Shown: positions 1-40,426 of the stretch, one piece after another
How positions within the stretch are numbered: the first letter of the stretch is position 1
How the letters are laid out: the number at the start of each line of letters is the position of its first letter
Origin: a virus
Length of the DNA: 40,426 bases
Direction: 5' to 3' (one strand)
Virus record (IMG/VR): IMGVR_UViG_3300029815_000032
Notes under the pieces: generated by a model
What the model saw: only the letters and a program-made list of their open reading frames with translations
The model's database searches: none
What the model was told of the DNA's origin: nothing
Program-made: the position numbers and the translations under genes

Positions 1-99
1 CTTTTTATAAAAAGTGCGAGGAAATTTCAAAGGGACTGGGAGGATCATTACTTCCGATGGGAACCATTACTTTTGCGGGACTAGATACAGCATCGCAAG
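1..99. repeat. Terminal direct repeat, copy 1 (identical to 40328..40426). Circular-assembly overlap or terminal redundancy.
   Basis: Base-by-base comparison: ctttttataaaaagtgcgagg...gatacagcatcgcaag occurs at both window ends. Confidence 0.95.
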
Positions 100-761
100 T
101 TGCCGGATATATGTATAACATTTCCGAGGATTTTACGACAGACAGTAGATTTAAGGATGGAAGTGATATTTCCTATCCTAAAGGGACAAACGTGTATTAC
201 ACATCCGATGGCTTTTGGGATTGTCTTGCTGGATCCAATGTTACCGGTGTGAAGGGAGAAAACGAGGAGTTTTACCGTAATGGAAATGTCAATATCACGA
301 AAGAAAATGTAGGACTGGGAAACGTACCAAATGTGTCAACGAATAAGCAGACTCCAACCTTTGAAACAGCAAATACGCGCGAAAATATAGAAAGCGGAGA
401 AACACTGGAAACGATCCTAGGTAAACTGGCCAGATTGTATGAGGATTTGGTAACAATAGCATTTTCCGGTGAGTATGGAGATTTAACCGGAAAGCCAACG
501 ATACCGACCAAGGTTAGCCAGTTGACAAATGATTCCGGCTATAAAACCACTGATACCAATACCTGGAAAGCAAATTCGTCATCCAGTGAGGGATATGTAG
601 CATCCGGGAAAAATCAAGTAAATAAAGTCTGGAAAACAGATGCAAATGGTAACCCGGCTTGGAGAGCAGAACAGACCATAAGCCTAGCGACTACGTCCGC
701 AAATGGTTTGATGAGTAAAGAAGACAAAATAGAACTTGAAAAATGCGGATATCCGCACTAA
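3..761 (+). CDS. Tail fibre protein, C-terminal part. Continues the ORF left open at 38851..40426 across the circular junction.
   Basis: The frame is open from base 3 and matches the frame at 40327. Fibre-type motifs GLGNVPNVS and AFSGEYGDLTGKPT are present. Stop at 759..761. Confidence 0.85.
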   Translation, partial: FYKKCEEISKGLGGSLLPMGTITFAGLDTASQVAGYMYNISEDFTTDSRFKDGSDISYPKGTNVYYTSDGFWDCLAGSNVTGVKGENEEFYRNGNVNITKENVGLGNVPNVSTNKQTPTFETANTRENIESGETLETILGKLARLYEDLVTIAFSGEYGDLTGKPTIPTKVSQLTNDSGYKTTDTNTWKANSSSSEGYVASGKNQVNKVWKTDANGNPAWRAEQTISLATTSANGLMSKEDKIELEKCGYPH

Positions 762-777
762 TGAAAGGAGAACCAAT

Positions 778-1392
778 ATGGCATACAAAAAAGTAGGATG
801 GAAAGATTATCCGGATACAACAACACCGGTCAATGCAACTAACCTAAATCAAATGGATGAAGGGCTTGCAGCGGTCGATCAGGAACTGACGACGCAGAAA
901 GAAAATGCTACAGATATGCAGGATACGATAGACCAATTAAATACAGGTTTATCTGAACTAAACTTAAAGATGGAATTAGTCAGATCCCATGTTGGCATGA
1001 TCGTACAATCTACCACCCTTGATACCGAAGCCAAGGTAATCGCCATTTATGGCGGTACATCCTGGTCTAAGGTCGAGGGGAGATTTCTGCTTGGCACTTC
1101 ATCTTCCTATGCTGTCAATTCTATCGGAGGTGAAACTGCGCACACTTTAACAACGGCTGAAATGCCATCACATAATCACGCATCATCAACAAGAAGAGGA
1201 GCAATACCCTGTTGGGATAACAAAGCCAGTTCAACCGGTAAATATTATGGACTTTACGACGGTTCACTGGCGTATCAATCATCATATGCTTACGATATAA
1301 GTGCAACAAGTACAAGTCTTGCAGGTGGAAATGCAGCTCATAACAATATGCCTCCATATAAAGTAGTTTATATCTGGGAGAGAACTGCATAA
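778..1392 (+). CDS. Second tail fibre / receptor-binding protein. Constant N-terminus plus the currently expressed C-terminal cassette V1, which has a phage tail-collar-like domain.
   Basis: ATG 778 follows GAAAGGAG. The C-terminus (GGETAHTLTTAEMPSHNH...GGNAAHNNMPPY) matches the tail-collar motif pattern. The track start at 736 lacks an RBS. Confidence 0.8.
   Translation: MAYKKVGWKDYPDTTTPVNATNLNQMDEGLAAVDQELTTQKENATDMQDTIDQLNTGLSELNLKMELVRSHVGMIVQSTTLDTEAKVIAIYGGTSWSKVEGRFLLGTSSSYAVNSIGGETAHTLTTAEMPSHNHASSTRRGAIPCWDNKASSTGKYYGLYDGSLAYQSSYAYDISATSTSLAGGNAAHNNMPPYKVVYIWERTA
937..974. repeat. Inverted repeat, left copy (IR-L), 38 bp, inside the fibre CDS.
   Basis: ttaaatacaggtttatctgaactaaacttaaagatgga is the exact reverse complement of 1763..1800. 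Identity stops abruptly at both edges. It encodes LNTGLSELNLKM in frame. Confidence 0.95.
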
Positions 1393-1762
1393 TTAAAATG
1401 TTCCGCCATAAATCTTCGCTGGGATCATCACATTTGCATTGCCATTTGCGTTGTCTGCGCTAGTGTCGACGATACCATTTCCAAAATTGATCGCACCGCT
1501 TGAACCAACGCTTACTATACGACGTAAGTTGATTGCATTATATGATGATCCGGTAATGGTATTCTTGGCAACATATCCAGGAATACAACACACCGCAGTG
1601 TATGCTTTGACACACCGAATTAGTCGGCTCCCAGTGTAAGTTGTCGTCGCTTTAAACAGAATATCCACATAGTCATAGTCGCTAAGATCAAGTGTGATGG
1701 TCTGCGTAGCGAAACTTTTAGTGGTATCGCTATTTGACCATAGAAGTTTCTCGCGAGCAGAG
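1393..1762 (-). other. Silent alternative fibre C-terminal cassette V2. It has no start codon or RBS of its own and would be expressed only after inversion of 937..1800.
   Basis: The minus-strand frame reads ...LNTGLSELNLKM|DSAREKLLWSNSD...IYGGTF*. It is in frame with the IR and unrelated to V1. Its stop abuts the V1 stop, forming TAATTA at 1390..1395. Confidence 0.7.
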
Positions 1763-1800
1763 TCCATCTTTAAGTTTAGTTCAGATAAACCTGTATTTAA
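1763..1800. repeat. Inverted repeat, right copy (IR-R), 38 bp.
   Basis: Exact reverse complement of 937..974. Confidence 0.95.
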
Positions 1801-1825
1801 ACTAACAAAAAAGTGGATGAAAAAA

Positions 1826-1877
1826 GTGGGTGCCGGGGGAGAAAAAACCATATATACATGAGACAATATTTATATAG
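1826..1877 (+). promoter_or_regulatory. Late-promoter-like element, copy D, upstream of the lysis operon.
   Basis: GTGGGTGCC-GGGGGAGAAA (G-box 1835..1844), then CATGAGA and an AT-rich TATATA at 1871..1876. Near-identical architecture to copy C at 38781..38830, including the shared ATTACGAAAGGAG RBS region. Confidence 0.5.
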
Positions 1878-1895
1878 ATTACGAAAGGAGAAACC

Positions 1896-2228
1896 ATGGC
1901 AGAGGAATTAACAGCAAGAGTGTCTGTCTTGGAAGAAAAGATCAAGGTCTCTAACCACCGCATTGATGATCTGGAAGATAAAACAGATCGTATTGAAAAG
2001 TTGACTTTATCAGTTCAAAAACTGGCTATGTCGGTTGAGCAGATGGCAAAGGAGCAGATCGACTATCGTGCCAAGCAGGATCAGATCGCAAATAAACTGA
2101 TCGAGTTGGAGCAGGCACCGGCAAAGGACAAGGCTAAAAAGGTAGACAGTATCCTTACATATGTAATGCAACTGGTCGTAGCCGCTTTCGTTGGTGCAGT
2201 TCTAGCATATATTGGAATAAGCGGATGA
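1896..2228 (+). CDS. xhlA: XhlA-like haemolysin / lysis accessory protein (N-terminal coiled coil plus C-terminal TM helix).
   Basis: AAAGGAG RBS. Coiled-coil N-terminus and C-terminal hydrophobic helix (LVVAAFVGAVLAYIGI). Sits directly before the holin and endolysin. Confidence 0.65.
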   Translation: MAEELTARVSVLEEKIKVSNHRIDDLEDKTDRIEKLTLSVQKLAMSVEQMAKEQIDYRAKQDQIANKLIELEQAPAKDKAKKVDSILTYVMQLVVAAFVGAVLAYIGISG

Positions 2229-2244
2229 GAAAGGAGTGAGGAAC

Positions 2245-2478
2245 ATGAAGAATTGTGTATTTAAAGCGTCTGTGAATACAAAGCAGTGGCTTGTTGCAGC
2301 AGGAGTAAGAGCGACCAAGACCATGGCGCAGACGGCGCTTGCGCTTTTACCGGCGGCGGCAACTATTTCACAAGTTGATTGGAAAACAGTAGTCGGTACA
2401 GCGGCTTTAGCAGGTATTGTATCGATTTTAACGTCGATCGTTGGCATCCCGGAAGTAACATGTAATGAAAATAAATGA
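2245..2478 (+). CDS. Holin.
   Basis: ATG 2245 with AAGGAG 8 nt upstream (the track GTG at 2236 is less likely). 77 aa with two hydrophobic segments (VRATKTMAQTALALLP..., GTAALAGIVSILTSIVGI). Located between xhlA and the amidase. Confidence 0.75.
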   Translation: MKNCVFKASVNTKQWLVAAGVRATKTMAQTALALLPAAATISQVDWKTVVGTAALAGIVSILTSIVGIPEVTCNENK

Positions 2479-2495
2479 ACAGGAGGAAAAAAAGA

Positions 2496-3524
2496 ATGAG
2501 AATTAACGTTCATGCCGGTCATAACCCGGAAGGTAAAATTGCTTGTGGAGCAAGAGGAATTTTAGATGAATCCAGAGAAGATCGCATCATCAAAAACAAG
2601 GTGATCCAGTTACTCCGTGCAGCAGGACATGAGGTCTTTGATTGTACGGTTGACGATGGAACAAGCCAGAGCGATGTATTGAGAAGAATTGTAGAGAAAA
2701 GCAATTCCCACGATGCTGATCTTGATGTCAGCATCCATTTGAATAGCGGCAGAAACGACTATGTCGGAGACGGTTCTATTGGTGGTACGGAGGTTTTTGT
2801 TTTCAACATTTCAGAAAAGAACAAGACTGCTATTGCCTACGGTAAGGCTATTGTGGAAAAGATCGGAGATATCGGTTTCCGCATCCGTGATGATGCTATT
2901 CCGGATCATATTAAGACAGACTCACAGTTGTATGTTCTTAGAAATACGAAAGCACCTGCCGTTCTGGTAGAATGTTGCTTTGTTGATGACAAGGACGATG
3001 CAGATCTTTACAATGCGGATAAGATGGCACAGGCTATCGCAGACGGTATTATTTCACTTGCCGGCTCGTCAGCACCGGTACAGACACCAGAGGTAACACC
3101 GACACCAGTGCCAGCACAGACAGGACACAATGTAAGTGATACCGTTTCGTTCAACAAAATCTACAGTACAGCAGATTCAACCACACCGCTCAATCCCAGA
3201 GTGACATCCGGTAAAATTACAAAGATCCTTGCAGGAAGAGCAAATCCATATCTGATCAACGGCGGTACCGGATGGGTCAATGACGGATGCATCACCGGTG
3301 GCGGATCAGTTGCTCCGGCGGCTCCAGCGGTAAATTACTACCCGGCATATACCGGCGGTAGTAACTCAATCACAGAGGCGTTGAAGTCGCTTGGCGTGGA
3401 TTATTCAATGGCACACCGTCAGAAGATCGCATCTGCCAATGGTATCGGTGGTTATGCAGGAACTTACACTCAGAACGTCACAATGCTGACACTGTTAAAA
3501 CAGGGCAGATTGATTTCTGCTTAA
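2496..3524 (+). CDS. Endolysin: N-acetylmuramoyl-L-alanine amidase (Amidase_3 type) with C-terminal putative cell-wall-binding domains.
   Basis: AGGAGG RBS before ATG 2496. N-terminal MRINVHAGHNPEG...SIHLNS...VLVECCFVDD pattern is typical of MurNAc-LAA amidases. A Pro/Thr linker is followed by C-terminal domains. Confidence 0.85.
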   Translation: MRINVHAGHNPEGKIACGARGILDESREDRIIKNKVIQLLRAAGHEVFDCTVDDGTSQSDVLRRIVEKSNSHDADLDVSIHLNSGRNDYVGDGSIGGTEVFVFNISEKNKTAIAYGKAIVEKIGDIGFRIRDDAIPDHIKTDSQLYVLRNTKAPAVLVECCFVDDKDDADLYNADKMAQAIADGIISLAGSSAPVQTPEVTPTPVPAQTGHNVSDTVSFNKIYSTADSTTPLNPRVTSGKITKILAGRANPYLINGGTGWVNDGCITGGGSVAPAAPAVNYYPAYTGGSNSITEALKSLGVDYSMAHRQKIASANGIGGYAGTYTQNVTMLTLLKQGRLISA

Positions 3525-3582
3525 TACATAAGAAAAAGCAATGCAGAGGAAACCATAACTTTTTAATTTAAAGAGGACATTT

Positions 3583-3840
3583 ATGGATAGAAGCCTACTG
3601 GTGCGCTTTTGGAATTGTGGAGACGATCAGATCATCCAATTTGCAGTTCAAAGAGCGCACTTAAACAGGCACGAAAGAGAAGTATTGCATCTTATGCTTG
3701 ATGAATGTAAAACACAAGAAGAAACAGCAGAGATACTTGGATATAGCACGCGACGAGTGCAGAAATTTTGGTATGACGGAGCCGATAAACTCCTTCATAT
3801 ACCTTGGGTTGAAGCATATGCTAAGACTATCAAGGGTTAG
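3583..3840 (+). CDS. Small sigma-70 region-4-like HTH protein (85 aa), a putative transcription regulator.
   Basis: HEREVLHLMLDECKTQEETAEILGYSTRRVQKFWYDGADKL resembles the region 4.2 HTH of ECF and late sigma factors. No region 2 is present. Last gene before a terminator. Confidence 0.55.
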   Translation: MDRSLLVRFWNCGDDQIIQFAVQRAHLNRHEREVLHLMLDECKTQEETAEILGYSTRRVQKFWYDGADKLLHIPWVEAYAKTIKG

Positions 3841-3870
3841 TATCCTCCATCAACATTCTTTTTAGAGAGA

Positions 3871-3898
3871 AGAGAACTGTAAAAGGTTCTCTTTTTTC
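3871..3898 (+). terminator. Rho-independent terminator after the lysis/regulator operon.
   Basis: Stem agagaac / gttctct with an 8-nt loop, followed by TTTTTT. Confidence 0.7.
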
Positions 3899-3980
3899 TT
3901 GCGCAAAATTTGCGTGTCTGCATCGTGGGAAGTCAAGGAGAAGCATGACATAATTATCATAGCGAAAGGAGATGGAGATC

Positions 3981-4337
3981 ATGAATCAGTTTAATCAGTA
4001 CAACAACAATTATAACAGGATGCCTCAATTTGCGAAAAGTTCGCTTGATTGGATCATGGTACAGTCAGTAGACCAGGTCGAATCCGTGGCAGTGCAGCCA
4101 ATGTGTAAAGCATGGATCATGGTTCAAAATGAACCGATATTTGCCCTGCGTCAGGCGGATTCTATGGGGCTGACAACAACAGAATTTTATCGCTTTGAGA
4201 AATATGAACCAAATCCAGCACCAGAGTATGTGACGAAAGCAGAACTGCTGGCAATGATTGAAGAAATGAAGGGAGAAAAAGATGAATCCACTACTACAAA
4301 ACGTGGTAAAGCCACAAGTCAATCCGCAAATGCTTAA
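3981..4337 (+). CDS. Hypothetical protein (accessory cassette gene 1).
   Basis: ATG 3981 lies 9 nt after AAAGGAG; the track ATG at 3972 abuts the RBS. Gln/Asn-rich N-terminus. No recognisable domain. Confidence 0.6.
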   Translation: MNQFNQYNNNYNRMPQFAKSSLDWIMVQSVDQVESVAVQPMCKAWIMVQNEPIFALRQADSMGLTTTEFYRFEKYEPNPAPEYVTKAELLAMIEEMKGEKDESTTTKRGKATSQSANA

Positions 4338-4533
4338 TGGAATAAAGGCATATATGCAAACGATGAAAATGGCACAGAACCCAACGCAGGCATTAGAGCA
4401 GATATGCCAGCAAAATCCCCAGGTACAAAACGTTGTGGATCTGTGCCGTGGTAGAGACCCCAAAGAGGTATTTATGGAACAGTGTAAGAAACAGGGCATT
4501 GATCCGCAACAGATCATAGATATGTTGATGTAA
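4282..4533 (+). CDS. Hypothetical Gln/Pro-rich small protein (accessory cassette gene 2).
   Basis: GGGAGA RBS before ATG 4282. Overlaps the previous ORF by 56 nt in another frame. Confidence 0.55.
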   Translation: MNPLLQNVVKPQVNPQMLNGIKAYMQTMKMAQNPTQALEQICQQNPQVQNVVDLCRGRDPKEVFMEQCKKQGIDPQQIIDMLM

Positions 4534-4581
4534 CGAGTGCGCACTCTTGCATATATAAAATTTTTGAAAGGAGATAAGACT

Positions 4582-5232
4582 ATGGATAACTTATCATTAT
4601 CAGACATTGCGTCTGTAACCAGAAACAATGATGACTGCTGGGGAGGAGGAATGGGGTTCTTTTGGATCTTTGCACTCTTACTTTTGCCGATGCTTTCGGG
4701 AGGCGGTCTGTGAGGGAATAACGCGGCCAGCACTGCCGACATTCAAAGAGCCGTAGACCTTAACAGCATTCAGCAGGGACAGGCAGGCATTGCGGCTGAC
4801 GTCCAGCGAGGCATTTATGAGATCAATGGTGCCACCAAAGATGCAGCCTATAACAACCTTGGAGAAATCCGGGATGTTGGAACGGCTGTTTCATCGAACA
4901 GCGCGAACATCATCAACAATTTGACGCAGCTGGCATCAAACATGCAGACTTGCTGCTGCGAGACAAAGCAAACGATTTTAGAAAATCGTTACCTGGATCA
5001 GCAGAACACCAGTCAGTTACAGATGGCATTGATGCAGTCAGAGGCGAACACAACGGACAAGTTCCAGAAAATCATGGATAAGATGAATGAGGATAAGATT
5101 GAATCCTTACAGAATCAGATCAATGCGCTTAATCTACAGAACGCAGTCGCAGGAGTTGTGAGATACCCTACTGCAACTACATACACCAGTGGCAGTAATC
5201 CATTTTGCGCAACCGGATGTGGTTGTTTCTAG
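4582..5232 (+). CDS. Membrane-anchored, coiled-coil protein with a Cys-rich C-terminus. One reading frame interrupted by an in-frame TGA at 4711..4713 (readthrough/recoding or recent pseudogene).
   Basis: GAAAGGAG RBS before ATG 4582. N-terminal Gly/Trp-rich TM segment (GGGMGFFWIFALLLLPMLSGGGL*). The same frame stays open for 69 further codons with no ATG/GTG/TTG until the TTG at 4921. Ends ...CCCETK...CATGCGCF. Confidence 0.55.
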
Positions 5233-5244
5233 GGGGTGCTTGCC

Positions 5245-5634
5245 ATGAACCATATCATCGAAACGCGACTGGAAACTGCAACAACCCTGACCGCAGGGGC
5301 ATTGATTCCTTATGGAACAGTCGAGCATAAGCAGGGATGCAGTATGGACGCAAGTGGAACAACGATTAAAATCAAGGGAAGTGGCTACTACACTGTAGTT
5401 GCTAACGTCACGCTGGCACCGACTGCCGCGCAGGACATCACAATTACCCTGGCAAATAACGGAGTACCGATTGCCAAGGCTATTGAGACACCGAGTGCAG
5501 CAGGAAGCAACGTGAACCTTACTCTGATCGGAGTTGTTTACAATCCTTGTGGATGCGCAAACGACGCTCTGACGATCTCTGTAGACTCCGCTTGTACCGT
5601 CAATGCATCTAATGTGATCGTAGAAAGGAAGTAA
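5245..5634 (+). CDS. BclA C-terminal-domain-like (TNF/C1q-like jelly-roll) protein without a collagen-like region.
   Basis: AGGGGG RBS 8 nt before ATG 5245. GSGYYTVVANVTLAPTAAQDITITLANNGVPI resembles the ...GFYKITVIANTATA...TIQVNGVPVPG pattern of the exosporium BclA C-terminal domain. Confidence 0.5.
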   Translation: MNHIIETRLETATTLTAGALIPYGTVEHKQGCSMDASGTTIKIKGSGYYTVVANVTLAPTAAQDITITLANNGVPIAKAIETPSAAGSNVNLTLIGVVYNPCGCANDALTISVDSACTVNASNVIVERK

Positions 5635-5637
5635 CAT

Positions 5638-5814
5638 ATGAATGCAATGAGTGAATATCTGGAAGAGTGGGAACGATATGTCATAGACCACTATCGCCCG
5701 GAGGACATGAACAGTAGGGGGAAACTTGATGAGTTATATCGTATCGCAGATATCATGAAAGATCTGGCAGAGTACGATAATGCGTCAAAGGGACTTACTA
5801 TGGGAATGATGTAA
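5638..5814 (+). CDS. Hypothetical 58-aa protein (below the ORF-track cutoff).
   Basis: ATG 5638 overlaps the end of the preceding gene. Acidic helical sequence MNAMSEYLEEWERYV.... Followed by a strong hairpin. Confidence 0.45.
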   Translation: MNAMSEYLEEWERYVIDHYRPEDMNSRGKLDELYRIADIMKDLAEYDNASKGLTMGMM

Positions 5815-5817
5815 AAC

Positions 5818-5855
5818 AATACCCTCATGGTGCTAATGAGTGCCATGAGGGTATT
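5818..5855 (+). terminator. Strong hairpin / putative terminator closing the accessory cassette.
   Basis: 13-bp perfect stem aataccctcatgg / ccatgagggtatt with a 12-nt loop. The downstream T-tract is weak. Confidence 0.55.
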
Positions 5856-6039
5856 ATAAATTTTACAAACATATAACATATCCATTACTTACATTTCACA
5901 GGATATTGTCATAATTCAAATAGATGTAGGAAAGAAAAATAATAATATTAGCATAGTGCATATGCAACTAATGTTGCGGAGGCAGTATGCGAACAAATTA
6001 CAGGACGCAATCCATACGAGGATGAGGAATAGGGCACGC

Positions 6040-7353
6040 TTAGTGTCCTATTTTTATGTTCAGGGTCTTATCCGGGAGAACTTCTATAGATGATATAAAG
6101 GATCGCCAGAAGGCTCTCTTGTGTATGTCGTCAAGTTTTATGTATGTCTCTTTCCAGTTGTCATCCAGTATGATAGGTTCCCTGTCTGACATCATTCTGT
6201 CAAGGTCTGATATGTCACGGAGAATAAGTTCGCGCTTTTCCTTGTATTCCTCAACTGACAGATCGCCGACCTCAAATCGTATGCCTACTCGCTCCAACTT
6301 CTGCTCTAAAGCCTTTCGCTTATCTTTGGCATCGGACTTCTTTTCTTCGTTTGATAAATTGATGTTGTATTTGCTTATGATGGTTGCTATCTGATCGAGC
6401 AGATACTTCTCGACCTTCCTCTCACTGATCGTGAGCCTTTTTTCGTGCTTCGTAGCATAAGTTTTACCATCACAGACATAATACTTGCAACGAACTTTTC
6501 CAGTTTTGATCTGGTTGGTTGAAGATTTTGCGCCCATCCTGTTACCACAGTAACCGCAGATCATTAGTCCAGAAAAAATGTAATTTATGCCACCCTTAGG
6601 AGTGCGTATATATTGTGACATATTGTCTATGATCTTCTGATGATCTTCTGCCGTAATGTATGCCGGACATGCAAAGCCGTTCATATCGCCTGCATAGATG
6701 GGGTTCTTTAATCGCTTGCGCATCGCGTTCATATTTACATTGTAGCCGACGGCTTGCAGGGCTTCCATGGTCCTGGTGGAAGAATATGTCATCAGGTAGG
6801 TTTTAAACATCAATTCAACCAGTGGAGCAACCGTCTCGTCCTTGACCAACTTCTTATCCACACGCTTGTAACCATATGGCGGGGTTCCTACATAGTCGCC
6901 CTGTGCGCGCTTGTAATCAAATACCGATTTGATACGTTCACTTGTCCGATCAGCCTCTGACTGTGCCACGGATAGCATGATATTTACCTTGAATACACCG
7001 GAGGAAGTCTCGGTCTCATAGTCTTCCCAGATGGCGCGCCAAGGGACATGACAGGCATCAAGCCGTGTCTGTACTTCGTAGTAGTCTGCCACAGATCGAA
7101 ACCACCTGTCTAATTTGGTAAACAGAATGACATCTATCAGTCCGCGCTCACAATCTTCGATCAGTTGCAGCAGGGCAGGACGTTTTTTATATGATTTTCT
7201 GGCAGAGATACCGGCATCATTGTAAAGACCGACTTCCTGTAAGTCGTTTTGTTTGCAGTAGTCGCGGAGTGCCACAATCTGACTATCCACGGATAGACCG
7301 TGTTTCTTTTGCTCATCCGTCGATACACGGACATATAAAGCACATCGTTTCAT
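6040..7353 (-). CDS. int: Large serine recombinase (putative integrase).
   Basis: AAGGAG RBS before ATG 7353. N-terminal resolvase catalytic motif MKRCALYVRVSTDEQ...GLSVDSQ, a recombinase domain, a Cys cluster (CGYCG...CKYYVC) and a C-terminal coiled coil. Adjacent to the immunity region. Confidence 0.9.
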   Translation of the reverse strand: MKRCALYVRVSTDEQKKHGLSVDSQIVALRDYCKQNDLQEVGLYNDAGISARKSYKKRPALLQLIEDCERGLIDVILFTKLDRWFRSVADYYEVQTRLDACHVPWRAIWEDYETETSSGVFKVNIMLSVAQSEADRTSERIKSVFDYKRAQGDYVGTPPYGYKRVDKKLVKDETVAPLVELMFKTYLMTYSSTRTMEALQAVGYNVNMNAMRKRLKNPIYAGDMNGFACPAYITAEDHQKIIDNMSQYIRTPKGGINYIFSGLMICGYCGNRMGAKSSTNQIKTGKVRCKYYVCDGKTYATKHEKRLTISERKVEKYLLDQIATIISKYNINLSNEEKKSDAKDKRKALEQKLERVGIRFEVGDLSVEEYKEKRELILRDISDLDRMMSDREPIILDDNWKETYIKLDDIHKRAFWRSFISSIEVLPDKTLNIKIGH

Positions 7354-7373
7354 AGCAACCTCCTTGAATGTAT

Positions 7374-8003
7374 TTATTCTTTTTTCGCTGATATTAGTTG
7401 TGATAAACATTCTGCACGGAATTCATCTATGCGATTATCTTTTCTAACCAGTAATTTTGACGTGGCATACATGAGTTTGTAGCAGTAAGAACCCAAATCT
7501 GTCATTTCATGGGAATTTTCAATGTTATTTTTTTCAAAAATTTCTTCGACTAAGAATTCATAATATGTACATAAAAAGAAAAGTCTTTTATGTAAGCATT
7601 TACGATATAGGAAATAATTAAAATTTTTTAGATTGTTTTGTTGCCTAAAGAATTCGTGCAACAGCCATTTTCTATAATCGTCAATGTATTTATAAAAAAA
7701 CTTTATATCATTTTCTGTAAGTGAAATAGGCAAGTCGCCATCATCGATTATATATTGTAAAAGGTAATTGGCATGCTCATAATACACATCTCCAACAGCT
7801 TCTTTTATATTATATGTATAGGAAAATTTAAATAATTTATAAATCATCACATATATAATGATAAAAGCAATGGCAAAACATGCCCTTAATTTTTTTTCGT
7901 CTGAACTTATGGATAAAAAAAGATTTACTGCTCCGGACGGGATTATAACAATCAATAGTCCGATTAGTATATATATTCCTAATGATTTTAAAAAATTAAG
8001 CAT
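7374..8003 (-). CDS. AT-rich gene for a two-TM membrane protein with a helical cytoplasmic domain. Candidate superinfection-exclusion, Abi or defence moron.
   Basis: AGGAGG RBS, ATG 8003. Two N-terminal hydrophobic helices. Composition is visibly far more AT-rich than the flanks. Sits between the integrase and repressor genes. Confidence 0.65.
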   Translation of the reverse strand: MLNFLKSLGIYILIGLLIVIIPSGAVNLFLSISSDEKKLRACFAIAFIIIYVMIYKLFKFSYTYNIKEAVGDVYYEHANYLLQYIIDDGDLPISLTENDIKFFYKYIDDYRKWLLHEFFRQQNNLKNFNYFLYRKCLHKRLFFLCTYYEFLVEEIFEKNNIENSHEMTDLGSYCYKLMYATSKLLVRKDNRIDEFRAECLSQLISAKKE

Positions 8004-8142
8004 CAATTCCTCCTATAAATCTACCCCATATCGACACCAGTCTCCAAAAATCTTCAATAACTCGTCCTAGTATGCAGATATATACATAGACGGACATAAG
8101 GTTACGATTAACTCCGAAGATATGAGAAAGGAGAAGGATCAT

Positions 8143-8241
8143 ATGGAGTTGTTAAAAAAACAGATCATCGCCATGGTCAAAAAGACAAGCGATGAAAGTA
8201 CCTTAAAGTTCATTTACGCATTCTTAAAGCGTAGAATGTAA
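8143..8241 (+). CDS. Possible 32-aa peptide ORF, convergent with the repressor gene.
   Basis: Strong GAAAGGAGAAGGA RBS before ATG 8143. MELLKKQIIAMVKKTSDESTLKFIYAFLKRRM*. Followed by a shared hairpin. Confidence 0.35.
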   Translation: MELLKKQIIAMVKKTSDESTLKFIYAFLKRRM

Positions 8242-8247
8242 AAGAAG

Positions 8248-8273
8248 AACTCCTGCTCTAGTCGGCAGGAGTT
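8248..8273. terminator. Hairpin shared by the convergent genes 8143..8241 (+) and 8258..8647 (-).
   Basis: Stem aactcctgc / gcaggagtt, flanked by an A-run upstream and a short T-run (TTT) downstream. Overlaps the last codons of the repressor gene. Confidence 0.55.
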
Positions 8274-8647
8274 TCTTTATCGTCCACAGCAGCGATAAAT
8301 TCTCGTGCCTTTTGAACGAAAAGTTCCAGATCTTCTCCCGGTGCATCTGCAACCATTCTAATCAGTTTCGTTTTGAGATAAGGTTCAACGTCTCTTAGCA
8401 TCACATCGGCAATCCTTGCGACTTCCACCTCACGACCGCTAATGGTAAACATATCTCCAGTGCCATTTCGCAGCCATTCCTCACTTACTCCATACTCACG
8501 GCATACCGCCGATATAAACTGGTTAGTCATGTTGCGCTGACCGGATTCTATCAAAGAGATTGAACTTCTAGACATTCCAAGTCTACCGGCGAAATCTTCC
8601 ATATTTAGATCGAAATATGCGCGAACCTCTTTTAAGCGTTCTTTCAA
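8258..8647 (-). CDS. XRE-family HTH repressor (CI-like, without an S24 peptidase domain).
   Basis: TTG start with AAAGGAAG RBS. LNMEDFAGRLGMSRSSISLIESGQRNMTNQF is a classic HTH_3 motif. Divergent from the early operon. Confidence 0.85.
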   Translation of the reverse strand: MKERLKEVRAYFDLNMEDFAGRLGMSRSSISLIESGQRNMTNQFISAVCREYGVSEEWLRNGTGDMFTISGREVEVARIADVMLRDVEPYLKTKLIRMVADAPGEDLELFVQKAREFIAAVDDKETPAD

Positions 8648-8681
8648 GTTCTCACTTCCTTTCGTTGTTTAATTTAATATC

Positions 8682-8710
8682 AATATATCATATGGATGTT
8701 GCTCTGTAAA
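8682..8710 (-). promoter_or_regulatory. Putative repressor (maintenance) promoter.
   Basis: On the minus strand: TTTACA, 17 nt, then TGA-TATATT (extended -10). Confidence 0.55.
8699..8709. promoter_or_regulatory. Candidate operator half (TTGCTCTGTAA), overlapping the -35 of the repressor promoter.
   Basis: 11-bp exact inverted repeat with 8763..8773. Confidence 0.45.
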
Positions 8711-8729
8711 CATTTAATTCTAAAAACGG

Positions 8730-8758
8730 TTGACACGGCAACTTGCGTATGCTATATT
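8730..8758 (+). promoter_or_regulatory. Putative early (lytic) sigma-A-type promoter.
   Basis: TTGACA (8730..8735), 17 nt, TATATT (8753..8758), 33 nt upstream of the first early gene. Confidence 0.65.
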
Positions 8759-8762
8759 ACAG

Positions 8763-8773
8763 TTACAGAGCAA
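8763..8773. promoter_or_regulatory. Candidate operator half (TTACAGAGCAA), just downstream of the early promoter -10.
   Basis: Reverse complement of 8699..8709. Preceded by a tandem TTACAG TTACAG. Confidence 0.45.
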
Positions 8774-8790
8774 ACAGAAAGGAGAACACA

Positions 8791-9078
8791 ATGGTATATG
8801 AATTAAAGAAATTAGACCCAGCGACACCGGTGGAGGTAGTAATTGAGGCAAGGAGACAAGAAATCTACGATATGTGGTCATCAAAGATGATGTGTGATGA
8901 AGAAATGAAGCGTCTGGAGCGTTTCATCACCGAGTATTTGCAAGATGGAGAACAGATAGACGCAACAGCCGACGACATCTTATCAGATATGAGAGAAGTA
9001 TTTATAAAGTACAATCTGCGCAACGATGTGATATCGACGGCGGTGCTGGTCTACCTGTTTGAGTTTCTAAAGTATTAG
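8791..9078 (+). CDS. Hypothetical early protein (no obvious HTH).
   Basis: GAAAGGAG RBS before ATG 8791. The track start at 8743 lies inside the promoter. Confidence 0.65.
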   Translation: MVYELKKLDPATPVEVVIEARRQEIYDMWSSKMMCDEEMKRLERFITEYLQDGEQIDATADDILSDMREVFIKYNLRNDVISTAVLVYLFEFLKY

Positions 9079-9091
9079 GAAGGAGAATACA

Positions 9092-9688
9092 ATGGAGAAT
9101 TTGAGTAAAGAAGATGCATTGATACTAGCCATCCCATGGATGCATAGGACGTTCACGGTGTATTTGCACGAACATAAAGTGAACTTGGAAAACTATAAAG
9201 AGCACATGGGATGGATACAAATGCACCTAGAATATATGAATACCATCCTAAGTGCATTTACCGAGGAAGAAAAGAAAAATCTGGGGATCCTCATCACAAG
9301 TGAAGAGGAACTTGTTGAATGGCTGAAAGAGTACGGTTGGAACGAAAAAGAGGATTTCATTCCAACCGATAGCATGGGAACTAAATATTCGAGTCAATCA
9401 CGTTCCATTGCTCCTCCGACAGCCAAGCAGTTAGATCTAGAAGATGCTCTGGTAATTGCATTACTACATATTGACAGAAAATTCAAATCAACACTTCGTA
9501 ATTGTAAGGTGTCAGAGCAAAATCTAGAAACATTTAAACCCATGACAGAAAATCATTTTTTTGTCATAAAGCCATTGATCAGTGCATTACCAGATGAAGC
9601 ACAGAAAGTGATCAATCAATCCATGATTGCGGATGAAGTTGGATTGGCTGATTGGGTAAAAAATGTTGATCGTGATACATCTTATTAA
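9092..9688 (+). CDS. Hypothetical early protein with two related halves.
   Basis: AGGAAGGAG RBS. EDALILAIPWMHRTF... and EDALVIALLHIDRKF... suggest an internal duplication. Confidence 0.6.
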   Translation: MENLSKEDALILAIPWMHRTFTVYLHEHKVNLENYKEHMGWIQMHLEYMNTILSAFTEEEKKNLGILITSEEELVEWLKEYGWNEKEDFIPTDSMGTKYSSQSRSIAPPTAKQLDLEDALVIALLHIDRKFKSTLRNCKVSEQNLETFKPMTENHFFVIKPLISALPDEAQKVINQSMIADEVGLADWVKNVDRDTSY

Positions 9689-9845
9689 AGTTATTTATGC
9701 AGTTTTCACATTGGAAATTTAAGTGGTCATAAAACTCACAACCACAGCCCATGAAAACTTTTTCGTTTACAGTTGCCACACCATAAGTCACATTACAAAA
9801 GCGTATAGGGCAGTAAGTTTTTACCGCAATATTATTAGTACTCAT
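9612..9845 (-). CDS. Small Cys-rich protein encoded antisense within the early region.
   Basis: Minus-strand GAAAGGAG RBS 7 nt before ATG 9845. CX4C, CGC and CX2C motifs within residues 12-49. The 3' end overlaps 9092..9688 by 77 nt. Confidence 0.5.
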   Translation of the reverse strand: MSTNNIAVKTYCPIRFCNVTYGVATVNEKVFMGCGCEFYDHLNFQCENCINNFNKMYHDQHFLPNQPIQLHPQSWID

Positions 9846-9895
9846 AGTGCTTTCTCCTTTCGTAAAACTTGGACGTGCCAGCGTCCTGTGAGGAG

Positions 9896-9904
9896 ATTAT
9901 AGCA
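9896..9904 (-). promoter_or_regulatory. Extended -10 element (TGC-TATAAT on the minus strand) for the antisense Cys-rich gene.
   Basis: The plus strand reads attatagca. A hairpin (acggaaag/ctttccgt, 9915..9934) lies just upstream on the minus strand. Confidence 0.45.
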
Positions 9905-10014
9905 GAAAACCGAAACGGAAAGAAATCTTTCCGTCTGTCAGGGGTGGTGCTCTGGCACTGATGATGGTAGCCGATCAGACCAAAAGGGCGAGCATGGAAG
10001 AAAGGAGAAAGAAG

Positions 10015-10152
10015 ATGAACGAGAACGAAAAGAAATACACGCAGGAACTGTATGGATTGTTCAATCAGTTGGGTAAGGCTGATGCGGAGCATCTGTACTG
10101 GCTCTTGCAGGGCATCTTGTTCGCTTCTAAAGAGCGAGATGCAAGAGCCTAA
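10015..10152 (+). CDS. Hypothetical 45-aa protein.
   Basis: GAAAGGAG RBS before ATG 10015; earlier in-frame ATGs lack an RBS. Confidence 0.5.
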   Translation: MNENEKKYTQELYGLFNQLGKADAEHLYWLLQGILFASKERDARA

Positions 10153-10168
10153 AAAAGCAGGATTTACA

Positions 10169-10306
10169 ATGACCGACGCGCAGTGCCGTTTTGCATTAAA
10201 GCGACTCTATGAGTTGTGGCTGGACCAGAACGGCATCACCGCGGAAGTGATCGTTACCAGAAAAGATGAAGAGCCGGTAACGGCATCTAAGGAAATAAAG
10301 GAATGA
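10169..10306 (+). CDS. Hypothetical 45-aa protein.
   Basis: ATG 10169 directly after the previous stop. The upstream part of track ORF 10052.. overlaps the preceding gene out of frame. Confidence 0.45.
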   Translation: MTDAQCRFALKRLYELWLDQNGITAEVIVTRKDEEPVTASKEIKE

Positions 10307-10563
10307 CAGAGCAGGAGAGATACTACATATTGCTGAGGATGCTCCGGCAGAAAAAGAAAATCCGTGCCTATAGTCATCTGTCAATGTATGACGATGGCTG
10401 GATCAAGATCTATGAGGTAATCGGAACCGGGCAGGCGACGCGCCAGGGTAAGTGCCTGGTCGCTGAGTCAGATGATGACGAGGACGCACTATACCGGCGC
10501 GCCGCCAATGACATCCGTAGGATTTTGATATGGGAGAAAGAAAAAGATGAAAAAGAGAAGTAA
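10303..10563 (+). CDS. Hypothetical protein.
   Basis: ATGA overlap with the preceding gene; AAAGGA RBS. Confidence 0.55.
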   Translation: MTEQERYYILLRMLRQKKKIRAYSHLSMYDDGWIKIYEVIGTGQATRQGKCLVAESDDDEDALYRRAANDIRRILIWEKEKDEKEK

Positions 10564-11125
10564 AGAGGTCTTGGCATTAGTTGCTGCTGCCATGTTTGGC
10601 ACGGCACTTGGGTGCGTGATTGTGACAAAGGATGAATGCAGTTTGCTACGGAGGAAGGTTGGACAAGCCATGTTGGAGGTTTCCAACTTGCAGATGGCGC
10701 AGGAAGATGAGATGTACCGTCTGGAGCAGTTGGAAGTCGAACAGGAGCGCATGAGAGCAAATGTCGAGGCGAACAATCAGAAGTACGCTGCCGAAATGGA
10801 GGTCATTGCCCGGTGCGTTGAGGCAGAGGCAGGAAACCAGAGTATCGATGTCAAACGTGCAGTGATCTCCGTGATTTTAAATCGTGTGGACGATGAGGAT
10901 TGGCCAGACACGATCAGCGAGGTCATTGCGGATCCGTATGAGTTCGCGACTTACTGGAATGGTCGCATGGATGAGGCGGAGCCGTCAATAAGTACATACG
11001 AGGCGATTAGCCTTGAAATGGAGACCAGATCCTATCCGGGACTGTTCTATTTCGATATGGATGACTATCTTCCATACGGCACACCATATGCCAAGATGGG
11101 GGATCTATATTTCAGCACAAAATAA
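10547..11125 (+). CDS. Membrane-anchored SleB/CwlJ-family (Hydrolase_2) cell-wall hydrolase.
   Basis: N-terminal TM segment (VLALVAAAMFGTALGCVIV), a coiled coil, then IARCVEAEAGNQSIDVKRAVISVILNRVDDEDWPDTISEVIADPYEF, matching the SleB-domain pattern. Confidence 0.75.
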   Translation: MKKRSKEVLALVAAAMFGTALGCVIVTKDECSLLRRKVGQAMLEVSNLQMAQEDEMYRLEQLEVEQERMRANVEANNQKYAAEMEVIARCVEAEAGNQSIDVKRAVISVILNRVDDEDWPDTISEVIADPYEFATYWNGRMDEAEPSISTYEAISLEMETRSYPGLFYFDMDDYLPYGTPYAKMGDLYFSTK

Positions 11126-11161
11126 AAAATGGCACCGACCAAAAAGGTCGATGCCAAGTAT

Positions 11162-11203
11162 CCATGACAGATACAAAAATCCCATAAATAGTATATGTCA
11201 TGG
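11162..11203. other. Large hairpin in the intergenic region upstream of the Rep gene (candidate origin / nick-site structure).
   Basis: 8-bp perfect stem ccatgaca / tgtcatgg, extendable with one mismatch, and an AT-rich 26-nt loop. Flanked by two more hairpins at 11131..11155 and 11221..11246. Confidence 0.35.
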
Positions 11204-11220
11204 GTGCCAAAAAGTCAAGG

Positions 11221-11246
11221 AAAACAGCGGTTTGTAGGCTGTTTTT
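11221..11246 (+). terminator. Terminator-like hairpin.
   Basis: Stem aaacagc / gctgttt with a T-run. Confidence 0.4.
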
Positions 11247-11281
11247 CAAACACTATCAAAATATTAAAGATAGAGGGAAAC

Positions 11282-12085
11282 ATGGCATACACAAAGAAGA
11301 CGACGAGATATGGTCCATGTATAGATGTGGGGTACACCTATGCAGGGGCATACGGAGCAAAGGGAGAAAAAAGAAACAAAAAGATAAAACCGACCCCGGA
11401 ACAGATACGGAGACAGAACCAGAGAAACCGAGAGAGGTATATGAAGCAACTTATATACCTTAATTTCAAGGAAGGGGACTATTGGATCTGCCTAAAGTAT
11501 CAAAAAGGATATAGACCGCCACCGGATGTAGTGGTCAGAGACTTTGGAAAATTCTGGGACAGGCTAAGGTACCGGTATAAGAAACGAGGGCGACCGTTAA
11601 AGATGATCGCGAGGTTGGAACTGGGAAAGTTCGGCGGCGCGCATATCCATATCATTGTCAATGAGATCGGAGATACAGGAAAACTGGTATCGGAAGCATG
11701 GAAGCAGACACATAATAACGCAGGGGTCAACCTGCAGTTCCTCCGTGATAATTACGAGGAACTTGCCGCGTATATTGTGAAAGAGCCAAAAAGAAAGGCT
11801 CTGGAGCAGATCAGCATGTTCCCGGAAGAGATCCAGAAACAATTTGTTAAATACACATGCAGCAGGAACCTTGTACGGCCAAAGACGGAAAGAAAAGAAT
11901 ATAGTCACTGGACGATGGCAAGGATCCTTCGTGATGGTCCGACACCATCCGAGGGATATTACATAGACAAGTCAACGGTTAGACAGGGCGTGAACCCCTT
12001 TACCGGATTTTCGTATCTGTATTACACAGAGCGGAGAATAGACAGAAAGAGAGGTGACCCACCGTGGATGTCAACCTTTACCTAG
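11282..12085 (+). CDS. HUH-superfamily rolling-circle replication initiator-like protein.
   Basis: ATG 11282 (GAGGGA RBS). Motif-1-like YWICLKY, HUH motif GGAHIHIIVN, and Tyr motif AAYIVKEPK (YxxK). Confidence 0.6.
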   Translation: MAYTKKTTRYGPCIDVGYTYAGAYGAKGEKRNKKIKPTPEQIRRQNQRNRERYMKQLIYLNFKEGDYWICLKYQKGYRPPPDVVVRDFGKFWDRLRYRYKKRGRPLKMIARLELGKFGGAHIHIIVNEIGDTGKLVSEAWKQTHNNAGVNLQFLRDNYEELAAYIVKEPKRKALEQISMFPEEIQKQFVKYTCSRNLVRPKTERKEYSHWTMARILRDGPTPSEGYYIDKSTVRQGVNPFTGFSYLYYTERRIDRKRGDPPWMSTFT

Positions 12086-12504
12086 CATCCACGATCAAAT
12101 CGCCCCAGGCGAGTGATGGGATTATAGGATTTGTGATAGAAGTACCGATCACCGAGAAAGAATCGGCAACCAAAAGCCAGTTCTATAGAGTAAATGCAAC
12201 AAAGAACCAGTCTCAACTAATGATTTTTAATCTCGCTCTGTCGCATTTTAAGAAAATGCCTTTTGCATTGAGTATTTATGCGGATTTCGGGTATCTGGAG
12301 AGTGCATTTTCGCAGGGATGGATAGATCAGTGGAAGAAGAACGGCTGGAAAAACGCAAAAAATGAGCCGGTAGGCAATGCCGCCATGTGGCAGGAAGCCT
12401 TGATTTTATTAAATGGGAACGAGATTTCGTTCGACCATGAAACGAAAGACAAATACCGGAACTGGATGTTGAGTGAGATGAAAAGAATGGAGGAAAAGAA
12501 ATGA
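12064..12504 (+). CDS. RNase H-like fold protein; the catalytic acidic residues look poorly conserved.
   Basis: NQSQLMIFNLAL...LSIYADFGYLESAFSQGWIDQWKKNGWKNAKNEPVGN follows the RNase HI pattern. The positions expected to be D10 and E48 read A/S and Q. GTG start overlaps Rep. Confidence 0.4.
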   Translation: MDVNLYLASTIKSPQASDGIIGFVIEVPITEKESATKSQFYRVNATKNQSQLMIFNLALSHFKKMPFALSIYADFGYLESAFSQGWIDQWKKNGWKNAKNEPVGNAAMWQEALILLNGNEISFDHETKDKYRNWMLSEMKRMEEKK

Positions 12505-13898
12505 AAAAAACAGAGAGTGAAATTGTGATGATCGAGACACAGAGGTTGCAGCACCACCCGGACAATCCAAGGAAGGATCTGGGGGACGTGACGGAGTTGG
12601 CCGACTCCATCAAAAAGAATGGGATCATGCAGAACCTTACTGTTATTCCGATCGAATGCACAGAATATGACCCAGAGAAACAGTTGAGAGCAAATAAGAT
12701 CAGTCCGAGCAGTAATTTTTATGTACTGATCGGCAACCGACGACTGGAAGCGTGCTTGCAGGCAGGACTTGAGGAAGTACCGTGCAGGATTGTATCGAAC
12801 ATCAGCAAGAAAGAACAGGTCGGGATCATGTTAGAGGAAAACATGCAGAGAAGCGATCTGACGATCATTGAGCAGGCAGAGGGCTTTCAGATGATGCTTG
12901 ACCTGGGCGAGACGGTTGACAGCATCAGCGAAAAGACCGGATTTAGTAAAGCGACGGTATATCATCGTGTGAACATTGCAAAGTTAGACAAGAAGATTTT
13001 AGCAGACAAGAAAGATGATGAGGGATTTTTCCAGTTATCCATGAAGGACCTGATCGAACTGGAAAAGGTCAAGGATATGAACGAAAGAAACCGGATCCTA
13101 CAAGAAACGTCCGGTGGGAGAGATATTCAGTGGCGCGTGCAGCAGGCGGTAAGAAATGCAAACAGAGAAAGGAATGTGAAAGAGATCAAGAAGATGTTTG
13201 CAGAAGCCGGTCTTGAGCAGGCACCAAAAAAGGCAGAGCAGGAAAGATGGTACAGCAAAAGATGGAATCATTTGCAGGAATGGAACTTAGAAGACGATAC
13301 CTTGGAACCTGTAAAAGAGATCAAGAGAAAGAATGCCATGTGGGTCATCTACGATTATCGTAATGCAGCAGTTGTGGTTGAGGTCAAGCAGAAAGAACGG
13401 CAGTTGTCAAAATCTGAGATCGAAGCACAGAAGAGGGAGGCTAAAAAGAAAGAACTGAGAGCCAAGCAGAAAAAGTTATATAGAACGATCACAGATTTTA
13501 TTAAGGCTATCTTCGTTTTTAAGGAGATCCAACCATTGAAGCCGGATCTGGAATTGTATCAAGCAACCATAGAAGCCATAGTCAAGGTAGGTTCACAGCC
13601 CACGGAAAGTGATTTGGCACAACTCTATGCAGGCAAAGGTCTGTGGGAGATAGAGCGGTCAGAGGACTATGAGAAATATATCAAGTGGCGTGACAGTCTG
13701 ACGACACTGGACCGGGCGATCATATCACTAAAGGATGTAAAGAACAATGATCTATACACATGGGATGGCAAATACCGAGGAGAGTATGCAGAAAGAGTGA
13801 TTGCGGTTGTAGATTTCTTTAAGAAGTATGGATTTTTCATCACAGATGAGATGCAGCAGTTGTTGGATGGAACAGACGAATCCTATGTAAAGGAGTAG
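12501..13898 (+). CDS. ParB-like nuclease-domain protein (465 aa).
   Basis: GGAGGA RBS. ...IETQRLQHHPDNPRKDLG...LADSIKKNGIMQNLTV...LIGNRRLEA... is the ParB N-terminal domain pattern, followed by an HTH (SISEKTGFSKATVYHR). Confidence 0.8.
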   Translation: MKKTESEIVMIETQRLQHHPDNPRKDLGDVTELADSIKKNGIMQNLTVIPIECTEYDPEKQLRANKISPSSNFYVLIGNRRLEACLQAGLEEVPCRIVSNISKKEQVGIMLEENMQRSDLTIIEQAEGFQMMLDLGETVDSISEKTGFSKATVYHRVNIAKLDKKILADKKDDEGFFQLSMKDLIELEKVKDMNERNRILQETSGGRDIQWRVQQAVRNANRERNVKEIKKMFAEAGLEQAPKKAEQERWYSKRWNHLQEWNLEDDTLEPVKEIKRKNAMWVIYDYRNAAVVVEVKQKERQLSKSEIEAQKREAKKKELRAKQKKLYRTITDFIKAIFVFKEIQPLKPDLELYQATIEAIVKVGSQPTESDLAQLYAGKGLWEIERSEDYEKYIKWRDSLTTLDRAIISLKDVKNNDLYTWDGKYRGEYAERVIAVVDFFKKYGFFITDEMQQLLDGTDESYVKE

Positions 13899-13901
13899 GG
13901 A

Positions 13902-14408
13902 ATGGAAAGATTTTTTATCGTCAAAAACAAAGTATTGATCGAAAAGTATGAAAAATACAAGAAGATGCAGCAGGCTATGAATGAGTGCTTTAGAGAATTT
14001 GCAGAAAATCATGGCATTGAAGCGGATATGTATTATCCATCTGCAAACAAATTGAGCATTGTGGCCACCGAAGCGGACTTTGAAAAGTTTGGATCCCAGA
14101 TAAGAAAAAACACAGGTGGTATATTCAAGGAAAATTCCAAAATGGCGAAGGAATGGATAGCAATTTGCCAGAAAAACAGTCTGGAAACACCAATTAAACC
14201 AACCTATGTGACGGCACATTTGATCGGATTCACATCTGGAGGATTCCATATAAAAATGTTTGATGTTGACGGAGTATTATATGGCAGTTATCGGGTTGAT
14301 ATAGACTGGGAGTTCCCAAAAACGGATGATTTTCAGGAAATCAAGGCAAGTGAATTTTGGAAGATCGTAGAAAATGATAAGGAGAAGGAGCGTGAAAAGT
14401 GCAGGTAA
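13902..14408 (+). CDS. Hypothetical protein.
   Basis: AAGGAG RBS; compact spacing in the operon. Confidence 0.6.
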   Translation: MERFFIVKNKVLIEKYEKYKKMQQAMNECFREFAENHGIEADMYYPSANKLSIVATEADFEKFGSQIRKNTGGIFKENSKMAKEWIAICQKNSLETPIKPTYVTAHLIGFTSGGFHIKMFDVDGVLYGSYRVDIDWEFPKTDDFQEIKASEFWKIVENDKEKEREKCR

Positions 14409-15016
14409 AAGATGCTTCAAATAATGCAGCAGGCAAGAACGCTATTCGTGAAAAGGCATTGCGCTTAAATGATGATTTGGAAAATTGGATAGACATCGCA
14501 CATGAAGCATTTATGGGATGTGATGATGAGTTGGAAAAGGCAAGACTGGATGGAAAACTCAAGGCTTATTGGGAAGTGAAGAACCATGTGGAAGAAATGC
14601 TTGAGATCGATAAGAAAATTGATTGGAGCAAAGTTCCGGTCGATACACCTATCTGGGTTAAAGGTTTAAAGAGTGCCATGTGGAGAAAAAGGTACTTTGC
14701 AGGAATTAAGGATGGCCTAGTTTGCGGATGGAAAAACGGAAAGACATCTTGGACAGTTGAGAGTGAAGACGAGTGGAATTATTGGAACTATGCCATGCTT
14801 GCAGAAGATGTCGATTATCCACAGGTCAACTCCCAGTGGCACAACCTCAAAGATCAAAAACCAGAGGATAGACAGGAAGTGCTCACATGGGATGGAATTG
14901 GCGTAGAACTCGACAGATGGTCGGATGATGAAGACTATTTCGAGAACACCGACGCAGAGGATATCTGGTGGATGGAGTTGCCAGAACCACCGCAGAGAGG
15001 GGCAAACTATGAGTAA
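14399..15016 (+). CDS. Hypothetical protein (start uncertain).
   Basis: GTG 14399 overlaps the previous gene. Trp-rich C-terminus. Confidence 0.5.
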   Translation: MQVKDASNNAAGKNAIREKALRLNDDLENWIDIAHEAFMGCDDELEKARLDGKLKAYWEVKNHVEEMLEIDKKIDWSKVPVDTPIWVKGLKSAMWRKRYFAGIKDGLVCGWKNGKTSWTVESEDEWNYWNYAMLAEDVDYPQVNSQWHNLKDQKPEDRQEVLTWDGIGVELDRWSDDEDYFENTDAEDIWWMELPEPPQRGANYE

Positions 15017-15266
15017 TCTTGTTATTGTAGACAAAGATAAATTTGATCGGGAATTAGACAAATGCAATTCCTATAATATCAAAAACCAAGCCCAATATGC
15101 CTTGAGCGGTGCAATTTGTACTGGGGAAAAGGCAATGAAATCATATATAAGCCAGGAATGTGAGAGAAGCCAAAAAATGTTACAGAAATATGAAGTGATG
15201 AAAAAGAGGAATGCAGCGTACCAAAGACTACTAGATATGAATTCAAATTTTGACAAAGAAAACTAA
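15009..15266 (+). CDS. Hypothetical protein.
   Basis: ATG 15009 overlaps the upstream stop (ATGAGTAA). The track start at 14925 lies inside the previous gene. Confidence 0.55.
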   Translation: MSNLVIVDKDKFDRELDKCNSYNIKNQAQYALSGAICTGEKAMKSYISQECERSQKMLQKYEVMKKRNAAYQRLLDMNSNFDKEN

Positions 15267-15280
15267 AAGAGGATGAAGTG

Positions 15281-16174
15281 ATGGACTTAGAAAAACAGGC
15301 AATAGACATCTTGCGGACATTTGCAAGTGATGATCCATACCAATTAGCATATAGCGGCGGCAAGGACTCGGATGTGATCCTGCACCTTGCAAAGAAAGCA
15401 CAAGTGCCATTTAAGGCAGTGCATAATCTTACCACAGTAGATGCCCCAGAGACTGTTAGATATGTGAAAAGCAAAAAGGATGTGACAATAGAATATCCGT
15501 CAATGTCTATGTGGCAGTTGATCGTGAAGCATAAAACACCACCTACACGGATTTTTCGTTATTGTTGTTCGGAATTGAAAGAGCATAGCGGAAAAGGCAA
15601 GAAAACCATAACCGGAGTGCGAAAGGCAGAAAGTCGTAGCAGATCGAATAATCAAGGAATTGTGACTTTTCCTAAGCCGAACAAGACCATTAAAGGGAGT
15701 GTTGACAATGGCGATGTCTTAGCAAGCAGGAAGGGCGGTGTCATTGTATTAAACTACGAAAACGCTGACACACATAGGATGGTAGAGCAGTGCTACCGGA
15801 CAAGTAAGACGTTGGTAAATCCTATTTTGGAGTGGGATGACGACTATTTGTGGTGGTACATCCGGCATGAGGGAATAGAAATAAACCCTTTGTATAAAGG
15901 TGGATGCTCAAGAATTGGTTGTATCGGATGCCCCATGGCAGGAAAGAACAGATACAGAGAATTTGAACAATATCCAAAATATAAAGAAGCCTATATCAGA
16001 ACTTTCGACAGGATGCTGGAACACAGAAAACAGTGTGGTAACAAGAACGTTATGGGCTGGAAAACAGGGCAAGGTGTATTTGACTGGTGGATGGAAGATG
16101 AAAAAATTACCGGTCAGTATTCAATGACCTTTAATGGAACGGATATAGTTGGATATAGCGAAAAAATAACCTAA
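15281..16174 (+). CDS. PAPS-reductase-family (PP-loop ATPase) protein.
   Basis: AAGAGGA RBS 8 nt before ATG 15281. SGGKDS PP-loop motif. C-terminal Cys cluster GGCSRIGCIGCP. Confidence 0.8.
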   Translation: MDLEKQAIDILRTFASDDPYQLAYSGGKDSDVILHLAKKAQVPFKAVHNLTTVDAPETVRYVKSKKDVTIEYPSMSMWQLIVKHKTPPTRIFRYCCSELKEHSGKGKKTITGVRKAESRSRSNNQGIVTFPKPNKTIKGSVDNGDVLASRKGGVIVLNYENADTHRMVEQCYRTSKTLVNPILEWDDDYLWWYIRHEGIEINPLYKGGCSRIGCIGCPMAGKNRYREFEQYPKYKEAYIRTFDRMLEHRKQCGNKNVMGWKTGQGVFDWWMEDEKITGQYSMTFNGTDIVGYSEKIT

Positions 16175-16195
16175 AAGATAGAGAGGAGAACTGAC

Positions 16196-16354
16196 ATGGA
16201 ATTTTTAGAGAAATTGGATGCAGAGACATTAAAGGAAGAGTTGCTATCATTTTTGGAAGATGGAGAGGAAATTGTTGAACTAACATCCTTGGTCGAATTT
16301 GAAGAACAGTTTGTAGAATACATTAAAGAAGATTTATCCAGAAGTGATGGATAA
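16196..16354 (+). CDS. Hypothetical acidic 52-aa protein (below the track cutoff).
   Basis: GAGAGGAG RBS before ATG 16196. Confidence 0.45.
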   Translation: MEFLEKLDAETLKEELLSFLEDGEEIVELTSLVEFEEQFVEYIKEDLSRSDG

Positions 16355-16377
16355 ACTGAAAGATGGAGGGAAAACTT

Positions 16378-16785
16378 ATGAATTTGATAGATTTTGCGGC
16401 AATGTTAGATGGAAGAGAAAACGGATACCCGCAGTTCTCTGACGAGGAATTGAAAATTGCAAAAGAAAACAACATTGTTATAGTCACTGGCGCAAGTGAT
16501 GATCTTGTTGAACTTGAGGGAGCGATTTATGACGAAGGAGATTGCTATGAAGGTGGTAAAATATCTGTTAAAGCGATTCCGGGTGGTGGAATTGTCAACA
16601 ACTGTGAACGTTCAAATGTATGCAGTTTTATTGCTAAATGGTGTGAAGATAAGGACGAGCATGGTGTCACTATTCCACGGACATATGACGTACCATTTGA
16701 GCATGAAACCTTTATGATTTATGAGGATGGAGAGCCATACTGTAGAGGATTTATTTTTCGCACAGTAGAAGAAACTGATGTTTAG
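16378..16785 (+). CDS. Hypothetical protein.
   Basis: GGAGGG RBS before ATG 16378. Confidence 0.55.
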   Translation: MNLIDFAAMLDGRENGYPQFSDEELKIAKENNIVIVTGASDDLVELEGAIYDEGDCYEGGKISVKAIPGGGIVNNCERSNVCSFIAKWCEDKDEHGVTIPRTYDVPFEHETFMIYEDGEPYCRGFIFRTVEETDV

Positions 16786-16797
16786 AGAGGTAGAGGA

Positions 16798-17127
16798 ATG
16801 AGGACATACATAAGCGGTCCAATAACAGGGACGGCGGACTATAAAGAGAGGTTTGCAGCAGTTGAAGAGAACCCTGAATCAGTGGAAGTGATCGAGGGCG
16901 AAATCGTAGAAGATAAGCCGGAGATCGTGGAGCATAGCATAGAGGACATATTGGAAGCCATGCGTGTTATAAAGGAATCGTGCATAGCAGAAGATGAGAA
17001 ACATGATGGCTGCAAGATGTGCCCACTATACGACGAAAAGAGAGAGGACTGTGCTGTGATGTGGTCGGCACCGGATAAATGGAATCTGGAGATCAAAGGA
17101 AATAAGATAGATCTGTTAGGAGAGTAG
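16798..17127 (+). CDS. Hypothetical protein. The N-terminal ~22 aa resemble a DUF4406 (nucleoside deoxyribosyltransferase-like) N-terminus and the remainder is unrelated.
   Basis: MRTYISGPITGTADYKERFAA matches the DUF4406 start pattern, but the rest is acidic and Cys-containing and does not continue that family pattern. Confidence 0.5.
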   Translation: MRTYISGPITGTADYKERFAAVEENPESVEVIEGEIVEDKPEIVEHSIEDILEAMRVIKESCIAEDEKHDGCKMCPLYDEKREDCAVMWSAPDKWNLEIKGNKIDLLGE

Positions 17128-17129
17128 AG

Positions 17130-17504
17130 ATGGCAAAGCGTAAGAAACAGACAAGGGCGCATGATTTCACACCTACGATGCGACGCCGCATAGAAGATAG
17201 GGATATGGGTTGTATCTTCTGCCGGATGGGCTACCATATGCCGGAGAATGATTATTTTGCAACACATACTTTTTCAATCATGCACTACATACCAAGATCA
17301 CAAGGTGGATTGGGAATCGAACAAAATGCAGCAGTCGGCTGTATATATCATCATAATCTGATGGATAACGGAAGCAAGGGATTGCGCCCGGAAATGCTGG
17401 GGCTAATGAAAGCATATCTCCAGCGTATCTATCCTGGATGGAGCGAAGAAAACTTAACCTATAACAAATGGAAGGAGATGGAGGAACATGTTTACAAGGA
17501 CTAA
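17130..17504 (+). CDS. HNH-endonuclease-like protein.
   Basis: CIFC...MHYIPRSQGGLGIEQNAAVGCIYHHNLMD fits a CxxC...H-x-IPRSxGG...N...C..H HNH-like pattern. Confidence 0.5.
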   Translation: MAKRKKQTRAHDFTPTMRRRIEDRDMGCIFCRMGYHMPENDYFATHTFSIMHYIPRSQGGLGIEQNAAVGCIYHHNLMDNGSKGLRPEMLGLMKAYLQRIYPGWSEENLTYNKWKEMEEHVYKD

Positions 17505-18090
17505 CAAATTAAAGGTGATCTTCAAAGAGGCGTATGAGGATCACGCGCTGGATATCGGTCTAACACAGGATAACGTATATATCATTCGCGGGCATATCTT
17601 TATGCTGGTCTGTCCTGCGGAGCAGATTGATAATGAAGTATTAGCAGAGTTAGTCAAGTTGACCGGTGGGCTGCCGAATAAGGGCGAAGCCATTAGTTAT
17701 GTGAAGAACGACGAGCAACAGATGACGGATTTAGAATTTCTGCACGAAGATCTGTATGAACAGTGGGAAAAGGCAAAGAACCTGGTCCATGCAACAAGGA
17801 TGATTATATCCAGTGAAAGTGATATGCAGATCGTCTACCAGACGAAACAGTTGGAGCCGATCATGGTACCGGCGCGATTACATAATTGTATTGGGTTACC
17901 AAGAGGAGATAACGAAGAAATGCAGTCTATTCACCTGACCGAAGATGGAAAGTTGATTGCAGTCAGTAACGAGATGCAGTTCCGCTTTGACCAGCACAAG
18001 ATCAAGTGGCTCCAAGAATGGGAGATCCTTGATAAGCGCAAAGGCATTGACCTGAATTGGTCGCTTGTGGATGTCAATCTGTATCAGTAG
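17488..18090 (+). CDS. Hypothetical protein.
   Basis: GGAGG RBS; overlaps the upstream gene by 17 nt. Confidence 0.6.
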   Translation: MFTRTNKLKVIFKEAYEDHALDIGLTQDNVYIIRGHIFMLVCPAEQIDNEVLAELVKLTGGLPNKGEAISYVKNDEQQMTDLEFLHEDLYEQWEKAKNLVHATRMIISSESDMQIVYQTKQLEPIMVPARLHNCIGLPRGDNEEMQSIHLTEDGKLIAVSNEMQFRFDQHKIKWLQEWEILDKRKGIDLNWSLVDVNLYQ

Positions 18091-18184
18091 AAAATGGTTG
18101 AAACACCTCAAGAAGCAGCGATTTTACTTATACCACGAAAAGCCATGGCGCCGCCTCGTAAGTGGGGCGGCAGAAAGGAGCAAG

Positions 18185-18721
18185 ATGACAATCAGAAAGT
18201 GTCCGGTATGCGGAGGGGCGTTTGAGGCATATATGCGCCAGAAATATTGCAATGAAGCATGCGCAGAGAAAGCAGCATTAGATTTGCGCCAGAAACGATG
18301 CGAGAAAGAGAAAAAGAAAAGAGCGCAGGCGCGAGAAGAAAGGGAAAGGAAGAAAAAGACCACAAGCCTTGCGCAGGATGCTATGGATGCTAGAGACAAT
18401 GATATGACCTATGGCAAGTACATGGCAAAAAAGTACAAGGTAACGATCAGCAGGCGAGCATCATGCAGCAGGGGGGATAATATGTCAAATTTTAGTCAGG
18501 CAGGAAATATCAAATGTCCTTATTATGTAAACGCCAAAAACGAAAAAAAAGAAGCAAATTATATCACATGTGAGGGCAATGGATATGCAAGGTATTACAC
18601 ATCCAAATTCAAGAACAAAGAGGAGAGAAATAAGCATATCACAGAATATTGTGCAAAATATCCGAATAAATGCACAATATGTATAGCAAATGATACGAAA
18701 TTTCAACGAGAGGAAAGATAA
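18185..18721 (+). CDS. Two-part Cys-rich protein (N-terminal zinc-ribbon-like CPVCGG...C..C, basic linker, C-terminal Cys-rich domain).
   Basis: GAAAGGAG RBS before ATG 18185; the track start at 18065 lacks one. Confidence 0.55.
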   Translation: MTIRKCPVCGGAFEAYMRQKYCNEACAEKAALDLRQKRCEKEKKKRAQAREERERKKKTTSLAQDAMDARDNDMTYGKYMAKKYKVTISRRASCSRGDNMSNFSQAGNIKCPYYVNAKNEKKEANYITCEGNGYARYYTSKFKNKEERNKHITEYCAKYPNKCTICIANDTKFQREER

Positions 18722-18809
18722 CATCTCGTTTTTCACGAAAATAACGCTCTATTGAATTGATTTATCATGGCGTGATAATAGGGGTAACATATGGTGGGAG
18801 GTTAATTGG

Positions 18810-18938
18810 ATGTTAAAATATAAGTTTGACGTAAAGGATATGATTAAAGAGAAAGGGTATAATTCGACCAGAATTTTGAAAGAAAACTTGATAAGCCAGT
18901 CGGCGATGCAAAAGATACGCAAAGGGGATGTGAAATGA
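18810..18938 (+). CDS. Short (42 aa) XRE-like HTH fragment.
   Basis: GGGAGG RBS. ...MIKEKGYNSTRILKENLISQSAMQKIRKGD looks like the first two-thirds of an HTH_3/HTH_26 domain and then stops. Confidence 0.35.
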   Translation: MLKYKFDVKDMIKEKGYNSTRILKENLISQSAMQKIRKGDVK

Positions 18939-18986
18939 ACTTGACATAGTTGGAGAGTATAGAGTGAATTTCGTGTTGTAGGAGAG

Positions 18987-19307
18987 ATGGTTATGCTTGA
19001 AAAATTAGAGGGGACATTTGTTTACAAGGGTTATGAGTGCTATGTTATCTTGCGTAAGAAGGAAAATGGTATTCATTACCGATGCGGTTATGTGGCAATT
19101 CCAGAAGAAAAGGGCGTTGATACATTTAGTATAGACTGCCATGGCGGTATTACTTATGCAAATAAAATTGCACCTAGTCCGTTAGTAAGCGATAAAGACA
19201 AGTGGTATATAGGATTTGAGTGTGGATATGCATTTGACGATATTGGAGAATGGACCATAGGTAGAGTTAGTGAAGAATGCAGAAAGATTGTTGACCAGAT
19301 TTTGTAG
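18987..19307 (+). CDS. Hypothetical protein (the start may be ATG 18993).
   Basis: AGGAGAG RBS. Last gene before a terminator and the packaging operon. Confidence 0.55.
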   Translation: MVMLEKLEGTFVYKGYECYVILRKKENGIHYRCGYVAIPEEKGVDTFSIDCHGGITYANKIAPSPLVSDKDKWYIGFECGYAFDDIGEWTIGRVSEECRKIVDQIL

Positions 19308-19331
19308 TTAAAAATTTATCTGTGAAAAAAT

Positions 19332-19356
19332 AGCATCCGAGAGGGTGCTTTTTTTA
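19332..19356 (+). terminator. Rho-independent terminator ending the early/middle region.
   Basis: Stem agcatcc / gggtgct (one G-U pair), 4-nt loop, T8 run. Confidence 0.7.
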
Positions 19357-19375
19357 TTGCAAAAAAATATATGCC

Positions 19376-19414
19376 GGCCGGGGGGAGAAATGGCATCATC
19401 TGTCATTTTATAAT
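19376..19414 (+). promoter_or_regulatory. Late-promoter-like element, copy A, upstream of terS.
   Basis: GCCGGCC-GGGGGGAGAAA (G-box ends at 19390), 18 nt, TATAAT (19409..19414). Same spacing and flanks as copy B. Confidence 0.55.
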
Positions 19415-19472
19415 AAAAGAGTACAGATGTACTGACACTTCGGAAAGAAACGATGAGACAGGTGGTGAAATT

Positions 19473-19913
19473 ATGGCATCGAAAGGGGTTGGAACGGGAA
19501 AAAATCCGAACAGCAGACAAGGCACAAAAAATTTAAAACCGGTGACATCACGAACCAAGGAAGAAGCAAGGGAGATTTCTAGAAAAGGGGGAATTAAGTC
19601 AGGAGAGGCCCGAAGAGCGAAAAGAGATGCCAAAAAAGCCGCGGAAGTAGTGCTGTATGAGACGCTTATCAGCACCAAAGGAAAGCAGGCGTTAAAACGC
19701 AATGGAATCGAGTTGAATACAAAAGAAGATCTGTATGGAATGGCAGGTTTGATGGCAGGGCTTTTGGCGAATGGAATGAAGGGTGATACAGGATCCGCCA
19801 AGTTATTATTGGAACTTGCCGGAGTGTTTGAGGACGATGCAGAAAGTAGTGAAGAAAAGCAAACAGGAGTAGTTATGATACCACCAAGGGGCGATGAAAC
19901 AGATGACAAATAA
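19473..19913 (+). CDS. terS: Terminase small subunit.
   Basis: ATG 19473 after GGTGGTG; the track start at 19371 lies upstream of the promoter. KNPNSRQGTKNLKP...SRKGGIKSGEARR is a typical terS N-terminus. Directly precedes terL. Confidence 0.7.
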   Translation: MASKGVGTGKNPNSRQGTKNLKPVTSRTKEEAREISRKGGIKSGEARRAKRDAKKAAEVVLYETLISTKGKQALKRNGIELNTKEDLYGMAGLMAGLLANGMKGDTGSAKLLLELAGVFEDDAESSEEKQTGVVMIPPRGDETDDK

Positions 19914-21351
19914 CGTGATCTGGCAGCCACAGCCAAAACAAATAGATTTTATGACAAGAACCGAATATGAGGTATTGTACGGCGGTGCAGCAGGCGGAGG
20001 TAAATCAGATGCGCTGATCGTGGAAGCACTGCGACAGGTAGATATACCACATTACCGAGGCATTATCTTTCGAGACACTGTGCCACAGTTGGAATCATTG
20101 ATATCCAGATCACAGGAGATATATAGCAGGGCGTTCCCGGATGCAAAATATAATGCAAATGAAAAGGTCTGGAAATTTAAAAGCGGAGCAAAGATTTTTT
20201 TCGGATATATGCAAAGAGACGCGGACCGATTTAATTACCAGGGAAAATCATATGACTTTATCGGATTTGACGAACTGACGCATTTTTCGTTGGTTCAGTA
20301 CAATTACATGAAGTCAAGAAACAGACCAACAGGATATAGAGGAGGAAAAAAGACAATCCAATACATTAGATCAACATGTAACCCGGATGGCAAAGGTATG
20401 GGCTGGGTAAAAGAGAGATTTATCACACCGGCACCACCACTTACCACTATATGGGAGGAAGTGGAGATCCGCACACCGGAAGGGAAAACCATCAAAAAGA
20501 AACGAGACAGAGTGTTTGTTCCATCAACGGTCTTTGATAACAAAGCCTTGTTAGATGCGGATCCAAATTATCTTGCAACGCTGGCATCATTGCCGGAGGC
20601 AGAACGAAACGCTCTACTGTATGGATCATGGGATTCCTTTACTGGTCAGGTATTCACTGAATGGAAGAATGATCCAAACCATTACCAGGATAAGAAGTGG
20701 ACGCATGTTATAGATCCATTCCATATCCCGGAATCATGGAAGATCATGAGGAGTTTTGACTTTGGATATGCCAAGCCGTTCTCGGTAGGTTGGAATGCCG
20801 TAGACCAACGTGGACGGATGTACCGTATCGCAGAGTGGTATGGATGCGATGGTACACCAAACAACGGATTGAAGTTAGATCCGTATGAGATAGCACAGGG
20901 CATCAAGGAAAAAGAGTCAACAAATGAATTTCTCAAAGGCAGAAAGATCATACATTGTGTCGCGGATCCGTCTATCTTTGATGAATCGAGAGGAGAGTCG
21001 ATCGCAAGAATGATGGAGCGCGAGCGTGTCTACTGGATTGGTGGCGACAATACCAGACTTCCGGGCAAGATGCAGTATCATTACCGGCTGGCATTTGACA
21101 AGTATGGCGATCCAATGTTCCAGGTATTTAACACATGTAGAGACTTTATTCGGTGTGTACCTCTGTTGATCTATTCAGACAGACACCCGGAGGATATAGA
21201 TACGGATATGGAAGATCATAATTACGATGAGCAGAGATACGCATTCATGGAGCATCCGATCGCACCGCGTACCAATGTCGCACAGAAGGTAGATATGGAT
21301 GATCCATTGAACCAGAGAAATAACCCGGAATGGCATTATATCAACTTGTAA
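19894..21351 (+). CDS. terL: Terminase large subunit.
   Basis: Walker A-like YGGAAGGGKSD and a C-terminal nuclease-type region. 485 aa. Position between terS and portal. Confidence 0.9.
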   Translation: MKQMTNNVIWQPQPKQIDFMTRTEYEVLYGGAAGGGKSDALIVEALRQVDIPHYRGIIFRDTVPQLESLISRSQEIYSRAFPDAKYNANEKVWKFKSGAKIFFGYMQRDADRFNYQGKSYDFIGFDELTHFSLVQYNYMKSRNRPTGYRGGKKTIQYIRSTCNPDGKGMGWVKERFITPAPPLTTIWEEVEIRTPEGKTIKKKRDRVFVPSTVFDNKALLDADPNYLATLASLPEAERNALLYGSWDSFTGQVFTEWKNDPNHYQDKKWTHVIDPFHIPESWKIMRSFDFGYAKPFSVGWNAVDQRGRMYRIAEWYGCDGTPNNGLKLDPYEIAQGIKEKESTNEFLKGRKIIHCVADPSIFDESRGESIARMMERERVYWIGGDNTRLPGKMQYHYRLAFDKYGDPMFQVFNTCRDFIRCVPLLIYSDRHPEDIDTDMEDHNYDEQRYAFMEHPIAPRTNVAQKVDMDDPLNQRNNPEWHYINL

Positions 21352-21361
21352 AGGAGAGAGT

Positions 21362-23416
21362 ATGGCAAACAAGAAAAGCAGCAAACCAAAAGCAGAAGAA
21401 CAGATCATGCAGCAGCAACAGATCGCACAGGCGCAGGGAGACCAGGCACAGATCCTTGCTGATAACCTGCGACAGGTGGAGCAGATCGACGAGCGGACGC
21501 GTGTCATGCAGCAGGAAGCAGAAAACAAGATGCATGATACAGAGTTTAGTCCTTATGCGATCGGCGGATCGCAGGAAAACTTAGGCATCATTGGAGAGGA
21601 TGAAGTAAAAGAGGCTATGGAAGTCTTGCAGAAGTATAAGGAGAGCAAGACCAACCTCGAAAACAAACTCAAGACCAATGAGGAATTTTGGAAGATGAAC
21701 CACTGGAAGGTAATGTATAGCCAGAAAGAGAAAAAAGATGATAAGCGCATCAAGCCAAAGTCTGCATGGCTTGTAAATACCATAATCAATAAACATGCGG
21801 ATGCGATGGATAACTTTCCTGAGCCAAACATACTGCCGAGAAGTCAGGATGATGAGGACACGGCTAAAGCCTTGTCAAAGATCATTCCGGTCATACTGGA
21901 GCAAAACGACTACGAAGAGACCTACTCCCTGTGCGCATGGGATAAAAATAAAAATGGATCCTCATGTACCGGTATTTTTTGGAACAATGACAAAAGCAAT
22001 GGACTGGGCGACATTGACATCCGGGAGATAGACCTGATGCGACTTTATTGGAAATCGGGCATAGAGGACATACAGGATTCTCCTAATGTCTTTTATGTGC
22101 AGATGATGGATAACGACGAGATCCACAAGAGATACCCGGAACTAAAGGAAGCCCATTCTACCAATGCCATCACGGCACTTGACGCATACCATTATGGCGA
22201 ACAGGTAGATACCAGCGATATGTCACCGGTAGTGGACTGGTACTACAAGAAGCGTATGCAGTTTAAGGATGAGCAGGGCATACCGCAGATGCGGACCATC
22301 TTGCATTACTGTAAGTTCTGCAATGGAGAGGTCATTTATGCATCCGAGAACGACCCGGAGTATGCAGACACAGGATGGTATTCACACGGTCAGTACCCAT
22401 TTGTTGTTGATACGCTTTATCCGGTCAAGGCAAATTTAGTTGGAATGGGATTTATAGATCTGGTGGCAGACGATCAGATCTATACGGACAAGTTGCAGCA
22501 GGCAATCTTAGAGAATGCGATCGCAAATGCAAGACCGCGTACAGTGGTAAGAAGTGAATCCGGGTTGAATGAGGAAGAATATCTCAACGAAGATAACCCT
22601 ATCATCCATACGATTGGCAGTCTGGGGGAAGAATCATTCAGACAGTTGCAGACCACACCGCTTGCAAGCATCTATCAAAACGTGTATTTACAAAAAATAC
22701 AGGAAATGAAAGATACCTCCGGGAATACTGCATCATCACAGGGACAGGCATCCAGTGTTACCAGTGCGTCCGGTATCGCATCCTTGCAGGAAGCGGCAGG
22801 TAAATTATCACGAGACTCTTCCAATGCGTCGTATCGGTCATTTCGTAAGATTGTGTATCAGATCATAGAGTTGATCCGTCAGTTTTACACGGAGACAAGA
22901 TGTTTTCGCATTATAGGGGACGACGGACAACCAACCTATGAGGACTTTGACAATAGAGGATTGCAACCGCAGAGCCAAGGATCCATCACAGGACAGGATG
23001 CAAACGGCAACAACTATACCATTGATCTGGGAAACCGCTTACCGATTATGGATATCCAGGTCAAGCCACAGAAACGCAGTGCATACTCCAAGGAAACACA
23101 GAACCAGACCGCATTATCCTTGTACGGACAGGGTTTTTTCGCACCGAATAATGCAGACGCTGCGCTTGCATGCCTAAACATGATGGACTTTGACGGCATC
23201 GAGGATGTGAAGAACACCATAGCGGCAAACGGTCAACTGTATCAGCAGGTCATGATGCTGACGCAGATCATTGCACAGGCAGGACTATTGCCACAGGATG
23301 CAGTAGCAACAGGAACAGAGCAGGAGGTACAAAAAGGAAGTACCAAGTCAAGTAATGGAAGTCTGTCAGCACAGGCGGCAAATGCAACAAGACAGTCAAC
23401 GGCACCGAGGACGTAG
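21362..23416 (+). CDS. Portal protein.
   Basis: 684 aa, directly after terL. AAAGGAGAGAG RBS. Gln-rich N-terminus and Ser/Ala-rich C-terminal tail as in many portals. Confidence 0.8.
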   Translation: MANKKSSKPKAEEQIMQQQQIAQAQGDQAQILADNLRQVEQIDERTRVMQQEAENKMHDTEFSPYAIGGSQENLGIIGEDEVKEAMEVLQKYKESKTNLENKLKTNEEFWKMNHWKVMYSQKEKKDDKRIKPKSAWLVNTIINKHADAMDNFPEPNILPRSQDDEDTAKALSKIIPVILEQNDYEETYSLCAWDKNKNGSSCTGIFWNNDKSNGLGDIDIREIDLMRLYWKSGIEDIQDSPNVFYVQMMDNDEIHKRYPELKEAHSTNAITALDAYHYGEQVDTSDMSPVVDWYYKKRMQFKDEQGIPQMRTILHYCKFCNGEVIYASENDPEYADTGWYSHGQYPFVVDTLYPVKANLVGMGFIDLVADDQIYTDKLQQAILENAIANARPRTVVRSESGLNEEEYLNEDNPIIHTIGSLGEESFRQLQTTPLASIYQNVYLQKIQEMKDTSGNTASSQGQASSVTSASGIASLQEAAGKLSRDSSNASYRSFRKIVYQIIELIRQFYTETRCFRIIGDDGQPTYEDFDNRGLQPQSQGSITGQDANGNNYTIDLGNRLPIMDIQVKPQKRSAYSKETQNQTALSLYGQGFFAPNNADAALACLNMMDFDGIEDVKNTIAANGQLYQQVMMLTQIIAQAGLLPQDAVATGTEQEVQKGSTKSSNGSLSAQAANATRQSTAPRT

Positions 23417-23418
23417 AA

Positions 23419-23730
23419 ATGATAGAGGCAACCTTATTCAGATCAGGAAATACCTATAGTATTGATGTCACAGGTCATGCGGGATATGCGCCGGCTGGAT
23501 CAGACATCATATGTGCAGCAGTATCTGCACTGGTACAGTCGTTTGCGTTTTATTGCAGGAAGACAGACGGCATAAAGGTATTGGATGATGAAGCATCCGA
23601 GGGGATGGCAAGTATGGTCGTATATGGCAATCAAAGCAAGATAGACCCGGCATATGAGATGCTGAAAACAGGACTTTGGGAAATTTCTTTAAATTTTCCT
23701 AAAAATATTTTGGTGCGGGGGGAGAAATGA
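23419..23730 (+). CDS. prp: Prp-family (DUF464, ribosomal-processing cysteine protease-like) protein.
   Basis: MIEATLF...IDVTGHAGYAPAGSDIICAAVSALVQS matches the Prp GHA...G.DIVCAAVS motif, with the His and Cys dyad present. Confidence 0.75.
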   Translation: MIEATLFRSGNTYSIDVTGHAGYAPAGSDIICAAVSALVQSFAFYCRKTDGIKVLDDEASEGMASMVVYGNQSKIDPAYEMLKTGLWEISLNFPKNILVRGEK

Positions 23731-23751
23731 CAGGTAATGCCATTTTATAAT
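23713..23751 (+). promoter_or_regulatory. Late-promoter-like element, copy B, upstream of the scaffold/capsid genes.
   Basis: GGTGC-GGGGGGAGAAA (ends at 23727), 18 nt, TATAAT (23746..23751). Overlaps the 3' end of prp. Confidence 0.55.
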
Positions 23752-23807
23752 AAAAGCATAAAGATCTTTCCCCTTTATGGGTGACACTTCGGAAAGGACG
23801 ATGGAAT

Positions 23808-24731
23808 ATGGAAAAATTATTTGATTTACAGTTATTTGCCGAGGGCGGTGGAGCACCGGCAGGAGGCGAAGCAGGTGGAACTGTAACAACGGGAGTAGAA
23901 GGAGGCAGCCCCGAGCCTCAAGGCGAGGATTTATCCAAGGTCATTTATGGGAAATCCATTGAGGATGTAGCCGATCCACAGGGTGATACCACCAAGCCAC
24001 CAGAGGACAAGACCAAGACTTTTGAGAACCTTATCAAAAAGGGCGGCGAGTACGAAAAGGAATTTTCCAAACGTACACAGGACATTATCAACAAGCGTTT
24101 TAAAGAGACAAAGCAGTTGCAGGAGCAGTTGAACAGTCGCACACCAATTATGGAGACGCTTGCACGCAAGTATGGTCTAAAGGCAGATGATGCCGAAGGG
24201 ATCATGAAAGCACTGGATAGTGATACCGCCATGTATGAGAAAGCGGCTTTTGACGAAGGACTGACAGTGGAGCAGTACCGGGAGCGTGAGCAGTTAAGAC
24301 GCGAAAACGCACAGTTGAAAGCGGCAGAAGATGAACTCAAACAGAGGGAACAGTCACAAAGGATCTATGCACAGTGGGAGCAGGAATCCAATGATTTTGC
24401 ACAGAGATACGGAATCAAGGATTTTGATCTTGCCACAGAAGCACAGAACCCGGAGTTTACCAGACTGTTAGCAAACGGCATTAGCATTGAGGCGGCATAT
24501 AAGGCGATCCATTTTGACGACATGATGAATGGAGCAATGGCACAGACAGCCGACAATGTGAGTAAGGCTCTGGCAAGCAGAGTTGCCACAAGAGCCAATA
24601 GGGTCTCTGAAAACGGTGTTGATTCTCAAAACAACAACAGTATCTTCAAGTCAGATGTGAATAAGTTGACAGATGCAGATCTGGCAGAAATTTGTAGGCG
24701 GGTAAAGAATGGAGAGAAAGTCTCTTTCTAG
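23808..24731 (+). CDS. Scaffolding protein with an L27-like N-terminal leader.
   Basis: ATG 23808 (MEKLFDLQLFAEGGG...). Highly charged and helical. Directly precedes the major capsid gene. Confidence 0.75.
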   Translation: MEKLFDLQLFAEGGGAPAGGEAGGTVTTGVEGGSPEPQGEDLSKVIYGKSIEDVADPQGDTTKPPEDKTKTFENLIKKGGEYEKEFSKRTQDIINKRFKETKQLQEQLNSRTPIMETLARKYGLKADDAEGIMKALDSDTAMYEKAAFDEGLTVEQYREREQLRRENAQLKAAEDELKQREQSQRIYAQWEQESNDFAQRYGIKDFDLATEAQNPEFTRLLANGISIEAAYKAIHFDDMMNGAMAQTADNVSKALASRVATRANRVSENGVDSQNNNSIFKSDVNKLTDADLAEICRRVKNGEKVSF

Positions 24732-24754
24732 GTGCCGCCGGAAGGAGTTAGAGA

Positions 24755-25744
24755 ATGAATAAGAACAGAAGACTTATGAATTTGCAGATGTTCGCAAATT
24801 CTAACACAAACGTAACAACAGATTCCGGCATGACTGCCGAGATGAAAACCTTTTACGACAAGAACTTGATCCGTATGGCGAAGGCAAATCTGGTACATGA
24901 CCAGTTTGCCCAGACCAGAGACATCCCTAAGAATGGCGGTAAGACGGTAGAGTTTCGACAGTATGATCCACTGCCAAAGGCAAGCCAGCCATTAACAGAA
25001 GGTGTAACACCGGATGGCAAGAAGTTGTCCGTTAAGACCAAGACCTCTACGGTAAAGCAGTATGGCGATTATGTAGAGTTATCAGACGTCCTGATCATGA
25101 CGGCGATCGACAACAACGTGGTAGAAGCAACAGAGATTTTAGGAGATCAGGCAGGACGTACCTTGGATTCCATCACACGAGATGCGATCAACTCAGGTAC
25201 CAATGTCATCTATGCAGGTGGAAGAACTTCGCGTAAGACCTTGACTGACGAGGACACCTTAAAGCCTATTCTTTTTGAAAAAGCGGCAACCCAGTTAAAG
25301 GCGGCAAACACACCTAAGATCAATGGATCCTATGTAGCGATCATCAATCCGTATGCATCTTATGATCTGCGTACCTCGGATGAATGGATCGAGGTACATA
25401 AGTACGCGGATGCAACACCGATCTTTGAGGGCGAGATTGGAAAACTTGGCAATGTGAGATTTGTAGAATCTACAGAAGCCAAGATCTGGAAAGATGAGTC
25501 ATGCCCGGAAGGAAAGGCAGTATTCAGCACGCTTGTCGTTGGGTTAAATGCCTATGCAACCACTAAGGTAGAAGGTGGCGGCTTACAGACCATCATTAAG
25601 CAGTTGGGATCCGGTGAAGACCCATTGAACCAGAGAGCAACGGTCGGCTGGAAAGCAATCAAGACGGCAAAGATTTTGGTAGAGCCATATATGGTCCGTA
25701 TCGAATCCCTGTCAGCGTATTCAGCAGACGTAGATGCTAACTAG
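24755..25744 (+). CDS. Major capsid protein (HK97-fold type) with an L27-like N-terminal leader.
   Basis: GAAGGAG RBS. MNKNRRLMNLQMFANS... then ...FYDKNLIRMAKANLVHDQFAQ...GGKTVEFRQY, typical of major capsid proteins. 329 aa. Confidence 0.85.
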   Translation: MNKNRRLMNLQMFANSNTNVTTDSGMTAEMKTFYDKNLIRMAKANLVHDQFAQTRDIPKNGGKTVEFRQYDPLPKASQPLTEGVTPDGKKLSVKTKTSTVKQYGDYVELSDVLIMTAIDNNVVEATEILGDQAGRTLDSITRDAINSGTNVIYAGGRTSRKTLTDEDTLKPILFEKAATQLKAANTPKINGSYVAIINPYASYDLRTSDEWIEVHKYADATPIFEGEIGKLGNVRFVESTEAKIWKDESCPEGKAVFSTLVVGLNAYATTKVEGGGLQTIIKQLGSGEDPLNQRATVGWKAIKTAKILVEPYMVRIESLSAYSADVDAN

Positions 25745-25758
25745 AAAGGAGGGTCAAG

Positions 25759-25986
25759 ATGGCAGCAACCACAAAGGAACACAAAAATCAGATCATGTTA
25801 CCGATCTCCGAGGAGGAGCATGATGATGTATGGGTATGCATCAATGGCAAAAGCACATATATCAAGCGCGGGGTAACGGTAGAAGTAAACGACGATGTTT
25901 ATGAAGTATTACAGAACTCTATGCACATGAAGCAGGTGGCTCTGGAAAGATCCATTGCGCTTGCGAAAAAGGGAGAGGGAATGTAA
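25759..25986 (+). CDS. Hypothetical head-associated small protein.
   Basis: AAAGGAGGG RBS. Lies between the capsid gene and a terminator. Confidence 0.55.
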   Translation: MAATTKEHKNQIMLPISEEEHDDVWVCINGKSTYIKRGVTVEVNDDVYEVLQNSMHMKQVALERSIALAKKGEGM

Positions 25987-26001
25987 AAACGTTAAGACGA
26001 G

Positions 26002-26028
26002 GGGATAGCCACGCGCTATCCCTTTTTT
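26002..26028 (+). terminator. Rho-independent terminator after the head genes.
   Basis: Stem gggatagc / gctatccc followed by T6. Confidence 0.75.
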
Positions 26029-26044
26029 AGTAGGAGAAGAAAAA

Positions 26045-26407
26045 ATGACAGTAGGCGAAATTATTGCAGAAGTAGATGATTTAAAACCAAACACATTTGA
26101 CGTAGCCATGAAGATCAAATGGCTTTCACAACTGGACGGAAAGGTATATAACGATGTGATCTGCACACATGAGGATGATGAGGACACGGAATATCATGGC
26201 CATGAGGAAGTAAGCGAAGAACTTCTGGTAAGGGATCCATATACAGATATATATAGATACTACCTGTATGCAATGATGGACTACAGCAACGAGGAGACAG
26301 AGCGGTATCAAAATTCTATGCTGATGTTCAACAATGCATACCAGGCATTTTGCAATTATTACAACAGGACACATAAGCCGAAGGCAAAACCTTTGGTTCT
26401 ATTCTAG
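26045..26407 (+). CDS. Putative head-tail adaptor/connector protein.
   Basis: AGGAGAAG RBS. 120 aa with ...KIKWLSQLDGKVY...YRYYLYAMMDY...ERYQNSM..FNNAYQAF, reminiscent of gp6-like connector proteins. Positional support. Confidence 0.45.
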   Translation: MTVGEIIAEVDDLKPNTFDVAMKIKWLSQLDGKVYNDVICTHEDDEDTEYHGHEEVSEELLVRDPYTDIYRYYLYAMMDYSNEETERYQNSMLMFNNAYQAFCNYYNRTHKPKAKPLVLF

Positions 26408-26417
26408 GAGAAAGACT

Positions 26418-28232
26418 ATGTTACCACAATTAAATGCATCCAAGGATAATACCACAATGATCAATATCTTTCGCGGTCTGAATAAAGGGCTTGTCATTCA
26501 GGAAGGTGAGTTTTCGGACATGAAAAACATGACAAACGATTATTTTCCTGTCATGGCAAATAGGCGAAGCCGCGGCATCATGAAGACACTGACAAAGCCG
26601 CAGGGAGTGCTGGGCGGTCAGTATCTTGCCTATGTAGATGATAGCAAGTTATATTACGACGATAAGTTTATCTGTGATCTGGATCAGAAAGATGTCGAGA
26701 GAAAAATGGTTATTGTAGGTGCCCTGCTGTGTGTGTTCCCGGATGGAATCATCTACAATACCAATACGGCAGAAATATCCAACATATCGAACAAGACGGA
26801 GACAAGCGGCACGGTTACCATGCGTATGTGCAAGTTGGATGGAACAGAGTTTACGGATCAAAACACACACATCGGAGCAGAAGCACCGGGAGACACAGAA
26901 AAATATCCATACTGGCTTGATACGTCAGGAAGTGTCGTGGTCCTTAAAATGTATTCCAGCACTTATAGTATGTGGACTTCGGTTGCGACGACATACGTCA
27001 AGATCAGTGCAGAGGGCATCGGAAAAGGATTTAAGGCATATGATGCAGTCACTTTCCATGGCATCAAGATCAAAGGATACAACGACTATGACTTTAATCA
27101 GTCGTTGATCGTATATGAAGCAGGGGACGATTATCTGATCGTAGCAGGTCTGATCGACCTTTTATATACGCAGGAGAGCGTTGTGACGGTAGAAAGAAAA
27201 CAGCCGGATCTTGATTATGTGTGTGAACTGGATAACCGTGTATGGGGATGCTCGTCACAAAATCATGAGATCTATGCTTGTAAATTGGGAGATCCAACGA
27301 ACTGGGAATGTTATGCAGGACTTGATTCAGATTCCTATGCGGCAACCGTGGGATCACAGGATGACTTTACCGGATGTTGTGCATATGGTGGATATGTCTA
27401 TTTCTTTAAGGAGAATGGATTTCATAAATTGTATGGAAATAAGCCATCCAACTATGAAATGACATGGAAAGCATGCAGGGGCATACAGAAAGGATGTGCT
27501 AAGTCTATAGCCATTGTAGATGAAGTCCTGTTTTTCAAGGCAAGGGATGCGATCATAACATATGACGGATCCGAAACTACGGTATCGGATGCGCTTGGAA
27601 AAGAGCCATATAAAGAGGCGGTAGCGATCGGGTATAGGGATAAATATTATATATCCATGAAAGACAACGATGATCGGTCGCATGTGTTGGTATATGATCT
27701 GCGCAAGGGTCTATGGTGCCGAGAAGATGACAAGACCTTTGTGTATGCCACCTTTGCGAATAATACAGCACACTTTATTGATACGACCAATACACTGTAT
27801 GCGATCAATGAAGAATCGATTACAGCAAAGTGGTATCCGAATGATAACAGAAAAGGAGATCTTTTCCTGTATCCGAACAGTCAACTATTTCCGGGGAATT
27901 ACATTGCCGGAACGTTAGAAGATATCTTTGAATGGAGCATTACGACCGGAGAGATCGGTCTTGACAATCCGTATCATACCTACCTTAAACGTCTGAATGT
28001 TAGGATGCAACTGGAAGCAAAGTCGAAAGTGACCTTTGAGATAGAATATGACTCTTCTGGAACGTGGGAGCATATCGCCGATTATTATGCTACCAGGATG
28101 CGCAGTTATGAGATACCGATCCGGGTTGCCAGAGCGGATCATCTGAAACTTAGGATATCCGGCAGAGGTTATTTTAGACTGTATTCCATCGCAAAAACAT
28201 TAGAAGTAGGAAGTGGAGGGGATGAATCATGA
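26418..28232 (+). CDS. Putative tail structural protein with beta-propeller-like repeats.
   Basis: TAGGAGAAAG RBS before ATG 26418. Recurrent strands (YVYFFKENGFHKLYG, VLFFKARDAIITYDG, KYYISMKDN..VLVYDLRKGLW, TAHFIDTTNTLYAIN). Confidence 0.45.
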   Translation: MLPQLNASKDNTTMINIFRGLNKGLVIQEGEFSDMKNMTNDYFPVMANRRSRGIMKTLTKPQGVLGGQYLAYVDDSKLYYDDKFICDLDQKDVERKMVIVGALLCVFPDGIIYNTNTAEISNISNKTETSGTVTMRMCKLDGTEFTDQNTHIGAEAPGDTEKYPYWLDTSGSVVVLKMYSSTYSMWTSVATTYVKISAEGIGKGFKAYDAVTFHGIKIKGYNDYDFNQSLIVYEAGDDYLIVAGLIDLLYTQESVVTVERKQPDLDYVCELDNRVWGCSSQNHEIYACKLGDPTNWECYAGLDSDSYAATVGSQDDFTGCCAYGGYVYFFKENGFHKLYGNKPSNYEMTWKACRGIQKGCAKSIAIVDEVLFFKARDAIITYDGSETTVSDALGKEPYKEAVAIGYRDKYYISMKDNDDRSHVLVYDLRKGLWCREDDKTFVYATFANNTAHFIDTTNTLYAINEESITAKWYPNDNRKGDLFLYPNSQLFPGNYIAGTLEDIFEWSITTGEIGLDNPYHTYLKRLNVRMQLEAKSKVTFEIEYDSSGTWEHIADYYATRMRSYEIPIRVARADHLKLRISGRGYFRLYSIAKTLEVGSGGDES

Positions 28233-28411
28233 CAATAGATACACCGGGAGTAAATACAGAAAAGTATTCAAACGAGCAGAACATCCAGATATTAAAGGGT
28301 TATCTGTCTGAAATGGCAGATATCGTCAACATCTATCTGGCAAAGATCGAAGAGATCTCGGCGAAGGTGGATAGCATCGAAACAAAATTACAAGAAAGCG
28401 AGGGCAATTAG
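28229..28411 (+). CDS. Hypothetical small coiled-coil structural protein.
   Basis: ATGA overlap with the upstream gene; GGAGGGG RBS. Confidence 0.5.
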   Translation: MTIDTPGVNTEKYSNEQNIQILKGYLSEMADIVNIYLAKIEEISAKVDSIETKLQESEGN

Positions 28412-28412
28412 A

Positions 28413-29525
28413 ATGGCGACAACGAAAGAATTACAGGATATCCTGAATAATATCAATGCAAACAGACCGGCTGATTATACAGGCAACGTCACGTCGGATG
28501 CCACTAAACAGTATCAGCAGAAATTGAATACACTGGAAGGAAATGCGCCGGCTGATTATCAGTCCAAGTACCAGGACAAGATCAGTGAGGTCATGGATAA
28601 GATCAATAATCGGAAAGATTTTAATTACGACTTTAACGCGGATCCACTCTATCAGAACTATAAGGACCAGTACACAAAATTAGGAAATGAGGCGGCACAG
28701 AATGCAGCAGCAAGTGTATCTGCCTTGACAGGGGGCTATGGTAATTCCTATGCGGCCACGGCGGCATCACAGGCAAATCAGCAGTATCTGACACAGTTAA
28801 ACAATGTGATTCCGGAATTGTATAATGCGGCACTGAACCGATACAAGATGGAATCAGATGATCTGTATAATCAGTTCTCTATGCTGGGGACGCAGGAAGA
28901 CAGAGAGTATGGAAAGTATAGAGACAGTGTCAGTGACTATCAGGCGGACAGAAGTTATTATGCAAACCAACTGGCAAACTCCCAGAACAACGATCAGTGG
29001 AACAATACCTTTAATTATAACAGGTATAGAGACACCGTCAGTGATTGGGAGAACAACCGCAATTACTATACAGACCTGTATAACAATTCTGTATCAAACG
29101 ATCAGTGGCAGGCGGAGTTTGATTACCAGAAGCAGAGAGATGCAGTGTCCGATCAGCAGTGGGCGGCAGAATATGCATTGTCACAGGCGGCACAACAGGC
29201 AAGTGCAAGAAGTTCGGGATCCGGACGGAGTTCAGGATCATCGGGAAGTAGCAGCGTAAAGACTAATTATGTCAATGGTGGAAAAGCATTATCCACAGAC
29301 CAGTTGAACTTCCTGACCCAGGCGGCATATAACAATGCTACCGCAGAAGGAAGCGACAGTGTAGATGCCGTCAGGGCACAGGCAGGCAAAGCATATAACG
29401 AAGGCAAACTGAATGCAAGCCAGTTAAACGCACTTCTGGATAATATCGATTATTACATGTGGATCAAGGCGCAGCAAGATACACAAAAGACACAGGCAGG
29501 ACGAGCACGCAGAAGCGGTAAATAA
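28413..29525 (+). CDS. Hypothetical structural protein with three Y-[KR]-x-RD-x-VSD...NDQW repeats and a Ser/Gly linker.
   Basis: Repeats YGKYRDSVSDYQADRSYY..NDQW, YNRYRDTVSDWENNRNYY..NDQW and YQKQRDAVSDQQW, followed by SSGSGRSSGSSGSSS. Confidence 0.55.
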   Translation: MATTKELQDILNNINANRPADYTGNVTSDATKQYQQKLNTLEGNAPADYQSKYQDKISEVMDKINNRKDFNYDFNADPLYQNYKDQYTKLGNEAAQNAAASVSALTGGYGNSYAATAASQANQQYLTQLNNVIPELYNAALNRYKMESDDLYNQFSMLGTQEDREYGKYRDSVSDYQADRSYYANQLANSQNNDQWNNTFNYNRYRDTVSDWENNRNYYTDLYNNSVSNDQWQAEFDYQKQRDAVSDQQWAAEYALSQAAQQASARSSGSGRSSGSSGSSSVKTNYVNGGKALSTDQLNFLTQAAYNNATAEGSDSVDAVRAQAGKAYNEGKLNASQLNALLDNIDYYMWIKAQQDTQKTQAGRARRSGK

Positions 29526-29536
29526 GGGAGAAGAAC

Positions 29537-32500
29537 ATGGCAAAAAGAAAAACGTTTGACGAAATCTTACAGGAGCGCTACGGATCAAGTGAGGATGAAA
29601 GCACCGGAGTAAATGATAGATCCTATGATGATATCATGCTCGAGCGCAGATTGAGTGGAAAGGAATCTGATAAATGGACTTCGGATATGACGAAAGCCTT
29701 TAATCAGGGCAACAGATACTCCAAGCAGGCATATGAAGGGGCAGTGGAGATTGCTAAGAACAGCAGAAGAGTAAAAACCGGCGCAGAGCGTTATGGCTTG
29801 TTCTCCGGTGGAAATGAGGAAATGAATAAGGGGATCCTGCATAAGGCATCCAATTATATCAAGTCTAAAATCGATGACGGAAAAAGTGAGATCACAGAGG
29901 AAGAAAGTCTGAAACATGCAAGTAATGTGCTTGCCGGAGTATCAGAGGACAACCAGGCACTTTTGAAAAAGTATGTGGACGCACAGGATTCCAGTAAGAG
30001 CACTCCGTTTATGTATCTGATGAATACGGATTCGCCGGTCATGCAGAAACAGCAGATGAAGGACAGTGAGACCATGGACGCGGTAAAGAAGCAGTTCATG
30101 GAAAATACCGGTGTTGATGAAAAGACCTTTAATAAGATGGTCGCCAATTATGGATATACATACCATGCCGACGAGAACGAAAAACAGAAAAAAAAGTTGC
30201 AGCAGTCATCAGGAGCAACAAAAGCACTTGCCAGTGCCGTAGATGTCTTAGCGTCTCCGGTAACTGGTTTTGTAGCATTGGCGGGTACCGGAAAGAACCA
30301 GGTAGACCCGGAACTGGGAAGGGATAAACACACAGTCTATTCTTCACTGAAAGATTTTTCAGAGAACACGGAAGAGGCTGTGTTAAACGATGCAGAAAAG
30401 ATCGATAATAAGGCACTGCGTACCGCGGCAAAGGGGGCATACGAAATCGGCATGGCGACCGGAAAGAGTGCAATGAGCATGATGACCGGTAGTGAGGCGG
30501 CAAGTGCGCTGGGGCTGACCGGAAAGAGTGCAAGAGCCGTGGCAAATCTGGTATCACTGCCGCAGTTTGGCGCGTCATCTTATGTATCTACACTGGAAGA
30601 GGCACAGGAAAGAGGACTTGATACAAAGGACGCTTACCGGACTGCACTTGTCGCAGGTGGAGCAGAGATGGCGACCGAGGTTATCTCACTGGAAGGCATC
30701 TGGGATATTTTAGAGAGCAAAGGAAAAGTTGCTGCAAAGACTGCGATCGGAAATGTATTGAAGCAGAGTTTCTTTGAGGGATCCGAGGAAGTGGCAAATG
30801 ATCTTATCAATGAGATTGCGGATGGATTGATCAATGGGGACAAGAGTAAGTACGTCCAATCCGTCCGGTATTATATGTCAGATCAGTATGCAAAGGAAAA
30901 TGGACTGGATGCACCACTTTCAGAGGATGAGGCTAAGAAAAAAGCCAATATTGACTTTGCAAAGAGTACAGCGATAGATGGTTTCCTTGGTGCGGCCAGT
31001 GGTGGACTGATGGGTGGTGCGGCAACGGCGATCAATGCCTATGCCAATACAAAAGGCGGTCAGTATTTGAGTGGCAACGAGCAGATCCGGGATGATATTG
31101 TACTGAACAAGGATTCAGAAAATTATATCTCTGATGACAGAGCAGATTATGACAGCGAGGAAGACTACCAGAAAGCCCAGGCTGCCATTGAGCAGTTGAT
31201 TGATGACTCAGGCGAGAAGATTTCCGGTAAAGAGGCTAGAAGTCTGTATCAGAATGTGGCAGAGGCTATCGGAAGTCAGAACTCAAACCGGGCAGAGGCA
31301 AGAGTGCAGCGTGAGGTAGAGACAATCGAGAGCGCACAGACCCCGGATGAACTCGTGAGAGCCACAGAGAGCGTGAAGAATGATGTTCCAGAAGTGCAGC
31401 AGGCTATCGACAATACAAAGGCTAGAATGGTCGCACAGGGAGCGACACAGGCAGACTTTGACAATGTAGTTACACCTACCAGAGCATACGAGATGGCAAA
31501 AAGAGGACAGGTTTCTGAAAGTGATCTTGCATCCATGTCTACCGATGCAAGACGTGCGGCAGAAGCAGGAATTTCAGAGAGTGTAAGTGCGGATATTAAG
31601 AACGTGACGAAGTTCGATGCATCTACAGTCCTTGTAAAGGAAAATGGCAAGGCAAAGCAGACCAACATCACAGGAGAAGTCACCAAGAGCGGAGATCAGT
31701 ATTATCTGACGACCAAGAAGGGAGCAAAGGTCGAACTGTCAGAGGATATTTTAAGTGGAACGACCAAAGCAAACGGAGATAATACAAAGGGAAAACTTCT
31801 CATGTATGGTAATAGCCATGCAGCAGGCATTATTTCATTGGAAGACCCGGAACTCATGACGATTGCCTTGCAGACCAAGATCAATCAGCCAAGCGTACCG
31901 TCCACAAGTATTGTAAAGGCTGTGAAAACCTTTAATACATTAGGGCGTAGTGGGGTGTCCTTTGAATCTATTGTAAACGATAAAAAGCAGAAGTTTATGG
32001 TTGATGCGATCGGGGAAAAGGTACTGCGACAGGCATATGATCTGGGAGCAAAAGAAGGTGCGCTGGATGAAGAGAAGATGGCAAACCCTACCACGAAAAA
32101 AGGAAATGGTAAGGTTTCTTTTGCGAGCCGGGAAGCAGAGGGCGCATATGAAAAACTGGATCATGCAAATAAGACTTTTTTGGATAAGTTTGCTGAAAAG
32201 ACAGGAGTAGATTTTGAAATCTTTACCGATGATGCGGATGCAGAGGGAACGGTCAGAGGACAGTATGTGCCGGAAGAAGGAAAGATCCGTCTGAATGTGG
32301 CAGAAGATACAGATATCTTAGAAGTTGCCATGCATGAAGGTATAGGCGAGTTCTTAAAGGCACATAATGCCAAAGGCTATGCAGAGATCACAGAGACGAT
32401 TTTAGATTACTATGCAGAGAATAATGCGGATGCATTGGCAAAGCGTATTGAGGACTACAAGAGAGCCTACAGCGATGAGGAAGGAAAGTCTACCAGAGGA

Positions 32501-35500
32501 AGTGCAGATGAACTTGTAAACGATGTGCTGGCAGAAATCTTTTCGGATGATGCCGGTATTGAGAAACTGGGAACATGGCTTTTTGATAATGGTAAGGAAA
32601 AAGAAGCAAAGACGATCAAGGACGTGCTGATTGATTTTATCAACCAGATGAAGTCATGGATTGCAGACATCAAGGCGCAGGGTGGACTTTCTGCTGCGGA
32701 GCGCAGCAAACTTTCCATGACCGAAAAGGATATGGATGCATTGCAGAATAGGATCCTAAAGGCAATGGATGAGGCTATTGCGAACAGGGATAGCAGAGCC
32801 GAGGGCGAGACTGCGGAGCAGAGCATTAGAAATTCTGTGAAGGTTGATGCCAATGGAAAGCAGTATGTCGAGATCGACGAGGATATTATCAAGGGTATTA
32901 CTGGAAGTAAAAATATCAAGTCTGCTGTGCGTGCCTATATAAAAGAAAATTATCCTTCGATTGATATGATGGGATTTAAGTTAGGAATAAATGCACAATC
33001 GAGAAATGAATTTGTAAACTCCAAGACATCGCAGTATATGCAAAACAAATTAAAGAGATTTTTTATAGACAAAATGCGTATGGCAGGAAATCTGGAGGAA
33101 ATTGTAAATGTAGGAGACGGATATACATGGGAAGATATCAAGCACTCCAGGAAAGACAGACTAATTGGATTTGTCAGAGGAAATGTGCAAATTAGAGTAG
33201 GAAGCAATGATTATATTGCAGATATTGTATTGGCTGATGATAAGACCAAAGGATTGATATTCTACGATATTGTAAACATGAAGTCTACAGCAATAAAAGA
33301 AGCACCTACAGAGCGTACACATGAAAATCATGCGGCTCAGGTCGCAGGTGCTTCTACAGATAGTATATCCCAAAATAAAAAAAATGCAACCGAAATCGCT
33401 GAAAAAGGTAGAAATTCTGTAAAAGTTGAAGCAGAAACTCATGCCAGGGACGCAGAAAGGTTCTTTGGGACTACAAGGAACTGGTCTTATGCAGGTTATC
33501 TTGATATCAATGGAAAACTCTTAGATTTTTCTGATGGACAAAGATACCGAGTGCAGGATCATAGAGAAATAAGTGAGATTTTAGATTTACCAGAAGATGC
33601 AGGATATTCAGACGGCCTTATTCAGTTTATGGCAGAAGGTAATATCAGAATGCAGAAATATGGCATTGATATATCTGTCACACCTAATGAAGCACAGAAA
33701 GGTCGCCTGAGAGACTTCTTTAATCATCTTGAAGGAGAGGTTACTGTAGACTTTAGTGCTCTTAATGGGGATTCTGTGGGAAGTGCAGATTATACAGAGG
33801 GCACATCTGCAACGAGAATTCTAAATGATATTGATACATTCTTTGTGACTGGGGAAGTACCAGAAGGAACGTATAATGGAATCAATGAGTTTAGATATTC
33901 AAAGAAGGTAGACTCAGAAGGCAGAAAATTAACCGAAGCACAGCAGGAATACTTCAAGAACTCAAAGGCTGTAGATGAAGATGGAAATCTTATGACAGTG
34001 TACCATGGAACAGTCAGAGAGTTTTATGAGTTTGACCGGGAGCAAGGAAATCCAGAGGGAAACTTTGGTACAGGAATCTATTTTACTAACAATGAGGCTG
34101 ATGTTGACGAAAATTATGCGAACGAAAAGGGATCAGATCTGACAAATAAAATAGAACTTGAAGCAGACATGCTGGAGGGTACTGATGAATATGAGGATAT
34201 GGATCATGACGAGATTGTAGAAGCATTGAGAAAGAAATATATCACATCAGATGAGCCTATAACCATGGAGTGCTACTTAAACATAGAAAATCCGTGTTAT
34301 GTAGATTCTACTATGCTTTTAGACAATGTCGAAGACTATATGGGAGAAACCATTGAAGACTTTGCAGACGAAGATGAATATTATGAAGCACTGGATGAAA
34401 AAGCGGCAGAGATTGTAGATGATATTGTCGGAGAGATTAGTAGTAACATTGAATTATATAGCGGTACAGATGAAGTAGCAGCAATACTGGGAGAGGCACT
34501 GATGGATGGTGGTATTGCCGTTGAGGATCTGCGCGCGAGATTAGATGAATTATACCTAGAGGATGAAGAAGGGAGAATTGTATCAAGTGAGGTTTTGCGT
34601 CAGATTATAGAATCACTAGGATATGATGGAATTATTGATAGCACAGTGTCTGATAAATTTAAAAATATGAACTTATCAGAAGACATAACGCATTACATTG
34701 TATTCAATTCTAATCAGGCAAAATTTGTGTCGAATGAAAATCCGACAACCAGTGGGGATGTACGTTATTCCAGAAAAGTAAAAGATGCGCGTAAGTCCAT
34801 CAAAGAATACGGCATCGTAAGCCCATATCATGACACACTGAATGAGGCAAACGTAGTATCTGCCATTATGGGAAAAATGAATGAAGCCTTGGATGGAGTG
34901 AGTGTTGATCTTAATGGTGTTATGGATGTGACTAAGAGTATCATAAAGAAATATGATGCTGACATCAGCACAAATGATCTGGCAGGAGCAATCTGGCAAA
35001 CGTTCAGTTACATGAACAATAACCAGATGGAGACAGATTACCAGGGAATGATGGACTACCTGTTGAATATCGGTGACGAGGTCATTGCGACGTCGCAATT
35101 AAAAAATGCGGATCAGCAGGCAGTGTATGATGAGGTCAGAAAGCAACTGCGTACACATGCTATCCATTTAACCAAAGCCGACCGTGCGGAACTCGTTCAT
35201 AGATACGGATCATGGAATGAGGCTTTTGGGGCAATCCAGCAAGCCGGGATAAAGTTAGATAATAACGGCATCAGGATAGATTCTGCATATGGAGATATCC
35301 GAAATGAGATCATGAAATTATCCGGTGTGCAGATGTCGGAAGAGACAACGGCGGCAGATCAGATTGTAAATATCATTGATACGGTATCATCACTTGAACC
35401 GGAGGTAAGCACCTTTGAGGGCGCAAATGACCTGGATAAAAGTCTGATGGTTGCGTCTGACATCATCGATGAATACTATACGCGTGCAGTAAAGGAAATG

Positions 35501-38500
35501 AGTAACAATATTGTCGAGGGGACGGATGCCGGAAAAAAGGCGGTCAAGGAGGCGGTAGATAAACAGACCGAGAAGTTAAGAAAGGAGATGCAGCAGTATA
35601 AGAAAACGATCAGAGCATCTTATCAGAACCAGGTAACGAGGTATAAGACGGAATTGGAGAGGACGCAAAAAGACTTGCGTGCTGTGCAGAATAATTTGAA
35701 AAATTGGAAGCCGGTACCGGAAACACAAATCTTAAATCAGGCAGAACTGGATGCAAAGGCAGAGCAGATGGCCACAAAGGCACTGACAGATTATAAGATG
35801 GCGCAGGAACGGAGTAAACAGATAGATAACATCAAGAGAACCGGACACCGCATGATCCGGTGGCTGGATGCGCCGACGGATAAACAGCATGTTCCGGAGT
35901 TTTTGCAAAGACCACTATCTGAATTTTTGAGCAGTGTTGACTTTCTGCCGTTAAGAGCAAAGGAAACATCTAAGAATACCTTAGACTGGAGGCATCAGAT
36001 GATGGTATTAAAGGATGTGATCACAAGACTGAAAGAGAGTGACCCGGAGATAGATAGTGACGGCTATGCACTATCACAGGTTCTTGTTGTGGATGAATTG
36101 GTAGAAAAGATGCAGAATATCCTTGACAATAATCAGGATGTGAATATGAAGGTATCGAAACTTCCGGCAGGAGATCTGAAGGAGATGTCAGAGGTGCTAA
36201 GTTCACTTAGTGCTGCCATTAACCATATGAACACGACATATGCAAATAGCAGATATGCCGGCATTGGAGATCTTGCAAGAGCATCCATCAATGAAATGCA
36301 GGAGAGAAAACCAACCAAGACAGAAAGAACAAAGGTTGGTAACGCGGCATTTAAATTCTTTAATTTGGATGAGATCGAACCGCTGACCTTTTTCGAGGGA
36401 TTGGGATCTGCATCTGCAAGTGTTTATGAAGAATTACGCCACGGATTTGACATCAGAACCAATCATATCCGGGAGACGGCAGATTTCTTTGAAAATAAGA
36501 AAAAGGAACTGGGGATCTCCGATAAGGAAATGGCAGAGTGGGGAAAAGAGAAACACGAGTTTCATTTTCCGGGTGGAGATATTACCATGACAACGCCACA
36601 GATCATGTCCTTGTTAGAGACGGTCAACAGAAAGCAGGGCAAGCCTCATGTGGAAGCCGGAGGTATAAAAATAGCAGATACAGAGGTAAAGGTAGGAAAG
36701 GTCAAAAAGATCGTGCATATGACAAAGGCGGTACATATTGACGAGGCACAGTATGACACGATCATTTCTGAACTGACACCAAAGCAGAGAGCGATGGCAA
36801 ACGAATTGCAGCACTATATGGCTACAGAGTGTGCGGACTGGGGTAACCGGGTATCAAGAGAAATGTATGGATACAAGAAGTTCACGGAAAAGGACTACTT
36901 CCCATTAAGGACGGATTCAACAACCAGAGAAACAAAGCCAAGTGATGACCAGGCACCGTCCTACTATACCATCAAGAACAGGTCATTTACGAAGCAGATC
37001 ACACCGCATGCCGCAAATGCCGTTGTGATCGATGACATCTTTGATGTGTTTACCAGACATGTCGTACAGATGGCAGAGTATGACGGATATACTATGCCGA
37101 TTGCGGATGCCATGCGATGGTACAATTATCAGGAAAAAGAAATCAACACGATAAGAAATCAGGATCTGTTGGGAGAAATTGCGGGAGATACCACGAATGC
37201 AAGGAATGAGATCAAGAACAGTGTGAAGCAGAATATGGATCGCGTCCTTGGAAAGAATGCTGGAGCATATTTCCAACAGTTCATTAAAGACATCAATGGA
37301 GATTATGCAGGTACCGGCGGTACACCAGATCTGTCAACATACCTGATGTCATCATTTAAGGCACAGGCGGTAGGTGCAAACATAAGAGTAATTGTGCAAC
37401 AGCCGACAGCCATTGTACGTGCGGCAGATCGGATTGAAGCCAAGTATTTATTGCAGGCGCAGACATCCCTGCCAAAAGCAGTAGAGTATGCGAAAAAGTC
37501 GCAGGATAACTCTGCTATATCCTATTGGAAAGCGCAGGGATATTATGAAACACTCATAGGTAAGTCCTTGAAGCAGATCATTACCGGAGAGGGAACGGTA
37601 AAGGAAAAAATTACAGATGCCATGGGAAAAGGTGCCGGAATTGCAGATGACCTGACATGGGGTGTCATGTATCGTGCAGCAGAACTAAAGGTCAAGGATC
37701 AAAAACCGAATCTGAAATATGATTCAGAAGAATTTACCAAAAAGACGGTAGAGATCTTCGAGGACATCATCGATCATACCCAGGTAGTTGATACGATTTT
37801 TCATAAGTCACAATGGATGAGAAATCAAGGGCTGGGATATAGAGCAACATCTGCATTTATGGCAGAGCCGACAAAGACCTATAACATGTTTTACCGGGCA
37901 TATCAGGATTGCTTGAGAAGTGGTAACAAAAAAGAGATGGTAGACCATGCCGGAAGAACAGCAATGATCTTTCTTGTGGAGCAGGCGCTCAATGCAGCAG
38001 TTACAGGATTTATTGACGCATGGCGAGATGATGACAAGGACGAGGGTATTATAGGTTTCTTGCAGAGTGAGGCAGATCATACTAAGGAGAATTTCTTTGG
38101 AAATCTCTATGTGTGGAACCTGTTTCCGGTCATAAAGGAAGTACAGAACTTTATAGATGGGTATGATGCAACAGAATATACGACCGAAGGACTTGCAACA
38201 GCAGTTGATACTATCAGCGAATTGTATAAGGTTGTCATAGGACAGAGCAATAAGACATTTTATGGTGTGTCCTATCTGATCGCTCAGGGAATATCACAGT
38301 TAAGCGGTATCCCTATATCAAGCGCATTGCGCGAGGTGAAATCGTTATATAATACCTTAAACGGTATCTGGGGTGGTACGGATTGGTATAAATCAAAGAC
38401 TACACAGCAATCCGCAGAGAAAAGGAAAAGGCAGACAAACCTAAACAATGCTATCCAGAAGAAAGATCTTGAAGATAGCAAGAATGCCATGAATGAGATA

Positions 38501-38743
38501 TATCAGAATGCGTACGACAATGGCATTGCAAATGGAAAAAGCGAGAATGAGGCAGAGAGTGATGCGTGGTCTAGTGTCAGAAGCGCTTTAAAGAAATCGT
38601 ACCAGGAGCAGGAAGACAGATCCACGGCAACGATCAACCGCTATGTAACACTCATGCGAAAGACAAAGAAAAAGGTCAGTGGTAAGAATGAATTTAAAGC
38701 CGTAACGGAAAAAGATGCAAGGGACACGGTCAAAGGTTGGTAG
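29537..38743 (+). CDS. Giant (3068 aa) polyvalent virion/ejection-type protein with an internal effector-domain cassette including an ART-PolyVal-like ADP-ribosyltransferase domain.
   Basis: GGGAGAAG RBS and an uninterrupted ORF. ...LMTVYHGTVREFYEFD...GTGIYFTNNEADVDENYA...ITHYIVFNSNQAKFVSNENPTTSGDVRYSRK fits the ART-PolyVal pattern. A degenerate metallopeptidase-like VAMHEGIGEF is present. Recurrent R-[NY]-S-x-K-V linkers. Confidence 0.8.
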   Translation: MAKRKTFDEILQERYGSSEDESTGVNDRSYDDIMLERRLSGKESDKWTSDMTKAFNQGNRYSKQAYEGAVEIAKNSRRVKTGAERYGLFSGGNEEMNKGILHKASNYIKSKIDDGKSEITEEESLKHASNVLAGVSEDNQALLKKYVDAQDSSKSTPFMYLMNTDSPVMQKQQMKDSETMDAVKKQFMENTGVDEKTFNKMVANYGYTYHADENEKQKKKLQQSSGATKALASAVDVLASPVTGFVALAGTGKNQVDPELGRDKHTVYSSLKDFSENTEEAVLNDAEKIDNKALRTAAKGAYEIGMATGKSAMSMMTGSEAASALGLTGKSARAVANLVSLPQFGASSYVSTLEEAQERGLDTKDAYRTALVAGGAEMATEVISLEGIWDILESKGKVAAKTAIGNVLKQSFFEGSEEVANDLINEIADGLINGDKSKYVQSVRYYMSDQYAKENGLDAPLSEDEAKKKANIDFAKSTAIDGFLGAASGGLMGGAATAINAYANTKGGQYLSGNEQIRDDIVLNKDSENYISDDRADYDSEEDYQKAQAAIEQLIDDSGEKISGKEARSLYQNVAEAIGSQNSNRAEARVQREVETIESAQTPDELVRATESVKNDVPEVQQAIDNTKARMVAQGATQADFDNVVTPTRAYEMAKRGQVSESDLASMSTDARRAAEAGISESVSADIKNVTKFDASTVLVKENGKAKQTNITGEVTKSGDQYYLTTKKGAKVELSEDILSGTTKANGDNTKGKLLMYGNSHAAGIISLEDPELMTIALQTKINQPSVPSTSIVKAVKTFNTLGRSGVSFESIVNDKKQKFMVDAIGEKVLRQAYDLGAKEGALDEEKMANPTTKKGNGKVSFASREAEGAYEKLDHANKTFLDKFAEKTGVDFEIFTDDADAEGTVRGQYVPEEGKIRLNVAEDTDILEVAMHEGIGEFLKAHNAKGYAEITETILDYYAENNADALAKRIEDYKRAYSDEEGKSTRGSADELVNDVLAEIFSDDAGIEKLGTWLFDNGKEKEAKTIKDVLIDFINQMKSWIADIKAQGGLSAAERSKLSMTEKDMDALQNRILKAMDEAIANRDSRAEGETAEQSIRNSVKVDANGKQYVEIDEDIIKGITGSKNIKSAVRAYIKENYPSIDMMGFKLGINAQSRNEFVNSKTSQYMQNKLKRFFIDKMRMAGNLEEIVNVGDGYTWEDIKHSRKDRLIGFVRGNVQIRVGSNDYIADIVLADDKTKGLIFYDIVNMKSTAIKEAPTERTHENHAAQVAGASTDSISQNKKNATEIAEKGRNSVKVEAETHARDAERFFGTTRNWSYAGYLDINGKLLDFSDGQRYRVQDHREISEILDLPEDAGYSDGLIQFMAEGNIRMQKYGIDISVTPNEAQKGRLRDFFNHLEGEVTVDFSALNGDSVGSADYTEGTSATRILNDIDTFFVTGEVPEGTYNGINEFRYSKKVDSEGRKLTEAQQEYFKNSKAVDEDGNLMTVYHGTVREFYEFDREQGNPEGNFGTGIYFTNNEADVDENYANEKGSDLTNKIELEADMLEGTDEYEDMDHDEIVEALRKKYITSDEPITMECYLNIENPCYVDSTMLLDNVEDYMGETIEDFADEDEYYEALDEKAAEIVDDIVGEISSNIELYSGTDEVAAILGEALMDGGIAVEDLRARLDELYLEDEEGRIVSSEVLRQIIESLGYDGIIDSTVSDKFKNMNLSEDITHYIVFNSNQAKFVSNENPTTSGDVRYSRKVKDARKSIKEYGIVSPYHDTLNEANVVSAIMGKMNEALDGVSVDLNGVMDVTKSIIKKYDADISTNDLAGAIWQTFSYMNNNQMETDYQGMMDYLLNIGDEVIATSQLKNADQQAVYDEVRKQLRTHAIHLTKADRAELVHRYGSWNEAFGAIQQAGIKLDNNGIRIDSAYGDIRNEIMKLSGVQMSEETTAADQIVNIIDTVSSLEPEVSTFEGANDLDKSLMVASDIIDEYYTRAVKEMSNNIVEGTDAGKKAVKEAVDKQTEKLRKEMQQYKKTIRASYQNQVTRYKTELERTQKDLRAVQNNLKNWKPVPETQILNQAELDAKAEQMATKALTDYKMAQERSKQIDNIKRTGHRMIRWLDAPTDKQHVPEFLQRPLSEFLSSVDFLPLRAKETSKNTLDWRHQMMVLKDVITRLKESDPEIDSDGYALSQVLVVDELVEKMQNILDNNQDVNMKVSKLPAGDLKEMSEVLSSLSAAINHMNTTYANSRYAGIGDLARASINEMQERKPTKTERTKVGNAAFKFFNLDEIEPLTFFEGLGSASASVYEELRHGFDIRTNHIRETADFFENKKKELGISDKEMAEWGKEKHEFHFPGGDITMTTPQIMSLLETVNRKQGKPHVEAGGIKIADTEVKVGKVKKIVHMTKAVHIDEAQYDTIISELTPKQRAMANELQHYMATECADWGNRVSREMYGYKKFTEKDYFPLRTDSTTRETKPSDDQAPSYYTIKNRSFTKQITPHAANAVVIDDIFDVFTRHVVQMAEYDGYTMPIADAMRWYNYQEKEINTIRNQDLLGEIAGDTTNARNEIKNSVKQNMDRVLGKNAGAYFQQFIKDINGDYAGTGGTPDLSTYLMSSFKAQAVGANIRVIVQQPTAIVRAADRIEAKYLLQAQTSLPKAVEYAKKSQDNSAISYWKAQGYYETLIGKSLKQIITGEGTVKEKITDAMGKGAGIADDLTWGVMYRAAELKVKDQKPNLKYDSEEFTKKTVEIFEDIIDHTQVVDTIFHKSQWMRNQGLGYRATSAFMAEPTKTYNMFYRAYQDCLRSGNKKEMVDHAGRTAMIFLVEQALNAAVTGFIDAWRDDDKDEGIIGFLQSEADHTKENFFGNLYVWNLFPVIKEVQNFIDGYDATEYTTEGLATAVDTISELYKVVIGQSNKTFYGVSYLIAQGISQLSGIPISSALREVKSLYNTLNGIWGGTDWYKSKTTQQSAEKRKRQTNLNNAIQKKDLEDSKNAMNEIYQNAYDNGIANGKSENEAESDAWSSVRSALKKSYQEQEDRSTATINRYVTLMRKTKKKVSGKNEFKAVTEKDARDTVKGW

Positions 38744-38749
38744 AAGAAA

Positions 38750-38780
38750 GAATCCAGAGTAAAATCTGGGTTCTTTTTTT
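38750..38780 (+). terminator. Rho-independent terminator after the giant gene.
   Basis: Stem gaatccaga / tctgggttc (one G-U pair), 6-nt loop, T7 run. Confidence 0.75.
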
Positions 38781-38830
38781 GTGCCTCGGGGGAGAAAACA
38801 CGATAACAGCATGAGAAAATATATATAGAG
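38781..38830 (+). promoter_or_regulatory. Late-promoter-like element, copy C, upstream of the tail fibre gene.
   Basis: GTGCCTC-GGGGGAGAAA (38788..38797), 12 nt, CATGAGA, an AT-rich TATATA tract, then ATTACGAAAGGAG. Collinear with copy D. Confidence 0.5.
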
Positions 38831-38850
38831 AAATTACGAAAGGAGTACAT

Positions 38851-40426
38851 ATGTTACGGAAATTAAAAGCAGTAGACTACCTGGCAATAGATGTTGCGTC
38901 TCATAAGAAACTTTCGATCTGTGTCATTAAAAATGATACTGTCGGACGTACTATTGTCTGCTCCGTTATGTCGCAGGGAAAGTCCGTCGATTTTACAGAC
39001 TTGTTGTTTGCGGAAATATTCATTAAGAAGCCGGATGGAAATGAAGCAGATCAGGGATGCATTATTGATGGAAATACCATTGCATACACCTTGAGAAGTT
39101 CAGATATTGCGGTTGTCGGAACAAATGTGGCGCAGTTCTTTTTGACATTTAAGGACGGAACCACACTCACGACACCAACATTTGATATTGAGGTCCATGA
39201 AGCGGTCTTATCGCAGAACGCACAGAAATCTTTTAATGAATATACTTCACTGACCCAGCAGATCGTCCTGGCAACAGAGAAAGCGGAGGACGCGGCAGAA
39301 TCCGCAAAGAATGCGGAGACATCCAACCAAAACGCACAGAAGGCATTGACCAGTGTAGAGACGGCAGAGCAGAACGTGATGCGTATGCAGGAGGATGTGA
39401 CGGCATCGGAAAGCCATGCAAAGGAAAGTGAAGTCAATGCCAAGGCAAGTGAGGAGCAGGCTAAAATCTATGCCGATCATGCAGCAGAATCTGAAACCAA
39501 TGCCAAACAATATGAGCAGAGTGTAGTTGCTAAGGCGACGGATATTCTGAATGCAGAGAGCCATGCCAAGGAGTATGCCAACAGCGCGGAACAGTCTGCA
39601 AATACGGCATCTGAAAAGGCACAGGCGGCTACGCTATCGGCAGAGGCTAGTTTGGCATCCGAGACAAAGGCGAAAGAGTCCGCGGATCAGGCAAATACAT
39701 CTGAAACCAATGCATCAACGTATGCCGACAGTGCGCGCTCCAGTTCCCAAGCATCCGCTCTATCCGAAGCCAATGCAGGCAAATTAGAAAAGAATGCAAA
39801 GGCATCGGAGAACAATGCGAAAACATCTGAAACCAATGCGAAAGCGTCAGAACAGGCGGCAGCGAAATCCAAGGATAGCGCCAAGTTATCCGCCGATCAT
39901 GCAGCAGTATCAGAAACGAATGCAAAAAATAGTGAATTGTCTTCGGCAGAGTCAGCAGACAATGCACAGAATAGTGAAACCTCTGCTAGTGCATCTGCAC
40001 TTGTGGCAAAGCAGTCGGAAACGAATGCCGAGACCTTTAAGACCAATGCATCCAATAGTGCATCAGCGGCCGCAACAAGTGAAACCAATGCCAAGGCAAG
40101 TGAACAGAATGCAAGCGCATATCTTGCGAGTGCAAAAACCTACGCGTCATCAGCAAGCACCAATGCCGACAAGGCAAGCAATAGTGCCACGAACGCTAAG
40201 GAAAGCGAAACGAATGCAGGTACATTTGCAACCAGTGCAAAAGAATCGGAATCAAACGCAAGTACATATGCGGCTACTGCAAAGTCCGATTCGGACAAGG
40301 CTCAAAATTATATGAGTTTGGCAGAGACTTTTTATAAAAAGTGCGAGGAAATTTCAAAGGGACTGGGAGGATCATTACTTCCGATGGGAACCATTACTTT
40401 TGCGGGACTAGATACAGCATCGCAAG
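38851..40426 (+). CDS. Tail fibre protein, N-terminal and shaft part. The ORF stays open at the window end and continues at 3..761; about 745 aa in total on the circular map.
   Basis: GAAAGGAG RBS before ATG 38851. BppU-N-like N-terminal domain (DTVGRTIVCSV...KKPDGNEADQGCIIDGNTIAYTL...TTPTFDIEV). Long Ala/Ser/Glu/Asn/Lys repeat shaft (SETNAK units). Not in the ORF track because it has no stop in the window. Confidence 0.85.
   Translation, partial: MLRKLKAVDYLAIDVASHKKLSICVIKNDTVGRTIVCSVMSQGKSVDFTDLLFAEIFIKKPDGNEADQGCIIDGNTIAYTLRSSDIAVVGTNVAQFFLTFKDGTTLTTPTFDIEVHEAVLSQNAQKSFNEYTSLTQQIVLATEKAEDAAESAKNAETSNQNAQKALTSVETAEQNVMRMQEDVTASESHAKESEVNAKASEEQAKIYADHAAESETNAKQYEQSVVAKATDILNAESHAKEYANSAEQSANTASEKAQAATLSAEASLASETKAKESADQANTSETNASTYADSARSSSQASALSEANAGKLEKNAKASENNAKTSETNAKASEQAAAKSKDSAKLSADHAAVSETNAKNSELSSAESADNAQNSETSASASALVAKQSETNAETFKTNASNSASAAATSETNAKASEQNASAYLASAKTYASSASTNADKASNSATNAKESETNAGTFATSAKESESNASTYAATAKSDSDKAQNYMSLAETFYKKCEEISKGLGGSLLPMGTITFAGLDTASQ
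40328..40426. repeat. Terminal direct repeat, copy 2 (identical to 1..99).
   Basis: Exact 99-bp identity with the window start. Confidence 0.95.

Follow-up and report, generated by a model that had tools for sequence, protein, structure and literature searches.

A probable two-cassette tail-protein shufflon in a podovirus-like Roseburia phage without an invertase gene of its own

Why does a small tail-protein gene carry one arm of a perfect inverted repeat, and does the bracketed DNA turn over to give the protein another tip? The question is raised by IMG/VR record IMGVR_UViG_3300029815_000032, a phage genome of 40,426 nucleotides (referred to below as the window, the whole stretch of DNA that was analysed). 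A sequence-only reading of this DNA had proposed a two-state switch with the logic of Mu G and P1 C. Roseburia and other Lachnospiraceae, to which the phage leads, are dominant butyrate producers of the human gut; to our knowledge, very few of their phages have been cultured, and the host-range determinants of these phages are essentially unknown. The comparisons reported here leave little doubt that the locus is a genuine programmed module for swapping a protein C-terminus. Segment 937-1800 is probably a programmed gene-altering inversion, a two-cassette tyrosine-invertase ("Rin-like") tail-protein shufflon.

The contig was assembled as a complete circle: its first 99 bases equal its last 99, leaving 40,327 unique bases. 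The structural genes encode a P22-type portal, a T4-type large terminase, a capsid protein and a 3068-aa polyvalent ADP-ribosyltransferase protein; no tape-measure gene is found among the annotated genes (Pfam and PHROGs on the ORFs), and a few small accessory genes are also present. The phage is a temperate, podovirus-like Roseburia phage, and the 204-aa protein encoded at 778..1392 (plus strand) is the product of its last tail gene. Upstream lies the gene for a 745-aa tail fibre (plus strand), which matches PHROG tail fibre families and whose coordinates are transferred from a sibling phage, L160; since the ends of the circular contig overlap by 99 bp, this gene is split between 38851..40426 and 100-761. 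The lysis module (1896..3524, plus strand), which serves here as context only, lies downstream and encodes an XhlA-like protein of 110 aa, an r1t-type holin and an Amidase_3 protein. A large serine recombinase (integrase) of 456 aa is encoded on the minus strand at 6040..7410 (Pfam Resolvase, Recombinase and Zn_ribbon_recom; XisF/Ccr-like by NCBIfam). Homology to an integrated relative, prophage L001, ends at position 5971, beside this gene; attP is at about 5972-6039. Window-type prophages sit beside a response-regulator/histidine-kinase/BioY locus, and their host flanks cluster at an identity of at least 90% with Roseburia lenta and Roseburia sp. AM51-8 proteins. A megablast search of positions 1-3600 against GenBank phages gave no match.

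Alignment confirms the perfect inverted repeat on which the sequence-only reading was built. Its arms, at 937-974 (plus strand) and 1763-1800 (minus strand), are 38 nt long, 100% complementary and 788 nt apart, and their identity stops sharply at both edges. The second-best inverted repeat within positions 1-4000 is 24 nt long at 79%, and by our own arithmetic the chance expectation for perfect 38-mer inverted pairs in 40 kb is about 1e-14. The left arm lies in frame inside the 204-aa coding sequence, where it forms codons 54-65 (LNTGLSELNLKM), and its last two bases start codon 66. Its inner end, at 957..974 (plus strand), is the left copy of a conserved 18-bp core, ACTAAACTTAAAGATGGA, which encodes LNLKM; in the right arm the core occupies 1763-1780, and the outer 20 bp are non-coding here. 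Two pairs of short repeats, D5 (973-989 / 1617-1633) and I4 (1045-1060 / 1398-1413), are at or near chance by our own estimate. A diversity-generating retroelement was considered as another source of variation and rejected: no ORF of the window holds a reverse transcriptase domain, and the sole strong repeat is the inverted 38-bp one.

The left arm marks the border between a constant and an exchangeable part of the protein. Codons 1-65 (778..972, plus strand), which end in ...LNLKM, are constant: in the protein database the same 65 aa continue, past an LNLK(M/L/I) junction, into seven or more unrelated C-termini. Cassette A (973..1392, plus strand), currently ON, completes the expressed 204-aa protein and contributes a Gp10_C, tail-collar-like domain (PF21939, E=1e-10, residues 90-203). 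Cassette B (1393..1764, minus strand), currently OFF, consists of 123 codons (1764..1396) and a stop codon (1395-1393), runs in frame with the right arm and has no Shine-Dalgarno sequence before it. The two cassettes abut tail to tail, their stop codons together forming TAATTA at 1390-1395, and the invertible segment contains no third ORF. This gene arrangement is as it had been read from the sequence. The predicted exchange of a tail-collar-type domain for an unrelated one also holds; B matches no family in Pfam or PHROGs.

The protein matches PHROG tail fibre and tail protein families, the tail-fibre ones through cassette A. At its constant end, residues 1-46 match phrog_2012 ('minor tail protein'), and residues 20-68 form a helix in an AF2 model of moderate confidence. 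A sequence search of the PDB with the A form gave no match. The AlphaFold2 model of the B chimera has a pLDDT of 60; a Foldseek search with it against the PDB returned nothing below E=0.06, the best hit being a phi812 baseplate chain. Judged by tail-fibre homology, the cassettes may bind receptors or otherwise alter adsorption specificity.

The layout suggests how a switch would work. A constant 65-codon N-terminus is followed by two convergent C-terminal cassettes, each placed behind the same site in opposite orientations. Recombination of site with site would invert the segment, so that the N-terminus would continue in frame into B and no longer into A; the product of such an event is seen, and the process is deduced from it. 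Transcription of the late operon would still reach the lysis genes after inversion: a terminator scan finds no terminator between cassettes A and B or past the right arm, and read-through from the fibre operon into the lysis genes is possible in either orientation of the segment. A lysis-operon promoter element, named in the sequence-only reading, finds no support. The scan of 1800-1895 gave nothing above shuffled background, and a promoter and terminator scan of 600-2300 stayed at background level throughout.

The predicted product occurs naturally. The chimera of codons 1-65 and cassette B was built and then used as a query against the protein database, where it recovers a 188-aa protein, P0001, with 99% identity over 100% of its length, in keeping with the proposal that inversion would join the two parts in frame. 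P0001 is encoded on contig L001, from SRR31704335, an integrated prophage with 98-99.7% identity to the window; the opposite arrangement exists, then, in a related prophage. In all four junctions aligned, L001 retains the outer flanks of the window and has the inner flanks exchanged exactly at the repeat. Cassette B, silent in the window and expressed in L001, shows 0/375 nt differences between the two and carries no disabling mutation, and its diverged homologues (35-85% identity) preserve the reading frame. Since L001 carries another central patch in its silent A cassette (546 vs 423 nt), it is a flipped relative, not a pure flip of the window module; because the A allele differs too, replacement and inversion are inseparable in this genome. 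The arms of L001 differ by one SNP, and their longest exact shared word is 28 bp. Neither the exact 38-mer, sought in IMG/VR, nor an Rc-specific 31-mer, sought in JGI metagenomes, had any match. A protein identical to the 204-aa product, P0019, is encoded on five contigs of about 40 kb, all of which are A-ON.

The site and the cassettes extend far beyond this pair of genomes. A search with the fibre protein against GTDB genomes and IMG/VR returned mostly distant Gp10_C-domain proteins; the informative matches are Roseburia lenta NSJ-9 and two IMG/VR contigs. The 18-bp core is common to at least three otherwise dissimilar Roseburia phage backbones, in which many outer flanks are joined to at least 15 different cassettes, and across 29 distinct outer-by-inner flank combinations from three backbones only ACTAAAC(T/A)TAAAG(A/T)TGGA is conserved. 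Cassette B is joined to at least four other N-termini. Near-identical phages differ in the pair that they carry (D with A in L162, A' with C' in L163, A'' with D'' in L168, C with H in L160), and five different cassette pairs occur on near-identical backbones. Scanning metagenomes brought in another 12 multi-site loci, along with additional cassette types. L160, L164, L002, L272, L317, L362 and L384 each have four sites, ordered + - + -, and their lysis genes have a cassette pair on either side; L002 is the isolate Roseburia lenta NSJ-9, which has a four-site, sipho-like version. Judged from these alignments, the window locus belongs to a multi-cassette shufflon family common to several Roseburia phages and is not an isolated two-state switch.

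Two comparisons catch rearrangements whose ends are the cores themselves. L160 and L161, from the ZHAN20-1 samples SAMN15421963/64, are 100% identical except for an inverted 1.7-kb segment, the lysis module, which lies between two 18-bp cores. Positions 957-1780 of the window correspond, inverted and at 96.3% identity, to 11018-10195 of L164, and the bounds of homology are exactly the cores; beyond this module, no similarity between L164 and window positions 1-6000 is detectable. Within the module, cassette B differs from the expressed copy of L164 by 1/375 nt and 0 aa, and cassette A differs from the L164 copies by 27/423 nt and 6/141 aa. The differences in A are mostly synonymous, and for this reason A appears to be maintained as a coding sequence. 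Taken together, the single change in B and the 27 nt and 6 aa changes in A indicate recent transfer, and purifying selection even though some genomes keep these cassettes silent. Through the same sites, entire cassette modules would be able to pass between phages of one host that are otherwise dissimilar.

These events bear on whether the alternative orientations are real. Inverted repeats longer than the k-mer of an assembler can be traversed both ways, and the orientations might on that account be artefacts of assembly. This is scarcely credible for the present data: the longest word shared exactly by the L001 arms, with their one SNP, is shorter than the repeat, the L160/L161 and L164 events took place at 18-bp cores, below usual k-mers, the 99-bp end overlap of the window implies a k-mer above 38, and many independent assemblies agree.

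A different objection is that the window locus is a frozen relic, in which nothing flips in situ, variation arises by exchange of cassettes or modules among co-infecting phages, and B is a passenger. Cassette replacement is clearly frequent, since five cassette pairs sit on near-identical backbones; the window lacks a recombinase in cis, L001 differs in its A allele as well as in orientation, and all five 40-kb contigs with P0019 have A in the expressed position. We nevertheless consider a relic improbable. The silent B is intact and identical to the copy expressed in L001, the arms are fully homogenised across 38 bp, silent copies of A elsewhere differ mostly at synonymous positions, the module occurs both ways round with respect to the constant part, and the L160/L161 pair records a very recent inversion at these cores.

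The length of the repeat invites another explanation for a living switch. Arms of 38 bp are kept in every recombinase-less member of the lineage (the window, L001, L162, L163, L168 and L264), so that close relatives do retain the repeat, and phages linked to a tyrosine recombinase have just the 18-21-bp core in common. General homologous recombination across the arms, by host RecA or a phage recombinase, could accordingly turn the segment, the longer repeat compensating for the missing invertase. The minimal efficient processing segment of E. coli RecA is reported as 23-27 bp, which 38 bp exceeds, and the window has no invertase gene. Against this, the inner edge of the repeat coincides with the core that elsewhere acts as an 18-bp site, too short for RecA, and the correlation of arm length with the absence of a recombinase comes from a single lineage. 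B. subtilis and similar Gram-positives need about 70 bp of homology, and the ORF screens found no Erf/RecT-type gene in the window. On this evidence homologous recombination is unlikely to be what drives the swap. Instead, we infer that the crossover element would be the 18-bp core with which the 38-bp repeat ends on its inner side, and on the preferred reading, site-specific inversion, the strands would cross within ACTAAACTTAAAGATGGA.

Which enzyme would act there? Mu G/Gin, P1 C/Cin, p15B Min and e14 Pin each encode a small (~190 aa) serine invertase beside the segment, and in Gin-type systems the crossover sites are 26 bp long and have a 2-bp core, there is a Fis-dependent enhancer, and a fibre-assembly gene, U/U', is inverted together with the segment; Gin-type tail-fibre switches belong to Gram-negative myoviruses. 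The window locus resembles Mu G and P1 C in having an inverted repeat in a tail-fibre gene and in the in-frame replacement of a C-terminal specificity domain by inversion. It differs in that the window has no small serine invertase, its sole Resolvase-domain protein being the 456-aa recombinase 4 kb away. Pfam and PHROGs searches of all sizeable ORFs reveal no other recombinase in the whole circular genome, which agrees with the earlier statement that no Gin-like gene is present. With the defining serine invertase absent, the locus falls outside the Gin family. The proposed analogy with Mu G and P1 C therefore survives as regards the C-terminal swap, for which there are natural variants, and fails as regards a Gin-type enzyme, since siblings encode an XerC/D-like tyrosine recombinase.

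The large serine recombinase (6040-7410), as the sole recombinase encoded in the genome, might double as the invertase. We hold this to be very unlikely. The core, and even the same cassettes, occur in phages with a 522-aa serine integrase (L160) or a tyrosine integrase (L165, L179), and the use of one core by phages with other integrases argues against the integrase of the window as its invertase. Even with nine mismatches allowed, the repeat has no third copy, so the attP region (~5972-6039) is unlike the repeat; the reaction of large serine integrases is between attP and attB and not between two identical sites.

A better candidate is found in sibling phages. In L160 and L182/L183, a 331-aa protein of the Phage_integrase family starts about 35-40 bp outside the last site; by NCBIfam it is XerA/XerC/XerD-like, with 215.6 bits against a cut-off of 220. 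A copy with 89% identity is the terminal gene of a sipho-like Roseburia prophage type. One such prophage, L266, lies between the host mecA and ornithine-decarboxylase genes and so gives the prophage boundaries, from which it follows that the recombinase adjoins the cassette end in the circular form of the sipho-like phage. More distant homologues (31-40% identity) were retrieved from IMG/VR with the recombinase alignment as the query, a single sequence having given none. Flanks were complete for 50 of these IMG/VR loci; in 25 of the 50, an exact inverted repeat of at least 15 bp lies no more than 300 bp from the gene ends, compared with 0 in five shuffled controls. Because of this tight linkage to inverted repeats, the clade would consist of invertases. 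A full analogue is L230, in which a different core (encoding LNSDL) is used, the recombinase lies between two cassette pairs, and the fibre has a domain 63% identical to that of the window fibre. In the cultured Firmicutes phages TPELB_ph1 and phiCp-D, homologues at about 30% identity lie between tail and holin genes, and no convincing inverted repeats were seen there.

The likely enzyme is thus a putative XerC/D-like tyrosine recombinase and not a Gin-type serine invertase, and the 331-aa protein encoded beside the outermost site in sibling phages would carry out the catalysis. Neither tblastn nor Pfam and PHROGs searches of all sizeable ORFs detect a tyrosine recombinase in the window, and without a gene of its own the phage would need the enzyme in trans. 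It might come from a co-resident prophage or from the host; such supply is plausible in that both phage types live in the same host. On balance we favour a tyrosine invertase supplied in trans and acting at the 18-bp core as the driver of the swap in the window genome. A wider reading, which we offer tentatively and think somewhat doubtful, is that the 18-bp LNLKM core is a 'public' site, upon which one prophage-borne tyrosine invertase acts in trans in dissimilar Roseburia phages. If that were true, it would invert cassettes, together with the entire lysis module in certain phages, would mediate cassette exchange between co-resident prophages, and would make the phages that lack an invertase free-riders on a shared pool of receptor-binding tips.

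Among described systems with a tyrosine recombinase, the R64 shufflon relies on Rci, has multiple asymmetric sites of about 19 bp, of which only inverted ones recombine, and swaps the C-terminus of PilV. The Roseburia loci resemble it, by description, in the tyrosine recombinase, the asymmetric sites and the exchange of the C-terminus of a surface adhesin; R64 does so for the tip adhesin of a plasmid conjugative pilus, whereas the protein here belongs to a phage tail. Closest among described systems is the Rin shufflon, which occurs in prophages of Bifidobacterium and Eggerthella lenta (Mavrich et al. 2018, PMC6109161; PMC8778435). In bifidophages, Rin consists of a tyrosine invertase and 11-bp sites; its inversions were detected via genome comparison, and the invertase, encoded at the far end of the locus, is simple and without an arm-binding domain (PMC6109161). 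A second bifidophage locus, with two segments, has no recombinase, and service in trans has been proposed for it (PMC6109161).

Both Rin and the Roseburia loci are found in temperate phages of Gram-positive gut bacteria, and in both a constant N-terminal receptor-binding-protein gene is followed by promoterless C-terminal cassettes, with short asymmetric crossover sites directly upstream of each cassette. Expressed and silent cassettes lie in opposite orientation, near-identical genomes are rearranged with breakpoints in the sites, and a simple tyrosine recombinase is encoded at the edge of the locus, here only in the siblings L160 and L182/L183 (in L230, between the cassette pairs). The differences are several. 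The hosts of Rin phages are Actinomycetota and those of the present phages Bacillota (Lachnospiraceae), and the 11-bp rix site contrasts with an 18-bp coding core (LNLKM). The window genome lacks the invertase gene and has its repeat extended to 38 bp; in sibling Roseburia phages the lysis module is enclosed by two cassette pairs and inverts along with them. The Roseburia site and cassettes are also common to dissimilar backbones, and the likeness to Rin drawn here is one of arrangement.

Gene-altering programmed inversions, or 'partial intergenic invertons', are known from genome-wide surveys, and the window locus falls into the same general class. One such survey, of computationally predicted inversions, names 'Tail fiber protein' and 'phage tail protein' among the enriched target families (Milman et al. 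2023, PMC9881135). Roseburia or Lachnospiraceae phages, the 18-bp core and the recombinase clade are not mentioned in the text searched of PMC9881135 or of Chanin et al. (bioRxiv 10.1101/2023.03.11.532203), and a literature search for inversions in Roseburia or Lachnospiraceae phages found nothing specific. Within the literature searched, four features appear to be new: a coding 18-bp core on dissimilar backbones, core-bounded transfer of whole modules, the flipping of a lysis module inside a shufflon, and an invertase-less member with an extended repeat.

Related genomes carry an alternative tip in the expressed position, a known host-range trick in a new host group. The locus is a testable candidate host-range determinant that combines a 65-aa adaptor, tips from at least 15 cassette types, an 18-bp site and a candidate enzyme. 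If the invertase acts in trans and exchanges modules, host range would be a property of the resident prophage community and not of single genomes. Metagenomic assemblies of such phages can be expected to show breaks or differences at this locus, and the 331-aa 'integrase' between tail and lysis genes of related phages should not be taken for the enzyme of integration. This 331-aa protein also has a 31% match to a recombinase of Bifidobacterium parmae.

In the sibling phage contig L160, the entire lysis module, comprising an XhlA-like gene, the holin and the amidase, is flanked by two shufflon sites. This module (L160 10851-12610) is inverted relative to the corresponding stretch of L161 (10850-10995), a contig from a neighbouring sample that is otherwise 100% identical; the lysis genes can thus come to lie antiparallel to the late operon. 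Between the amidase and attP, the window carries a small accessory gene block (3583-5634) encoding an 85-aa Sigma70_r4-like protein, several proteins of unknown function and, at 5236-5634, a BclA_C-like protein, whereas in L160 this position is taken up by the second cassette pair, the tyrosine recombinase and a serine integrase distinct from that of the window. The free phage and L001, a window-like prophage, are homologous up to window position 5971, adjoining the window's serine integrase; the stretches concerned are window 5972-6039, roughly where attP would lie, and L001 9394-9545. The prophage is inserted directly upstream of a response-regulator/histidine-kinase pair, which is followed by Roseburia CmpB, BioY and MatE genes.

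Relatives of the recombinase, the candidate invertase of the sibling phages, are found elsewhere. Approximately 30%-identical tyrosine recombinases are encoded by two cultured Firmicutes phages, Terrisporobacter phage TPELB_ph1 (L268 4923-5918) and Clostridium phage phiCp-D (L269 4983-5960), in both of which the gene has the final tail gene on one side and the holin on the other. These homologues are annotated as "integrase", even though a large integrase is encoded separately in TPELB_ph1; a search of TPELB_ph1 and phiCp-D for clear inverted repeats found none. In many Roseburia-type contigs (10001-10705 in L265-L267) the recombinase occurs in a truncated form of 234 aa, located at one end of a prophage, or of what remains of one, and adjoining the ornithine-decarboxylase gene; the index places this protein in 34 collection blocks.

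Window 1045-1060 and 1398-1413 form an inverted repeat of 16 nt with a single mismatch, which arises because IYGGT is encoded in both cassettes, early in domain A and at the extreme end of B. By our own estimate, about 0.1 such repeats would be expected by chance, so that this one is marginally above chance, and it could reflect a structural motif common to both cassettes, or nothing. A core-like sequence with two mismatches, ATAAACTGAAAGATGG, lies at 16351-16366, just upstream of the ORF 16363-16785; it recurs in the sipho-like phage L165 (6012-6027) with flanks identical to those of the window, indicating that the two phages have this gene boundary in common, and is probably unrelated to the shufflon. 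Finally, a single 18-mer core with invariant flanks, TAAACTATTAACTATAAACTATAA/core/AAAAGTAACAGTAGT, is present in many human-gut contigs; no second site was found in those recovered by the pattern scan (L276, L278-L280 and about 35 other loci). This arrangement apparently represents a common genomic locus that has nothing to do with the shufflon and gives false positives in pattern scans.

The ends of the window, 1-99 and 40328-40426, are identical over 99 bp, and the window is a complete, circularly assembled phage genome whose unique sequence amounts to 40,327 bases. A 745-aa tail fibre gene (38851..761) spans the end junction of the circle. The early region encodes a ParB_N-domain protein (12501-13898) and a PAPS-reductase-domain protein (15278-16174), a pair frequently associated with phage DNA modification. 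A single 3068-aa ORF (29537-38743), 99% conserved among relatives, contains an ART-PolyVal ADP-ribosyltransferase domain at residues about 1480-1536 and is probably an ejected polyvalent protein; in one relative, a 3102-aa version additionally carries a MuF_C domain.

Follow-up and report, generated by a model that had tools for sequence, protein, structure and literature searches.

Four copies of a short G-rich box, each standing at the head of one of the four late gene blocks of IMGVR_UViG_3300029815_000032 and each placed where a -35 hexamer would be expected, mark what look like genuine promoters of four late transcription units. On balance, we favour a model in which these are sigma-A promoters that carry the box (the 'G-box') as a substitute for the -35 hexamer and depend upon an activator, with two of the four having an additional layer of control in the form of a small hairpin in the transcript leader.

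Genome organisation and late gene blocks

The window, i.e. the whole stretch of 40,426 nucleotides that was analysed, is a complete circular genome, circularly permuted and with ends that overlap by 99 bp; the phage itself (~40.3 kb) is temperate, with gut Clostridia as host, where it is found as a prophage. Its landmarks are as follows:

6040-7410, minus strand: serine recombinase, lysogeny/early region
8258-8647, minus strand: XRE-type repressor, lysogeny/early region
8730: early promoter, TTGACA-17-TATATT, driving the rightward early operon
19332..19356, plus strand: intrinsic terminator at the end of the early operon; 7-bp stem (19332-19349) with four G-C pairs, then TTTTTTT (terminator scan)
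19473, plus strand: start codon of terS, followed by terL and a P22-type portal
23419-23730, plus strand: Prp cysteine protease
23808-24731, plus strand: scaffold, followed by major capsid and internal virion protein
38748..38780, plus strand: intrinsic terminator after the gene for a 3068-aa protein; AGAATCCAGA-GTAAAA-TCTGGGTTCT, then TTTTTTT (by eye)
38851 wrapping to 761, then 736-1392: tail fibres
1896-3524: lysis cassette (XhlA-like protein, holin, amidase)

The early operon encodes replication-associated, RNase H, ParB-like and PAPS-reductase-like proteins. Behind it come the late units: unit A (4.3 kb) comprises terS, terL, portal and Prp; unit B (15 kb) runs from scaffold and capsid through to the 3068-aa polyvalent protein, which carries an ADP-ribosyltransferase domain; unit C contains the tail fibres and unit D the XhlA-like protein, holin and amidase. 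Units A and B are the two longest. As the genome is circular, the fibre gene that follows copy C of the box runs on at the start of the window. The head-gene products are processed by the phage-encoded Prp protease.

An earlier note, made from the same sequence, had placed terminators directly before boxes A and C, and both are indeed there: the early-operon terminator adjoins promoter A on its 5'-side, and promoter C lies directly 3' of the stem at 38748-38773, each stem being followed by its T-run. Since units A and C are thereby insulated from transcription arriving from upstream, their late expression must start at their own promoters.

The G-box and the promoter core

The whole window contains exactly four copies of the decamer GGGGGAGAAA, at 1835, 19381, 23718 and 38788, always on the plus strand; 0.16 copies would be expected by chance, none of 100 dinucleotide-preserving shuffles reached four, and allowing one mismatch brought in no further site in the window. 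The composite pattern GGGGAGAAA-N16-18-KANAAT picks out the same four sites only (0.02 expected). Both the four plus-strand positions and their placement before late operons, as originally described, therefore hold: the four boxes head exactly the four late blocks, so that the element is present at all four late units, and the early/lysogeny region has no copy at all. The accompanying remark that no other copy with five Gs exists needs rewording, as G5 runs are found elsewhere on the plus strand (5232, 5717, 11098, 12581, 18471, 19587, 22624, 28731 and 30433), although none of them continues into AGAAA. The elements of the four promoters are:

19380..19390, plus strand: G-box A (GGGGGGAGAAA), -35 position of the terS promoter
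19409..19414, plus strand: -10 TATAAT of promoter A, 18 nt 3' of the G-box
23717..23727, plus strand: G-box B, -35 position of the scaffold/capsid promoter
23746..23751, plus strand: -10 TATAAT of promoter B, 18 nt 3' of the G-box
38788..38797, plus strand: G-box C, -35 position of the tail-fibre promoter
38812..38820, plus strand: TG-extended -10 of promoter C, TGaGAAAAT, hexamer 17 nt 3' of the G-box
38834..38845, plus strand: leader and Shine-Dalgarno block TTACGAAAGGAG, copy C; fibre start codon at 38851
1835..1844, plus strand: G-box D, -35 position of the lysis-cassette promoter (XhlA-like protein, holin, amidase)
1859..1867, plus strand: TG-extended -10 of promoter D, TGaGACAAT, hexamer 17 nt 3' of the G-box
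1879..1890, plus strand: leader and Shine-Dalgarno block TTACGAAAGGAG, copy D; start codon at 1896

Promoters A and B agree with the initial description, in that the box is followed after 18 nt by TATAAT within an identical block (CATTTTATAATAAAAG, 16 bases around the -10); the transcription start of promoter A is predicted at ~19420-19421. Promoters C and D had been assigned a second architecture, and here our reading departs from the earlier one: their hexamers, GAAAAT and GACAAT, lie 17 nt from GAGAAA, and the conserved 'CATGA' is the source of the TG in an extended -10, which is what the 'CATGAGA' previously singled out amounts to. One architecture fits all four copies, with the A/B and C/D pairs differing in the -10 flank and the 5'-leader. 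The proposed division into two sub-classes consequently survives as a division of sequence (C and D share CATGAGA(A/C)AATAT...TTACGAAAGGAG, ~35 nt in all, and have short leaders, unstructured on folding, that end in TTACGAAAGGAG) but not as one of promoter core, which is the same in both. Between the two pairs, nothing is held in common except the G-box and the distance from it to the -10.

The -10 elements are of the type expected for sigma-A, being TATAAT in A and B and preceded by TGn in C and D. The -35 is not: whether read as GAGAAA or AGAAAT, it matches TTGACA at three of six positions at most, and a consensus promoter scan called none of the four G-box sites. The contrast already drawn with the early promoter at 8730 (TTGACA-17-TATATT) is thus borne out, GAGAAA matching TTGACA at three of six.

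Two other readings of the element were tried and set aside. The box might be the ribosome-binding site of a mini-ORF, as in A and B an ATG lies 2 nt after GGAG and opens a 7-codon frame; this was ruled out, the arrangement being absent from C, D and relatives and the spacing too short. A sporulation or sigma-H type of -10/-35 was likewise rejected, as the CAT before the -10 is not kept in relatives (by reading the sequences). With its fixed distance to the -10, its place before every late unit, its strand specificity and its conservation (see below), the promoter is the only reading that fits all four contexts.

Conservation of the G-box in related phages and prophages

For comparison, we took 36 IMG/VR loci whose TerL relatives are 57-78% identical to that of the window; amongst GenBank phages, close relatives amounted to weak terL matches only, to unannotated gut contigs. 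The head modules of the 36 are common with the window, and terS and the early regions are mosaic. The pattern GGGAGA(A/G)A, with a -10-like hexamer 16-18 nt further on, precedes terS in L008, L009, L011-L018, L020 and L035, and precedes scaffold in L008, L009, L014, L020 and L032. Exclusivity, which the earlier note had wished to see confirmed, therefore applies inside the genome, with its four sites, but not beyond it, the box also standing before the late genes of relatives. A third kind of site is found in L165 at 8131 (tagGGGAGAAA-18-TATAAT), directly 3' of a giant polyvalent-protein gene and 5' of fibre genes; this is the counterpart of copy C. In L165, as in L089, the box doubles as the 5'-arm of a terminator hairpin (GGGGA-GAAA-TCCCC).

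Scanning genomes, one per species, with the leader motif described below gave dozens of prophages, in Acutalibacteraceae, Oscillospiraceae, Lachnospiraceae and other Clostridia, and in ~14 of these the box lies upstream of the scaffold leader. The spacer is 17 nt at 13 of 14 independent sites. Across 23 G-box-anchored sites outside the window, spacers and flanks are unrelated, and the consensus consists of the box with an extra 5' (T/C)G, a -10 of TAtAAT and a frequent TGn extension; of these, the core box and -10 were part of the pattern by which the sites were selected, and the 5' YG and TGn were not.

Within one genome the copies share one box; between genomes the box differs. Variants seen include GGGAGAAA, GGGAGAGA, GGGGGCGAAA and GAGGGGGCA: L045, L046, L068, L114 and L156 carry GGGAGAGA, L157 has GGGGGCGAAA at two to three places, and GAGGGGGCA belongs to L006 and L028. 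Uniformity within a genome combined with drift between genomes is the pattern that would be expected of a phage-specific trans-acting factor. As the fixed 17-nt spacing recurs before terS, scaffold and fibre genes despite differing spacers and flanks, the comparison indicates that the box is under selection. Saying this, copy B overlaps the final codons (Gly-Glu-Lys-stop) of the Prp gene (23419-23730), and the conservation of this copy and its homologues could come in part from coding the Prp C-terminus.

A leader hairpin shared by the packaging and head transcripts

Promoters A and B have a second feature in common: 3' of the -10, both carry the block UGACAC-UUCG-GAAAG(A/G)(A)(A)-CGAU-G, comprising a single-stranded UGACAC and a small hairpin:

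19431..19460, plus strand: leader hairpin A; UGACAC, stem UUCG/CGAU, loop GAAAGAAA; covariance-model score 30.4 bits
23780..23808, plus strand: leader hairpin B; UGACAC, stem UUCG/CGAU, loop GAAAGGA; covariance-model score 32.7 bits
19420..19433, plus strand: variable 5'-terminal hairpin of leader A, GUAC-AGAU-GUAC, just before UGACAC (MFE and centroid folds)

Relatives have hairpins of unrelated sequence at the place of 19420..19433. It is the UGACAC-hairpin block that is conserved, and its distribution is much broader than that of the G-box. In tandem copies and in divergent ones, UGACAC, the GAAAGA loop (6-8 nt in length) and the G-C pair closing it are all retained, and the stems change in compensatory fashion (GCGG/CCGC, GCAG/CUGC, CCGG/CCGG, AUCG/CGGU, GAGG/CCUC, GUAG/CUAC and others). 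An alignment of 36 sequences, some of which had been chosen through a pairing filter, has 90% of its cells paired, the figure for shuffles being 66% (none of the 500 reaching the observed value); double changes are seen at three of the four stem pairs, and sliding the partner columns destroys the signal. The pairing was retested with a signature defined by sequence only, counting just those instances whose 5' half-stem differs from the ascertained UUC: 10 of 12 unique instances are fully complementary at the three variable pairs, where ~5% would be by chance.

The covariance model finds the two copies in the window and no others. In the relatives it gives 50 matches, all on the coding strand and all in scaffold or terS leaders: nearly all relatives have the hairpin in their scaffold leader, and L001-L005 and L035 have it ahead of terS. 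No Rfam match was obtained, either for the whole window (E<=1) or for the two leaders (E<=10), and the hairpin sequence had no match in the literature. A resemblance to the leader of host rpmA (L27) was also considered and discarded, as none of ~120 genome matches precedes an L27-sized gene.

Where the hairpin sits relative to the start codon is informative. Hairpin A is followed by a separate Shine-Dalgarno and then by the terS start at 19473; the loop of hairpin B is itself the Shine-Dalgarno, 9 nt before the scaffold start at 23808. The same two arrangements recur elsewhere: 25 unique leaders have GGA in the loop, a start codon 6-11 nt beyond it and no second Shine-Dalgarno, and in 63 others, where the loop is GAAAGA, the median distance to the start codon is 18 nt, with a separate Shine-Dalgarno right after the stem in 46 of the 63. 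The register of the hairpin thus appears to follow the start codon, with the loop presenting or abutting the ribosome-binding site; most likely, the hairpin would serve the packaging and head genes as an element acting on translation initiation or mRNA stability, and possibly as the operator for some protein.

The main alternative is that the hairpin resembles lambda nut/boxB and loads a processive antiterminator for the long late operons. Its short stem of 4 bp and purine-rich GAAAGA loop, beside a conserved single-stranded block and 10-25 nt after the predicted transcription start, are features of nut-type sites; it lies just 3' of the promoter, often in tandem, at the head of the two longest units (4.3 and 15 kb); and folding gives the hairpin by itself so little thermodynamic stability that a protein would be needed to keep it formed. 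Set against this, UGACAC is unlike boxA, the position of the hairpin tracks the start codon rather than the promoter, and the GGA loops are the only Shine-Dalgarno, 6-11 nt from the start codon. Furthermore, in many prophages the hairpin comes after a terminator-like hairpin and not before it, and an unsystematic look identified no N-like arginine-rich protein. We consider antitermination unlikely, and retain the translation-initiation or mRNA-stability reading in what follows.

Candidate readers of the box

Amongst ~50 ORFs compared with Pfam and NCBIfam we found neither a sigma region 2 nor a full sigma factor, although very divergent ones could escape such a search. The ORF at 3583-3840 (85 aa), which sits downstream of the endolysin, matches sigma-70 region 4 only (Pfam, E = 5.8e-6), a domain recalling the LtrA late activators (PMC3753634), and was one of three regulators suggested at the outset. 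Three other phages have relatives of this protein (60-100% identity), always placed directly behind the endolysin, and in none of the three does a G-box lie within 10 kb of the tail and lysis genes; IMG/VR, rich in G-box phages, contains no relative. With its relatives seen only in phages that lack the box there, it is disfavoured as the reader. The second suggestion, 18987-19307 (phrog_2164), was dropped along with 18810-18938 and 16363-16785, as none has a homologue in the G-box relatives searched; for 17488-18090, also rejected, there is a single weak match amongst those relatives, in L097. None of the ORFs from 16363 to 19307 gave a RinA, ArpU, DUF1492 or sigma70_r4 match.

The third suggestion fared better:

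18185-18721, plus strand: ORF joining two small cysteine-rich proteins, given the working labels 'ZnR' and 'CysB'

ZnR (~18185-18470) is zinc-ribbon-like, with CxxCG...YC..C and a C-terminal GMTYGxY motif; CysB (18482-18721; 79 aa, four cysteines) has its own Shine-Dalgarno and an ATG at 18482, the two sharing one reading frame in the window. They are the only non-structural proteins common to the window, the L008/L012 group and L035. CysB belongs to a family of 70-80-aa proteins with invariant C12, P13, C30, C57 and C64, encoded 0.7-1.3 kb upstream of terL in most relatives and numbering 3,602 clusters (E <= 1e-3) amongst 1.84 billion representatives; neither Pfam nor PHROG gives a match for it, and the source has no name for it. 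Its AlphaFold model (pLDDT 76; three strands and two helices) has no Foldseek match in the PDB and matches no known DNA-binding fold, so a function could not be assigned from the fold. The position of CysB mirrors that of the Ltr activators, and linkage between activator and target is expected in mosaic phages.

The association with the box is imperfect. CysB, though shared with G-box relatives, is also found in phages without G-boxes: in Acutalibacteraceae prophages its stop codon adjoins terS and neither a promoter nor a G-box is present, and L160 has CysB with a different head module and neither G-box nor hairpin. The CysB proteins of phages with an identical G-box are only 20-30% identical, and ZnR was not detected in some phages with G-box-like sites, e.g. 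L097 and L004. ZnR and CysB are thus the best, but weak, candidates; that one or both would read the G-box is a tentative idea, rather less probable than not.

Proposed mechanism and alternative explanations

In the model that we favour, each late promoter would offer host sigma-A a -10 of its own type, TATAAT in A and B and TG-extended in C and D, with the box (YGGGGGAGAAA) standing in for the -35 hexamer 17-18 bp upstream. Sigma-A RNA polymerase alone would use these promoters inefficiently; a phage protein encoded in the distal part of the early operon would bind the asymmetric G-box over the -35 and recruit polymerase, much as Mu C or T4 MotA do at late or middle promoters. In units A and B only, the leader hairpin would then set or regulate how translation of the packaging and head genes is initiated, or how stable their mRNAs are.

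Promoters that depend on an activator classically pair a strong -10 with a -35 that does not function, and an element common to the late promoters (four of four) and absent from the early one is likewise a feature of this class. Given this layout, and as late promoters that carry lysis genes must stay silent in the lysogen, an activator is, we infer, the most likely reading. The case for activator dependence is weakened, however, by the fact that a consensus or TG-extended -10 can function without a -35.

An alternative sigma factor, either a divergent one encoded by the phage or one from the host, could instead recognise the G-box as its -35, with no need for an activator acting with sigma-A. 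The box lies exactly at -35 with a fixed spacing of 17-18 bp, is short and asymmetric like the target of a sigma region 4, and reads GGGAGA, resembling the AGGAGA found at -35 in the gp28 middle promoters of Bacillus phage SPO1; several early ORFs are also without annotation. We nevertheless give this explanation little probability, in that the -10 is the sigma-A consensus, often TGn-extended, and not distinctive; no region 2 was seen in any ORF scanned, the one sigma-like protein having region 4 alone and not co-occurring with G-boxes; and box variants that differ from phage to phage fit a host sigma poorly.

The promoters might also be ordinary sigma-A promoters that use no activator, the G-box being a repressor operator or a by-product of terminator or coding sequence. 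Consensus or TG-extended -10 elements would suit this, as would the overlap of the box with the terminator stem in L165 and L089 and, at copy B and its homologues, with the region of the Prp stop codon. This would leave one 10-mer, at the same distance from the -10, recurring in four unrelated contexts of one genome; copies A and D lie clear of any terminator stem and of coding sequence, and a box that is asymmetric and single, with no copy near the repressor and early promoter region, is unlike a typical repressor operator. We regard it as quite improbable. Highly improbable, finally, is that the copies are functionless relics of a recent intragenomic duplication, as the 16 identical bases around the -10 of A and B, or the ~35 nt shared by C and D, might suggest: what is common to the two pairs is limited to the G-box and its distance from the -10, and conservation contradicts it, as the box recurs in prophages from several families of Clostridia and in phages whose TerL is only 57-78% identical.

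A bolder extension of the activator model is that the G-box defines a widespread late-promoter class of gut Clostridia phages, switched on by the small zinc-binding CysB family, possibly with ZnR, and coupled to a ribosome-binding-site hairpin that sets translation of terS and scaffold. We hold this to be doubtful; if true, CysB would join the RinA/ArpU/Ltr activators as a fifth counterpart, unrelated to them in structure.

Implications and comparison with known systems

Control of late genes is essentially uncharted in the abundant temperate gut phages of Clostridia (Lachnospiraceae, Oscillospiraceae, Acutalibacteraceae). The conserved box in place of a -35, the leader hairpin and the CysB family appear, as far as our searches reach, to be undescribed, although the logic of an activator is familiar. 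The signature YGGGGAGARA-17-TATAAT would allow late operons to be annotated from sequence in metagenomic phages, and the box offers a concrete handle for finding the activator amongst the small proteins encoded next to terS; such promoters could, in turn, provide tightly phage-dependent expression for engineering bacteria that are hard to manipulate. The hairpin is a separate and well-supported candidate for a new cis-regulatory RNA, tied to head genes.

Of the known systems, the Ltr superfamily (RinA, ArpU, LtrA with sigma70_r4, LtrB with DUF1492, and LtrC) has its gene at the end of the early region, just 5' of terS (PMC3753634); these activators are linked to their target promoter and needed for packaging, morphogenesis and lysis genes, binding direct repeats upstream of a single PterS to give one long late operon (PMC3753634). 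Here, by contrast, we see four promoters with one -35 box each, no direct repeats upstream of PterS and no homologous regulator adjoining terS, the region-4 protein sitting after the endolysin and not tracking the G-box. On the features compared, membership of the Ltr group fails, as does membership of an alternative-sigma regulon, with no sigma gene detected and a -10 of housekeeping type.

In phage Mu, the C protein (Mor/C family) is made earlier in the cascade and acts at promoters that are poor sigma-70 targets, a C dimer binding a dyad site that spans about -30 to -55. Like Mu, our phage has four late promoters that share a promoter-overlapping element, those of Mu being the C-dependent Plys, PI, PP and Pmom, likewise in one temperate phage (PMC4461284). 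It differs in having a single asymmetric 10-mer at -35 and a Gram-positive host amongst the Clostridia, and no Mor/C homologue was detected.

Closer in layout are the middle promoters of T4, where under MotA/AsiA the sigma-70-type -10 is kept and a short asymmetric MotA box at -30 is bound by monomeric MotA. Our promoters similarly keep the -10 and have the -35 replaced by a short box, differing in the sequence and position of that box and in belonging to a temperate phage, with no MotA or AsiA homologue detected.

The leader hairpin has parallels of its own in lambda boxB, the MS2 coat-protein operator and the scaffold of P22, whose synthesis (as in P22-like phages) is autoregulated post-transcriptionally: a short stem with a purine-rich loop in a phage 5'-leader, for which a protein partner is probable. 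It is set apart from all three by a loop of 6-8 nt closed by an invariant G-C pair, by the UGACAC that precedes it and by the way in which the loop doubles as, or abuts, the Shine-Dalgarno.

Hairpins at the G-box and the scaffold leader

In some of the related phages and prophages compared with the window, the G-box (the G-rich decamer at the -35 position of late promoters A–D) doubles as one arm of a hairpin. At 8120-8165 of locus L165 and at about 2285 of L089, the hairpin reads GGGGA-GAAA-TCCCC and a T-run comes next, making it a terminator that overlaps the promoter, and in L157 (10860-10900 and 15260-15290) the box forms the hairpin CCCC-AAAA-GGGGG; we found no pairing partner for such a hairpin at the window copies. 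In L037, L044, L059, L070, L073, L092 and other Acutalibacteraceae prophages, a terminator-like hairpin and then TTTTTATATATATG precede the scaffold leader hairpin (the conserved RNA hairpin at the ribosome-binding site), this position being without a G-box promoter.

Small genes and non-coding gaps

Working along the window, the smaller features are:

1393-1866, minus strand: predicted ORF, 157 aa
3583-3840, plus strand: 85-aa protein comprising sigma-70 region 4 and nothing else
9612-9845, minus strand: cysteine-rich ORF, 77 aa
9908-9976, plus strand: type II hammerhead ribozyme, matching Rfam RF02276 with 49.1 bits (E = 2.9e-7; gathering score 37)

The predicted 157-aa ORF occupies the gap of ~500 nt that runs from the fibre genes to promoter D, and is convergent with the fibre gene; promoter D would overlap the sequence upstream of this ORF. 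The sigma-region-4 protein is 60-100% identical across the window and L162-L164, its gene always lying directly 3' of the endolysin gene and a ~47-aa ORF; the tails of these carriers are quite different. In the window, a strong terminator follows the gene at about 3860-3895.

Within the early operon, the ribozyme occupies a non-coding gap. The 77-aa ORF is read from the other strand, where a TATAAT promoter-like site and the block TTTTACGAAAGGAG lie upstream of it.

The plus-strand ORF at 18185-18721 joins two small cysteine-rich proteins, one with a zinc ribbon ('ZnR') and one with four cysteines ('CysB'), in one frame without a stop codon; CysB retains its own Shine-Dalgarno sequence (AGGGGGGA) and an ATG at 18482, and the two are separate genes in relatives. 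The CysB family comprises about 3,600 clusters, with neither a Pfam family nor a PDB fold match found for it.

Genome ends, the giant ORF and head proteins

Bases 1-99 are identical to bases 40328-40426; the window therefore represents a genome of 40,327 bp, assembled as a circle or with terminal redundancy, and the tail-fibre ORF crosses the junction. Its genes include:

23419-23730: Prp cysteine protease encoded by the phage itself (PF04327, E = 7e-17)
23808-24731: scaffold
24755-25744: major capsid protein
29537-38743, plus strand: single ORF, 3068 aa, with an ART-PolyVal ADP-ribosyltransferase domain (residues 1480-1536)

The 3068-aa product is a giant polyvalent protein that is probably ejected; similar ORFs in L163 and L165 encode about 2,700-3,300 aa. 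Both scaffold and major capsid protein carry an N-terminal, L27-like Prp cleavage motif (MEKLFDLQLFA/EGG and MNKNRRLMNLQMFA/NSN, respectively), the NLQxFA leader being also present in most scaffold homologues of the relatives.

Follow-up and report, generated by a model that had tools for sequence, protein, structure and literature searches.

A giant phage polyvalent protein as a candidate virion-borne carrier with an exchangeable payload cassette

Why would a phage devote almost a quarter of its DNA to a single gene? The question is raised by one unbroken open reading frame at positions 29537-38743 of the stretch of viral DNA analysed here (the window, 40,426 nucleotides in all), which encodes a protein of 3068 amino acids and has its stop codon within those coordinates. 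All nucleotide coordinates in this text refer to the plus strand (+), on which the gene and every feature described below lie. The frame takes up 9207 of the 40,426 nucleotides (22.8% of the window), and the window ends overlap by 99 nucleotides, which gives a circle of 40,327 nucleotides. Given 3068 open codons at 43% GC, the frame is no product of chance. It starts 12 nucleotides past the preceding gene, with a GGGAG Shine-Dalgarno sequence 6-7 nucleotides upstream of the start. A cluster representative of 32 member sequences, P0001, also has 3068 residues and is 98-99% identical to the giant protein; its gene occurs in two further assemblies, ERZ27244741, on a contig of 182 kb, and ERZ28618229. 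Because these assemblies are independent, mis-assembly, which the original prediction had named as one outcome that would undo it, is excluded, and its description of one uninterrupted 3068-residue frame filling 23% of the genome is upheld. Every motif that it had quoted is likewise found in the protein: MHEGIGEF at residue 932, KHSRKD...FYDIVNMK within residues ~1210-1255, VYHGT at 1488, GIYFT at 1513, HYIVF at 1719 and DVRYSRKV at 1741-1748.

The gene lies between structural genes and fibres, just as had been claimed. On its 5' side come genes for the portal, the Prp protease, a scaffold-like protein and the capsid protein, then three conserved virion-module genes, so that the late operon reads capsid gene, p120, p604, p370, giant gene, fibre. 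The upstream virion-module block (26418..29525) comprises p604 (26418-28232), which matches PHROG 511 'internal virion protein', a 60-aa ORF between p604 and p370, and the conserved gene p370 (28413-29525) immediately 5' of the giant gene; PDB searches with p604 and p370 were uninformative. Homologues of these genes also stand upstream of the giant gene in related prophage loci (p370 in 49 of 80, p604 in 41 of 80 and p120 in 31 of 80). On the 3' side lies a BppU_N fibre/receptor-binding gene of 745 codons, whose 5' part occupies 38851..40426 and which runs past the window end to position 761. The giant gene is co-oriented with its neighbours and tightly spaced inside this late structural operon.

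The phage itself is temperate, since it encodes a serine integrase and also exists as a prophage copy, and is of the short-tailed type, with a P22-like portal and an N4-like capsid protein. A scan of genome contigs for the host yielded no close relative, and since the best identity was 34%, we can assign the host no more firmly than as probably Clostridia. The whole is apparently an intact temperate phage of gut Clostridia. Clear LQxF/A sites for the Prp protease are present in both the scaffold-like protein and the capsid protein. The idea that Prp also processes the giant protein was considered and dropped, as its only resemblances to such sites are loose (FDEILQERYG near the start of the protein, at the N terminus, and SLPQFGAS at residue 340) and are unconserved in the family.

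What the protein might do is best approached through its layout, which is tripartite: a conserved N-terminal part, a variable cassette of low GC content and a C-terminal core that is again conserved and for the most part helical. The conserved N-terminal region (29882..32827, residues ~116-1097) was delimited by a BLAST coverage map against 120 homologues, and relatives with 27-32% identity align across residues 116-1100. Within it is a Gly/Ala/Ser-rich module (30434..31066, residues ~300-510; G+A+S = 36%) with the pattern GAxA...ERG...EGSEE...INGD, which is common to ~82 of the 120 homologues and is preceded, just on its 5' side, by a hydrophobic stretch at residues 230-248. The N- and C-terminal parts had been described as lacking any recognisable domain. 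Neither the Gly/Ala-rich module nor the C-terminal core belongs to a Pfam family. The two parts are not filler, however, since nowhere else is conservation within the family as high.

The N-terminal region ends in a zincin-like module (31874..32827, residues 780-1097) that is present in 247 of the 272 family proteins. Its motif H933-E934-G-I-G-E938 (32333-32350) departs from both HExxH and HExxxH in that a Glu stands where the second His would be (HEGIGE). We nevertheless regard the HE pair as a true zincin-type position, because relatives bear HExxH in that very column (155 of the 247, the remainder having mostly HExxE or HExxGE). In alignment A4 the H, the E and a downstream E are invariant; the latter, E992, lies with the nearly invariant D996 in the sequence DELVND (32507-32524) and would fit the downstream Glu, a candidate third ligand, of gluzincin-type enzymes. 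The original prediction of a degenerate metallopeptidase-like motif was thus right about the motif and its missing second His, but 'degenerate' is too strong a word for a site at which a conserved Glu substitutes and a downstream Glu is invariant. Profile searches with the module found no significant match in Pfam or the PDB, and single family members gave sub-threshold matches to DUF6782 (E 0.013), SprT-like (0.02) and M78 (0.03).

The middle of the protein, residues 1098-1748, is of a different character. Third-position GC content in this cassette is 26-32%, compared with 47% in the flanks, and the protein contains four matches to the pattern R[NY]S[VKR]KV, all of them at module borders. We term these J1 (RNSVKV, 32828..32845, residues 1098-1103), J2 (33410-33427), J3 (RYSKKV, 33893-33910) and J4 (RYSRKV, 34763-34780). 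A natural experiment is provided by the relative P0002, which is 99-100% identical to the giant protein over residues 1-1200, 88% over 1201-1300 and 95-100% over 1801-3068, but just 17-43% identical over residues 1301-1700. The breakpoints of homology fall exactly at J2 and J4 (RNSVKV and RYSRKV), and P0002 carries a different cassette, one with two ARTs, swapped at two junction motifs. In another relative, P0007, a PBECR5 domain is inserted directly after the position equivalent to residue 1305. In its exact form the junction motif is common among the nearer relatives only, and across the family as a whole its enrichment in the middle region is no more than ~5-10-fold. In the polyvalent-protein literature examined we found no description of either the motif or the cassette swap.

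Three modules make up the cassette. The first, M1 (32828..33409, residues 1098-1291), had been proposed to be nuclease-like, and this assignment was not confirmed. HMMs for PBECR, MuF_C and nuclease domains found no match in residues 1060-1298, even at E 10, and the true PBECR5 of P0007 adjoins the M1-equivalent module without covering it. M1 is probably a divergent LPD3-like domain, judging from a homologue, P0122, that is 65% identical over residues 1144-1302 of the giant protein and that matches LPD3 (PF18798) over the residues equivalent to M1 with E 6e-4 and 20.4 bits, below the cut-off of 27; M1 of the giant protein itself has no LPD3 HMM match. The BECR fold of such RNases is characterised by a helix and a four-stranded antiparallel sheet with catalytic residues. 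An AlphaFold2 model of M1 (pLDDT ~70) consists of helices followed by a four-stranded antiparallel sheet or meander, for which Foldseek found weak NTF2, cystatin and monellin matches in the PDB (best E 0.026) and, among the top 50, no barnase, RelE, EndoU or colicin match.

The second module, M2 (33410..33892, residues 1292-1452), is an unnamed alpha/beta domain, modelled with a pLDDT of 80-96 and marked by the motifs FGTT..AGY..DG..LDFS..DHR..GNIR (alignment A3). Without a Pfam or PDB match, it occurs also in other polyvalent proteins and in the short proteins P0121 and P0123-P0125. A separate protein search with residues 1060-1460 returned six proteins, which were useful for M1 and M2 and did not widen their families. 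For M1 and M2 together, sequence and profile searches of the PDB gave nothing significant. Domain-wise Foldseek, a check proposed with the original prediction, was run against the PDB on these two modules and on the C-terminal core with the same outcome.

The third module, M3 (33893..34780, residues 1453-1748), is the ART-PolyVal ADP-ribosyltransferase that had been predicted. It matches Pfam PF18760 with E 5e-11 and 43.9 bits (gathering score 31.2), and an acidic insert of ~170 residues divides the match into two stretches. The catalytic triad of this group is defined by H on strand 1, Y on strand 2 and D on strand 5 (PMC5512222), and its counterparts here are H1490 in VYHGT (34004-34006), Y1515 in GIYFT (34079-34081) and D1697 in GYDGIID (34625-34627), the last placed on strand 5 by alignment rather than by structure. 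All three fall in conserved columns when the ART modules of the family are aligned. Sequence and profile searches of the PDB with this module gave nothing significant.

Beyond the cassette extends the conserved C-terminal core of about 1200 residues (34904..38431, residues ~1790-2965), of which residues 2100-2950 are common to 119 of 120 homologues. It matches PHROG 22978, of unknown function, with E 4e-176, as well as 3556 clusters of a 50%-identity library. The proteins that bear it at their C-terminal end are several thousand residues long and come mostly from Clostridia prophages; relatives of the core are carried by Enterocloster genomes, too. Its AlphaFold2 model is mostly helical (pLDDT 73.6, pTM 0.65), and there is a single hydrophobic stretch at residues 2808-2826. 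A Foldseek search of the PDB, which includes the T7 and P22 ejection proteins, reached a best E of 0.29, and phmmer with the whole protein found no PDB match. The 89 matches in BFVD are parts of viral proteins, about a dozen of which have polyvalent-type names; one is a 'structural protein' of Tenacibaculum phage Gundel_1, a phage on which a literature search gave nothing.

Taken as a whole, the giant protein is an uncharacterised, typical phage polyvalent protein of a kind already described, and the original prediction, which invoked this concept (Iyer et al. 2017), is supported by the ART-PolyVal domain, the virion gene block and modules of the same repertoire in relatives. Disparate domains (ART-PolyVal, zincin-like and two further globular modules) are combined in one phage polypeptide, and this polypeptide is encoded among late genes that run from the capsid side to the fibre. 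At the position of the cassette, relatives carry PBECR5, MuF_C, LPD3, LPD23, PBECR3, an SNF2 helicase with a methylase-type domain, or an M23 peptidase. Both MuF_C and M23 typically occur in proteins that are carried by virions. By our count from the homologue table, roughly 30 of its 120 relatives have the former, and Pfam detects no MuF or MuF_C domain in the giant protein.

How, then, might such a protein serve the phage? We think it probable that it is a capsid-packaged, ejected carrier with an exchangeable host-modifying payload. We infer its packaging, ejection, cleavage, enzymatic activity and targets; it is the position of the gene and the domains fused in relatives that favour this explanation. 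The carrier would consist of the N-terminal part, with its Gly/Ala-rich and zincin-like modules, and the helical C-terminal core of about 1200 residues. It would be made late alongside the virion proteins, be incorporated into the capsid and leave through the tail together with the DNA. The payload would be residues 1098-1748, that is, the LPD3-like domain, the unnamed alpha/beta domain and the H-Y-D ADP-ribosyltransferase. After entry, perhaps once cleavage at R[NY]SxKV had freed its modules, it would be expected to modify host proteins or nucleic acids such that defences are blunted or the cell is taken over. Recombination at the same junctions would allow phages to trade payloads. Several results count against this picture: the core shows no detectable homology to N4 gp50, to phi24B gp47, to large late proteins of API480 and Page or to any PDB structure, the zincin motif of the giant protein is without its second His, and the exact junction motif has a limited spread in the family.

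A broader version of this idea is more tentative, and we put it forward as a possibility that we would not bet on. In phages of gut Clostridia, the N-terminal part and C-terminal core might be the hallmark of a very large unnamed family of delivery chassis carried in the capsid, in which effector modules are strung between R[YN]SxKV-type junctions that act both as recombination joints and as cleavage sites after ejection and the His-to-Glu zincin variant acts as the processing enzyme, the whole being a virion-delivered analogue of polymorphic toxins.

Other explanations must be weighed against the carrier with its payload. The giant protein could be primarily structural, an ejection conduit or tail extension whose N- and C-terminal parts form a channel that spans the Gram-positive wall and membrane, in the manner of T7 gp14-16 or P22 gp7/16/20, with the middle modules acting locally in wall or membrane remodelling or in adhesion. 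The gene order of T7 is well established, and the giant gene occupies the place of gp14-16. Conservation of the N- and C-terminal parts, which are apparently indispensable, fits such a function, as do the largely helical core, the hydrophobic stretches noted above in both parts, and the M23 peptidoglycan peptidase of some relatives. A comparable role has been put forward by the authors of a study on phage phi24B, who propose that its polyvalent protein gp47 is an ejection protein (bioRxiv 10.64898/2026.04.10.717836). However, the lack of a fold match between the core model and solved ejection proteins speaks against a mainly structural function, and the ART, PBECR RNase and SNF2-methylase modules have intracellular substrates. 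We judge this reading unlikely as the primary one, although a conduit is compatible with, and not exclusive of, a carrier that delivers a payload.

Less likely still is a function outside the virion, in which the prophage, or the phage late in infection, would express the protein as a toxin or competition factor. An HYD2-type ART toxin could, for instance, be of advantage to the lysogen or mediate abortive infection or superinfection exclusion. Polymorphic toxin systems do indeed have ARTs of the HYD2 clade, a toxin function in (pseudo)lysogeny has been suggested (PMC9503650), and the phage, having a serine integrase and an integrated copy as prophage, is temperate. Against this stand the co-oriented, tightly spaced position of the gene in the late structural operon and the synteny with virion genes that is kept in dozens of prophages. 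Moreover, the giant gene has neither an adjacent immunity or antitoxin candidate nor a secretion signal nor secretion-system genes, and a carrier of ~2400 residues would be pointless for a cytoplasmic toxin.

The virion RNA polymerase of phage N4, gp50, invites a further comparison. This protein of 3500 residues is packaged and injected, its N-terminal part serving injection, its middle part being the enzyme and its C-terminal part serving encapsidation (PMC5512222). The giant protein shares the tripartite plan and the position after the portal, capsid and virion genes, and the capsid protein and portal of our phage are distant homologues of N4 gp56 (E 3e-8) and gp59 (E 2e-4). One might therefore picture a diverged gp50 homologue whose polymerase was replaced by other modules. 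We consider this very improbable, as the family HMM has no match to gp50 and a comparison of the core with the C-terminal regions of nine Schitoviridae virion RNA polymerases gave an hhalign probability of 0.25%, so the candidate relationship was rejected. No sequence or profile similarity to gp50 was detected in the carrier parts, and the giant protein contains no RNA polymerase, neither by a Pfam match nor by a DxDGD-type motif. That motif belongs to two-barrel polymerases, which one would expect to meet in crAss-like phages. Finally, there is next to no chance that the frame is an artefact, whether a mis-assembled chimera or several genes joined by sequencing errors, since only its unusual length speaks for this, whereas P0001 recurs in other assemblies and more than 100 full-length relatives of 2400-4800 residues have the same layout.

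It is predicted that phages rely on polyvalent proteins as a main means of delivering counter-defence enzymes, ready-made, to the cell that they enter, yet almost none of these proteins have been studied experimentally. The giant protein offers a clean test case, with delimited carrier and payload, a natural swap and an ART whose triad is intact. Furthermore, the two thirds of the protein that seemed unrecognisable represent a large conserved family without annotation, which should be useful in tracing the phage lineage as a marker and is worth structural study. These findings refine the existing concept of polyvalent proteins and leave it unchanged.

Among known systems, the closest are the polyvalent proteins described previously (PMC5512222), with which our protein shares its huge size, an H-Y-D (Tox-ART-HYD2-like) ART, LPD-type domains, a zincin-like module and a position among virion genes, its relatives drawing PBECR, MuF_C and SNF2 domains from the same repertoire. 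It differs from them in that the C-terminal core and the Gly/Ala-rich N-terminal module lack a Pfam family and in that the zincin motif is HExxxE, not HExxH. Prophages phi1 and phi4 of Clostridium (Enterocloster) clostridioforme LM41 contain 8-kb ORFs that were noted without analysis (PMC11318856). From their description these are alike in taking up ~20% of the genome, in lying at the end of the structural region and in belonging to prophages of gut Clostridia, and weak similarity to polyvalent-protein domains is reported for them (PMC11318856).

Experimental precedent comes from the Stx phage phi24B, whose 2811-residue gp47 proved abundant in virions by proteomics (bioRxiv 10.64898/2026.04.10.717836). 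Like our protein, it is a polyvalent protein of giant size, and its phage, too, is temperate and short-tailed; unlike ours, it has LPD5, LPD1, LPD38 and MuF-C domains and is located at the far end of the genome, and no homology between the two is detectable. Nor was homology found to API480 gp16 and Page gp20, the large late proteins of two relatives that are in culture. In phage PTXU04, a polyvalent protein is required for phage fitness (PMC11879866).

With T4 Alt, an ADP-ribosyltransferase, and P1 DarB, the common ground is the principle of capsid-carried, injected enzymes that modify host targets or protect DNA. DarB is also similar in domain content to the SNF2-plus-methylase relatives of the giant protein. 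The carriers, however, are not homologous, and Alt is a small single-domain protein of the R-S-E ART clade. A final parallel is with polymorphic toxins such as CdiA and Rhs, in which a conserved delivery part bears a variable toxin cassette, C-terminal or internal, and a short conserved pre-toxin motif marks where payloads are swapped by recombination. Although the giant protein differs in its predicted delivery by the virion, in having no immunity genes and in carrying several modules in series, it shares with these toxins the same basic plan of a conserved delivery part and a payload cassette bounded by a short motif.

On the best-supported reading, the giant protein is a carrier that travels in the virion and bears a payload open to exchange. 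Its gene was originally predicted to be one uninterrupted ORF, and this holds: the 3068-aa frame at 29537-38743 (+ strand) takes up 22.8% of the window. A GGGAG ribosome-binding site precedes it, and only 12 nt separate it from the preceding gene. A mis-assembled frame can be ruled out because a 98-99% identical protein (P0001, a cluster representative with 32 member sequences) occurs in two further assemblies, in one case as part of a prophage on a 182-kb bacterial contig, and the continuity of the ORF is thereby supported. The first 99 nt of the window recur at 40328-40426, a terminal overlap that indicates a circularly assembled genome with a true length of 40327 nt. Every peptide motif quoted in the original prediction was likewise found in its place.

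Among the gene products of the phage are a large terminase, a P22-like portal (PF16510), a Prp-type cysteine protease (PF04327, E 7e-17; 23419-23730), a scaffold-like protein (23781-24731) and an N4-gp56-type capsid protein (PHROG 1357; 24755-25744). The capsid gene is followed by the conserved virion-module genes p120, p604 and p370, then by the giant gene and a gene for a 745-aa BppU_N fibre; a holin and an amidase are encoded as well. Tail-tube, sheath and tape-measure genes are absent from the phage genome and a large serine integrase is encoded at 6040-7410 (- strand), which makes this a temperate, short-tailed phage. Homology to an integrated prophage copy (L001) extends as far as window position 5971, leaving 70 nt to the integrase gene, and this places the attachment site (attP) at about 5971; beyond this site, L001 continues into a bacterial two-component system. 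By capsid protein (about 35% identity), the closest cultured phages are API480 and SV21, which infect Paenibacillus, and the Bacillus Pagevirus group. Elsewhere in the genome, a 465-aa protein (12501-13898) matches ParB-like partition/nuclease PHROGs and, more weakly, a DNA methyltransferase PHROG; it is possibly one of the ParB-methyltransferases known from anti-restriction settings.

Just past the fibre gene, a perfect 38-nt inverted repeat (937-974 and 1763-1800) flanks a 788-nt segment (975-1762) in which two convergent ORFs, 736..1392 (+) and 1393..1866 (-), have their 3' parts. This segment is the sole non-matching part of about 20 kb held in common with L001, and its start aligns with L001 at 85% when inverted. 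A protein with a Gp10_C domain was identified in L001, and its window counterpart, 1393..1866, lies in the segment that differs. The arrangement looks like an invertible tail-fibre-tip cassette, resembling the Mu G segment or a shufflon.

BLAST comparison with 120 homologues divides the giant protein into three conservation zones: a conserved N part (aa ~116-1097), a poorly shared middle (aa ~1100-1750) and a C-terminal core (aa ~1800-2950), of which aa 2100-2950 are found in 119 of the 120. The core matches no Pfam family, and its sole PHROG match is PHROG 22978 (function unknown; E 4e-176). An AlphaFold model of the core (25 sequences; pLDDT 73.6, pTM 0.65) consists largely of helices, with beta structure confined to two small regions, and has no meaningful match in the PDB (best E 0.29). 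In a library of predicted viral structures, the same model has 89 matches at E <= 0.001; the targets listed are parts of viral proteins, most without a name, although about 12 carry polyvalent-type names ('PolyVal ADP-ribosyltransferase', 'MuF C-terminal domain-containing', 'large polyvalent protein-associated domain') and 8 more are named 'Nuclease' or 'Type I restriction enzyme'.

The core family is large. A full HMMER scan of 1.84 billion cluster representatives returned 3556 proteins at E <= 0.001, of which 2649 reach E <= 1e-30. In those listed the match is C-terminal and lengths are mostly about 2400-4500 aa; shorter entries may be fragments. Core relatives occur in 185 species-representative genomes, nearly all from Clostridia (Lachnospiraceae, Oscillospiraceae, Ruminococcaceae, Butyrivibrio, Enterocloster, Lacrimispora and Flavonifractor), and none in these genomes exceeds 34% identity. 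Given this spread, and the presence just upstream of homologues of p370, p604 and p120 in 49, 41 and 31 of 80 core-bearing loci, respectively, the giant gene belongs permanently to the virion gene block in a large phage lineage and is not an occasional passenger.

Two modules lie in the N part: one rich in Gly, Ala and Ser (aa 300-510), the other zincin-like (aa 780-1097) and present in 247 of the 272 family proteins compared. Its motif is HExxH in 155 of the 247 and mostly HExxE or HExxGE in the remainder; H933, E934 and the downstream E992 are invariant in our alignment, and D996 is nearly so. The module had been described as having a degenerate metallopeptidase-like motif that lacks the second His. 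That residue is indeed absent, but its column is occupied by Glu938, a conserved potential metal ligand, and for this reason inactivity cannot be taken for granted. Searches for significant Pfam or PDB profile matches to this module were negative, and the putative zincin assignment relies on the motif pattern together with the divergent MPTase clades described in polyvalent proteins (Iyer et al. 2017). Only two strongly hydrophobic 19-residue stretches occur in the giant protein, one per carrier part (aa 230-248, nt 30224-30280; aa 2808-2826, nt 37958-38014), and these are possible membrane-active helices.

Four matches to R[NY]S[VKR]KV (aa 1098, 1292, 1453 and 1743) bound three modules within the middle region. 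The predicted ART-PolyVal domain is confirmed as the third module, M3 (aa 1453-1748; 43.9 bits against a cut-off of 31.2). An acidic insert some 170 aa long interrupts it, and H1490, Y1515 and D1697 fall in the conserved columns YHG[TS], GxxxF/YF[TS] and GYDG[VI]I, corresponding to the H-Y-D configuration given for this clade (Iyer et al. 2017; PMC5512222). The peptide originally called nuclease-like lies in M1 (aa 1098-1291), for which we found no PBECR or other Pfam match up to E 10. The AlphaFold model of M1 (helices, then a four-stranded antiparallel sheet; pLDDT ~70) gave only weak NTF2, cystatin and monellin-type Foldseek matches (E >= 0.026) and no BECR nuclease, and in the homologue P0007 a true PBECR5 domain sits directly after the M1 equivalent, not on it. 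The nuclease assignment is therefore unsupported. The homologue P0122 (65% identical) has a sub-threshold LPD3 match over the same residues (E 6e-4), and LPD3-like seems the better label. For M2 (aa 1292-1452) modelling gave an alpha/beta domain with good confidence (pLDDT 80-96), and FGTT, DHR and GNIR motifs are conserved in it; it also occurs in short proteins and other polyvalent proteins, and no known relative was found by Pfam, PDB profile search or Foldseek against the PDB.

Exchange of this cassette (aa 1098-1748) is documented by the homologue P0002, which has two ART modules where the query has M2 and the long ART. In 100-residue windows, the two proteins are 99-100% identical over aa 1-1200 (98% in one window), 88% over aa 1201-1300, 17-43% over aa 1301-1700, 65% over aa 1701-1800 and 95-100% over aa 1801-3068; in the alignment, identity drops at the RNSVKV junction and returns exactly at RYSRKV. 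The same left border is used in P0006 and P0007, where PBECR5 is inserted, along with MuF_C in P0007. The cassette DNA (32828-34780) is compositionally foreign, with 36-39% GC and 26-32% GC3 compared with 44-46% and 47% in the carrier parts of the ORF. Payload domains among the listed relatives include ART, PBECR5, PBECR3, MuF_C, LPD3, LPD23, SNF2 helicase with methylase-type domains, and M23 peptidase. Family-wide, the density of a looser junction pattern in the middle region is about 10 times that in the N part; many distant members lack this form and carry variants such as D[IV]R[YF]S or FSIRE.

The carrier would be packaged in the virion and bring its exchangeable payload along. We propose packaging on indirect grounds: the position inside the late structural operon is conserved, relatives fuse MuF_C and M23, typical of virion-borne proteins, and a DarB-like helicase-methylase set, and there are parallels in N4 and in the unrelated gp47 of phi24B. 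Once delivered, M3 might exert ART activity on host targets. The modules may be cut apart at their junctions, by the zincin-like module or otherwise. The N-terminal motifs of the capsid protein (MNKNRRLMNLQMF/ANS) and the scaffold-like protein (MEKLFDLQLF/AEGG) resemble the site at which Prp cleaves ribosomal protein L27 and its counterpart in staphylococcal phage 80alpha; no conserved site of this kind was found in the giant protein.

As originally proposed, the giant protein fits the polyvalent-protein concept (Iyer et al. 2017; PMC5512222), and it agrees with a published observation of 8-kb ORFs in prophages of Clostridium clostridioforme LM41 (PMC11318856). To these we add the borders between carrier and cassette, the size of an unannotated core family and the range of its hosts, a His-to-Glu zincin variant, a negative result on the supposed nuclease, a junction motif at which a swap is documented, and the difference in composition between cassette and carrier. 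The protein is mainly useful as a well-defined experimental entry point.

Among characterized systems, phi24B virions contain the 2811-aa polyvalent protein gp47, detected by proteomics (bioRxiv 10.64898/2026.04.10.717836), and a polyvalent protein is needed for fitness in phage PTXU04 (PMC11879866). In the 3500-aa gp50 of N4, the N part serves injection and the C part encapsidation (PMC5512222). Neither gp50 nor gp47, nor the large late proteins that API480 and Page encode, show detectable homology to the carrier parts. The N4 parallel is thus one of organisation and not of demonstrated ancestry: both phages follow the same plan, a capsid module and then a giant protein, and our capsid protein and portal are distantly homologous to N4 gp56 and gp59. 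In API480 (gp16, 1631 aa; 12564-17459 of its locus) and Page (gp20, 1679 aa; 19786-24825 of its locus), a very large last structural gene precedes the lysis genes, and the two products are unrelated in sequence to the giant protein and to each other. These nearest cultured relatives by capsid protein likewise close the structural block with one very large gene.

What the first reader, a model, noticed from the sequence alone, without database searches (positions are those of the whole stretch)
32825..34783. Effector modules inside the giant gene are delimited by a recurring linker, repeated even at nucleotide level, and are compositionally distinct
The motif [IGFV]-R-[NY]-S-x-K-V-[DEK] occurs four times at module boundaries:
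- IRNSVKVD at 32825.
- GRNSVKVE at 33407.
- FRYSKKVD at 33890.
- VRYSRKVK at 34760.

The first two copies are also about 87% identical as DNA: AGAAATTCTGT[G/A]AA[G/A]GTTGA[T/A]GC at 32828..32850 and 33410..33432. They form a 23-bp direct repeat that exactly brackets one module. The stretch from about 32.9 to 34.8 kb is visibly more AT-rich than the rest of the gene; the ORF track shows a burst of spurious AT-type antisense ORFs there. Together this looks like a cassette-exchange site. Effector domains appear to be swapped into a conserved structural scaffold by recombination at the linker.
Basis: seen in the sequence. Interest (0 to 1): 0.65.

Follow-up and report, generated by a model that had tools for sequence, protein, structure and literature searches.

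The report
Linker-delimited swappable modules in phage giant protein
A 3,068-residue gene of a gut-type temperate phage carries three interchangeable domains in its middle, each preceded by the same short peptide linker, and related phages have swapped, inserted or deleted domains exactly at these linkers.

Summary
R-[NY]-S-x-K-V occurs four times in the giant gene (29537..38743) against 0.004 expected, only at the stated coordinates. The 20/23 DNA identity of the first two copies is barely above what the shared amino acids and codon usage predict (P=0.06). The AT-richness is real (GC3 0.26-0.32 against 0.47). The claimed burst of antisense ORFs is not.

The gene is a phage polyvalent protein (Iyer 2017). 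It has a conserved N-core ending in a zincin-like metallopeptidase domain, three linker-bounded modules (two unknown, one ART-PolyVal) and a conserved 1,326-aa C-core.

Six related metagenomic loci support cassette exchange:
- One backbone is 99.6% identical up to linker 2 and resumes just before linker 4, with unrelated modules in between.
- Other relatives carry PBECR5, MuF_C, LPD3-like or double ART modules between the same linkers.
- Module and backbone divergence disagree at synonymous sites.
- One allele shows a crossover inside 74 nt of ART-tail-plus-linker homology.

The linker is conserved as protein, with synonymous codon changes. A looser form, [RK]-[YF]-S-[LIVFM], marks module ends across about 200 diverse giant proteins. 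I found no description of it in the searchable papers. I infer, without proof, that it is a flexible junction and possibly a processing site.

The parts
29537..38743 (+). Giant gene (3,068 aa): a phage polyvalent protein in the structural/late operon
   Evidence: ORF. ART-PolyVal PF18760. phrog_22978 covers both cores. It lies downstream of terminase, P22-like portal, Prp, scaffold and capsid genes, and in relatives upstream of a BppU_N-like gene.
29537..32827 (+). Conserved N-core (aa 1-1097)
   Evidence: Aligns to homologs down to 21-28% identity, and the alignments end at aa 1103-1146. DNA is 100% identical to L001 and 73% to L002.
32114..32827 (+). Zincin-like metallopeptidase (MPTase-like) domain at the end of the N-core. 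The motif is HEGIGE (HExxxE) at aa 933-938, followed by an invariant ExxxD.
   Evidence: Distant homologs have canonical HExxH (HELTH, HELGH) at the aligned site. H74, E75, E133 and D137 are invariant in alignment A1. The AF2 model (pLDDT 77) shows a helix, a three-stranded sheet and the HE helix. PDB matches are weak only.
32825..32848 (+). Linker 1, IRNSVKVD
   Evidence: The window-L003 alignment ends at 32797. pLDDT is below 50.
32828..33409 (+). Module 1 (aa 1098-1291), function unknown; GC 0.361
   Evidence: No Pfam, PHROG or NCBIfam hit. The family occurs in 33 giant proteins. Nucleotide identity to L002, L005 and L006 is 91-97%, while their backbones are 70-79% identical.
33407..33430 (+). 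Linker 2, GRNSVKVE
   Evidence: The 99.57%-identical alignment to L001 ends at 33407, and the alignment to L002 ends at 33429.
33410..33892 (+). Module 2 (aa 1292-1452), an undescribed domain with DHRE and GNIR motifs; GC 0.389, GC3 0.261
   Evidence: pLDDT above 90 for model residues 211-360. No library or PDB match. The family occurs in 24 giant proteins, usually ending in F-[RLM]-[YF]-S.
33890..33913 (+). Linker 3, FRYSKKVD
   Evidence: The similarity island to L002 and L003 starts at 33893. pLDDT is below 50 for model residues 362-373.
33893..34762 (+). Module 3 (aa 1453-1742): ART-PolyVal ADP-ribosyltransferase with a long acidic insert
   Evidence: PF18760, E = 1.4e-17, profile positions 1-139 of 140 matched to module residues 28-285. 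4,509 representative proteins match at E <= 0.001.
34760..34783 (+). Linker 4, VRYSRKVK, preceded by the ART tail NQAKFVSNENPT
   Evidence: Alignments to L001, L002 and L003 resume at 34739, 34757 and 34757. pLDDT is below 50 for model residues 649-676.
34763..38743 (+). Conserved C-core (aa 1743-3068)
   Evidence: phrog_22978, E = 4e-176. Aligns to homologs at 24-44% identity starting at aa 1707-1795.

Best explanation
The gene encodes a phage polyvalent protein built like a delivery scaffold. Its parts, in order, are a conserved N-core ending in a zincin-like metallopeptidase domain, a central array of independently folding modules and a conserved C-core. Every module starts with the same short peptide junction, R-x-S-x-[KR]-V-[DEK] in this lineage and [RK]-[YF]-S-[LIVFM] in the wider family.

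Shown here:
- The junction is conserved at protein level.
- The unit that moves is a module with its junction.
- Related phages have replaced, inserted and deleted such units, leaving in-frame junctions at the linkers.
- The modules have their own AT-rich composition and their own genealogy.

Inferred here:
- Exchange happens between co-resident phages or prophages by homologous recombination. It can resolve in the conserved cores, or in the short homology supplied by the linker and the adjoining ART tail.
- The peptide is kept because it is a flexible inter-domain junction. It may also be the site where the embedded metallopeptidase, or another protease, cuts the protein to release the modules after delivery. 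That would resemble processing of MARTX toxins or viral polyproteins.
For: - **Motif statistics and exclusivity:**
- **Module boundaries coincide with linkers:**
- **Replacement in a 99.6%-identical backbone, exactly from linker 2 to linker 4:**
- **Other breakpoints at linkers 1, 3 and 4:**
- **Seven different central architectures among nine close relatives, all joined by the linker:**
- **MuF_C insertion:** in L005 relative to L006 the module sits directly after 'ARFSKKV' and brings its own 'RTSRKV' copy.
- **Mapped crossover:** it lies inside the 74-nt tail-plus-linker overlap in L004 relative to L001.
- **Incongruent divergence, also at 4-fold sites:**
- **Protein-level conservation:** R is encoded by AGA, CGT, CGC or CGG and S by TCT, TCA, TCC or TCG across 28 instances. 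The DNA identity is not significantly above the codon-usage expectation.
- **Generality:** [RK][YF]S[ILVFM] occurs 282 times against 88 +/- 6 expected in 202 non-redundant giant proteins, while the reversed control occurs 40 times against 89. The slightly broader pattern [RKQ][YFH]S[ILVFM] lies within 43 aa of 106 of 236 module C-ends, against 2.7% expected.
- **Junction specificity:** R[YF]S follows internal ART tails in 119 of 255 cases and C-terminal ART tails in 0 of 7.
- **Flexibility:** linkers 1, 3 and 4 lie in segments with pLDDT below 50 between confident domains.
- **Protease candidate:** an MPTase-like domain with conserved H, E, E and ExxxD lies directly upstream of linker 1. Iyer et al. 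2017 (PMC5512222) proposed that MPTases in polyvalent proteins release domains by autoproteolysis.
Against: - No data here show cleavage.
- In this clade the MPTase motif is HExxxE rather than HExxH, so its activity is uncertain. Neither structure search nor PDB sequence search gave a significant zincin match.
- The strict lineage motif is only about twofold enriched in the broader ART-bearing set, 41 against 18.8. The exact peptide is therefore clade-specific.
- Points where similarity ends do not prove crossover at the linker. Only one event places a crossover there, and it lies mostly in the ART tail, about 25-30 nt upstream of the RYS codons.
- One allele (P0004) has a deletion that is not at a linker.
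- All relatives are metagenomic assemblies. Virion location, and delivery of the protein into the host, are inferred from gene order only.
- The AF2 alignment was shallow (24 rows), so low pLDDT at the linkers is weak evidence of disorder.
Confidence: 0.75

Rival explanations
1. The linker is mainly a proteolytic processing signal. The giant protein would be a polyprotein cut at each R-x-S-x-K-V, by its own MPTase-like domain or another protease, to free the modules. The recombination pattern would then be a side effect of every module having to carry a cleavage site.
For: - The peptide, not the DNA, is conserved.
- A related motif marks module ends in about 200 diverse giant proteins.
- R[YF]S is absent from ART tails that end a protein.
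- The linkers are predicted to be flexible.
- The MPTase-like domain sits immediately upstream and keeps its putative metal and catalytic residues.
- Iyer 2017 predicts autoproteolytic release of domains.
Against: - There is no experimental or proteomic evidence, and no paper found describes such sites.
- The second zinc-ligand His is replaced by Glu.
- The phage's only recognisable protease, Prp, cuts at LQxF|A sites. These are present in the scaffold and capsid proteins and absent from the giant protein.
- At linker 2 the residues after RNS are modelled as the first helix of module 2, at pLDDT above 90.
Confidence: 0.35
2. The linker is a DNA-level recombination site, a dedicated cassette-exchange sequence comparable to a shufflon or integron site. 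It would be recognised by a site-specific recombinase, or selected as a homology patch.
For: - The 24-nt family D1 is the strongest direct repeat in the gene.
- All 28 linker Ser codons are TCN, although 41% of Ser codons in the gene are AGY.
- The genome encodes a serine recombinase.
- One crossover maps to tail-plus-linker homology.
Against: - The nucleotide identity is no higher than the amino acids and codon usage predict (P = 0.06), and the other linker pairs share 10-15 of 21 nt.
- Synonymous codons vary freely.
- There are no silent cassettes or extra copies elsewhere in the genome.
- The motif persists as a peptide in homologs of 25% identity, where DNA similarity is gone.
- The recombinase has the domain set of a large serine integrase and lies in the lysogeny region.
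Confidence: 0.08
3. There is no special linker function. The motif is simply the conserved first strand or cap of related domains that arose by duplication. Breakpoints fall there only because selection removes recombinants that break a domain.
For: - ART modules carry a long conserved N-terminal extension after the motif (VDSxGxxLTxxQxxYF) and a conserved tail before it (NQxKxxxNxNPT).
- The TCN-only Ser codons are compatible with common descent of the linkers.
Against: - The same motif precedes unrelated folds: M1, M2, ART, PBECR5, MuF_C, the LPD3-like module and the C-core.
- It is missing where no module follows.
- It lies mostly in low-confidence, non-globular segments.
Confidence: 0.15

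Closest known systems
Polyvalent proteins of phages and conjugative elements (Iyer, Burroughs, Anand, de Souza, Aravind 2017, J Bacteriol; PMC5512222)
   Same: - It is a giant multidomain protein encoded among late/structural phage genes.
- It carries ART-PolyVal, and its relatives carry PBECR5, MuF_C and LPD3-like domains.
- It has an embedded zincin-like MPTase.
- Domain architecture varies between relatives.
   Different: - That paper never uses 'linker', 'interdomain' or 'boundaries', and describes no recurrent inter-domain motif.
- Here a defined peptide marks every module junction, and exchange at it is documented at nucleotide resolution.
- The MPTase motif in this clade is HExxxE.
MARTX toxins of Vibrio and relatives (reviewed in PMC6315884; PMC4453568)
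   Same: - Conserved N- and C-terminal regions flank a central array of modular effector domains.
- An internal protease releases the effectors.
- The effector set changes by recombination between strains (Kwak et al. 2011, cited in PMC6315884).
   Different: - There is no sequence relationship.
- MARTX toxins are secreted bacterial toxins that act on eukaryotic cells. Their cysteine protease cuts after Leu in inter-effector linkers (my knowledge of the literature, not checked here).
- Here the carrier is a phage protein, the candidate protease is a zincin, and cleavage has not been shown.
Polymorphic toxins with a demarcating motif (CdiA VENN, Rhs PxxxxDPxGL; MuF toxins, Jamet et al. 2017, PMC5576092)
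   Same: A short conserved peptide marks the point where a variable, laterally exchanged domain joins a conserved delivery part.
   Different: - Those systems vary one C-terminal toxin tip and pair it with an immunity gene.
- Here several internal modules vary, no MuF N-terminal domain was detected in the window protein, and no immunity gene is evident.
- The MuF toxin paper mentions no linker or junction motif.
Viral polyproteins with repeated protease recognition sites
   Same: A repeated short peptide lies between functional units, and a protease domain sits in the same chain.
   Different: Processing has not been demonstrated here, and the units are accessory and interchangeable rather than a fixed set.

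Membership tests
Phage polyvalent protein (Iyer et al. 2017) | Two or more unrelated effector-type domains in one very large polypeptide | tested here: met
   The window protein has ART-PolyVal plus two further independently recurring modules. Relatives combine PBECR5, MuF_C, LPD3-like and one or two ART domains.
Phage polyvalent protein (Iyer et al. 2017) | Domains drawn from the polyvalent repertoire (ART-PolyVal, PBECR, LPD, MuF_C, MPTase) | tested here: met
   PF18760, E = 1.4e-17, full-length profile match. BFVD fold matches are to PolyVal ART and LPD phage proteins, E down to 6.5e-15.
Phage polyvalent protein (Iyer et al. 2017) | Zincin-like MPTase domain with HEXXH (or HEXXXH) and a downstream Glu | tested here: inconclusive
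   Homologs have HExxH at the aligned site, while the window has HEGIGE. H, E and ExxxD are invariant. The predicted topology fits the published description. PDB sequence and fold searches are not significant, with E = 0.36 and 0.44.
Phage polyvalent protein (Iyer et al. 2017) | Encoded with late/virion genes; packaged and delivered with the DNA | not testable with these tools
   Gene order supports a virion role: terminase, portal, Prp, scaffold, capsid, then the giant gene, then a BppU_N-like gene. Packaging and injection need proteomics.
MuF polymorphic toxin (Jamet et al. 2017) | N-terminal MuF domain with a single variable C-terminal toxin domain and a downstream immunity gene | tested here: not met
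   No MuF domain was found in the window protein. The variable modules are internal, and the downstream gene is a BppU_N-like structural gene.
MARTX toxin | RTX-type glycine-rich repeats and an inositol-hexakisphosphate-activated cysteine protease domain | tested here: not met
   Pfam finds neither in the 3,068-aa protein. The resemblance is architectural only.
Site-specific cassette systems (shufflon, integron-like) | Conserved DNA recombination sites beyond coding constraint, plus silent cassettes | tested here: not met
   The DNA identity is explained by the peptide and codon usage. The pattern has no copies outside the four sites.

The most novel reading that the evidence does not exclude
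The [RK]-[YF]-S-[LIV] junction (R-x-S-x-K-V here) would be a general processing code of phage and plasmid polyvalent proteins. The embedded zincin-like peptidase would cut at every junction after injection, turning one packaged giant protein into a set of free effectors. The requirement that each module carry this site would be what makes modules freely interchangeable between phages.
Probability: 0.3. Interest if true: 0.75.

Novelty: new variant of a known kind. Interest (0 to 1): 0.55.

Why it matters
Polyvalent proteins are thought to be a main route by which phages and plasmids deliver early anti-host functions. Whether and how they are cut into working parts is still an open prediction from 2017.

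A defined junction peptide has three uses:
- It gives exact candidate cleavage sites to test by mass spectrometry and mutagenesis.
- It gives a simple rule for splitting thousands of unannotated giant proteins into modules. One module here, M2, is a confidently folding domain with no known relative.
- It shows, at nucleotide resolution, how effector sets are reshuffled between related gut phages.

It also marks natural, tolerated insertion points for engineering cargo into such proteins.

Tried and rejected
- **Prp as the linker protease: rejected.** The scaffold and capsid proteins carry L27-type LQxF|A sites. The giant protein has no LQ.F at all.
- **Dedicated DNA recombination site: rejected**.
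- **Identifying modules 1 and 2: failed.** Pfam, PHROGs, NCBIfam and Foldseek against PDB gave nothing significant.
- **Confirming the MPTase fold: only weak hits.** The PDB profile search gave E = 0.36 to the Ste24p HExxH helix. Foldseek gave E = 0.44 at best, with M1 aminopeptidases among the weak hits.
- **Named relatives in GenBank phages: none.** There was no DNA match, and only one 29%-identity protein match to an unannotated faecal contig.
- **Relatives in GTDB genomes and IMG/VR by pattern scan: none**. The host is therefore not identified. The L003 prophage contig carries MecA, RsmF and flavodoxin genes, which suggests a Firmicutes host.
- **A second homology search with modules 1 and 2** returned only five proteins.
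- **A short-motif HMM of the linker** was too weak to be useful.
- **The N-terminal RYS at aa 60** is not conserved in the family, so I dropped it.
- **Literature text searches** for DIRYS, DIRFS, NPDIRY and IRYSL found nothing relevant.
Full report
**What is in the sequence**

The window has one 9,207-nt ORF, 29537..38743 on the + strand, encoding 3,068 aa. The pattern R-[NY]-S-x-K-V occurs at aa 1098, 1292, 1453 and 1743. Residue shuffles give 0.004 expected copies, and none of 2,000 shuffles reached four. A back-translated DNA pattern of the motif hits only these four sites in the 40.4-kb window.

The first two copies are 20/23 identical as DNA and form the top direct-repeat family of the gene. 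Given the shared amino acids and the gene's codon usage, 16.9 +/- 1.7 identical bases are expected (P = 0.063). The remaining linker pairs share only 10-15 of 21 nt. The nucleotide repeat is therefore largely a consequence of the peptide motif.

The AT-richness is real. The three modules have GC 0.36-0.39 and GC3 0.26-0.32. The two cores have GC 0.46 and 0.44, and GC3 0.47. The claimed burst of antisense ORFs is not there; the region has fewer such ORFs per kb than the rest of the gene.

**What the gene is**

Pfam finds a full-length ART-PolyVal domain in the third module, with profile positions 1-139 of 140 matched at E = 1.4e-17. PHROG 22978, of unknown function, covers the end of the N-terminal part and the C-terminal 1,300 aa.

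A homology search returned 228 giant proteins. They share an N-core that ends near aa 1100 and a C-core that starts near aa 1745, with a variable middle. The start and end points of local alignments against these homologs cluster at the four linkers.

The last ~240 aa of the N-core align with a segment that carries a canonical HExxH (HELTH, HELGH) in distant homologs and HEGIGE in the window clade. H, E, a second E and a downstream ExxxD are invariant or nearly so. An AF2 model (pLDDT 77) has the topology that Iyer et al. 2017 describe for polyvalent-protein metallopeptidases: a helix, a three-stranded sheet and the HE helix. PDB searches gave only weak hits, so I treat the peptidase assignment as probable, not proven.

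The gene lies downstream of terminase, P22-like portal, Prp protease, scaffold and capsid genes. In relatives it lies upstream of a BppU_N-like gene. The window itself is a complete, circularly permuted temperate-phage genome: it has a 99-nt terminal overlap, a serine integrase and an amidase.

By these features the gene is a phage polyvalent protein in the sense of Iyer et al. 2017 (PMC5512222). Modules 1 and 2 match nothing in Pfam, PHROGs, NCBIfam or the PDB. Module 2 nevertheless folds at pLDDT above 90 and recurs in at least 24 giant proteins.

**Test of the cassette-exchange idea**

I fetched DNA for six relatives, L001-L006.

- **Window against L001.** The DNA is 99.57% identical from 19537 to 33407, the first base of the linker-2 motif. 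It is then unrelated and resumes at 34739, 24 nt before linker 4.
- **Window against L002.** The alignment ends at 33429, has an island starting exactly at 33893 (linker 3) and resumes at 34757.
- **Window against L003.** The alignment ends at 32797, just before linker 1, and resumes at 34757.

The relaxed motif R-x-S-x-[KR]-V-[DEK] occurs 3-5 times in each of the seven genes. Wherever module limits were mapped, these copies coincide with them.

The central architectures differ among close relatives:

| Allele | Central modules |
|---|---|
| Window | M1 - M2 - ARTc |
| P0002, P0003, P0005 | M1 - ARTa - ARTb |
| P0008 | LPD3-like - ARTa - ARTb |
| P0006 | M1 - PBECR5 module - ARTb |
| P0007 | M1 - PBECR5 module - MuF_C - ARTb |
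| P0009 | diverged M1 - ARTa |

In P0007 the MuF_C module sits directly after 'ARFSKKV' and ends with its own 'RTSRKV'. The inserted unit is therefore one module plus one linker.

L004 lacks ARTb relative to L001. The two flanking alignments overlap by 74 nt of ART tail plus linker, and the switch of parental sequence lies inside that overlap. This is direct evidence of a homology-mediated event at a junction.

Divergence is not uniform:

| Comparison | Measure | N-core | M1 | C-core |
|---|---|---|---|---|
| Window vs L002 | nucleotide identity (C-core = first 350 aa) | 73% | 91% | 69% |
| Window vs L002 | 4-fold-site identity | 42% | 83% | 37% |
| Window vs L004 | 4-fold-site identity | 84% | 40% | 83% |

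ARTa, ARTb and the PBECR5 module are also more alike across backbones than the backbones are. The modules thus have their own genealogy. This fits their distinct AT-rich composition, which is seen in all six relatives analysed.

**Limits of that inference**

- The place where similarity ends is the edge of the replaced segment, not necessarily the crossover. Downstream of linker 4, window and L001 are about 92% identical until about aa 2100 and then 99-100%. At least one exchange therefore probably resolved inside the C-core.
- One allele (P0004) has a large deletion that is not at a linker.
- All relatives are metagenomic assemblies. The in-frame, linker-joined architectures do recur in independent samples, and the window allele itself is represented by a 99%-identical cluster of 32 sequences.
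- The genome holds no silent cassettes, so donors must be other phages or prophages.

**What the linker is**

It is conserved as a peptide. Across 28 instances R is encoded by AGA, CGT, CGC or CGG, S by TCT, TCA, TCC or TCG, and V and K also vary. It precedes unrelated folds and the C-core.

A looser form is widespread. In 202 non-redundant giant proteins [RK][YF]S[ILVFM] occurs 282 times against 88 +/- 6 expected, while the reversed pattern is depleted, 40 against 89. The slightly broader [RKQ][YFH]S[ILVFM] lies within 43 aa of 45% of module C-ends, against 2.7% expected.

ART modules typically end NQxKxxxNxNPTxxxDI and then R-[YF]-S when another module follows. Of ART tails close to a protein's C-terminus, 0 of 7 have R[YF]S, against 119 of 255 internal ones.

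In the AF2 model of aa 1085-1760, linkers 1, 3 and 4 lie in segments with pLDDT below 50 between domains. Linker 2 sits where confidence jumps from about 51 to 91. The alignment behind this model was shallow, so this is weak evidence.

The strict lineage motif is only about twofold enriched in the broader ART set. The exact sequence is therefore clade-specific, while the core R/K-aromatic-S-aliphatic is general.

**Mechanism**

- **Shown:** linker-bounded modules are the units of variation, and they move between backbones.
- **Inferred:** exchange uses general homologous recombination between co-resident relatives. It would be anchored in the conserved cores, or in the short tail-plus-linker homology.
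- **Why the peptide is conserved:** I think a flexible junction that must be compatible with any neighbour is the minimum explanation. A processing site is an attractive addition. A metallopeptidase-like domain sits directly upstream, and Iyer et al. predicted autoproteolytic release of domains. Zincins commonly prefer a hydrophobic P1' residue, which R|Y or S|L/V would supply; that last point is my own knowledge and was not tested.
- **Ruled out:** Prp is not a candidate. Its LQxF|A sites are in the scaffold and capsid proteins and absent from the giant protein.
- **Not shown:** nothing here demonstrates cleavage, and the HExxxE variant may be inactive.

**Comparison with what is known**

Membership in the polyvalent-protein class is met on domain content and context. 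The MPTase criterion is inconclusive, and packaging cannot be tested with these tools.

The architecture works like a MARTX toxin: conserved flanks, a central exchangeable effector array, an internal protease, and variants generated by recombination (PMC6315884, PMC4453568). It shares no defining MARTX feature.

It resembles polymorphic toxins in having a demarcating peptide. It differs in having several internal modules and no MuF domain or immunity gene.

Neither Iyer 2017 nor Jamet 2017 mentions a linker or junction motif. Text searches for the motif found nothing relevant. The papers I could search are limited to open-access texts, and supplementary alignments were not checked.

**Verdict**

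The cassette-exchange interpretation is supported.

The gene is a new member of a known class. The defined junction peptide and the nucleotide-level record of exchange at it are, as far as I could find, undescribed. I rate it a new variant of a known kind, with interest 0.55.

Noticed in passing
window 1..99 and 40328..40426: The first 99 nt repeat the last 99 nt, and window 1..971 continues L001 directly after the region matching the window's end. The window is therefore a complete, circularly permuted phage genome with an assembly-type terminal overlap.
   Followed up: partly
window 23419..23730, 23781..24731, 24755..25744: A Prp cysteine protease gene is followed by scaffold and major capsid genes. 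Their N-termini carry ribosomal-protein-L27-type Prp sites (FDLQLF|AEGG and MNLQMF|ANSN).
   Followed up: partly
window 33410..33892: Module 2 is a compact domain with conserved DHRE and GNIR motifs. It is modelled at pLDDT above 90 yet matches nothing in Pfam, PHROGs, NCBIfam or the PDB. It recurs in at least 24 giant phage proteins and looks like an undescribed domain family.
   Followed up: partly
window 32333..32350 (aa 933-938): The metallopeptidase-like motif reads HEGIGE (HExxxE). Distant homologs have HExxH and some have HExxE. The downstream ExxxD is invariant.
   Followed up: partly
window 7501..8000: This is the lowest-GC patch of the genome (GC 0.258). It lies just upstream of the serine recombinase gene 6040..7410 (-) and overlaps ORF 7374..8006 (-). 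It may be the attachment or regulatory region.
   Followed up: no
linker Ser codons in window, L001-L006: All 28 linker serines use TCN codons, although AGY makes up 41% of serine codons in the gene. This is compatible with common descent of the linkers.
   Followed up: no
P0004 (aa ~1480) and L004 9003/8984: One relative has a ~500-aa deletion that fuses a truncated ART to the C-core away from any linker. Another has the giant gene split into two overlapping ORFs. These may be defective alleles or assembly errors.
   Followed up: no
window 11195..16174: The early region encodes a Rep_ORF2/G2P-like protein, a ParB-like protein and a PAPS-reductase-domain protein. The last two may form a DNA-modification or anti-restriction pair.
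   Followed up: no
window 34100..34600 (aa ~1520-1690): The window's ART-PolyVal has a long acidic helical insert between the two halves of the Pfam profile. This ART variant is common: 227 representative proteins match at E <= 1e-30.
   Followed up: no
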